From positions 13,486 to 45,485 of the forward strand of contig JAFGFH010000013.1 in NCBI GenBank assembly GCA_016931175.1: DNA of 32,000 nucleotides, read 5' to 3'. The translations under genes and the position numbers were made by a program. This stretch comes from Nanobdellota archaeon. Its GTDB lineage: Archaea > Nanobdellota > Nanobdellia > Tiddalikarchaeales > Tiddalikarchaeaceae. The notes below the pieces were generated by a model. That model ran no database searches. It was not told where the DNA came from and saw nothing but the letters and a program-made list of their open reading frames with translations. Position 1 is the first letter of the stretch. Every line of letters begins with the position of its first letter. This document shows, one piece after another, positions 1-32,000 of this stretch.

Positions 1-1
1 A

Positions 2-712
2 TTCTTCCCGGAATCAACGAATCTTGACAGCGTGAACGTTTTAAACAAGGAAGGGAAAATACTTCCTTTGGAATTAATCAATAATTATTACAAGATTACA
101 GCAACGGTTCAAGTAAGTAAAGAACTAGTTAATGAGACAATAACCTTAGACAATGTTAACTTAAGAACCGCGAATAATGAAGCGATTAATACAACTAGTT
201 TAGCCGCATTTGTTGAAGAATCCAGAGCTGAATTAAATCTTGACTCAATAGTTTACAACAATAATTATTACGACGCGAACGCGTCAATAACAATACTCGT
301 TCCTTACGCTGAGCAGAACTCAGTGATTAATATTGCACTCTTCTATGCTAGTGACGAGTCTGGTGAAATAATAAATTACCCAACTCTTGAGCAGGGAATA
401 GTCCTGCCTTACACTACTAGTTTCCCAATTAAAAGCAAAGCATCAGAGGTTAGATTCACTGCAGAACTTGAAGCTAACGAGGAGCAGACTATGAGCTTAT
501 ATTACGAATTAAACACTGAACCATTAACCAGGAGTTTTAACAGTTTAACAACTGACCAGGACAAGGTTGAAGTGCAAACAAGGAAGTCTTATTACGCTTC
601 AACTACTCCGTTAACAAGCTACCAGTCAACTAATACTTACAACGTCAGAAAGACAGTAGTAACAAGCGGTTTGAACTGCTTGATTAATTTCAAGGTGTGG
701 AACTATGAGTAG
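2..712 (+). CDS. C-terminal part of an Asn/Thr/Tyr-rich secreted or surface protein (5' end outside window)
   Basis: The frame of ORF 32..712 stays open back to base 2 with no stop, so the GTG at 32 is probably internal. Composition resembles the downstream 946-aa protein. Its stop overlaps the next start by 8 nt (705-712). Confidence 0.55.
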   Translation, partial: FFPESTNLDSVNVLNKEGKILPLELINNYYKITATVQVSKELVNETITLDNVNLRTANNEAINTTSLAAFVEESRAELNLDSIVYNNNYYDANASITILVPYAEQNSVINIALFYASDESGEIINYPTLEQGIVLPYTTSFPIKSKASEVRFTAELEANEEQTMSLYYELNTEPLTRSFNSLTTDQDKVEVQTRKSYYASTTPLTSYQSTNTYNVRKTVVTSGLNCLINFKVWNYE

Positions 713-3545
713 GAAAGCCCAGTTTTTCATAATATCAGCAGTTGCGATGTCAATAGCTTTAACAGTAATACTTGGATTATTAACCGTTCCGCCAGCTTTA
801 ACATTAAGCAACCTGCAAAGCCAGTCAAGAGACTTGCACGACTTCCAGGAAACAATCTCTAACATTAAATCATTAACTAATTCATTATACGATAACTGGC
901 CACTGCAGCAGTCAAGCAGCGCAGGATTCACAATAAGGAATAATAACGGCTTAAACGCTTACAATAATGAAGTAATAGTTAAAGTCTTAGTTGACGAGTA
1001 CGCTGAGAATAACACCTTCCAACTAGTCAGCAACGGCGAATACTTGGACGCTTCATACGCGCTCATAAAACCAGGAGAGTTAATAATAAGCTTCAAAGAC
1101 TCTTTTGAGAAGGGAGAGAGCAGGAATTACAGAGTCTTTTACAACCTTGAAAGCGATGCTGAAAAAAAGCTTGTATTTCAAGAACAACGTTCAAGGTATG
1201 ATGAGACGCTTGCAGAGGTCAGGTATTACTCCCCAACTTATGAAGCAATAATAAGCAAGTCAACAGGAGTAATAACGAGTTTAGTAATTAAAGGCGACGA
1301 TATTGACTTAAGCACTGCCTTTAAAGCAAGAGTTAGAACAAGCTCTGATTACGACCAGGACAGCATGACTGCAACGGTTTCAATACTAAAGTATGAGAAT
1401 AACGTGTTAGTAGTTAACGTTTCAGGACAGATAGAGCCGAACACTTACTTAACCCAGTACTACTACTTCCAGCCTGACATTATAACACTAAGACAGGACT
1501 TCATAATAAGCTCTGCAGGAGATTATAATCTCAGCTACGTAGCAGACGTTGCAAGCTCACTTAACTCTCTTGCTTACAGAAAATACGCGAATAATTCCTT
1601 ATCACTCCCATCTGAAACAATCTTTGATTCTTACAACCACCACACTGTATACAAAACAAGTGCTGGAATAGGGTTCATCTACGAGCAGGACTCATTAGTA
1701 ACCGCGCAGACACCGTCAGGAGTTGACACTAGAATACAATTAGTTGAGAACTCTTACACTCCTAACACAATAACTCAGGAGATTATAATCATGCCTTACT
1801 TTAACAATTATAATTATTCAATAATCGCAGCTAATAATTACAACACTAACCCTTTGCAGAGTGCGAAGATTTCAAAGACTGAATACTTAACTTACGCTTC
1901 GAACCCTATAATAACATCAATGACGGGTTCATCAAGCACTTTAGTATTCCAGCAATTATTCAACGAGTCATTAAACCCTCAAATAATCGTAGCCAAGAAC
2001 GCAGCCCCTTCAATTACTCCTTTCAGCTTCACAGCCAAGAGTTTTAAAGAAAAAGACTTGAACACTCTTGAACTAAACGCGGATTACGGATTAACTACGA
2101 AGAACTACCATAACGGTTCATACACTAATTTCTACGCAGTGAACCAGGAAAATCAGGGAATAACCAGCACTGATTATGAAATGATTAACTTAAACGGTGA
2201 AGACTTCAGCCTGGGAATTAGAATGAACAGTGAAACACTAACAGATACCTTAGACATTGAAGTAGTCTCGCCTAATAATACATTAGTATTGCGGCAGACG
2301 CTGTCACCAGCAATTGCTGGAGTTTTTGAAGAGCATGACTTCACAGTTAAAGGTTACAACGTTTCAGGAGTTTACACACTAAACGTTGAAGGAGAAGATG
2401 TCGTATTCTCAATCTCAACAACACTGCCATTAATTAATATTAACGCTCCTTTCGTGTTAAACGCTACAACGGATACAGTATTATACTTTGAAGCAGGCAA
2501 TGATTATACTATAAAATGTGAGAGCTTTGACGGATTAACAAGTCAAGTAATCATCAACAACACTCACGAAGCAGTATTATCAGAGAATCTTAACTTCACA
2601 AGAACAATTAACCACACTTATTACACAACAACTCCTTACTACATGCACTTAAAGCAGGGAATAACACTAATAGACGCGAATCTAAAGTTCGGCAGCGAAG
2701 ATTACTACCTTAACCCTGACTATGAAGTTAAGTTCATAGTAGAGGATAAAGTATTGGGAAAGAATTATTACACAATAAACGCTTCAACCAGCACTACTAA
2801 CAAGACTGTTTATTACGAGAACATGACTTACTCTTTCTCAACTAATACTTTAACGAATAAGGACTATGAGTGGGACTTTGACACAGAAACATTAACATAT
2901 AAAGGCTCAAATAATTGGTTATATAATGGGGACTTCTACGCGTGCACTGGAACTTACGGTTCGTGCACAGTAGAAACAACAAGCTTCACATTTGATTCAC
3001 TAATAGAGAATACTACACTCTTCAAATCAGCAAGCTTCTCATCCAACACTATAAAACCATTAGTCAGGGTTTTTAATGCTTCAAACCTTTTCATGATAGA
3101 ATTAGAAAATCCGACAAAACTGCCTTACACCTTCGGAATCAATTACAGGATAGGAGGCGACGATGACACTTATTACAAGACTAGCTACTTAGAAGATGAG
3201 ATTAGTTTAACAAGCACGACTGTTTACTCTTCAACAATAATTAATAATACTGGCTGGAATTACATAGGCAAGAGGGATGACTCTGCCAGTACAGGACTAG
3301 TCTTCAACTCTAAAGACTTGAAACAAGGAATTAACAGCATGGTAATCAGTGATGATTACTTAAGAATAGGCTTGAATGGTTTCAGCACACACGTGTTATA
3401 CTTCTTTATAGGAGAGGATTGGACAAGCATTGAAGCAGTAGTTAACAGTTTGAACAACGCGCCAGTATGCTACGACGAAGTAATACAATACAGTTATGAT
3501 TATTACAGCGAGAACTTGGACAGCAGTGCAGTAATAATTGGTTAA
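705..3545 (+). CDS. Large (946 aa) surface protein with N-terminal class III (type IV pilin-like) signal peptide; function unknown
   Basis: ATG at 705. The N-terminus MSRKAQFFIISAVAMSIALTVILGLL has a short basic stretch, K-A|Q, then a hydrophobic helix, like archaeal prepilin-peptidase substrates. The rest is beta-rich and N/T/S/Y-rich, with about 19 N-x-S/T sequons by manual count. No enzymatic motif recognised. Confidence 0.7.
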   Translation: MSRKAQFFIISAVAMSIALTVILGLLTVPPALTLSNLQSQSRDLHDFQETISNIKSLTNSLYDNWPLQQSSSAGFTIRNNNGLNAYNNEVIVKVLVDEYAENNTFQLVSNGEYLDASYALIKPGELIISFKDSFEKGESRNYRVFYNLESDAEKKLVFQEQRSRYDETLAEVRYYSPTYEAIISKSTGVITSLVIKGDDIDLSTAFKARVRTSSDYDQDSMTATVSILKYENNVLVVNVSGQIEPNTYLTQYYYFQPDIITLRQDFIISSAGDYNLSYVADVASSLNSLAYRKYANNSLSLPSETIFDSYNHHTVYKTSAGIGFIYEQDSLVTAQTPSGVDTRIQLVENSYTPNTITQEIIIMPYFNNYNYSIIAANNYNTNPLQSAKISKTEYLTYASNPIITSMTGSSSTLVFQQLFNESLNPQIIVAKNAAPSITPFSFTAKSFKEKDLNTLELNADYGLTTKNYHNGSYTNFYAVNQENQGITSTDYEMINLNGEDFSLGIRMNSETLTDTLDIEVVSPNNTLVLRQTLSPAIAGVFEEHDFTVKGYNVSGVYTLNVEGEDVVFSISTTLPLININAPFVLNATTDTVLYFEAGNDYTIKCESFDGLTSQVIINNTHEAVLSENLNFTRTINHTYYTTTPYYMHLKQGITLIDANLKFGSEDYYLNPDYEVKFIVEDKVLGKNYYTINASTSTTNKTVYYENMTYSFSTNTLTNKDYEWDFDTETLTYKGSNNWLYNGDFYACTGTYGSCTVETTSFTFDSLIENTTLFKSASFSSNTIKPLVRVFNASNLFMIELENPTKLPYTFGINYRIGGDDDTYYKTSYLEDEISLTSTTVYSSTIINNTGWNYIGKRDDSASTGLVFNSKDLKQGINSMVISDDYLRIGLNGFSTHVLYFFIGEDWTSIEAVVNSLNNAPVCYDEVIQYSYDYYSENLDSSAVIIG

Positions 3546-4666
3546 GCTTCCCTGCTCTGCCATATTTTGTAAAAACGGCTGTACTCTCTTAATGCTTTCT
3601 TCTTGCTGCAATGGCATTCTCTGCTAATCTCTTCAGCTAATAATTTAAGCTCATCCCTTGCCTTCCTAGTAGCGCCAAGCTTTTTTATCTCGTAAGGAGG
3701 AACATCATACTTGCTCCACTTCTTATACATTTCATCCTTGCTCAACCCTATTCCTAGTGAGCAGAAAAGCCTGGCATAGACGTAGCTCATCCTCCAATCC
3801 ATTCTCCTATAAGCTCTAGCGTTGAAGACCATTGCTTTGCTGAACCAGTCATAAGCTTCCCTGACCTCATGAGGCTTCTCGTACTCGTTAATAATATTCT
3901 CACCAATCGCTAACTCAGCGTATTCCAAGTCGCTGAAGTCAGAGAGTGAATCCTTCAAGGAGTCAACACTGCGAGACTTAAACACTGCCTTTAACACGTC
4001 AAAGATGTTCGTCTCCTTAATTCTCTCGTACAAGTTGTCAACGTCACTGTCACTGTTAATATTCTGCAAGTCATTAAACGCGCTTCTAACATCACCCTGC
4101 GCCATACTCGCGAGCTTCTTAAAACTCGCAGTTGTTAACTCTTTACCCTCGCTCTCGCAAACCATTTTAATAAGTTTGTAAACATCCCAGTAACTTCTGC
4201 GCTTATACTTAATTACAGTCGCACTAGTCTTAAGAGAGGATATCCTCTTGCTGTACTCGTCATTAGCAGTCATGATTATGGGAAAACGCGTCTCTTTAAT
4301 GATTGAATTAATCTCCTTAACTCCTCCCCTGTCAAGGTTGCCGTGCAAACCGTCAACTTCGTCAATCAGGATTATCTTCGGCTTCGCGAACAGCGTTGCC
4401 TGCTTGCTGGCGTTGCCAACAATATTCTTAACATTCTCAGCATTGCGTTTGTCGCTCGCGTTAACCTCAATCACTTCGTAACCCTTGGTTTCAGCAATAG
4501 CGTAGACGCTGCTCGTCTTACCGCTCCCCTCAGGCCCTACTAATAATAACGCCTTCTTCTTAACCTTGTCAAACTTTTCTAAGAACTCATTAATCTTTGA
4601 AACGTTCTCATCCAAACCTATTAATTCACCAACTGCTCTCGGCGAGTACTTGTCAACGAAGTTCAT
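3542..4666 (-). CDS. rfcL: Replication factor C large subunit
   Basis: N-terminus DKYSPRAVGELIG, Walker A GPEGSGKTS, NASDKR, Walker B LIDEVD, and GDVRSAFNDLQ. It lies 2 nt downstream of rfcS. It is short (374 aa) for the family. Confidence 0.85.
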   Translation of the reverse strand: MNFVDKYSPRAVGELIGLDENVSKINEFLEKFDKVKKKALLLVGPEGSGKTSSVYAIAETKGYEVIEVNASDKRNAENVKNIVGNASKQATLFAKPKIILIDEVDGLHGNLDRGGVKEINSIIKETRFPIIMTANDEYSKRISSLKTSATVIKYKRRSYWDVYKLIKMVCESEGKELTTASFKKLASMAQGDVRSAFNDLQNINSDSDVDNLYERIKETNIFDVLKAVFKSRSVDSLKDSLSDFSDLEYAELAIGENIINEYEKPHEVREAYDWFSKAMVFNARAYRRMDWRMSYVYARLFCSLGIGLSKDEMYKKWSKYDVPPYEIKKLGATRKARDELKLLAEEISRECHCSKKKALREYSRFYKIWQSREA

Positions 4667-4668
4667 TA

Positions 4669-5616
4669 TTATTCAACCTTGAAAAACTGAGCAAGAAGAC
4701 TTTCTAACTGCACGAATTCGTCGCTGCCTTCAACCATTCTGAACTCGAACTCTCCAACTAATCCTATGAGTTTAATCTTAGTCTTCGCGCTGATACTCTC
4801 CAAATTAAGTATCTCATTCTGTATCTGCTTGATAACATCCAACCCGCTCAAACCGTACTTTGCGATAGTGTCAAATAATAAATCCCTCGCCTGCACGAAT
4901 TCTCCTTTAATGCTTAACTCCAAGCACTCGCGTATCTCCTTAGGACGAGCCATGCTTGATACTTCATAAACGAGTTCAAGAGTAACCTTGTCACCTAATA
5001 CGCTGCAAGACTGCAGTATGTTTATCGCCTTCCTCATATCCCCGCTGCTTATCTCGTAAATTTCTTCAAGAACGTTATCAGATACCTTAATCTTCTCAGC
5101 CTCGCTTATTTTCTTCAAATAATCTGCAACCTCTTTCTTGCTTAATGATTGGAACCTGAACAACACGCACCTTGACTGGATAGGGTCAATAATCTTGCTA
5201 GGATAATTGCAGTCAAGTATGAACCTGCAGCTGCTGCTGAACTTCTCCATCGTCCTCCTCAAAGCCTGCTGGGCATCTCTTGTTAACGCGTCACTCTCGC
5301 CGAGGAAGATTATCTTGAAAGGAGCATCACCTAATGCTTTTGAGCGCGCGAAGTCCTTAACCTTGACGCGGATAGTGTCAATTCCGCGCTCATCACTCGC
5401 GTTTAATTCCAAGAAGTTCTGCTTAATATTGTCGCCGAACAAGTCACCGGCGAGCGCTAAAGCGCAGGTAGTCTTGCCAGTACCGGCTGGTCCTGCGAAT
5501 AACATGTGAGGCATGCTGTCATCCTTAGCAAAGGCTACAAGCCTCTTAACAATATTCTCCTGGCCAACAACGTCCTTTAAACGCTTAGGCCTGTACTTCT
5601 CAGTCCAAACCTGCAT
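4669..5616 (-). CDS. rfcS: Replication factor C small subunit
   Basis: WTEKYRPKRLKDVVGQ, Walker A GPAGTGKTT, LNASDERGID, SRC motif (IQSRCVLFRF), GDMRKAINILQ. Confidence 0.95.
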   Translation of the reverse strand: MQVWTEKYRPKRLKDVVGQENIVKRLVAFAKDDSMPHMLFAGPAGTGKTTCALALAGDLFGDNIKQNFLELNASDERGIDTIRVKVKDFARSKALGDAPFKIIFLGESDALTRDAQQALRRTMEKFSSSCRFILDCNYPSKIIDPIQSRCVLFRFQSLSKKEVADYLKKISEAEKIKVSDNVLEEIYEISSGDMRKAINILQSCSVLGDKVTLELVYEVSSMARPKEIRECLELSIKGEFVQARDLLFDTIAKYGLSGLDVIKQIQNEILNLESISAKTKIKLIGLVGEFEFRMVEGSDEFVQLESLLAQFFKVE

Positions 5617-5651
5617 AGTAAGATATTACGAATAAGTGCTTGCTTAAATAA

Positions 5652-5939
5652 TTATTCTACCAGACAATACTTTCTAAGCTTTTTAATAATAGTCTTAACA
5701 TCCTCTGTTAATATTTTATTATCTATCTTAGTCTCTAATTCAGGATTATTCTCTTTCAAGAACTTAATAAGCTCTTTAGCCACCTCGTCCTCATTTTTCT
5801 TGCCGTCGCATAATAACCAAACGTTTAAGTGAAGCATGTCAAGTTTGTAAAACTTCTTCTCCTCCTGGTTAGCAATGCCTACGTCGTCACCGTTCTTTGC
5901 AGGAACCAGTCCTTTAACCTGCTTAGGATTAGCAGCCAT
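5652..5939 (-). CDS. PqqD-family (RiPP-recognition-element-like) small protein
   Basis: 95 aa. The blocks FYKLDMLHLNVWLLCDGKKNEDEVAKEL ... DVKTIIKKLRKYCLVE follow the PqqD pattern (y.LN..a..iW.l.DG..t..ei ... dv..fl..L...gLv). Recognised by eye only. Confidence 0.5.
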   Translation of the reverse strand: MAANPKQVKGLVPAKNGDDVGIANQEEKKFYKLDMLHLNVWLLCDGKKNEDEVAKELIKFLKENNPELETKIDNKILTEDVKTIIKKLRKYCLVE

Positions 5940-5962
5940 AAACTATTATTCTTTATAAAACA

Positions 5963-5970
5963 TTTATAAA
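5963..5970. promoter_or_regulatory. Palindromic TATA box (TTTATAAA) shared by divergent PqqD-like and tbp genes; a second copy lies at 5953-5960
   Basis: Its centre is 27.5 nt from the complement ATG at 5939 and 28.5 nt from the ATG at 5995. This is the canonical archaeal TATA-to-start distance for leaderless mRNAs. Confidence 0.4.
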
Positions 5971-5994
5971 TGTTTGCTTATTTATTTAATGTTT

Positions 5995-6540
5995 ATGAGC
6001 GTGACGAGTTATACTATCCAGAACGTTGTGGCAAGCGCTTCCTTATTCGTGGACATACCATTGGAGAAGGTGGCGACTAAACTGGCAAACACGGAGTATA
6101 ATCCTGAACAGTTCCCAGGACTCGTTTTAAGACTAACCAGCTTGAAGATAACAGCTTTAGTCTTCTCCAGCGGCAAAATCGTTGTTACCGGAGTAAAAAG
6201 CGAGGAAGGCGTTCCAAGCGCTGTAAAATCGATTCAGAAGGAATTGGCAAAGGCAGACATAAAGTGCACAAAGAAGCCTGAGATGCGCGTTGAGAACATG
6301 GTAGCTTCAGGAGATATTGGCTTAAAGCTTAATCTTACAGATTTAGCGTTTAACCTGCCAACTGCAGAGTACGAGCCTGAACAGTTCCCAGGATTAGTGT
6401 ATAAAGTGCCAGGATGGCATATAACCTTCTTACTATTCAGCACAGGTAAGATTGTCTGCACAGGAGCAAAGAACGAAGGAGAGATAAAGAAAAGCGTTAA
6501 AGACCTGAGAAAAACCCTTCTAGAACTTAAAAAGAAGTAA
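5995..6540 (+). CDS. tbp: TATA-box binding protein
   Basis: Two direct repeats: IQNVVASASL...EYNPEQFPGLVLRL...LVFSSGKIVVTGVKS and VENMVASGDI...EYEPEQFPGLVYKV...LLFSTGKIVCTGAKN. The ORF-track TTG start at 5974 lies inside the promoter. ATG 5995 is preferred from TATA spacing, with 5989 as the alternative. Confidence 0.95.
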   Translation: MSVTSYTIQNVVASASLFVDIPLEKVATKLANTEYNPEQFPGLVLRLTSLKITALVFSSGKIVVTGVKSEEGVPSAVKSIQKELAKADIKCTKKPEMRVENMVASGDIGLKLNLTDLAFNLPTAEYEPEQFPGLVYKVPGWHITFLLFSTGKIVCTGAKNEGEIKKSVKDLRKTLLELKKK

Positions 6541-6622
6541 TACTCCTGATTTTCTTATTCTTTATATATATTAGACTAGACGAATACTTTTATTAATAAA
6601 GGAATTTATCAATCTTGATATT

Positions 6623-8662
6623 ATGGAATCCTACGATGAGTCAGAGATTAAAGAGAAATTCTTCCATTTTATTAAAAGCGAGTACAGTGCTGAACTCAGC
6701 AAGGCAGTAACGCAGGGAAGCAAGAGTTTAGTCATAGACTTCCAGAAACTTGACTCGTTCGACCAGGAATTAACAGAGGTTTTAGGAGAAAAACCCCACG
6801 AGTTAATTGTTTTATTTGAGAAAACACTTGAAGAGTACGAGGACACCCTGCCTAACAAGTTATACATACGCTTCTTTAACCTGCCGAAGAGTTTCGAGGT
6901 TAAGATTAGGGATATTAGAAGCAAGCACTTAGGCAAGATGATATACACTGAAGGCATAGTGAGGCAGGCGAGTTCAGTAAGACCAATGTGCACTCTCATA
7001 ACTTACAAGTGCTTGAACTGTGATTCAAAGTTTGACGAGAAACAGGACGTTACAGTAATAGTAGTGCCTAACAAGTGCCCTAACTGCGGGAAGCGAGGAC
7101 CTTTCGAAGCGAAAGAGCATAAACTAGTTGATACTCAAAGATTAGTGCTTGAAGAGTCAAGCGAGTCACTCGAAGGAGGAGGCCAGCCCATGAGATTGAA
7201 CATATTCTTAAGAAACGACTTGGTTGATCCGACAATAGTTAAGAGAACAACTCCAGGCAGCAAGATTAGAGTTATGGGAGTAATATACGAGTTTGCCAAG
7301 TCGCTCGCTTACTCTAAGAATAAGAGTGTAATGTATGACATAGTATTAGAGAGCAACTACGTTGAGGGTATAGAGCAGGAGTACGAGGATATTGAAGTAA
7401 CTGATGAGGACATCAGGCAGATAGAACTGCTAGCGAGCGATCCTGAAGTTTATGACAAACTAGTGCGTTCAGTCTCGCCAAATATAAGGGGGAAGAACAA
7501 GATTAAGGAAGCAATGGTTTTGCAGATGTTCGGCGGTGTTAGGAAAGCTAACAAGGACGGCACTAAGGGAAGAGGGGATATTCACATGCTCTTAATAGGA
7601 GACCCGGGTACGGGTAAGAGCCAATTGGTTAAGAGCATGAGTTCAATAGCTCCTAAGGCTCGTTTCGTAAGCGGAAAAGGAGCAACAGGAGCAGGCCTTA
7701 CAGCTACAGTAGTAAAGGATGAAGTTTTGAAGGGCTGGGCGTTGGAAGCAGGAGCACTAGTATTAGCCAATAAGGGAATACTATGCATTGATGAGATTGA
7801 CAAGATGAGTCCTGAAGACCGTTCAGCAATGCACGAGGCTATGGAGCAGCAAACGATTAGCATAAGCAAAGCTAATGTTCAAGCCACACTGAACTGCCAG
7901 ACTTCAATAATCGCTGCAGCGAATCCTAAATACGGCAGGTTTGACCAGTACAAGCCAATCGCTGACCAGATAGACATGCCGGTAACACTGTTAAGCCGTT
8001 TTGACTTAATCTTCCCAATAAGGGATATTCCTGACAAGGAAGAGGACACTAAGTTAGCAAATCACATACTTAAGGGCCACCAGAACAGTGACATTTACAC
8101 TCCACTAATTCCTCCAGAGATTATACGAAAATACGTTTCTTACGCGAGGCAGAATATAAACCCAGTATTATCAGACAGTGCTGCTGAAGAGATACAAAAC
8201 TTCTTCGTTAAACTAAGAAACAAGGATGTTATTGGGGAATCAGATGTTAAACCTGTTCCGTTAACGCCGAGGCAGTTAGAAGCATTGGTTAGATTGTCCG
8301 AGGCGAGCGCGAGAGTCAGATTAAGCAAGAAGGTTACGAAACAGGACGCGAAGAGAGCGATTAATTTAATGAAATTATACCTTATGAGGCTGGGAATGGA
8401 CCCTGACACTGGAGAGTTGGACATTGACAGAGTAGTATCCGGCACATCTACGAGCCAGAGGAGTAAACTTTATCAAATGATAGACTTATTAAAAGAGTTA
8501 GAGAAGAGTTTTGGGAAAGACTTGCCGCTTAATGAGGTAATGATTGAGGCCAAGAATCAGGGAATTGAAGAGAACAAGGCTGAAGAGATTATTGAAAAGA
8601 TGAAGAGGAGCGGTGAATTATTCGAACCAAGACACGGCGTAATAAGGAGAACGAACAAATGA
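6623..8662 (+). CDS. mcm: MCM replicative helicase
   Basis: Zn ribbon CLNCDSKF...CPNCG, Walker A GDPGTGKSQ, Walker B CIDEIDKM, arginine-finger region SRFDLIF, and a C-terminal winged-helix-like tail. Confidence 0.95.
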   Translation: MESYDESEIKEKFFHFIKSEYSAELSKAVTQGSKSLVIDFQKLDSFDQELTEVLGEKPHELIVLFEKTLEEYEDTLPNKLYIRFFNLPKSFEVKIRDIRSKHLGKMIYTEGIVRQASSVRPMCTLITYKCLNCDSKFDEKQDVTVIVVPNKCPNCGKRGPFEAKEHKLVDTQRLVLEESSESLEGGGQPMRLNIFLRNDLVDPTIVKRTTPGSKIRVMGVIYEFAKSLAYSKNKSVMYDIVLESNYVEGIEQEYEDIEVTDEDIRQIELLASDPEVYDKLVRSVSPNIRGKNKIKEAMVLQMFGGVRKANKDGTKGRGDIHMLLIGDPGTGKSQLVKSMSSIAPKARFVSGKGATGAGLTATVVKDEVLKGWALEAGALVLANKGILCIDEIDKMSPEDRSAMHEAMEQQTISISKANVQATLNCQTSIIAAANPKYGRFDQYKPIADQIDMPVTLLSRFDLIFPIRDIPDKEEDTKLANHILKGHQNSDIYTPLIPPEIIRKYVSYARQNINPVLSDSAAEEIQNFFVKLRNKDVIGESDVKPVPLTPRQLEALVRLSEASARVRLSKKVTKQDAKRAINLMKLYLMRLGMDPDTGELDIDRVVSGTSTSQRSKLYQMIDLLKELEKSFGKDLPLNEVMIEAKNQGIEENKAEEIIEKMKRSGELFEPRHGVIRRTNK

Positions 8663-9348
8663 GCGAGGATAATAAGGACTTTAAGAGATTAACAGCTTTC
8701 AGAACAAGCCTTAACACTGTAAACATTGCTAATTACGTGCCTGTGGATAAGGGAGCGGATTACTTGGAAGTGAACAAGTTAAAGGTGAGCAGGGTTAGAG
8801 TGGTAGGAACTGTTGTGAGCAAGACTGTTGCAGAAGACAGGAGTTACGCATTCTTAACAATTGATGACAGCACTGATACTTTATCCCTTGCGAGCAGCAA
8901 GAACTTCAACACTGGAGAAACGAACGTTGAATTAATTGAGAAACCGGTTATTGGAGACATAGTTGAAGTAATAGGAAGAGTTAACGAGTGGGAGGGCAAG
9001 AGGAAGGTTAACTGCGAAACCTTGAAGATAATAAAAGACCCTAACCACTGGTTATACCACAAGGTTGAACTCTTACTTTCAGGAGAAAAAGTTGAAAGGA
9101 TTGAAGAGAAGAAAGAGAAAGGCATAAGCACTGGAGTAGAGGCTGAGAAGGCAGAGAGTGAGAGCGAGGAAGACATGATTATGAGAATAATAAAAGATAA
9201 TGACATAGGCAAAGGGACAAACATTTCATTAATAGTAAAACAGTCAAACTTGTCCCAAAAGAAGGTTGAAGACGTTTTGAAAACGCTGTTAATAGACGGT
9301 TTAATTTACGAACCTTCAAAGCATAGTTATAAAATACTGGACGTGTGA
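8659..9348 (+). CDS. OB-fold plus C-terminal winged-helix protein, RPA32/Stn1-like
   Basis: ATGA overlap with the mcm stop. OB-like core VSRVRVVGTVVSK...FLTIDDSTDTLSL...GDIVEVIGRVNEWEGKRKVNCETLKIIKDPNHWLYH, then an acidic linker. The C-terminal wH-like segment is GTNISLIVKQSNLSQKKVEDVLKTLLIDGLIYEP. Confidence 0.55.
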   Translation: MSEDNKDFKRLTAFRTSLNTVNIANYVPVDKGADYLEVNKLKVSRVRVVGTVVSKTVAEDRSYAFLTIDDSTDTLSLASSKNFNTGETNVELIEKPVIGDIVEVIGRVNEWEGKRKVNCETLKIIKDPNHWLYHKVELLLSGEKVERIEEKKEKGISTGVEAEKAESESEEDMIMRIIKDNDIGKGTNISLIVKQSNLSQKKVEDVLKTLLIDGLIYEPSKHSYKILDV

Positions 9349-9356
9349 TAATAGTA

Positions 9357-9761
9357 ATGATGGATTATGATAGTTTAATTAAAAGAGCGGAAGAGTTAAT
9401 GCCTGAGAAGGGAAAAGAGCATAAACGCTTCGAGGTTCCTAAGATTAAAGGAAGGATTCAGGGAAAAAAGACTATAATAAGCAACATGAAGGCAATAACG
9501 GATTACATTGACAGGCCTGAAGAAATGGTGTTTAAGTTCCTGCTTAAAGAATTAGCCACTAAAGGAGTTAAGGAAGGCAGTTTCTACGTCTTTAACGGAA
9601 AATTCGGAGCCACTCAAATAAATGAGAAGATTGACAAGTTCGTAAACGAGTTCGTTAACTGCAGGGAGTGCGCTAAACCAGACACTAAACTAAGCAAACA
9701 GGACAGGATAATGTTCATTAAATGCATGGCTTGCGGAGCAAAGTACCCGGTAAGGAAATGA
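9357..9761 (+). CDS. eif2b: Translation initiation factor aIF2 beta subunit
   Basis: YDSLIKRAEELMPE, RFEVPK, FLLKELAT, and the C-terminal Zn ribbon CRECAKPDT...IKCMACGA. ATG 9357 is preferred over the ORF-track GTG at 9345. Confidence 0.9.
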   Translation: MMDYDSLIKRAEELMPEKGKEHKRFEVPKIKGRIQGKKTIISNMKAITDYIDRPEEMVFKFLLKELATKGVKEGSFYVFNGKFGATQINEKIDKFVNEFVNCRECAKPDTKLSKQDRIMFIKCMACGAKYPVRK

Positions 9762-10045
9762 TAACTCACAAATTGCACGTTAAGGGCAAGGAATTAGTAC
9801 TAGCAGCTTGTGATGAGGATTTAATAGGCAAAACACTGCACGCAGTTAACGGTGCTGAAATATTCATCAACCCATCCTTTTACAAGGGCGAGCACGTTAG
9901 CGCGGATAAACTGGTTGAACTAGTTCGTGAGGCAACAATAGTCAACCTTTTCGGAAAAGAAACCCTGAACGCGGTAAAGAGCTTAAACTTGAATGTTTTA
10001 AACATTGGAGGAGTGCCTCACAGCCAAGTATTTAAAATACTTTAA
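9758..10045 (+). CDS. DUF424-family protein (conserved archaeal partner of aIF2-beta)
   Basis: ATGA overlap with the aIF2-beta stop (ATG 9758, TGA 9759-9761). LAACDEDLIGKTL...FYKGEHVS...NIGGVPHSQVF fits DUF424. The ORF-track start at 9722 would overlap aIF2-beta needlessly. Confidence 0.7.
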   Translation: MITHKLHVKGKELVLAACDEDLIGKTLHAVNGAEIFINPSFYKGEHVSADKLVELVREATIVNLFGKETLNAVKSLNLNVLNIGGVPHSQVFKIL

Positions 10046-10057
10046 AAAAGCAAATTT

Positions 10058-10066
10058 TTTTAAATA
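10058..10066 (+). promoter_or_regulatory. TATA-like box (TTTTAAATA) for the 408-aa gene; the preceding T-run may also terminate the mcm operon
   Basis: Its centre is about 28 nt upstream of ATG 10090. The T7 run at 10055-10061 lies directly after the DUF424 stop. Confidence 0.35.
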
Positions 10067-10089
10067 AGTTTCTTTCTAAGTCTTGATTT

Positions 10090-11316
10090 ATGGAAGAGAG
10101 TAGCCAATATTTAGTAACTATTGAACAAATCAATGCTTACAGGAGCTTGGTTAGTGAAGCTGTTAAGATAGCTAGGAAGAGAGAATTAGAAGATTTAAGT
10201 GACGAGTTAGATTTTAATAATTCAATAGGTGATTATTCTCTAACTGAAATTAATAACACGAGCAAAAGATTAATATACTTAACTAAGGTTGCAGAGCTGG
10301 CTAAGGACTACTTGAACCTTGAAGAAAAGAAGATACTCTTAGGAGGTAATGTCTTCAGCAATTATGTTCCAACACCTGAAGATTTGAATAATCCTATAAA
10401 CTTCTTGTTTAAAATAACAGAGGTTTTCTTTTCAAAAGAAGATGACCAGTACAAATTCTTCTCATTACTAATTGGGGATAAAATTAATGACTATCATTCT
10501 TTAAGAAGAGAATATAAAGATATTAAACATAACGAATTCATTGACAGATTAGACTATTTTATATCAAATATTAACATTGCACTTGCGAAAAAAGAAGTAT
10601 TTGACAACAATAGTATTGAAAATGTGTTATTAAAAGAAGAAGATATAGAAGAGATAATTAAAACCATTAAAGAGTATCAAAACACTCACTCTAATCTTCT
10701 TGATGAGAATAAAATAGATATGGAATCATTCAATCAGTCACTGTTTGACGCAAGCTTTGAAGAAAAGTATGGAAGATTAATCAATGGTTCATTCATTGAA
10801 GAATATAGAAGCAAACTAGTTGAATTTAAACAGAGGTTCAGCGAGATTAAAGACTTATTTGAAAAGAAAGAGGCAGCTAGTGAAGAGCTTCTGAAAGAGT
10901 TCTGCACCTCTTTATTAAAGGCGTACAAACCCTTGCACAAGATTGCGAAATCAGCAGTTAAGGAATTTGAAAAGATGGAGAAAACAGATAGAGAACTTAT
11001 TGCTCTATTCTCAAACATAAGCCAGGAGATATCAGACCACTTAAAGAATAGTTTTGAGAGCAGCTGGGTTCCTTTAAAGAATGAGTTATTTCTAAGAGTT
11101 ATTGATAACTACGAGTCTTTAAAGAAGGAGAAGGCGTCAGGCAATATTCTGAAAAGCTCTTTCATACCGAACTTGAAAGATTATGATAAGGGTTACACTT
11201 TCTTAGCAGAAGAGGGCATGAAGCAAATATTGTCCAGCTGGAATCTAGTAAAAGATAATAAGAGTAGTTTAAAGAAGCGCTTAAAAGGTTTGAAGAAGGT
11301 GCTTAGTAAAGCCTGA
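10090..11316 (+). CDS. Hypothetical alpha-helical, E/K-rich protein (408 aa), no family recognised
   Basis: Long ORF with its own TATA at -28. Coding-like composition. No TM segment, no catalytic or nucleotide-binding motif seen. Confidence 0.6.
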   Translation: MEESSQYLVTIEQINAYRSLVSEAVKIARKRELEDLSDELDFNNSIGDYSLTEINNTSKRLIYLTKVAELAKDYLNLEEKKILLGGNVFSNYVPTPEDLNNPINFLFKITEVFFSKEDDQYKFFSLLIGDKINDYHSLRREYKDIKHNEFIDRLDYFISNINIALAKKEVFDNNSIENVLLKEEDIEEIIKTIKEYQNTHSNLLDENKIDMESFNQSLFDASFEEKYGRLINGSFIEEYRSKLVEFKQRFSEIKDLFEKKEAASEELLKEFCTSLLKAYKPLHKIAKSAVKEFEKMEKTDRELIALFSNISQEISDHLKNSFESSWVPLKNELFLRVIDNYESLKKEKASGNILKSSFIPNLKDYDKGYTFLAEEGMKQILSSWNLVKDNKSSLKKRLKGLKKVLSKA

Positions 11317-11476
11317 GATTAGAACTGTATGAATTATTCAAGTACTTGCTTCTAGGCATGTAAAGATTGCCAAGGATTCTGTAATTAAAATCAGAACCGT
11401 AAGTAACAAGATGAAACTTCGCATTTGACATCTCATAATTTATTAATCCCATGAATTAACTAAGTAATTATTAATC

Positions 11477-11914
11477 CTATAAATCTTTCGATTTAATAAA
11501 TTCGTCAACTATTCTCGCCTTATCTAATCTGCTGCATTCAGCGTAAGCGTCTGATTGCGCGCCTAGTTTAAGGCAGGGGAAGCCATTAATCACTGCAACC
11601 TCTCCGCCTCTTTTAAGATAACAGCCGTGCGGGAACTCTGCACAGAACTCAACCTTTACCCCGTTGATACTAACATGCAATGATTCACGGTCTTTATCCT
11701 TCGCAAGCCCATTGTTTACTATCCCGTAATCCTTAAACAATTCCATAACCTTATTCTTATCATTGTAACTAATTATAACATCAATATCATTTGGTTCAAC
11801 GTTCATGCCTTGAAGCAGTAATGAAACGCTTCCGCCAATAAACCATTTAATACTTATACTGTTTAATCTGTCTTTAACCAGATTCAATACCTTAATAAAA
11901 CCTTCACTTACCAT
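11477..11914 (-). CDS. Small nucleotidyltransferase-fold protein (minimal Pol-beta superfamily, Lnu(A)/ANT(2'')-like size and layout)
   Basis: WFIGGSVSLLLQGMNVEPNDIDVII matches the G[GS]-x(9-13)-D-x-D NTase signature. 145 aa. Its start overlaps the carS stop by 7 nt. Confidence 0.5.
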   Translation of the reverse strand: MVSEGFIKVLNLVKDRLNSISIKWFIGGSVSLLLQGMNVEPNDIDVIISYNDKNKVMELFKDYGIVNNGLAKDKDRESLHVSINGVKVEFCAEFPHGCYLKRGGEVAVINGFPCLKLGAQSDAYAECSRLDKARIVDEFIKSKDL

Positions 11915-12429
11915 GGTTCTTTCTTAAAACCTAATTTGTACCCGATTATGCTCGCACTGCGGTGCACTAAGGGTGTTATTAAAAGCGCTAATACGAAGCT
12001 CCAAATATTATACGGCACGAAGAACCAAGCGATTAAGAAGGCACCGGTTATGAAATCAAGCATGTCCAGTAATCCCGCGTTCTGCCCTCTTTTCATCTTC
12101 AAACGCCTCTTTATGAAACTTCCCACCGAGTCTCCAATCATGGCGCCGACTCCAATAAAGAAGAAAGCGATTGGAGGAATATTAAGGAACCCGTCGTAAT
12201 TAATGCTGGAAATGATTTGAAGCTCTAATAAACCCGTAAAGTAAGCTATTATTGAAGCAAAGACGAAGCCTTCAATAGTCTTGCCGTCGCCAAGAATCCT
12301 CTCTCCTTTAATCTTTAGATTAAAATCAATAGGGTGCTTTTTTAATTTTATAAGAAAAGGAGGCGAACCGTTAGCAACATAAGCAGGAACAGCTATTTGA
12401 AGCATTTGAACTATTATTTCAATCAGCAT
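11908..12429 (-). CDS. carS: CDP-archaeol synthase
   Basis: VPAYVANGSPP...HPIDFNLKIKGERILGDGKTIEGF plus about 5 TM helices. This is the CarS (former DUF46) pattern. Confidence 0.85.
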   Translation of the reverse strand: MLIEIIVQMLQIAVPAYVANGSPPFLIKLKKHPIDFNLKIKGERILGDGKTIEGFVFASIIAYFTGLLELQIISSINYDGFLNIPPIAFFFIGVGAMIGDSVGSFIKRRLKMKRGQNAGLLDMLDFITGAFLIAWFFVPYNIWSFVLALLITPLVHRSASIIGYKLGFKKEPW

Positions 12430-12451
12430 ACTAATTGAATTAGTAGTTAGG

Positions 12452-12461
12452 TTTTTAAAAA
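12452..12461. promoter_or_regulatory. Perfectly palindromic TATA element TTTTTAAAAA shared by divergent carS and CDP-alcohol phosphatidyltransferase genes
   Basis: It is the only TATA-like element in the 53-nt spacer. Its centre is 27.5 nt from complement ATG 12429 and 26.5 nt from ATG 12483. Confidence 0.45.
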
Positions 12462-12482
12462 GACTGTTGTTTTCTTATTCTT

Positions 12483-13061
12483 ATGAATTTGCTTAAAAGG
12501 GTTAAAAAACTTTTTCATAAAGCAGTTGAGCCGTTAATTAAGGTGCTTGTTAGATTAAAAATTACTCCAAACATGGTTTCAACATCTTCACTATTCTTTC
12601 TCGCAGTAACGGTTTACTTCATAATTAACAAGAACACTATTGCTGCAGGTTTAATGCTTGCAATTACTTCAATCGTTGACGCTTTAGACGGTGCTGTAGC
12701 TAAAAAAGTGGGAAGCACCCGGTTCGGAGACTTCTACGACGCCTTCCTTGACAGAATCGTTGAGGGAATAGTTTACGTAGTAATCGCTTACACTTACCCA
12801 AGCATTTACTTAATCTGTTTCATAGCGTTCGGCCTGTCTTACATGACTAGTTACGTAGCAGCAAGGGCTGAGGTTTGGACTATAGGTGTTAAGATTAAAT
12901 ACTTAGGCATAGGAGGCAGGCCGGGCAGATTATTAGTGTTAATACTGTCATTCATGCTGGACAAGATAGAATTAGGACTCTACATAATAAGCTTTTTTGC
13001 ACTCATAACAGTTATTGGAAGAAGCATAGTAACACTTAGAATATTATCAAAGAAGAATTAA
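12483..13061 (+). CDS. CDP-alcohol phosphatidyltransferase (archaetidylserine / archaetidylinositol-phosphate synthase-type)
   Basis: DALDGAVAKKVGSTRFGDFYDAFLDR matches D-x2-D-G-x2-A-[RK]-x8-G-x3-D-x3-D. Multi-TM protein. Confidence 0.85.
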   Translation: MNLLKRVKKLFHKAVEPLIKVLVRLKITPNMVSTSSLFFLAVTVYFIINKNTIAAGLMLAITSIVDALDGAVAKKVGSTRFGDFYDAFLDRIVEGIVYVVIAYTYPSIYLICFIAFGLSYMTSYVAARAEVWTIGVKIKYLGIGGRPGRLLVLILSFMLDKIELGLYIISFFALITVIGRSIVTLRILSKKN

Positions 13062-13063
13062 TA

Positions 13064-13777
13064 TTATTTCTGGAAGAAGACCAAGTCATCAGTTGTTAAC
13101 TTCTTCTTCTGCTTTAATTTCTCAAGAACCTCTTCCTGCCTCTTCTGAATAATAATCCTCTCCTTGTTCTTAAAAGAATCAGACTTTCTTTTTGCAATGC
13201 TTTCCAAACGCTTCCTCTCACTCTCAGCGTCCTTTAACAACTTGCTTACACTGCTGCCTTCTTTCTTAAATTTTTTAATCTCTTTCTGAACAAGCGACAT
13301 CTTCTTGCTTATCTCATTGCTCTCATCTGCTTTTTTAATAACACTCTCATGAAGCTTGTTATGATTCATGCGCGCAGCTTCTAAGTCCTTAACTAATTTT
13401 TTAATGCTGGAAAAAGCCTTATTGCTTTCTTTAGCAAAGTCTAACTTCTTCCTAAGTTCTTTAATCTCCTTCATCAAAGCCTCTTCTTTCTTAATAGATA
13501 ATACGTTTATTTGAAAAAACCATTCCTTTTTATTAATCAAATTCTGCAAATCCCTGACATCTTCTCTGTTTATCTTATTTTTAACACTGCTTAACTGGTT
13601 TATTTCTTTAATAATAGCCCTAATATTATTGACGGCTTCCTGCCTCTTACTTTTTAATAATTTAACCTCTTCGTTAATCTTATCCCTTTCTCTCTTAAAC
13701 TTGTTAAATATGTTAATATTATTCACAATCTCGGTTCTTATCTTTGCATTCTCGCGCCTTAATTTAATAACATCCAT
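13064..13777 (-). CDS. Conserved-looking archaeal coiled-coil protein (COG1340-like, tentative)
   Basis: 237 aa, K/E-rich heptad-like sequence throughout. Internal EWFFQINVLSIKKEEALMKEIKELRKKL block and C-terminal KKLTTDDLVFFQK. The family assignment is from memory of the pattern only. Confidence 0.5.
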   Translation of the reverse strand: MDVIKLRRENAKIRTEIVNNINIFNKFKRERDKINEEVKLLKSKRQEAVNNIRAIIKEINQLSSVKNKINREDVRDLQNLINKKEWFFQINVLSIKKEEALMKEIKELRKKLDFAKESNKAFSSIKKLVKDLEAARMNHNKLHESVIKKADESNEISKKMSLVQKEIKKFKKEGSSVSKLLKDAESERKRLESIAKRKSDSFKNKERIIIQKRQEEVLEKLKQKKKLTTDDLVFFQK

Positions 13778-13812
13778 AAGTATTATAAGACTACGAGCCT
13801 TTTTTAATACTT

Positions 13813-13956
13813 ATGGCTCTTAAGAGATTAATAAGGGATTTAATTTTTGTTTATATCGCATTTGCGCTAATAAGCACTGGAAGTCTTAATCTTAGTATTT
13901 ACGGCATAATCATGGTTTTCTTCACATTCTATTTCTACTTAGGACCTAAGAACTGA
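13813..13956 (+). CDS. Possible 47-aa small membrane protein (below ORF-track cutoff)
   Basis: Hand translation: MALKRLIRDLIFVYIAFALISTGSLNLSIYGIIMVFFTFYFYLGPKN, with two hydrophobic stretches. The TATA-like ATTATAA at 13782-13788 is centred 28 nt upstream of the ATG. Confidence 0.3.
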   Translation: MALKRLIRDLIFVYIAFALISTGSLNLSIYGIIMVFFTFYFYLGPKN

Positions 13957-13991
13957 ATAATTCTTAAATCACGAATTATTAGGTTTGTAAT

Positions 13992-14933
13992 ATGAAATTC
14001 AGCACTTTAATACTTATTATAATACTAATTTTCGCGCTTTATCTAATAATGCCTTTTATGCAGATAATTATTGGAAGCTTACTAATCGCGTTCTTGATAG
14101 AACCTTTAAGCCACAGAATAACCAAGATAATAAAGAATGAAAAGATTTCTTATTTTATACTAACAATATTGTCCGTTTTATTATTTTCATTCCTATTCTA
14201 TTTAATAACCCGCATGACTATAATAAGCTTGATTGAACTGCAGTCAATACTTGACTCTAACTTAATCTTCTTGAACAATTTCATATCAAACTATGGTGAT
14301 GATTTAATCTTCCAATCCACTCCCACGAATTTTATAAACTTCATAGAAGCACTATTCTTTAACACTCCTAAAACACTCCTCGACCTGCTGCTTTTAACAT
14401 TCCTAGTTTTTTACATGCTTAACGATTCGCACAGGTTAAAAAACTGGTTAGGCAGGAAAGTCTTAAGCAGGAAAGAGTTTGAACTGCTTGAAAAATTCAT
14501 TAAGAGAGCGAATTATATACTTAACAATTTCATATGGAGTTACTTATTCGTAGCTTTAATTATGGGGGTTATAATCTTCGTTTGCATAAGTTTTTTACAA
14601 ATAGGTTACGCGGTAGAAGTAGCAACCATTGCAATGATTATAACTTTCCTTCCTGTAATAAGCGGTTGGTTAGTGCCGTTCTTATTAAGCATTTATTACT
14701 ATTTCAAAGACGATTTTTTTAAATCAACTATTATCTTCATAGTTTCAGTAATACTATTATTCATTGACCACTATTTTGACAAGATTTTCAGGGATGAGAA
14801 AGGAATCCACCCAATTGTCTTAATATTCGGATTAGTATCAGGCTTTTTGTCGCTTGGAATATTCGGGTTCATAGCAGGCCCAGTACTTGCAGGATTAGTT
14901 CAAGCAGGTTACGAGGTCACATTCGAGAGATAG
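13992..14933 (+). CDS. AI-2E family (PerM/UPF0118) transporter
   Basis: About 8 TM helices. FLVFYMLNDSHRLKNWL, ITFLPVISGWLVP, GIHPIVLIFGLVSGFLSLGIFGFIAGPVLAGL match conserved AI-2E blocks. Confidence 0.7.
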   Translation: MKFSTLILIIILIFALYLIMPFMQIIIGSLLIAFLIEPLSHRITKIIKNEKISYFILTILSVLLFSFLFYLITRMTIISLIELQSILDSNLIFLNNFISNYGDDLIFQSTPTNFINFIEALFFNTPKTLLDLLLLTFLVFYMLNDSHRLKNWLGRKVLSRKEFELLEKFIKRANYILNNFIWSYLFVALIMGVIIFVCISFLQIGYAVEVATIAMIITFLPVISGWLVPFLLSIYYYFKDDFFKSTIIFIVSVILLFIDHYFDKIFRDEKGIHPIVLIFGLVSGFLSLGIFGFIAGPVLAGLVQAGYEVTFER

Positions 14934-15117
14934 AGATTGCTTTAAAAGGGCATGCGAGCATGGCTTTCTCATTACAGCCAAGAGAGTTAACCTTAACCCT
15001 GATAACGTGAGCCTTATTATCCTCAAGAATCCTCCAATTACTAGGGCATAATTTAGAGCATAATCCTCCGCAAACACCCGCCTTGCACTTCTCCCTGTTA
15101 ATCTTAATCTTGTACAT
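14917..15117 (-). CDS. Small ferredoxin-like Fe-S protein (atypical Cys spacing)
   Basis: 66 aa. It has CKAGVCGGLCSKLCP (C-x4-C-x3-C-x3-CP) and a distal C...ACPFKAISI, laid out like single-cluster ferredoxins. It starts 2 nt after the gpsA stop and overlaps the convergent transporter gene by 17 nt. Confidence 0.55.
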   Translation of the reverse strand: MYKIKINREKCKAGVCGGLCSKLCPSNWRILEDNKAHVIRVKVNSLGCNEKAMLACPFKAISISRM

Positions 15118-15119
15118 GA

Positions 15120-16055
15120 TTATTCCTTACCGAGAATTACTAAGTTATAAGTCTTTTTAATCAAAGGAGTGTTAAGCTTGTACTTGTTAATAATAGGCAT
15201 TACTACATTTAAAGCAGTTAATCCTTCAACAACCTGCCCTACCTTCTTAACAGCTTCTTCCTTGCTAACTTTTTTCCCTATTAATTCACCAAATCTCCTG
15301 TTCCTGCTGTGAACACTCGTGCAAGTAACAACCAAGTCGCCCAGCCCTGCTAACCCGTAAACGGTTTCAGCTTCTCCGCCAAATTTTGTAATAATTAATC
15401 TTAACTCGTCCAATCCTTTTGATACCAAACCTGCTTTACTATTACTGCTCTTGCCTAAACCGTCGCTGATTCCTGCGAGTATTGCAATAATATTCTTAAG
15501 AGCGCCGCATAATTCCACTCCTGCAACATCGTTTGATGAACTAATATTATAATAACTGGTTTCAAACGCTTCCTTAACCCTGATAAGACTCTTATTGTTT
15601 TTGGAAGCAAAGACTACGAAGGTGTCCTGCTTCTTTCCTAATTCATTGGCAATACTCGGGCCGCCAATAACAACAAAGGGGTTGTTAAAATACTCATTCA
15701 ATACTTCACTCACTCTCTTATTAGAGCCCTGCTCTAAGCCCTTGGCAGCGCTCACAACTATTGCTTTATTAGGCATTAATTCACTGCACTGCTTGGCAAC
15801 CTTCCTAATAACTTGTGAAGGCAATGCGAACACTATAATATCTGCTCTTTCAAGAGCCGTCTTCAAGTCAAGAGTTGCACTAACATCCCCCTTTAATACG
15901 ACTCCTTTCAAGTATTTCGAATTCAACTTTTTTTCATTAATCTCTTCAACAACGCTTGACTCAATACTCCAAAATATTACACTACTCTTATTCTCTAATG
16001 CTGGTACTGCGAGTGCAGTGCCCATGTTGCCAGCGCCGAGTATAGCAATCCTCAC
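15120..16055 (-). CDS. gpsA: NAD(P)H-dependent sn-glycerol-3-phosphate dehydrogenase (bacterial GpsA type)
   Basis: RIAILGAGNMGTALA, AAKGLE, GGPSIANE, GVELCGALKNIIAILAGISDGLG, GLGDLVVTCTSVHSRNRRFG. GTG start in a GTGA overlap with the pyk stop. Confidence 0.9.
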   Translation of the reverse strand: MRIAILGAGNMGTALAVPALENKSSVIFWSIESSVVEEINEKKLNSKYLKGVVLKGDVSATLDLKTALERADIIVFALPSQVIRKVAKQCSELMPNKAIVVSAAKGLEQGSNKRVSEVLNEYFNNPFVVIGGPSIANELGKKQDTFVVFASKNNKSLIRVKEAFETSYYNISSSNDVAGVELCGALKNIIAILAGISDGLGKSSNSKAGLVSKGLDELRLIITKFGGEAETVYGLAGLGDLVVTCTSVHSRNRRFGELIGKKVSKEEAVKKVGQVVEGLTALNVVMPIINKYKLNTPLIKKTYNLVILGKE

Positions 16056-17377
16056 TTTATCAGCTCCTTAACATTATATATTGTAATCGTGTTCGTAGTA
16101 TTTTTAATGAACAGTCCTGCAACGAATACTACAAAATCGTTTATCTTAACAAGTTTCTTCTTTAAGCAGAGCTTAGTAGCTTCTTTTATGTCATACTTGT
16201 CAAGCTTCTTATAATATAAGGGTTTTATGCCATAACTTATCATTAACTGCCTAGCAATTAATTCATTATTAGTGAAAGCTATTAAAACCCGTTCTGGTTT
16301 AAACCTGCTAAGCATCCTGGCCGTGTAACCGCTCCTAGTTAAGCATATTATCCTCGCGTTCATCTCTTCTGAGAGTTTGAAAGCGTTGCTCGTTACGGCA
16401 TCAACTATGTTGTAACCGCTGGACTCGAACAACTTCTTATACTCGCTTTTTTCCGTGTTAATGCATATGCTGTTCATTTTCTGAACAACGAGTGAGGGAT
16501 AACTGCCTATGCTTGTCTCTCCTGAAAGCATTACAGCATCAGCACCGTCAAGGATAGCATTAGCAACGTCGCTGGTTTCAGCCCTTGTAGGAGTAGTATT
16601 GCTTATCATTGACTCCATCATTTGAGTCGCGACTATAACAGGCACTCCAATCGTGTTGCAGTCATTTATTATCTGCTTCTGAAGCAAGGGTATCTTCTCG
16701 CTTGGAAGCTCCACGCCTAAGTCTCCTCTTGCTATCATTACAGCATCAGCGCTTCGCATTATCTCCTTATACTTTTTGCTGCCTTCCTTGTTCTCAATCT
16801 TTGCAATTATCTTAATTCCAGACTTGCCTAATTTTTTCCTAACTAGTTCAACATCTTCTTTGCTGCGAGTATAAGACAATGATATGAAGTCTGCTTTCTT
16901 CTTAACAGCGTATTTTAAGACTTCTTCATCTTTCCGCGTTAGTATTGGCAGATGAATATTAGTTTTCTTAAAAACAATGCTCTTATTCTTCACCAGCTGC
17001 CCGCTGCCGTAAAGTCTAACAATTAAGCTCTTACTTTTGACTTTCACAACCTTGCCAGTTGTTAAACCATCGTTCAAAACAATCTTAAGCCCAGGCTTTA
17101 ATTGCTTGTAAATATTAACAGATAAGAATATTTCAACATCTTCATTACTGAACTTGAAGTCATCATTAACTACTCTAATTTCAGGCCCTTCCGTATCCAG
17201 CATTATAGGCAGGTTGCAGGAACTCCTGATATTCTTAATAATCTCATCATATTGTTTGAAATCACCGTATGAAGTGTTTATCCTGCAAGCATTCATCCCA
17301 TTATTACACATTCTTTTAATAGTATTAGAATTTAAACTAGCAGGGCCGATAGTGCATATTATCTTAGTCTTCTTCAC
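16052..17377 (-). CDS. pyk: Pyruvate kinase
   Basis: KTKIICTIGPAS, GMNACRINTS, LDTEGPEIR, IARGDLGVELP, ATQMMESM...PTRAETSDVANAILDGADAVMLSGETSIGSYP. GTG start in a GTGA overlap with the upstream stop. Confidence 0.95.
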   Translation of the reverse strand: MKKTKIICTIGPASLNSNTIKRMCNNGMNACRINTSYGDFKQYDEIIKNIRSSCNLPIMLDTEGPEIRVVNDDFKFSNEDVEIFLSVNIYKQLKPGLKIVLNDGLTTGKVVKVKSKSLIVRLYGSGQLVKNKSIVFKKTNIHLPILTRKDEEVLKYAVKKKADFISLSYTRSKEDVELVRKKLGKSGIKIIAKIENKEGSKKYKEIMRSADAVMIARGDLGVELPSEKIPLLQKQIINDCNTIGVPVIVATQMMESMISNTTPTRAETSDVANAILDGADAVMLSGETSIGSYPSLVVQKMNSICINTEKSEYKKLFESSGYNIVDAVTSNAFKLSEEMNARIICLTRSGYTARMLSRFKPERVLIAFTNNELIARQLMISYGIKPLYYKKLDKYDIKEATKLCLKKKLVKINDFVVFVAGLFIKNTTNTITIYNVKELIK

Positions 17378-18219
17378 TTTCTTCCCTCCTTGATTATACT
17401 CGCAGCAGCAACTACTCCTTTGCTTACAGCAGTGCTTACCTGACCTAAACCTTTAGTGCAGTCCCCTGCAGCCCAGACGAAAGGAACATTAGTTTTCATA
17501 TCCTCATCAGCCTTAACTTTGTCTGCCTCAATTATTACACCAAGCATCTTGGCCAAATCATTAGCTGAAGCGTTCCCTGCAGCAATGAATAAACCGTCAA
17601 CCTTAACTGTTCCTTTGCTTGTCTTAACAGAGTCAACGAGTTTCTCACCCATTATCTTCTCAATCTTATACTCTTCAATTTTGAATTTTTTTGTTTTGAA
17701 CTCCGGCTTCTTCCCGTTAGTGACAATAGTAACATCTTTTGTATAATCCAGCAAATCCTCTGCCTCGGCTAGTGCGAAACTAGTATTTCCTACAACGAAT
17801 ACTTTCTTGTTCTTGAAAAAGAAACCGTCGCACGAGACGCAGTAACTCACTCCTTTGCCGACGTAGTTTTTCTCGTTGCTAATCTCTGACATCTTCTTAG
17901 CACTCCCGGTTGCTATTATTAAATTCTTACAATCGTAATTCTTTTCAGAAAAGACTTTGAAGCTTTCATCTTCTGCTTCCACCTTCGTAACTAATCCGTT
18001 AATCACCTTAGCACCGAAGCCTTCAGCCTGCTTCTGCCCTTTTTCCATAAGTTTCCTGCCAGTAATCTCACCCGCAGCGAAGAAGTTGTTAATCTTAACA
18101 CTATCCTTCCAAATCTGATTCTCTTCACCAATAACCAATACTTTTCTGCCCGCCCTGCACAAGTAAATCGCAGCACTTAAACCAGCAGGACCCCTGCCAA
18201 TAATAATCACATCATACAT
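17374..18219 (-). CDS. trxB: Thioredoxin-reductase-like flavoprotein with degenerate NADPH-binding motifs
   Basis: FAD motif YDVIIIGRGPAGLSAA, redox CVSC in GVSYCVSCDG, C-terminal VWAAGDCT. The expected GGGNSA and HRRxxxR positions read VVGNTSFALAEA and VTIVTNGKKPEF. Confidence 0.8.
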   Translation of the reverse strand: MYDVIIIGRGPAGLSAAIYLCRAGRKVLVIGEENQIWKDSVKINNFFAAGEITGRKLMEKGQKQAEGFGAKVINGLVTKVEAEDESFKVFSEKNYDCKNLIIATGSAKKMSEISNEKNYVGKGVSYCVSCDGFFFKNKKVFVVGNTSFALAEAEDLLDYTKDVTIVTNGKKPEFKTKKFKIEEYKIEKIMGEKLVDSVKTSKGTVKVDGLFIAAGNASANDLAKMLGVIIEADKVKADEDMKTNVPFVWAAGDCTKGLGQVSTAVSKGVVAAASIIKEGRK

Positions 18220-18241
18220 GACTTATTAGAAGGTGCTAAGC

Positions 18242-18250
18242 TTTTTTTAA
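18242..18250 (-). promoter_or_regulatory. TATA-like box (TTAAAAAAA on minus strand) for the trxB-pyk-gpsA-fdx operon
   Basis: Its centre at 18246 is 27 nt upstream of complement ATG 18219. It overlaps the stop codon of the 505-aa gene. Confidence 0.35.
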
Positions 18251-19764
18251 GATTTCTCTAACTTAACTTTACTCCTCAAAAAAGCAGCCGTACTAGGGTC
18301 AAAAACGTAAACGCCTTTATCTGTTAAAGCGTTCCAGTCAGGACTTATTCCCTGCTTTTTTTGTTTAAGATAGAAATGAGAACTTCTCGGATCAAACGCG
18401 ATATCATCTTCTTCTTTTTTATAAAACTTTATCGTATACTTCTGCCTTGAAGGTGAAATTGATAATTTTGAAACCTCTTCTTTAAATACTCCTCCATCAA
18501 AGTCAATAGTTTTAATATCTGAAGAGAATAAAGGAGCCTTTACATTTTTAGTTAAAATCTTTGGACTTACATAATACTTCGCGTCTCTTCCAAGTCTCTT
18601 GCTGCCTTCTTGTAAAAGAACTGCGCTTATGTTGTCAACATTACCTGTGAGTATTGCAGTATCTTCAAAAATACTCTTTCTAATACCTATAATTCCGTTG
18701 GCTTGCAGGAAAGGGCTCATCATGTATTCAAAACCTATATTATTAAAGAGTTCAAACTCTGCGTCGTACATGGGCTTTTTCTCAGCATAGATTCTCCAAG
18801 CTAATAAAGAGTTTATTCCTTTAGCAATCCTGTTCTCTTTGCCGTCAGGTCTTTTAAAACTCTCCATTAAGTCAAGGCCTGTGCATAAATTCTCAAGAGT
18901 TGCAAGAACTCCTTTTGGTTTTTCAATCCTAATCTTCTCAGGAAAGTATTTCGCGTATATCATAAGTGCGAGCAAGTGCTTGCCAGGAAGATCGTGTTCA
19001 GTATGTTCGTCCTTAGTGTCAGAGCCTTTAATCTTGTCTCCGCAGCCGCAGCTCATACTAAGATTGTCTTTGAATACTAATCCTTTAATAGTTTCAAAAG
19101 CGCAGTTCTGATAGGTTACGCCGTACTCATTTGTTACATTATTAGAAGCGCTTTCAACGTCAGCTGTTAGTGTTTCTCCTGTAAATTCTGCGTTCTTAAA
19201 CCTGAAACTAAAGTGGTCGCTGTACCTGTCAGATTTCTTGTTCATACCTTTATATAATTGCTGAAGCTTTCCTGTATTAAAACTAAAGCATAACCTGTCA
19301 GATAACATGTCATCATAATTCAATAGCAAAGCCTTCATTGTCCTAACTGGGTCAAATCTTATATAATGCCCGTTGCTGTGTTCAATCTTTATATCCCAGC
19401 TTCTTATCATCCAAGGCTTGTTAAACATGTTCTTCTCCCAAATGAAAGGGCCTTTTAGCTGAAATCCGTAATCAAAATGTATGTATCCTAAGTATTTGCT
19501 GTCAACACCTGCAGCGTCTACTAATCTATTGGTGCTGTTTGGTCTTTTAGGGAACTCGTTCTCATCAAACCTTCCAGTGTAATACCCTATTAATTCTCCT
19601 ATATTGAACAACGCCTTGCTGAAAGCGAAATCCCCGTTGTTCTCTTTTATAATTTTTGCAGTCTCAGGCTCGTATTTTAAAAAATAGTGCTCTAAGAAGA
19701 CTTCTCTATCTTCATTGAATTCCAATGGATTAATCCATTCCTTAATCTCTGAAAAAGCACTCAT
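18247..19764 (-). CDS. Orphan 505-aa soluble protein with degenerate SWIM-like element; function unknown
   Basis: Uninterrupted ORF with ATG start and an A/T box about 29 nt upstream (19786-19801). Internal SCGCGDK-x(17)-PGKHLLALMIYAKYF resembles SWIM CxC...CxH with the third Cys replaced by Gly. No other motif recognised. Confidence 0.7.
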   Translation of the reverse strand: MSAFSEIKEWINPLEFNEDREVFLEHYFLKYEPETAKIIKENNGDFAFSKALFNIGELIGYYTGRFDENEFPKRPNSTNRLVDAAGVDSKYLGYIHFDYGFQLKGPFIWEKNMFNKPWMIRSWDIKIEHSNGHYIRFDPVRTMKALLLNYDDMLSDRLCFSFNTGKLQQLYKGMNKKSDRYSDHFSFRFKNAEFTGETLTADVESASNNVTNEYGVTYQNCAFETIKGLVFKDNLSMSCGCGDKIKGSDTKDEHTEHDLPGKHLLALMIYAKYFPEKIRIEKPKGVLATLENLCTGLDLMESFKRPDGKENRIAKGINSLLAWRIYAEKKPMYDAEFELFNNIGFEYMMSPFLQANGIIGIRKSIFEDTAILTGNVDNISAVLLQEGSKRLGRDAKYYVSPKILTKNVKAPLFSSDIKTIDFDGGVFKEEVSKLSISPSRQKYTIKFYKKEEDDIAFDPRSSHFYLKQKKQGISPDWNALTDKGVYVFDPSTAAFLRSKVKLEKS

Positions 19765-19813
19765 TAATATATTATCTTAAGAAATCCTATTTATTAATTT
19801 ATCCCTACCACTC

Positions 19814-20410
19814 TTAGTTGTTGCTTTTTGCAGGTTTGAAAAACTGCTTCTCTGTCGCGTATTTAATTATTGAGGTTAACTGGAATAGTAAAGCGTGAAG
19901 GGCATAATCTGGTTTGAAAAAATAGACGAAAACAATAACCATGACTATTCTTACCAGCATCTCAACGAACTCGTTCCTAGTATACTTCAAATACTTATTG
20001 CTTAAGAACACGAACCCAATAGATAATGCGAAAAAAATTGCAATGACAGGATTTATTAAGAGAAATGTTCCAATATTAGTGCTCGCACCCTTGCCTCCCT
20101 TGAATCTTAAGAAGAGGCTGTAATTGTGGCCGAGTGTTGAGAAGACTCCGGAGACTAGTGTTGCCAGCCACAAATCATTCAACAAGTAATAAGACAATAA
20201 TCCTGCTGCCACGGCTTTGCCTAAATCAAAAACTATTACAAGCAAGTAAGTTTTAAGTGATTTAGTTATGTAAAAAGAGTTGGTTCCTCCAACGTTCCCG
20301 TCACCCTCCAAGAGTATGTTTTTTTTATGAAAGAATTTTAAGAATAAGTAAGAGCTGGGATAACTGCCCAGCACGTAACTAATTAAACAGCTTATTATTA
20401 CTCTTAACAA
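19814..20410 (-). CDS. plsY: Glycerol-3-phosphate acyltransferase PlsY family, paralogue 2
   Basis: LGSYPSSY, GDGNVGGTN, DLGKAV, GHNYSLFLRFKGGKGAST, about 5-6 TM helices. TTG start; overlaps paralogue 1 by 32 nt. Confidence 0.8.
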   Translation of the reverse strand: MLRVIISCLISYVLGSYPSSYLFLKFFHKKNILLEGDGNVGGTNSFYITKSLKTYLLVIVFDLGKAVAAGLLSYYLLNDLWLATLVSGVFSTLGHNYSLFLRFKGGKGASTNIGTFLLINPVIAIFFALSIGFVFLSNKYLKYTRNEFVEMLVRIVMVIVFVYFFKPDYALHALLFQLTSIIKYATEKQFFKPAKSNN

Positions 20411-20936
20411 TTCGAATCACGTCCTTGTGAGCTATTAAAACAGCTCCAATAATTCCTAAATAAATCACGTATTCAGGCAGATTAAAAAGGAATAAGAAGA
20501 TGAGAAGAATAGGAATGCTAAGCAGACCTGCCTTCACGTAATCCTTTAATAAAACCAGTAAAATGATTAAGATTACAACCATTAATGCCAAAAATAATGG
20601 TTTTATTAATAGCATAACTCCTATTGCGATAGCTAAACCCTTGCCTCCCTTGAAATTCAAGAATATGCTGTAATCATGGCCTAAGATGCCTGCTGTGACA
20701 GCAATGATTAAACCAGCAGGGCCTGGACTTAACGATTGGGAGATTATGACTATTAAAACCCCTTTTAAAACGTCCACTAGTAATACTATTCCTGACATGA
20801 TAATTGAATGGCTCGTGATTAAAACATTATACGCTCCCATGTTCTTATCCCCTTTGTAAAATATTTTATTATCCATTAAGTAAGCAGTTGGGAAACTGCC
20901 AATAATGTACGAGATTAAAGCAAGTAATAGGTTCAT
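20379..20936 (-). CDS. plsY: Glycerol-3-phosphate acyltransferase PlsY family, paralogue 1
   Basis: IGSFPTAY, GDKNMGAYN, DVLKGV, GHDYSIFLNFKGGKGLA. ATGA overlap with the degV stop. Confidence 0.8.
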   Translation of the reverse strand: MNLLLALISYIIGSFPTAYLMDNKIFYKGDKNMGAYNVLITSHSIIMSGIVLLVDVLKGVLIVIISQSLSPGPAGLIIAVTAGILGHDYSIFLNFKGGKGLAIAIGVMLLIKPLFLALMVVILIILLVLLKDYVKAGLLSIPILLIFLFLFNLPEYVIYLGIIGAVLIAHKDVIRIVKSNNKLFN

Positions 20937-21751
20937 TCCTCAACCCAACCGATTGCTACGCACTCAGGTCCGACGTGAACACCTAAGACTGGAGTTAAAT
21001 AATCCATAACAATAACCTCGTATTTTTTCTTGAAAAAATCAATTAATTCCTTAGTCTCCTTGTCAAGATTGTTATGTATTAAGTAAATCTTTTCTGCACT
21101 GTTTATCTTTGATGATACGAAGCTTTGAAAACCGTTAACAAAATCATTAAGAACAAGCATCTTCCCAGCACTCTTCAAAGCGCCTTCTGCTATTTCAAGA
21201 ACAGGTTTTAAGTTTATAAGCCTTCCAAAAGCTCCTAAGACCTTATTAACCCTGCCTCCTCTTACTAAATAGTTAAGATTTTTTACAACAAAGAATATTT
21301 TAACCTTTGGAACCATTTCCTTGACTTGTTTTATAATCTCTTCATAATTTTCTCCCTTCTTTAACAAATCAACTGCTTTATCCACGAGCAAACCCATTGC
21401 AGCACTCGTTGTTTTGGAATCAATAATAGTTATCGGGTTTTTGAATAATTTAGCAGCAGTTAACCCGCTATTATACGTGCCGCTGAGTATAGAACTAACT
21501 GTTAATACGATTAATTTGTCATTTTTGAACTTGTTAAAGACCTTAATAAAATCTTCAGGATTGGCTTGGCTGGTCTTAAACACGTTGTCCCAATTAGTTA
21601 TCTTGTCATAAAAATCTTTCTTGCCTATTCGTACCTCTTTATCATTGAGAAAGGTGTGAACACTGACTTCGTGAACTAATCTCTTGTCTGTTGCTGGCAG
21701 GTAATCAATTGTGCCGTCAACGAGTATTCTAATCCTTCCTGATGCTTTCAT
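20933..21751 (-). CDS. degV: DegV family fatty-acid-binding protein (FakB-like)
   Basis: ILVDGTIDYL, KTSQANPEDF, LTVSSILSGTYNS, IIDSKTTSAAMGLLV, NYLVRGGRV, LKPVLEI. These are the canonical DegV blocks. Confidence 0.85.
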   Translation of the reverse strand: MKASGRIRILVDGTIDYLPATDKRLVHEVSVHTFLNDKEVRIGKKDFYDKITNWDNVFKTSQANPEDFIKVFNKFKNDKLIVLTVSSILSGTYNSGLTAAKLFKNPITIIDSKTTSAAMGLLVDKAVDLLKKGENYEEIIKQVKEMVPKVKIFFVVKNLNYLVRGGRVNKVLGAFGRLINLKPVLEIAEGALKSAGKMLVLNDFVNGFQSFVSSKINSAEKIYLIHNNLDKETKELIDFFKKKYEVIVMDYLTPVLGVHVGPECVAIGWVEE

Positions 21752-22628
21752 TCTGCTCCCTCATATTATCAACCTCGAATTTTACAATTTCCCCAAAGGA
21801 TGAGCATAAAATTTTAACATTATCAAAGTCATTAGTGTGCATGTGAATTCTTAAGAGATTATTATCCTCTCCAAGCTCTATAGAATCACCTATTGAACCA
21901 AGAACCTCTTTTAATCCCTTCACGTGCTCGCATTTTTTTAATAATACGTTAACGCAGTATTCCATTTTAATATTATTCACTGGCTCCTTAACTATCATGT
22001 GGTCAAAAGATGAATCATATTTTGGAACCACACCTATGGCTCTAAGCCAGGCAGCCATCATGTAAATAACACCTAATCCTCCCGCGTCAACAACCCCGCA
22101 GTCTTTGAGCACTGGCAAACGGTTCATAGTTTTCTTCAAATACTTCTGCGCTGTTTCAAAACTGCTTAATAATACATCTATCACGTTTTCGCACTTCTTA
22201 ACCATTTTAATGGCGCCGATGCTTGCTCCTTTAAACACTGTCAGCATGGTTCCTTCAACAGGGTTGTTAACTGCTTTGTAAGCGTAATTGCAGCCGATTT
22301 TTATTGCTTTAGCGAACTCTTCAGGCCCGACTTTCTTGTATTTTATCAAACAATCACAGAAGCCTTTGTAAAACTGTGACATTATCACTCCACTATTGCC
22401 TCTCGCATCGGATAATAAGTAAGTCTTCAAATCTATCAGGAAATCTTTCAAGGAGTCATGATTCTTTAAATTCTTAGCATTGTTAAAAGTGTAGCAGAGA
22501 TTATTCCCAGTGTCACCATCTCTTACTGGGAAAACGTTTATGTAATTCAAGTAATCCTTCTTAGATTCTATAACACTGGCAGTTTCGAATATCATGTTCT
22601 TAAAATCATTGACTTCAAGCCTTTCCAT
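21729..22628 (-). CDS. Dak2-domain protein equivalent to the N-terminal and middle domains of fatty acid kinase FakA (C-terminal domain absent)
   Basis: VFPVRDGDTGNN, DARGNSGVIMSQFYKGF, NPVEGTMLTV, CGVVDAGGLGV, YCVNVLL, IGDSIELGEDNNLLRIHMHT, VKFEVDNMREQN. These are collinear with my recollection of S. aureus FakA up to its inter-domain linker. 299 aa. Confidence 0.8.
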   Translation of the reverse strand: MERLEVNDFKNMIFETASVIESKKDYLNYINVFPVRDGDTGNNLCYTFNNAKNLKNHDSLKDFLIDLKTYLLSDARGNSGVIMSQFYKGFCDCLIKYKKVGPEEFAKAIKIGCNYAYKAVNNPVEGTMLTVFKGASIGAIKMVKKCENVIDVLLSSFETAQKYLKKTMNRLPVLKDCGVVDAGGLGVIYMMAAWLRAIGVVPKYDSSFDHMIVKEPVNNIKMEYCVNVLLKKCEHVKGLKEVLGSIGDSIELGEDNNLLRIHMHTNDFDNVKILCSSFGEIVKFEVDNMREQNESIRKD

Positions 22629-22650
22629 AGTATAGACGTAAACAAGAGGA

Positions 22651-22658
22651 TTTTAAAA
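22651..22658 (-). promoter_or_regulatory. TATA box TTTTAAAA for the fakA-like/degV/plsY/plsY operon
   Basis: Its centre is 26.5 nt upstream of complement ATG 22628, implying a leaderless transcript. Confidence 0.4.
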
Positions 22659-22689
22659 GAGTTTTTTAATCGACAATTAACGAATATAA

Positions 22690-24471
22690 TCAGCCTAGCC
22701 CCCATAAGGGGTTCTTTCTTCTTAATAAAATAACAATCTCCTGCATTAATTCAACCTCTGCCTTGGTCATGAAGCTCTTCAAACCCCTTTTCATCTTTAT
22801 GAAATCCTTTTCAGGAATGAAGGTGTAAAGTATTTCATTATCAATAAAGTCTTTCTCGTAAGTTGCGCCGTCAATGCTGCAAGCTATTTTATCATTAGTT
22901 TTAGCGGTTTGTATAGTAATACCCTGGTTCTGCAGCTGCTTAACTGTTCCTATAATTTCACTGTTCTCTTTCATCAACTGAACTCCTGGCTTCAAACTGC
23001 CCTTTAAAACGTTCACTCCTACAACTGCAGGCTTGCTCTTCCTGAAAACAAAGTCGCCCATTACTTGAATCTTGGCAGGCAAGTGAATCTCATTAAGCTG
23101 CTGCCTTTTAACCTCTTCCATTACCATATCCCTCCACTCCTTATACTTATCAAGCAAGTGGTAGATTATGTTGCTGGTAACTATTTTGATATTATTTTCC
23201 TGGCTTAGCCTCTCCGCGTCCTCATTAACCTTAACATTAAAACCTAGAATGATACCATAATACAAGTTCTTCTCTTTCATATGCGCTGATGTTATAACAT
23301 CCTTCTTGTTAATGTCACCAATCCCGCTATTTGCTATCATAATACCGTTCTTTTTCAAGAAACCAGTAAGTGCTTCAAGACTGCCCAGACTCTCAGCCTT
23401 CAAAACAATGCCTTTCTCCTGGCCGGTTATGAAGACCTTGCTTATCTCAATCATCATCTTTTTCATAATCTCCTGCGCTTGCTTCATATTATCAGCGCTT
23501 TGAATAGGCATTCCTGCAATAGCGTTTTCAAGCTCTGGCGCTGCTACTCTTATACCGCTCGCAGCAACCACTTCATCCGTTTGGTTAAAACTGCACCTCT
23601 TATCTCTTATCTCCTGCAAAACAGCCGGTTTTAAAAGGGCCCTTATTCTTGTTATGAAAGGCTTCTCACTGCCTCCCACTATTAAGAACTGGTTCTTTCT
23701 TAAGACGCCGTCATAAACTATCATGTCAATAGTTGTTCCCAAACCAATGCTGCTCTTAACTTCTAAAACGCTTCCCTTAGCATTTCCTGGTGTTACTTCA
23801 AGATTCTTTTTAAGAAACTTCTGCGCTAACCCGCTAATCATTACTAATAACTCGCTTATGCCCTCGCCAGTTACTCCGCTGCAAGGAACTATTGCAACAG
23901 TTTGAGTGAAATCATCAATCTTGTTGAACAAGTCGCAGTTGATGCCGTACTTGCTTAACTCACTCATTAAGTTATACACTTTGTTCTGGATGTAATCCTT
24001 AACGTAATTATTCTGATACTTGATGCTTTCAGAGAAGGACAGAGTGTTCTGCACCTTCCAACCAGTTATTAAGTCAATCTTGTTCGCTGCGATTATGAAT
24101 GGGACCTTGAACTGTTTAAGTATTTCAATACTCTCCTTTGTCTGGGGCTGAACGCCCTGAGTGATGTCAATAACTAGTATTGCAAGGTCTGCAACACTTC
24201 CCCCTCTCTTCCTTAAATTAGTGAAGGCTTCATGCCCTGGAGTGTCAATAGCAAGTATTCCTGGAATTTCAAGCTTAATGTTCATCTTCTCCATCAAGTC
24301 CCCGCTAATCTCTCTAATCTTAGTCATTGGAATCTCAGTAGCGCCAATGCACTGCGTTATGCCTCCTGCCTCATTCTTCTGGACAGTCGTCTGCCTAATC
24401 TTGTCAAGCAAAGTGCTCTTTCCGTGGTCAACGTGGCCAACTACTACAATAATAGGGCTTCTGATTGGCAT
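22690..24471 (-). CDS. infB: Translation initiation factor aIF5B (IF-2)
   Basis: RSPIIVVVGHVDHGKSTLLDKIR, DTPGHEAF, NKIDL, domain order typical of aIF5B, 593 aa. Confidence 0.95.
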   Translation of the reverse strand: MPIRSPIIVVVGHVDHGKSTLLDKIRQTTVQKNEAGGITQCIGATEIPMTKIREISGDLMEKMNIKLEIPGILAIDTPGHEAFTNLRKRGGSVADLAILVIDITQGVQPQTKESIEILKQFKVPFIIAANKIDLITGWKVQNTLSFSESIKYQNNYVKDYIQNKVYNLMSELSKYGINCDLFNKIDDFTQTVAIVPCSGVTGEGISELLVMISGLAQKFLKKNLEVTPGNAKGSVLEVKSSIGLGTTIDMIVYDGVLRKNQFLIVGGSEKPFITRIRALLKPAVLQEIRDKRCSFNQTDEVVAASGIRVAAPELENAIAGMPIQSADNMKQAQEIMKKMMIEISKVFITGQEKGIVLKAESLGSLEALTGFLKKNGIMIANSGIGDINKKDVITSAHMKEKNLYYGIILGFNVKVNEDAERLSQENNIKIVTSNIIYHLLDKYKEWRDMVMEEVKRQQLNEIHLPAKIQVMGDFVFRKSKPAVVGVNVLKGSLKPGVQLMKENSEIIGTVKQLQNQGITIQTAKTNDKIACSIDGATYEKDFIDNEILYTFIPEKDFIKMKRGLKSFMTKAEVELMQEIVILLRRKNPLWGLG

Positions 24472-24496
24472 AGTAAATAATAAAGAGGAGAAATGG

Positions 24497-24505
24497 TTTT
24501 AAAAA
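24497..24505. promoter_or_regulatory. Palindromic TATA box TTTTAAAAA shared by divergent infB and the ABC transporter operon
   Basis: Its centre at 24501 is 30 nt from complement ATG 24471 and 28 nt from ATG 24529. Confidence 0.45.
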
Positions 24506-24528
24506 GTTTGCACTGCAATAATAATTTA

Positions 24529-25521
24529 ATGGAGCAGCCAATAATTAGAGTTAAAGACTTAAGCAAGACTTTTAGAACCCATAAAAGGGGGGCAGGTTTT
24601 ATTAATTCATTAAAGAGTTTTATTAAAAGAGACGTTTTTGTTAAAAAAGCCGTTGACAGGATTAGTTTTGATATTAAAGAAGGCGAAAGGGTTGCGTTAA
24701 TAGGACAGAACGGTGCTGGAAAAAGCACAACAGTAAAAATGCTTACCGGTATTCTTAAACCAACAAATGGTGAAATCAGCGTCTTAAACCTCCACCCTTT
24801 CAAGGAGAGAACCAAGCTTAACAAGAATTACGGCGTTATCTTCGGGCAGAGGCATAACCTGTGGTGGGACGTGCCAGCAATTGACTCTTATTATTTGTTC
24901 AAGGCAATGTATGATATTAGGGATGATGATTTTGAGAAGCGCTTGAAGATAGTGCGTTCAAGCCTTGGAATTAAGGAATACTTGAACACGCCTGTCAGGA
25001 AATTATCATTAGGAGAGAGGATGCGCTGCGAGCTTGGATTAATATTCATGCACAATCCTAAGATAGTATTCCTTGACGAGCCTACGATAGGAGTTGACGT
25101 CGTCGGCAAGAAGAAGATAACCGAGTTCTTATTGAGAATTAACAAGAGATTCAACACAACAATACTATTAACGAGTCATGACATGAAAGACGTTGAAAAC
25201 ATATGCAAGAGGGCGATAATAATAGAAGGAGGAAAGATATTGTTTGATGATAAGATAGGATATTTAAAGAGGGATTATATTGACTCAAAAACTCTGCACT
25301 TAAAGTTTTCAAAACCATTAGATCAGAAAACCCTCTTCGGCAAGGATTTGGAAAGGATTGGAACCAGCAGGTACCAGATAATATTTGACAACAAAGAAGA
25401 TATTGGCAGGTTCTTAAAACAAGTATTGGATGATTCCAGCAAAGAAGTTCTCGACGTCAGCATTATAGAAGAAGACCTTAATGAGATTATAAGAAACATC
25501 TTCGAGGGCAAAAGGAAATGA
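24529..25521 (+). CDS. ABC transporter ATP-binding protein (COG4586-like)
   Basis: Walker A GQNGAGKSTT, signature LSLGERMR, Walker B VFLDEPTIGVD, H-loop TSHD. ATG 24529 (MEQPIIRVKDL) is preferred, because the ORF-track start 24493 would put the TATA box inside the CDS. Confidence 0.9.
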   Translation: MEQPIIRVKDLSKTFRTHKRGAGFINSLKSFIKRDVFVKKAVDRISFDIKEGERVALIGQNGAGKSTTVKMLTGILKPTNGEISVLNLHPFKERTKLNKNYGVIFGQRHNLWWDVPAIDSYYLFKAMYDIRDDDFEKRLKIVRSSLGIKEYLNTPVRKLSLGERMRCELGLIFMHNPKIVFLDEPTIGVDVVGKKKITEFLLRINKRFNTTILLTSHDMKDVENICKRAIIIEGGKILFDDKIGYLKRDYIDSKTLHLKFSKPLDQKTLFGKDLERIGTSRYQIIFDNKEDIGRFLKQVLDDSSKEVLDVSIIEEDLNEIIRNIFEGKRK

Positions 25522-26318
25522 ACCTAAGAGTTGTTTTTGAAACCTTTAAAATAGCATTAAAGGACAGGATGGCTTACAGGACTGATTTTATCGCAGACGT
25601 TCTAATAGGACCTTTAATCTTCTTAGTTGTGCAGTTCTTATGGACTAATATTTACACTTACAACAATATCACTGAAATTAACGGCTTCACGCTTAATGAC
25701 AGCATATCTTACCTTGCTGTTTCAACAATTGTAGGATACTTTGTCTGGACATGGGTTACTACTACTGTTGGAATGAAGATTAAGAGAGGTGATTTTGCAA
25801 GATATGTTATAATGCCGATTAACTTCTTAGATTATACTTTAGTTGAATTGTTCGGCAGGAAGGTGCCAAGCATGCTTATTAAAGCCCCGTTATTATTTTT
25901 ACTGTTAAAAATCTTCTTTAATGTTCACGTCGCGGACCTGCCTCATTTCATACTATTTATTGGAAGCATGGTATTCAGTTACTTATTATTCAACATATTC
26001 ATGTTCATAATGGGTTTGTTAACTTTCTGGCAGGAGAGTTTCTGGGTCTTTAACATGCTCGGTTCTGCAATAATAGAATTCTTTTCAGGATGGCTTTTGC
26101 CAATAGACTTTTACCCCTCTTTTATGAAGCCAATAATTGAAATACTGCCTTTCAGGCATATTTATTATTCTCCTATAATGATATTTTTGGAGAAGTACAG
26201 TATTAGTTCTTCAATTCAAGTATTAGTATCCCAATTTTTTTCAGTAATAATATTATACTTGCTGGCGAGGTTAATACTAAGACTTGGCAGGGCCAAGTTT
26301 ACAAGTCAGGGGGGTTAA
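25518..26318 (+). CDS. ABC-2 type permease subunit (COG4587-like)
   Basis: ATGA overlap with the ATPase stop. N-terminus LKDRMAYRTDFIADVL, then about 6 TM helices. Family call by pattern only. Confidence 0.7.
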   Translation: MNLRVVFETFKIALKDRMAYRTDFIADVLIGPLIFLVVQFLWTNIYTYNNITEINGFTLNDSISYLAVSTIVGYFVWTWVTTTVGMKIKRGDFARYVIMPINFLDYTLVELFGRKVPSMLIKAPLLFLLLKIFFNVHVADLPHFILFIGSMVFSYLLFNIFMFIMGLLTFWQESFWVFNMLGSAIIEFFSGWLLPIDFYPSFMKPIIEILPFRHIYYSPIMIFLEKYSISSSIQVLVSQFFSVIILYLLARLILRLGRAKFTSQGG

Positions 26319-26321
26319 AAT

Positions 26322-27101
26322 ATGGGCTTATTTTCATACATTAAAGAAAAAACGTTAATTAACTTATCCTCGCACGCTGAGTACAGATTCTCAACCATTG
26401 CAGTAATACTGATAAGCATAATCTTTGGTTTCACTACTGTCTTCATAACATACAGCGTTTACTCAATAACTGAAAAAGGAGTTCCTGAATGGAGTTTTTA
26501 TGAGATAACCTTCATGATAGGAATTTACCAGTTAATAATGGGTTTATACCATTTAACATTTGATATTGAGGAATTATCCTTTGACGTTAAGGAAGGGACA
26601 TTAGACCAGAAACTGGTTTCGCCTTTGAACGTAATACTTCAATACTATAATTTTAATATAGAATCATTCAGCAGTATAATCGCTGCAGTAGTAATGTTCA
26701 TAATAGCAATACCTAATATATCCTTAAATCTTTCAATAAGTTACTTAGTCTTCTTTGTTATATTATTAGTGATAAGTCTTTTGTCAATCTTTTCAATAAA
26801 ATTATTAACAAGCAGCACTGCTTTTTTCATAACAGAGAACCATTCAATAGTTGAGAATCTTAATAATATAAGGAGCAGGTTTTCAAACTGGCCCATGAAT
26901 ATTTACCCTAAAGGACTGCAGTTATTATTTGCTACAGTATTCCCAATAGCATTTATTTGTTTTGTTCCAGCCAGTTTTATATTGGGCAAGGATGTATCAT
27001 TTTACTTCTGGATTTCGCCAATAGCAGTAATACTATTCACCTTAGTATCTGTTAAGTTCTTTAATTACGGCTTGGGCAAGTACTCTGGCACAGGCTCTTG
27101 A
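26322..27101 (+). CDS. ABC-2 type permease subunit (COG3694-like)
   Basis: Starts 3 nt after the previous stop. HAEYRFSTIAVIL, then about 6 TM helices. Typical third gene of this transporter trio. Confidence 0.65.
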   Translation: MGLFSYIKEKTLINLSSHAEYRFSTIAVILISIIFGFTTVFITYSVYSITEKGVPEWSFYEITFMIGIYQLIMGLYHLTFDIEELSFDVKEGTLDQKLVSPLNVILQYYNFNIESFSSIIAAVVMFIIAIPNISLNLSISYLVFFVILLVISLLSIFSIKLLTSSTAFFITENHSIVENLNNIRSRFSNWPMNIYPKGLQLLFATVFPIAFICFVPASFILGKDVSFYFWISPIAVILFTLVSVKFFNYGLGKYSGTGS

Positions 27102-27103
27102 AG

Positions 27104-27112
27104 AAAAAAAAA
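27104..27112 (-). terminator. Oligo-T (T9 on minus strand) terminator of the L7Ae operon
   Basis: The A9 run on the plus strand begins 10 nt beyond the stop (27122-27124) of the last minus-strand gene. Archaeal termination uses oligo-T tracts. Confidence 0.4.
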
Positions 27113-27121
27113 GCAAGATAA

Positions 27122-27352
27122 TTATTGTTTTATTACTTCAACGTCGAAACCTTCAGGCTTGGCTCTTTCTTCAATAATCTTTGTTATCTTCTTCAAGTCT
27201 GCTTCGTTCATGTCTACCATGAAGCTTATCTCTGTAGCAGCGCCTCCCTGAGGAACTACGCTGAACTCTTCAAAGATTTGCAATAAAGTCTTCTCTAACT
27301 TCTTAACCTTAGTGTTGGTCTCTTCCTTTGATAATACAATCATTGCTTCCAT
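27122..27352 (-). CDS. Hypothetical acidic 76-aa protein, last gene of the L7Ae operon
   Basis: ATG start 17 nt after the methyltransferase stop, followed by a T9 terminator. No Cys, no TM segment, no family recognised. Confidence 0.5.
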   Translation of the reverse strand: MEAMIVLSKEETNTKVKKLEKTLLQIFEEFSVVPQGGAATEISFMVDMNEADLKKITKIIEERAKPEGFDVEVIKQ

Positions 27353-27369
27353 GATTAATACAAAAAGCG

Positions 27370-27921
27370 TTATCGTTTTTTAAGCCTTATGTAAGTCTTC
27401 GCTTTATTCCCAGTTCCGATAACAAACGCTTCAGTATGGAATAGTTTCCTTGCAATCTTAATAAAGTGTTCAAACTCGGCGCTGTTCTTAGGGTAGAATT
27501 GAATAATTGCCGAATCTTTTACTACTCTGTGAATCTCCCTTAACACATCCTCGTACTCTCTTGGCTTAACCCATTGTATCGTGCTTATGGAGATTAAGTA
27601 ATCAAACTCTTCATCTTTGAAATGCAAACTCCTAATATCACATAATACTGTTCTTAACCCTTTCTTCTTAGCGTAATCAAGCATGTGTTCGTTAACGTCG
27701 CACCCAGTTACATTAAAACCCTTTTCTTTTAACACAATTGTTGAGAATCCAGTGCCGCAGCCTAAGTCTAAAACTCTGCTTTCAGGCTTGAAGCACGCTA
27801 TGCTTAAAGCGTCAAGAGTCATTCTTGACTGTATTCTTTTGAAAGCACCGCTTAACTCGTACAATCTCGCCTGTTCTTTATTGTAATAATCAGTTGGGGA
27901 GTCGCCGAGTACGTCGCTCAT
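27370..27921 (-). CDS. Class I SAM-dependent methyltransferase, Bud23/WBSCR22-like (small-subunit rRNA m7G type)
   Basis: YYNKEQARLYE...RIQSRMTLDAL, motif I VLDLGCGTGFS, ISISTIQWV, IQFYPKNSAEFEHF...KAKTYIRL. These are collinear with the Bud23/WBSCR22 blocks as I recall them. ATGA overlap with the L24e stop. Confidence 0.7.
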   Translation of the reverse strand: MSDVLGDSPTDYYNKEQARLYELSGAFKRIQSRMTLDALSIACFKPESRVLDLGCGTGFSTIVLKEKGFNVTGCDVNEHMLDYAKKKGLRTVLCDIRSLHFKDEEFDYLISISTIQWVKPREYEDVLREIHRVVKDSAIIQFYPKNSAEFEHFIKIARKLFHTEAFVIGTGNKAKTYIRLKKR

Positions 27922-28085
27922 TCTTCAACTTTTCTTGACCACTTCTTCTTCTGAGGGTTTCTTTTAAGTTTAAGCATGTTCTTCTCGCATTTTGAAGAAC
28001 AAAAGTCAAGAACCTTGCCTTCTTTTTTCACCAAGCGCGTACCTTTTCCTTTCTCAACGGTTTTTTTGCAAAAAACGCATTTCAT
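27918..28085 (-). CDS. rpl24e: Ribosomal protein eL24 (L24e), 55 aa; missed by the ORF track's 60-aa cutoff
   Basis: Hand translation: [55 protein letters not shown], with the C-x2-C ... FCSSKC ... R.P.K..W pattern. ATGA overlaps at both ends (28082-28085 and 27918-27921). Confidence 0.85.
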
Positions 28086-28336
28086 TTCTTGCCACCCCTG
28101 CCGCCGCCTAAAGGTGCTGCCTCCATTTCAGTTTCAAGCATCATAAGAACGTCTCCTACCTTAACAGGTCCTTTAACGTTTCTTCTGATTATCTTATCCT
28201 TGTCTCTTCCAGTAAGAATCTTAACTCTTACCTGCGTGGCTTCTCCTCGCACACCAGTTCTTCCGATTAGTTCAACTACTCTTCCCTGGTATCTCTCTTC
28301 GGATACATACTCTGTTTTCTTCTCTTCTTTAGCCAC
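28082..28336 (-). CDS. rps28e: Ribosomal protein eS28 (S28e)
   Basis: [24 protein letters not shown]...[25 protein letters not shown]. Confidence 0.9.
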
Positions 28337-28342
28337 TTTTTA

Positions 28343-28708
28343 TCACTTCTTGCTTGGTTTTATCTTTTCTTTCAAAGCTTTAAGGTTGTTCTTTCCCTCA
28401 CCAGCTTCGATTATTGCAGCTGCTGAGCACCCAACCTTTACACCTATTACTGAACCAACACTTTTCTTGTCCTTAATAAAAGCGTAAGGTATTCCCTTCT
28501 CTTCGCTTAAAGGAGCCAAGTGCATTACAATCTCAGGAGGGTTAACGTCTCCAGCTATGATAACGAACTTAGCAGTTCCTCTCTCTATTGCTTTCGTAAC
28601 CTCGTTAGTTCCCTTCTTTATCTTTCCTGTGCTTCTCGCAACGTTGAAGAGTTCCAGAACACTCTGTTGTATATCATCTGGCAACTCTTGCGTAACATAT
28701 CCTGCCAT
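28343..28708 (-). CDS. rpl7ae: Ribosomal protein eL8/L7Ae (K-turn binding)
   Basis: KKGTNEVTKAIERGTAKFVIIAGDVNPPEIVMHLAPLSEEKGIPYAFIKDKKSVG. The ORF-track start at 28711 is a TTG, so ATG 28708 (MAGYVTQ) is preferred. Confidence 0.95.
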   Translation of the reverse strand: MAGYVTQELPDDIQQSVLELFNVARSTGKIKKGTNEVTKAIERGTAKFVIIAGDVNPPEIVMHLAPLSEEKGIPYAFIKDKKSVGSVIGVKVGCSAAAIIEAGEGKNNLKALKEKIKPSKK

Positions 28709-28801
28709 CAATAAACCACCTCACTATTTGATGTTATTAACTAATTATACTCTAATGTGTTTAAAAAGGTTTTTATTTTATTGTTTAATCCAATATTATT
28801 C

Positions 28802-29167
28802 ATGGATGTGTCAATCTTTTTTGCAAGATTCCTCGGAGCGTTCTACTTAATCTTCGGGCTCTTATTCGTTGTCACGAAGTATTTAGGAAAACTCATTGAG
28901 AAGACCAATGATAAGTGGTTTACTGTAGCAACAGGTTATAACACTTTACTTCTGGGTTTAGCTACTGTAGTATTGCATAACATCTGGGTCTGGGACTGGA
29001 GAGTAGTAATAACACTAATAGGGTGGTCTACTTTAATCAAAGGAGTTATGAAGATAGGATTTCCTGAAGTAATCAATAAGCAGGCGCAAGTGTTCAAAAA
29101 CAAGCAGACGCTAAGCACAGTAATAATGGCAGCCTTGGGTGCTTGGCTGATATGGGTTAGCTTATGA
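28802..29167 (+). CDS. Small 4-TM membrane protein, family unknown
   Basis: Hydrophobic segments FFARFLGAFYLIFGLLFVV, TLLLGLATVVL, VVITLIGWSTLI, TVIMAALGAWLIWV. ATG 28802 sits about 27 nt after the A/T box at 28770-28780; the alternative is GTG 28757. ATGA overlap with the CYTH gene. Confidence 0.55.
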   Translation: MDVSIFFARFLGAFYLIFGLLFVVTKYLGKLIEKTNDKWFTVATGYNTLLLGLATVVLHNIWVWDWRVVITLIGWSTLIKGVMKIGFPEVINKQAQVFKNKQTLSTVIMAALGAWLIWVSL

Positions 29168-29688
29168 AAGAGGTAGAGCTGCGCAGTTTTGTATCTGAAG
29201 AAAAGTATGAAAAACTCAAGTCCTTCTTTGACAATAACGCGGAATTCGTAAAAGAAGACGAGCAGGAGACTCATTACTTTAACTGCGAGCAGGATTTGAG
29301 AATACAATGCAATAATTACTATTCTAAGATTTGGATGAAGAAGGGAGAACTGCATGATGATTCCAGGGAAGAGATAGAACTCAACTTTGATAAGAGTCAA
29401 TTCCCTGAACTGCAGAAACTATTCAAAGCATTAAACTATGAGGTTAGTATTAAGTGGTTCAGGAACAGAAGAGAGTATAAGTGGAAAAATGTCAGCGTCA
29501 TGCTTGACTATACCAAAGGTTACGGTTATATATTAGAGTTAGAGATACTCACAGAAGATGATGAATCAAAGGCTTTGAACAGACTTAAAACCTTGTTCAA
29601 AGAATTAAGTATTGAAGTTACTCCAAAGGAAGTGTTCAAAGAAAAGTATGAAGAGTATAAGAAGAATTGGATGAATCCTAATTATTAG
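29164..29688 (+). CDS. CYTH-domain protein (triphosphate tunnel metalloenzyme / class IV adenylate cyclase family)
   Basis: N-terminal KEVELRSF (ExExK-like), QETHYF...DLRIQ, KKGELHDDSREEIELNF, RNRREYKWKNVSVMLDYTKGYGYILELEI. Confidence 0.7.
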   Translation: MKEVELRSFVSEEKYEKLKSFFDNNAEFVKEDEQETHYFNCEQDLRIQCNNYYSKIWMKKGELHDDSREEIELNFDKSQFPELQKLFKALNYEVSIKWFRNRREYKWKNVSVMLDYTKGYGYILELEILTEDDESKALNRLKTLFKELSIEVTPKEVFKEKYEEYKKNWMNPNY

Positions 29689-29896
29689 TAATCATCCAAT
29701 ACTTAATGCTAGACTCTAATCCAACTCTTATTCTTAACTCATAATTCTCTTCAGCACTTAAACTCTTATCATCAATTATCTCTGCCTTGACTAATCTCTC
29801 ATAGTAAGGAAGGGATAATGCTTGCAGTGCTTGATTATCCCCTTTCTTTAACAGCTTAATTGCTTGCGTTGTGGTTAACACTTCAACCAAACTCAT
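29678..29896 (-). CDS. Orphan 72-aa protein (second gene of coupled pair)
   Basis: ATGA overlap with the upstream small ORF. Helical-looking sequence, no family recognised. The 3' end overlaps the convergent CYTH gene by 11 nt. Confidence 0.4.
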   Translation of the reverse strand: MSLVEVLTTTQAIKLLKKGDNQALQALSLPYYERLVKAEIIDDKSLSAEENYELRIRVGLESSIKYWMITNN

Positions 29897-30114
29897 GCCA
29901 GTATCACCTCCATATTTTTTAGTTCAACCGTTCCTTTCGGCGTCATGAAACCCCACTTGTACAACTTCTTCTTAGTGTTTACTACGTAGAGTTCGCAAAA
30001 GGAACCATTGCATCTCATCTGATACGCGTTGTTTGCAATCATTACTGAATCCAACCCTTGAAGCATTCTTGGATCAAATCTTCCCTCATCAATTGCGTAA
30101 ATTCCATGTATCAT
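29893..30114 (-). CDS. Orphan 73-aa protein (first gene of coupled pair)
   Basis: ATG start with A/T-rich boxes 30-40 nt upstream. Beta-rich-looking sequence with two Cys. No family recognised. Confidence 0.4.
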   Translation of the reverse strand: MIHGIYAIDEGRFDPRMLQGLDSVMIANNAYQMRCNGSFCELYVVNTKKKLYKWGFMTPKGTVELKNMEVILA

Positions 30115-30233
30115 TTTTTAATCACCAAGAATATCTTGCAGGAATTATACTTATAAACTCTTATTCGAGAATATTGATTATTTTCAGAAATAATTACTAT
30201 AAAAACATTAAATTGTGAGAAATTTTACCAAAC

Positions 30234-30611
30234 TTATTCTTTTACTAAGATTCCTTGAATTTGGCCTTCCTGTCCCGGCCTGTTGGTTACTTTAACCGGG
30301 CCTTTATCAGTCTCTATAACTGCTCCCTTGGTTATAACGTTCATACGCACGAAGTGCCTGTTTGCTGGATTCTTGACAACGCGAACTATCTTGCCAGTAA
30401 TCTTCTTCTTGCCTTGCAGTATTGTTACTTCAGCTGCTTGTATTATCCTGTTCTTGTAATTGCCTCCAAGAGTCCTGACTGCTTTAATCTTCTTCTCACC
30501 AATCTTTGTAAGGCTTGCAGGTCTTCCAAGTTCTTTCTTCCTCTTGCCTCTGTCAGTCTGGTACTTTTTTCCAGTTTCTTGCTTCTCACTTCTTCGCTGA
30601 CTAATCGCCAT
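30234..30611 (-). CDS. rps8e: Ribosomal protein eS8 (S8e)
   Basis: RRSEKQETGKKYQTDRGKRKKELGRPASLTKIG...VRTLGGNYKNR. Confidence 0.9.
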   Translation of the reverse strand: MAISQRRSEKQETGKKYQTDRGKRKKELGRPASLTKIGEKKIKAVRTLGGNYKNRIIQAAEVTILQGKKKITGKIVRVVKNPANRHFVRMNVITKGAVIETDKGPVKVTNRPGQEGQIQGILVKE

Positions 30612-30633
30612 ACTTGTATGAAAACTTATATTA

Positions 30634-30642
30634 TTTTAAAAA
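30634..30642 (-). promoter_or_regulatory. TATA box TTTTAAAAA for rps8e
   Basis: Its centre at 30638 is 27 nt upstream of complement ATG 30611. Confidence 0.4.
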
Positions 30643-30667
30643 CCTTTCTAAACCGTTGATGAAAAAG

Positions 30668-30676
30668 TTTTTAAAG
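30668..30676 (+). promoter_or_regulatory. TATA box TTTTTAAAG for the LSm-L37e operon
   Basis: Its centre at 30672 is 28 nt upstream of ATG 30700. Confidence 0.4.
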
Positions 30677-30699
30677 ATTAGAGACTGTTTAAGTGAATT

Positions 30700-30930
30700 A
30701 TGGAAATAACAAAACCGCTTGATGCGTTAAACATGGCAAAGAATACTAAAGTTCTTGCTGAGTTAAAGAATGGTTCACAATTTGTTGGGACACTAAGAGC
30801 TTTTGACATCCATTTGAATATCGTGTTTGACGACGCTCAAGAGATAATCGATGGAGAGATTAAAAGAAATCTTGGAAGAATCCTTCTGAGAGGAGATACT
30901 GTTTTGCTCTTGTCTCCGCAAAAAAAGTAA
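30700..30930 (+). CDS. Archaeal Sm-like (LSm/SmAP) protein
   Basis: Sm1/Sm2 pattern: VLAELKNGSQFVGTLRAFDIHLNIVFDDAQE ... GRILLRGDTVLLLSP. The conserved pairing with L37e follows directly. Confidence 0.9.
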   Translation: MEITKPLDALNMAKNTKVLAELKNGSQFVGTLRAFDIHLNIVFDDAQEIIDGEIKRNLGRILLRGDTVLLLSPQKK

Positions 30931-30958
30931 GGGAACAATTCTAACAGGTTGATTAAGT

Positions 30959-31147
30959 ATGGTAAAAGGAACGCCCAGTATGGGTAAAAAGGCAAAGGGA
31001 GGAACCCACATACGCTGTCGTAGGTGCGGCCAGCACTCTTTTCACGAGAAGAAAGGAGAGTGCAGCCATTGCGGTTTCGGAAAATCACCCAAGCTCAGGA
31101 ATTACAAGTTTACAGACAAAGCAGTTAACAAGAAGAGAAGACAATAA
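30959..31147 (+). CDS. rpl37e: Ribosomal protein eL37 (L37e)
   Basis: [37 protein letters not shown], a C4 zinc ribbon. Confidence 0.9.
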
Positions 31148-31161
31148 TTCTAATTAGTAAG

Positions 31162-31171
31162 TTTTAAAAAA
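31162..31171 (+). promoter_or_regulatory. TATA box TTTTAAAAAA upstream of tRNA-Lys
   Basis: Its centre is about 31 nt upstream of tRNA position 1 (31198). Confidence 0.4.
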
Positions 31172-31197
31172 CCTAAAACTCCAAATTAAATAATACT

Positions 31198-31271
31198 GGG
31201 TCCGTAGCTTAGTTTGGTAGAGCATCTGCCTCTTAAGCAGAGGGTCGGGGGTTCAAATCCCCTCGGGCTCA
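31198..31271 (+). tRNA. tRNA-Lys (anticodon CUU), no intron, CCA not encoded
   Basis: Hand-folded cloverleaf. Acceptor GGGTCCG/CGGGCTC has 7 bp including 2 G-U; D stem GCTT/GAGC; anticodon stem TCTGC/GCAGA. The loop is CT-CTT-AA with the anticodon at 31232-31234. T arm GGGGG-TTCAAAT-CCCCT, discriminator A. A T5 run at 31288-31292 follows. Confidence 0.9.
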
Positions 31272-31349
31272 CTTCCTCATCCCTCACTTTTTAACAAAGT
31301 TTCAAGCGAGAAAGTAACGAATTTCTTAAAAGAACAGTGGCTTAAACCA

Positions 31350-32000
31350 ATGCCTAAAAACCAATTATTAGCAATTAGGAAAAGTCTCACTTACATCATT
31401 AATCATCATTTTACATATAAGACTTTTAATGTTCCAGTGGACGAGAAGACTTTCGAAACAATCGAAGAAATGAACATTTTCCTGTCATATATAAGAAACC
31501 CTAAGTATCTTGTGTTCTTTAAGGTAATGGCTTGGACTGGTGTCCGCAAAGGAGAAGCAATAAGGATAAAGAAAGAAGATTTCGACTTCGAGAACGAAGA
31601 CTTATATGTTAGGATTACTAAGAACGCGAAAGAGGCAGAGGAGTTAAGAGTTAGAGTGCCTTTGCCAAGCAAATTATGCAACGAATTAAAACTCTTATTC
31701 AGTTATGGTGTCTTAAAGGAGAATCCTTTTTGCGATTGCACGCACGAAAGCAAGAAAATATTCAGATTAGCATGCGAGGAATCAGGCAAGAAATACAACC
31801 AATCCTACGGAACTGCCAAAGATGGCAGAACACTCTACTTCTTCAACATCGGATGCTTCCGCAAATTCTTCCAAAGCATGATAGCCAATAATTCAGACTT
31901 AATTGGCAGAGCATTACACAACACTCCAACAGTAGCCAAAAAGCACTATTTAAGCAAAATATCAAGGATAAGGAAGATAATAAATGAGTTGTATATGTGA
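31350..32000 (+). CDS. Tyrosine recombinase / integrase (short, 216 aa)
   Basis: Box I-like AWTGVRKGEAIRIKKEDFDFENEDLYVRITKNAK...RVPLP. C-terminal FRKFF...GRALHNTPTVAKKHYL supplies candidate R, H and Y catalytic residues. It lies 78 nt downstream of a tRNA gene. Confidence 0.7.
   Translation: MPKNQLLAIRKSLTYIINHHFTYKTFNVPVDEKTFETIEEMNIFLSYIRNPKYLVFFKVMAWTGVRKGEAIRIKKEDFDFENEDLYVRITKNAKEAEELRVRVPLPSKLCNELKLLFSYGVLKENPFCDCTHESKKIFRLACEESGKKYNQSYGTAKDGRTLYFFNIGCFRKFFQSMIANNSDLIGRALHNTPTVAKKHYLSKISRIRKIINELYM

Follow-up and report, generated by a model that had tools for sequence, protein, structure and literature searches.

The window, by which we mean the whole stretch of 32,000 nucleotides analysed here, belongs to a tiny archaeon of symbiotic type (DPANN), placed in the Nanoarchaeia/CG07-land group (Tiddalikarchaeales). 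The chromosome is genuinely archaeal, as the initial annotation had held: the window encodes both RFC subunits, TBP, MCM, aIF2-beta, aIF5B, L7Ae, and S8e. The features that matter here are the following.

22651..22658, minus strand: A/T box TTTTAAAA, at -30 to -23 from the FakA ATG, a putative archaeal TATA/BRE element of the four-gene unit
21729..22628, minus strand: FakA_NL, truncated fatty acid kinase catalytic subunit, 299 aa, with the Dak2 ATP domain and the Cys/His middle domain and no FakA_C
20933..21751, minus strand: FakB/DegV fatty-acid-binding subunit, 272 aa (DegV Pfam 194.6 bits; TIGR00762 207.6, cut-off 99.7)
20379..20936, minus strand: PlsY-like acyltransferase type A (PlsY-1), 185 aa (PF02660 91 bits; TIGR00023 86 bits, below 137.2)
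19814..20410, minus strand: PlsY-like acyltransferase type B (PlsY-2), 198 aa (PF02660 95 bits; TIGR00023 94.6 bits, below 137.2)
17374..18219, minus strand: thioredoxin-reductase-like flavoprotein (TrxR; profile match), first gene of a conserved TrxR-PK-GpsA unit
16052..17377, minus strand: pyruvate kinase (PK; TIGR01064 415 bits, cut-off 306), with 4-nt overlaps with TrxR and GpsA
15120..16055, minus strand: GpsA, NAD(P)H-dependent sn-glycerol-3-phosphate dehydrogenase, 311 aa (NF000942 315 bits, cut-off 257)
13992..14933, plus strand: AI-2E family transporter, a conserved neighbour (PF01594 88 bits)
12483..13061, plus strand: CDP-alcohol phosphatidyltransferase, nearest to archaetidylinositol-phosphate synthase (PF01066 49.5 bits; NF040950 113.7, below 180)
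11908..12429, minus strand: CarS, CDP-archaeol synthase (NF003114 161 bits, cut-off 148), divergent from the CDP-alcohol transferase

The five reading frames at the centre of the initial annotation (FakA-like, DegV, PlsY-1, PlsY-2, and GpsA) lie on the minus strand where it had placed them, with all its quoted motifs in the translations, and profile HMM searches (Pfam, NCBIfam/TIGR) agree with the family that it gave to each, as they do for CarS and the CDP-alcohol transferase. Its spacing was also right: PlsY-2 and GpsA are 3.8 kb apart, and the CDP-alcohol transferase lies 2.1 kb from GpsA.

The segment from 22628 to 19814 probably constitutes a single transcription unit of tightly overlapping genes, fakA(NL)-fakB-plsY(A)-plsY(B), native to the DPANN archaeon. 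The reading frames overlap by 23 nt between fakA and fakB, by 4 nt between fakB (degV) and PlsY type A, and by 32 nt between the two PlsY types if type B starts at TTG. The TTTTAAAA box ahead of FakA, which had been likened to that of archaeal housekeeping genes, does recur with similar spacing upstream of aIF5B, S8e, tRNA-Lys, and, as one shared palindromic copy (12453-12460), between the divergent CarS and CDP-alcohol transferase genes; it occurs 9 times in total where 5.6 copies are expected, which by itself is not a significant excess. GpsA is part of the separate TrxR-PK-GpsA unit, whose first gene has an A/T box at about -32 to -23 from the ATG and is collinear in three relatives (L012, L014, and L009). 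The enzyme itself matches both Pfam domains (NAD_Gly3P_dh_N 153.6 bits; NAD_Gly3P_dh_C 152.2 bits) and aligns at 209 bits with GpsA of Coxiella (3K96), sharing its motifs LKNI, GLGDL, and SRNRRFG.

Seven or more independent archaeal assemblies carry the fakA-fakB-plsY module, with differing flanks: Ca. Tiddalikarchaeum (L001), L002, L004/L005, a 'Woesearchaeota' MAG (L009), L011, L014, and Heimdallarchaeota (L006/L007). Among the relatives it lies repeatedly near GpsA, CarS, and the CDP-alcohol transferase. The order aIF5B-fakA-fakB-plsYA-plsYB of the window recurs in L011 and L014, and in the latter all eight genes fall inside 11 kb. PK-GpsA adjoins module genes in L012 and L014, while the position is without GpsA in L009, where the module abuts CarS and the CDP-alcohol transferase, the latter directly beside the Fak genes. 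In Tiddalikarchaeum, PlsY type A stands between CarS/CDP-alcohol transferase and AI-2E/GpsA, with the AI-2E orthologue directly after it (L012); further AI-2E orthologues occur in L014 and L001.

Could the block have arisen through faulty assembly or binning, or be a bacterial insertion so recent that it may not even function? Every archaeal sequence that we compared derives from metagenome assemblies, and the nearest non-archaeal relatives of FakA are of Clostridia type, at 35-41% identity. Yet 35-41% is the most that any bacterial sequence reaches, the DPANN FakA clade has a bootstrap of 100%, and its catalytic residues are invariant. Moreover, the gene order is identical in independent samples (L011, Logan SRR28370467; L014, JGI Ga0210051), and the module sits on NCBI, JGI, and ENA contigs of up to 235 kb together with archaeal ribosomal, TFIIB, MCM, and aIF genes. 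Synteny across independent assemblies, which we used in place of read mapping, thus bears out the earlier view that the block contains no chimeric join. The GC content and codon usage of the block are native, and an archaeal-type promoter box precedes it. We regard the reading as an artefact or very recent insertion as effectively refuted and scarcely credible. Nor is the block a recent bacterial import: its composition is native, a DPANN lineage of order rank has conserved it, and Heimdallarchaeota possess a related module.

The kinase belongs to the family that had been proposed for it, with 96 bits for Dak2 and 58 bits for FakA-like_M, and is no full-length FakA: the C-terminal FakB-docking domain, FakA_C, is absent from the 299-aa protein, the alignment with S. 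suis FakA 7W7H (165 bits) is confined to residues 3-322, and the scores fall far short of the equivalog cut-offs of NCBIfam (185, cut-off 975; TIGR03599 245, cut-off 396). All catalytic residues are nonetheless retained. N31, D37, D39, T40, N78, D181, C225, H262, and H264, which are invariant in nine DPANN orthologues, correspond to N32, D38, D40, T41, N82, D185, C240, H282, and H284 of SaFakA. A truncated kinase is plausible because S. aureus FakA_NL, with the same N+L architecture, is active, its Km for FakB being 11-fold higher (PMC9136124), and we infer that the archaeal enzyme functions without FakA_C. The partner subunit fits this picture. FakB keeps the ligand site (T60, S90, and R167 invariant, and H259 in six of eight sequences, equivalent to T61, S93, R170, and H264 of the FakB reference), while the arginine that docks onto FakA_C (R202) is a leucine in the window. 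This arginine is lost in the archaeal module FakBs and retained by the Firmicute control, a pattern that is consistent with co-evolution towards a complex devoid of the C domain. From these sequences, the activation of fatty acids to acyl-phosphate is a well-supported prediction.

The two acyltransferases call for more caution. Their membership of the G3P_acyltransf family, as originally proposed, stands: both exceed the PF02660 gathering score of 24 and align with canonical PlsY at an hhalign probability of 99.9. They are not the products of a simple duplication. They share 31% identity, occur together in at least four genomes (the window, L011, L014, and Tiddalikarchaeum), and represent two old, rare types; at E<=1e-30, the type-B profile recovers just 3 of 1.84 billion cluster representatives. 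The acyl-phosphate half-site (N37, H92, and GGKG) is intact in both and conserved in every archaeal PlsY compared. In the Aquifex enzyme (aaPlsY), S35, R45, K104, and N180 clamp the phosphate of the acceptor, and S142 and H177 hold its 2-OH. Type A keeps N37, N42, H92, G102-G105, K104, and H177, and carries the changes S35D, T41Y, R45I, S142K, and N180V (among archaeal type A sequences, position 35 is D/T/S, 41 is Y/F, 45 is I/K/A/L, and 180 is V/F). Type B keeps N37, T41, N42, H92, and K104, and carries S35D, R45Y, H177Y, and N180E (across archaeal type B, these four positions are D, Y/I/V/F, Y, and E, respectively). The canonical G3P pocket is therefore mostly lost in both, at Arg45, Asn180, and either Thr41 (type A) or His177 (type B). 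Matching mutants of aaPlsY are nearly dead, with R45A at 1.1%, R45K at 6%, H177Y at 0.03%, N180D at 3.3%, and T41A at 4.8% of wild-type activity (PMC5700162). Since the scores fall short of the PlsY equivalog cut-off (TIGR00023, 137.2) and most Aquifex G3P-binding residues are missing, acyl transfer to sn-G3P specifically, as claimed at the outset, is not well supported by these sequences.

On balance, we lean towards an explanation in which the Fak operon activates scavenged fatty acids and the PlsY-like pair acylates a hydroxyl acceptor, most likely a glycerol phosphate. FakB would extract free fatty acids originating from the environment or the host, and the truncated FakA would use ATP to convert them to acyl-phosphate. 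This would be the sole activated acyl donor provided by the window, which encodes no PlsX and, as already noted in the initial annotation, no PlsC or CdsA. The two membrane enzymes would then pass the acyl group to their acceptor, for which sn-G3P from the co-located GpsA, yielding lysophosphatidate, is the obvious candidate, and the product could then serve the CarS and CDP-alcohol transferase encoded nearby. We infer the identity of the acceptor, the division of labour between types A and B, and all downstream steps. The broader proposal of the initial annotation, that exogenous fatty acids are scavenged by way of acyl-phosphate, is supported, and the lipid pathways of cluster-2 DPANN are commonly incomplete (PMC7414124). 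Several observations weigh against this explanation: the G3P pockets are not conserved and the corresponding aaPlsY mutants are almost inactive, both PlsYs and FakA score below equivalog level, GpsA is encoded 3.8 kb off in a unit of its own and is not always present, and characterised CarS strongly favours DGGGP over diacyl phosphatidate and cannot substitute for E. coli CdsA (PMC9385802).

The altered pockets suggest another possibility, which we hold tentatively and consider rather unlikely: FakA and FakB make acyl-phosphate, but both PlsY-like enzymes acylate acceptors other than sn-G3P. These could be G1P, a lysolipid acylated at sn-2, an archaeal lipid obtained by scavenging (or its head group), or an alcohol or amine that bears no phosphate. 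On this view, the module would serve to finish or remodel scavenged lipids instead of starting a bacterial-type pathway. The G3P half-site was rebuilt differently in types A and B, and the co-occurrence of such divergent types argues for non-redundant roles. In core type B, the acidic D35 and E180 replace phosphate-clamp residues, and N180D in aaPlsY raises the Km for G3P 22-fold (PMC5700162). Because the PlsY of the Heimdallarchaeota module is canonical throughout, the changes seen in DPANN are specific to that lineage, and life in an archaeal host does not dictate them. Canonical bacterial PlsY, finally, accepts G1P besides G3P (PMC13400652). However, the surroundings of the pocket retain positive charges (K104 throughout; Lys45 in about half of type A, and a conserved Lys at the S142 position of this type; an invariant Lys three residues past position 45 in type B), and a phosphorylated acceptor is therefore still plausible. 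GpsA is also repeatedly co-located, and sequence alone names no alternative acceptor.

The Fak pair might instead serve fatty-acid detoxification, turnover, or signalling, with the PlsY-like genes linked incidentally. FakA/VfrB of S. aureus, with its regulatory role, is a precedent, and a FakA devoid of its C domain and far under the equivalog cut-off, together with the lack of PlsC and CdsA in the window and in the neighbourhoods of its relatives, could be read this way. We find it improbable: fakA, fakB, and both plsY genes are tied together by overlapping reading frames, all archaeal contigs with context show fakA-fakB-plsY linked, in DPANN and Heimdallarchaeota alike, and PlsY has kept the residues that bind acyl-phosphate. 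With about 1 Mb, the genome would also be unlikely to retain four genes merely for detoxification.

One of the nearest known parallels to the module is the FakA/FakB-PlsY pathway by which Firmicutes (S. aureus and Streptococcus) incorporate exogenous fatty acids. Both have a Dak2-type kinase with its Mg/ATP and Cys-His-x-His middle-domain residues, a DegV-fold FakB with a Thr/Ser/Arg/His carboxylate site, and a PF02660 membrane acyltransferase with the acyl-phosphate 'phosphate hole'. They differ in that 1) archaeal FakA lacks the FakB-docking domain and archaeal FakB the docking arginine; 2) the archaeal genes form one overlapping operon with the acyltransferases, whereas Firmicute fakA lies beside recG (L010 and L008) and plsY elsewhere; 3) the window has two divergent PlsY-like enzymes with G3P pockets that are not conserved; and 4) the window is without PlsX, PlsC, and CdsA, and the archaeal host carries CarS. 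Lipid genes of bacterial type (GpsA, PlsY, and PlsC) have been described in uncultured Archaea (Villanueva 2017; Coleman 2019, PMC6431249), with the PlsY and GpsA homologues of DPANN and Asgard MAGs read as bacterial transfers; the presence of PlsY and GpsA in DPANN was therefore known before. These surveys covered gene presence only. They mention no Fak genes, from which the acyl-phosphate needed by PlsY would come, and no operon, pair of PlsY types, modified acceptor pocket, or CarS linkage, and the literature that we searched contains no report of an archaeal Fak module or of the two-PlsY arrangement. The Dak2-FakA_M-DegV fusions of Chloroflexi and Firmicutes (Erni 2006; bioRxiv 10.1101/2021.02.16.431466) likewise pair FakA N+L with a true DegV/FakB (Pfam DegV 182-255 bits in their C-terminal half) and have no FakA_C, but they are single bacterial polypeptides of about 600 aa encoded next to DUF1295 rather than PlsY, and at 25-35% identity they are more distant from the window FakA than Clostridia-type full-length FakA. 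The module of Heimdallarchaeota shares the fakA(NL)-fakB-plsY order and a short FakA (314 aa) without the C domain, and this FakA is sister to that of DPANN in the NJ tree with a bootstrap of only 34%; its genes do not overlap, and its single PlsY has S35, S41, R45, H92, K104, H177, and N180.

The lipid genes named in the initial annotation belong to the families to which they had been assigned. The open reading frames lie on the minus strand at the coordinates listed here, all motifs quoted for them occur in the translations, and profile HMM searches return the same families (Dak2/FakA, DegV, PlsY and GpsA). Together with the two further lipid genes, they are:

22628..21729, minus strand: FakA-like protein, 299 aa (Dak2, 96 bits; FakA-like_M, 58.5 bits)
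21751..20933, minus strand: DegV, the FakB of the module, 272 aa (PF02645, 194.6 bits against 27; TIGR00762, 207.6 bits against a cut-off of 99.7)
20936..20379, minus strand: PlsY-1, 185 aa (PF02660, 91 bits against a gathering score of 24.1)
20410..19814, minus strand: PlsY-2, 198 aa (PF02660, 95 bits against a gathering score of 24.1)
16055..15120, minus strand: GpsA, 311 aa (NF000942, 315 bits against a cut-off of 257)
12429..11908: CarS, 173 aa (NF003114, 161.4 bits against a cut-off of 148; PF01864, 125.6 bits)
12483-13061: CDP-alcohol phosphatidyltransferase, 192 aa (PF01066, 49.5 bits)

The first four genes overlap by 23 nt (fakA/degV), 4 nt (degV/plsY-1) and 32 nt (plsY-1/plsY-2), a layout indicating that fakA-degV-plsY-1-plsY-2 is a single translationally coupled unit with one promoter box upstream. 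This box, TTTTAAAA, lies at -30 to -23 relative to the fakA ATG. The claim that fakA sits behind a box used by archaeal housekeeping genes was borne out: the same palindrome is similarly placed before aIF5B, S8e, tRNA-Lys and, in one common copy, CarS and the CDP-alcohol transferase; in a window-wide count, enrichment of the octamer TTTTAAAA was not significant. The common copy (12453-12460) occupies the middle of the gap that separates the divergent starts of CarS (12429) and the CDP-alcohol transferase (12483). At some 24-30 nt from either one, it may be a common bidirectional promoter element. PlsY-2 and GpsA are separated by a 505-aa ORF without annotation, a thioredoxin-reductase-like flavoprotein (TrxR) and pyruvate kinase (PK). 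Since 4-nt overlaps join TrxR to PK and PK to GpsA, and a separate A/T box stands upstream, TrxR-PK-GpsA makes a second unit, which is conserved (window 15120-18219, minus strand; 9692-12882 in L012, a Ca. Tiddalikarchaeum contig; 13621-16750 in L014, a JGI metagenome contig) and ties the synthesis of glycerol-3-phosphate (G3P) to a redox enzyme and the lower part of glycolysis.

For the 505-aa ORF (18247-19764, minus strand, between PlsY-2 and TrxR), Pfam, NCBIfam and PHROG gave no match. It is ruled out as a part of the module, because no related locus has a homologue, and looks like an insertion specific to this lineage that interrupts a region otherwise collinear; one stretch of it, CGCG...H..H, resembles a zinc-binding motif. 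Three plus-strand ORFs are also without a Pfam match: 705-3545 (946 aa), 10090-11316 (408 aa) and 32-712 (226 aa). The first two have no PHROG match either, and the related loci contain no homologue of the 408-aa ORF. A 145-aa nucleotidyltransferase-like ORF with a weak Aminoglyc_resit match (11477-11914, minus strand) overlaps the CarS stop by 7 nt and, among the compared loci, occurs in this genome only.

The block is archaeal. The window FakA is 100% identical to an NCBI protein from a 'Nanoarchaeota archaeon' MAG, and its nearest relatives (52-68% identity) come from Ca. Tiddalikarchaeum anstoanum, placed by GTDB in the Nanoarchaeia, order CG07-land (PMC8561730), from the Crystal Geyser 'archaeon CG06_land/CG07_land' MAGs and from a 'Woesearchaeota archaeon' MAG. 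This taxonomic spread is read from protein matches and cluster names; an exact-peptide-pattern scan of a genome collection with FakA returned one species representative only, identical to the 'Woesearchaeota' locus L009. The short fakA-degV-plsY core recurs on independent NCBI, JGI, ENA and Logan contigs (L001, L002, L004/L005, L009, L011 and L014), with flanks that vary but consist of archaeal genes throughout (those for ribosomal proteins, TFIIB, RNA polymerase N, MCM and aIF5B). The window order aIF5B-fakA-degV-plsY(A)-plsY(B), where A and B denote the PlsY types described below, is repeated in L011 (a Logan contig from SRR28370467) and L014. Both L014 and L012 (Tiddalikarchaeum contig 3) are collinear with the window over TrxR-PK-GpsA-AI-2E transporter-DUF7121-like-CDP-alcohol transferase-CarS. 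Elsewhere in the window are genes for the large and small RFC subunits, TBP, MCM, an RPA-like protein, aIF2-beta, aIF5B, L7Ae and S8e, and Rfam and tRNA scans have tRNA-Lys as their sole match. GC content is even across the block (0.34-0.40 in the module genes) and codon usage is unremarkable. The initial annotation had argued that the block is not an assembly chimera, and this stands: given synteny in independent assemblies, native GC content and codon usage, and the promoter box, a chimera or a recent import is excluded for practical purposes. Nor are the short FakA and DegV a frameshifted fusion, because the two ORFs are separate, with overlaps of differing length, in seven independent assemblies. 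Frameshift errors or pseudogenisation do appear in other genes of the related contigs: aIF5B in L014 (6328-8311) and the RuBisCO large subunit in the Tiddalikarchaeum contig L001 (798-2072) are each split into two adjoining ORFs.

The kinase pair retains its chemistry and has lost a domain. The window FakA aligns to residues 3-322 of the 554-aa Streptococcus suis FakA (7W7H) and then ends. Alignment to 7W7H and 7RM7 shows that the Mg/nucleotide residues N32, D38, D40, T41, N82 and D185 (S. aureus FakA numbering) are kept, as are Cys240 and His282-x-His284 of the middle domain (window C225, H262 and H264). All nine published catalytic residues (S. aureus FakA list, PMC9136124) are invariant in the 9 DPANN orthologues. 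The protein stops at residue 299 and has no match to the FakA_C domain (PF13684); TIGR03599 covers it over positions 1-301 of 530 only, and it scores 185.3 bits with the NCBIfam equivalog NF038248, below the cut-off of 975. This truncation is common to all 9 DPANN and 6 Heimdall-like homologues. The function of FakA_C is to dock FakB. S. aureus FakA without it (FakA_NL) still has kinase activity; its Km for FakB is 0.99 uM, against 0.09 uM for the full-length enzyme (PMC9136124). By analogy, the window protein, which has this same NL architecture, is likely able to phosphorylate FakB-bound fatty acid with ATP. On the FakB side, the carboxylate-site residues T60 and S90 and the essential R167 (= Thr61, Ser93 and Arg170) are invariant in the 8 module DegVs, and H259 (= His264) is His in six and Tyr in two. 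Two docking residues of S. suis FakB2, R173 and L181, are kept as K170 and L178 in the window, and the Arg that docks on FakA_C, R202, is lost (L199). All DPANN module DegVs have Leu or Ile here; the residue is Asn in Heimdallarchaeota and Arg in the Firmicute control L010. Judging from these substitutions, the FakA-FakB interface has evidently been rebuilt in the archaeal module.

The two acyltransferases diverge further from their bacterial counterparts. The annotation had read them as two PlsY paralogues that acylate sn-G3P. The first part needs qualification: both belong to PF02660 and are homologous to the family of the Aquifex enzyme of known structure, aaPlsY (hhalign probability 99.9 to a set of 100 canonical PlsYs), but they are only 31% identical and represent two distinct types. 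Type A comprises PlsY-1, its counterparts in L002, L009, L011 and L014, and a second Tiddalikarchaeum copy (P0126); type B comprises PlsY-2, the Tiddalikarchaeum module copy and those of L011, L014 and L004. The types co-occur in the window, L011, L014 and Tiddalikarchaeum. Type B is very rare, since its profile finds only 3 proteins at E<=1e-30 among 1.84 billion cluster representatives. Active-site residues were read from profile-profile alignments to full-length canonical PlsYs, against the Aquifex structure and mutagenesis (PMC5700162); the register of motif 3 was likewise taken from these, as it was inconsistent in MAFFT alignments. The acyl-phosphate half-site is kept in both paralogues (N37, H92 and the GGKG loop, Gly102-Gly105/Lys104), and T41 is kept in PlsY-2 and replaced by Tyr in PlsY-1. 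The acceptor side has changed. Of the G3P phosphate clamp (Ser35, Arg45, Lys104 and Asn180), K104 alone is retained in both window proteins; PlsY-1 has D35, I45 and V180, and PlsY-2 has D35, Y45 and E180. Among the ligands of the 2-OH, PlsY-1 has K142 and keeps H177, and PlsY-2 has a Leu-like position with a 6-aa insertion at 142, and Y177.

Residues of the PlsY active site (aaPlsY numbering) in the two archaeal types
Ser35, phosphate clamp: type A Asp/Thr/Ser; type B Asp (Ser in L004)
Thr41, acyl-phosphate carbonyl: type A Tyr/Phe; type B Thr (kept)
Arg45, phosphate clamp: type A Ile/Lys/Ala/Leu; type B Tyr/Ile/Val/Phe
Lys104, phosphate clamp: type A Lys/Arg (kept); type B Lys (kept)
Ser142, G3P 2-OH: type A Lys (conserved); type B Leu-like plus 6-aa insertion
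His177, G3P 2-OH: type A His (kept; Leu in P0126); type B Tyr (conserved KYATE motif)
Asn180, phosphate clamp: type A Val/Phe; type B Glu (Asn in L004)

In aaPlsY, matching mutants have 0.03-6% of activity left, and the positions concerned are 89-93% conserved over 7,288 homologues (89-95% for the four clamp residues in the family) (PMC5700162). Both window proteins also fall below the cut-off of the PlsY equivalog TIGR00023 (86.0 bits for PlsY-1 and 94.6 for PlsY-2, against 137.2). The second part of the claim is supported as to the acyl donor, whose half-site is intact, and is not supported as to sn-G3P, whose half-site is not conserved. Some positive charge persists at K104, at Lys45 in about half of type A and at Lys142 in type A, and type B has an invariant Lys three residues past position 45. 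From these residues a phosphorylated acceptor would be possible for both types, but the canonical binding mode could not apply. The nearest bacterial homologues of type A (P0127-P0148, 215 aa, from 'MAG: bacterium' entries) are themselves non-canonical, with Tyr35, Leu41, His45 and FRGGRG for FKGGKG, and appear to be another uncharacterised PlsY-like subfamily.

We propose that FakB would bind a scavenged fatty acid, that FakA(NL) would phosphorylate it on FakB to give acyl-phosphate, and that the two PlsY-like enzymes would use this product. The kinase step is likely. That at least one of the PlsY paralogues acylates a glycerol phosphate is a little better than an even bet, and sn-G3P as the specific acceptor is less probable than that. 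The chief evidence for one pathway is the recurrent re-association of the module, in varied arrangements, with GpsA, CarS and the CDP-alcohol transferase. GpsA is canonical (PF01210, 153.6 bits; PF07479, 152.2 bits; LKNI, GLGDL and SRNRRFG align with 3K96) and lies near module genes in three loci (the window, L012 and L014); the PK-TrxR block of L009 is without it. CarS and the CDP-alcohol transferase adjoin the Fak module in L009 and flank PlsY type A in Tiddalikarchaeum. The transferase scores below the cut-off for archaetidylinositol-phosphate synthase (NF040950, 113.7 bits against 180) and matches the general CDP-OH_P_transf family only, a level of match that does not fix the head group. 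Bacterial PlsY and PlsC take both G1P and G3P in vitro (PMC13400652), so the backbone here could have either chirality. An AI-2E family transporter also recurs beside the lipid genes (window 13992-14933, plus strand; L012 8570-9508; L014 17000-17938; L001 3693-4691). In Tiddalikarchaeum it is the gene immediately downstream of type A PlsY, and it could conceivably act in the transport of fatty acids or lipids.

The main rival takes its force from the altered pockets: the PlsYs might use a different acceptor, and one type might acylate lysophosphatidate at sn-2. The residual Lys residues keep a phosphorylated acceptor plausible, and the linkage to GpsA speaks for glycerol phosphate; the lost clamp speaks for the rival. 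A lysophosphatidate acyltransferase of this kind, if real, would replace PlsC where the cell is without acyl-ACP and acyl-CoA. It would even allow a route to a two-chain ester lipid from acyl-phosphate only, in which type A makes lysophosphatidate, type B is a new acyl-phosphate-dependent lysophosphatidate acyltransferase, and CarS and the CDP-alcohol transferase add the head group. On such a route the lysophosphatidate maker would probably be type A, which keeps His177 and has the new pocket Lys; type B has Asp/Glu/Tyr in place of the phosphate clamp. Purified Archaeoglobus fulgidus CarS favours DGGGP over diacyl phosphatidate and does not complement an Escherichia coli cdsA mutant, and work with crude membranes found little ester/ether or G3P/G1P selectivity with geranylgeranyl chains (PMC9385802). 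The DGGGP preference and the failed complementation count against an easy completion of the pathway, and we consider the full two-chain route improbable. Were it true, a DPANN archaeon would make complete ester phospholipids, possibly heterochiral, wholly from scavenged fatty acids. Our preferred reading remains that at least one paralogue would acylate a glycerol phosphate.

Neighbour-joining, used for all trees, recovers a DPANN FakA clade with 100% bootstrap. In the full tree, DPANN and Heimdall-like short FakAs form an exclusive clade with a bootstrap of only 34%, so a single archaeal origin of the short form, although possible, is not claimed. The nearest bacterial FakAs are of Clostridia type (35-41% identity). 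For PlsY types A and B, a sister relationship has a bootstrap of 49% and was not upheld. Heimdallarchaeota have the same module, with a short fakA (314 aa, without the C domain), degV and plsY (L006 5265-7955; L007 357-3047). Their PlsY is fully canonical, so the pocket changes are specific to this DPANN lineage. Short forms are not restricted to Archaea, since the Clostridia contig L008 (2507-3406) has a 299-aa FakA without the C domain beside recG, with no adjacent DegV.

Whether archaea with bacterial-type lipid genes make ester lipids is an open question of the 'lipid divide'. One persistent objection is that no source of acyl-phosphate is known for archaeal PlsY, the archaea concerned not being known to use PlsX or acyl-ACP. 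A fatty acid kinase and PlsY-like enzymes in a conserved operon would answer this objection, and they narrow the question to four small genes open to expression and assay. To ultra-small DPANN cells that lack complete lipid pathways, the module might offer a concrete way of gaining membranes. In Heimdallarchaeota it would provide the acyl-phosphate donor for the Asgard PlsY, which published surveys leave unexplained; a module of this kind that includes a canonical PlsY is relevant to how the ester lipids of eukaryotes arose. The remodelled PlsY types may show new acceptor specificities in a family thought invariant, and in the truncated FakA/FakB pair nature provides a test of the role proposed for FakA_C.

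A comparison with known systems shows what this locus adds. About 65 metagenomic loci (L015-L083) encode Dak2-FakA_M-DegV fusions of about 600 aa, confirmed by Pfam (e.g., L017 9920-11725 and L030 9947-11734), usually followed by a DUF1295 membrane protein. These natural fusions show that FakA N+L and a FakB-type partner can cooperate directly. They come from bacteria and had been reported previously, in heliorhodopsin neighbourhoods; they were rejected as ancestors of the split archaeal genes, to which they are 25-35% identical, against 35-41% for the Clostridia-type FakA. We found no description of Fak genes in archaea in the full text of open-access papers and bioRxiv, and mention elsewhere is possible; the Tiddalikarchaeum paper (PMC8561730) does not mention lipids, and its supplements are without lipid annotation. 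PlsY, PlsC and GpsA have already been published from DPANN, Asgard and MGII MAGs (PMC6431249; PMC13400652). What appears to be new is the operon itself, the pairing of a truncated FakA with a FakB co-adapted to it, the two rare types of PlsY and their rebuilt acceptor pockets, and the conserved linkage to GpsA, CarS and the CDP-alcohol transferase.
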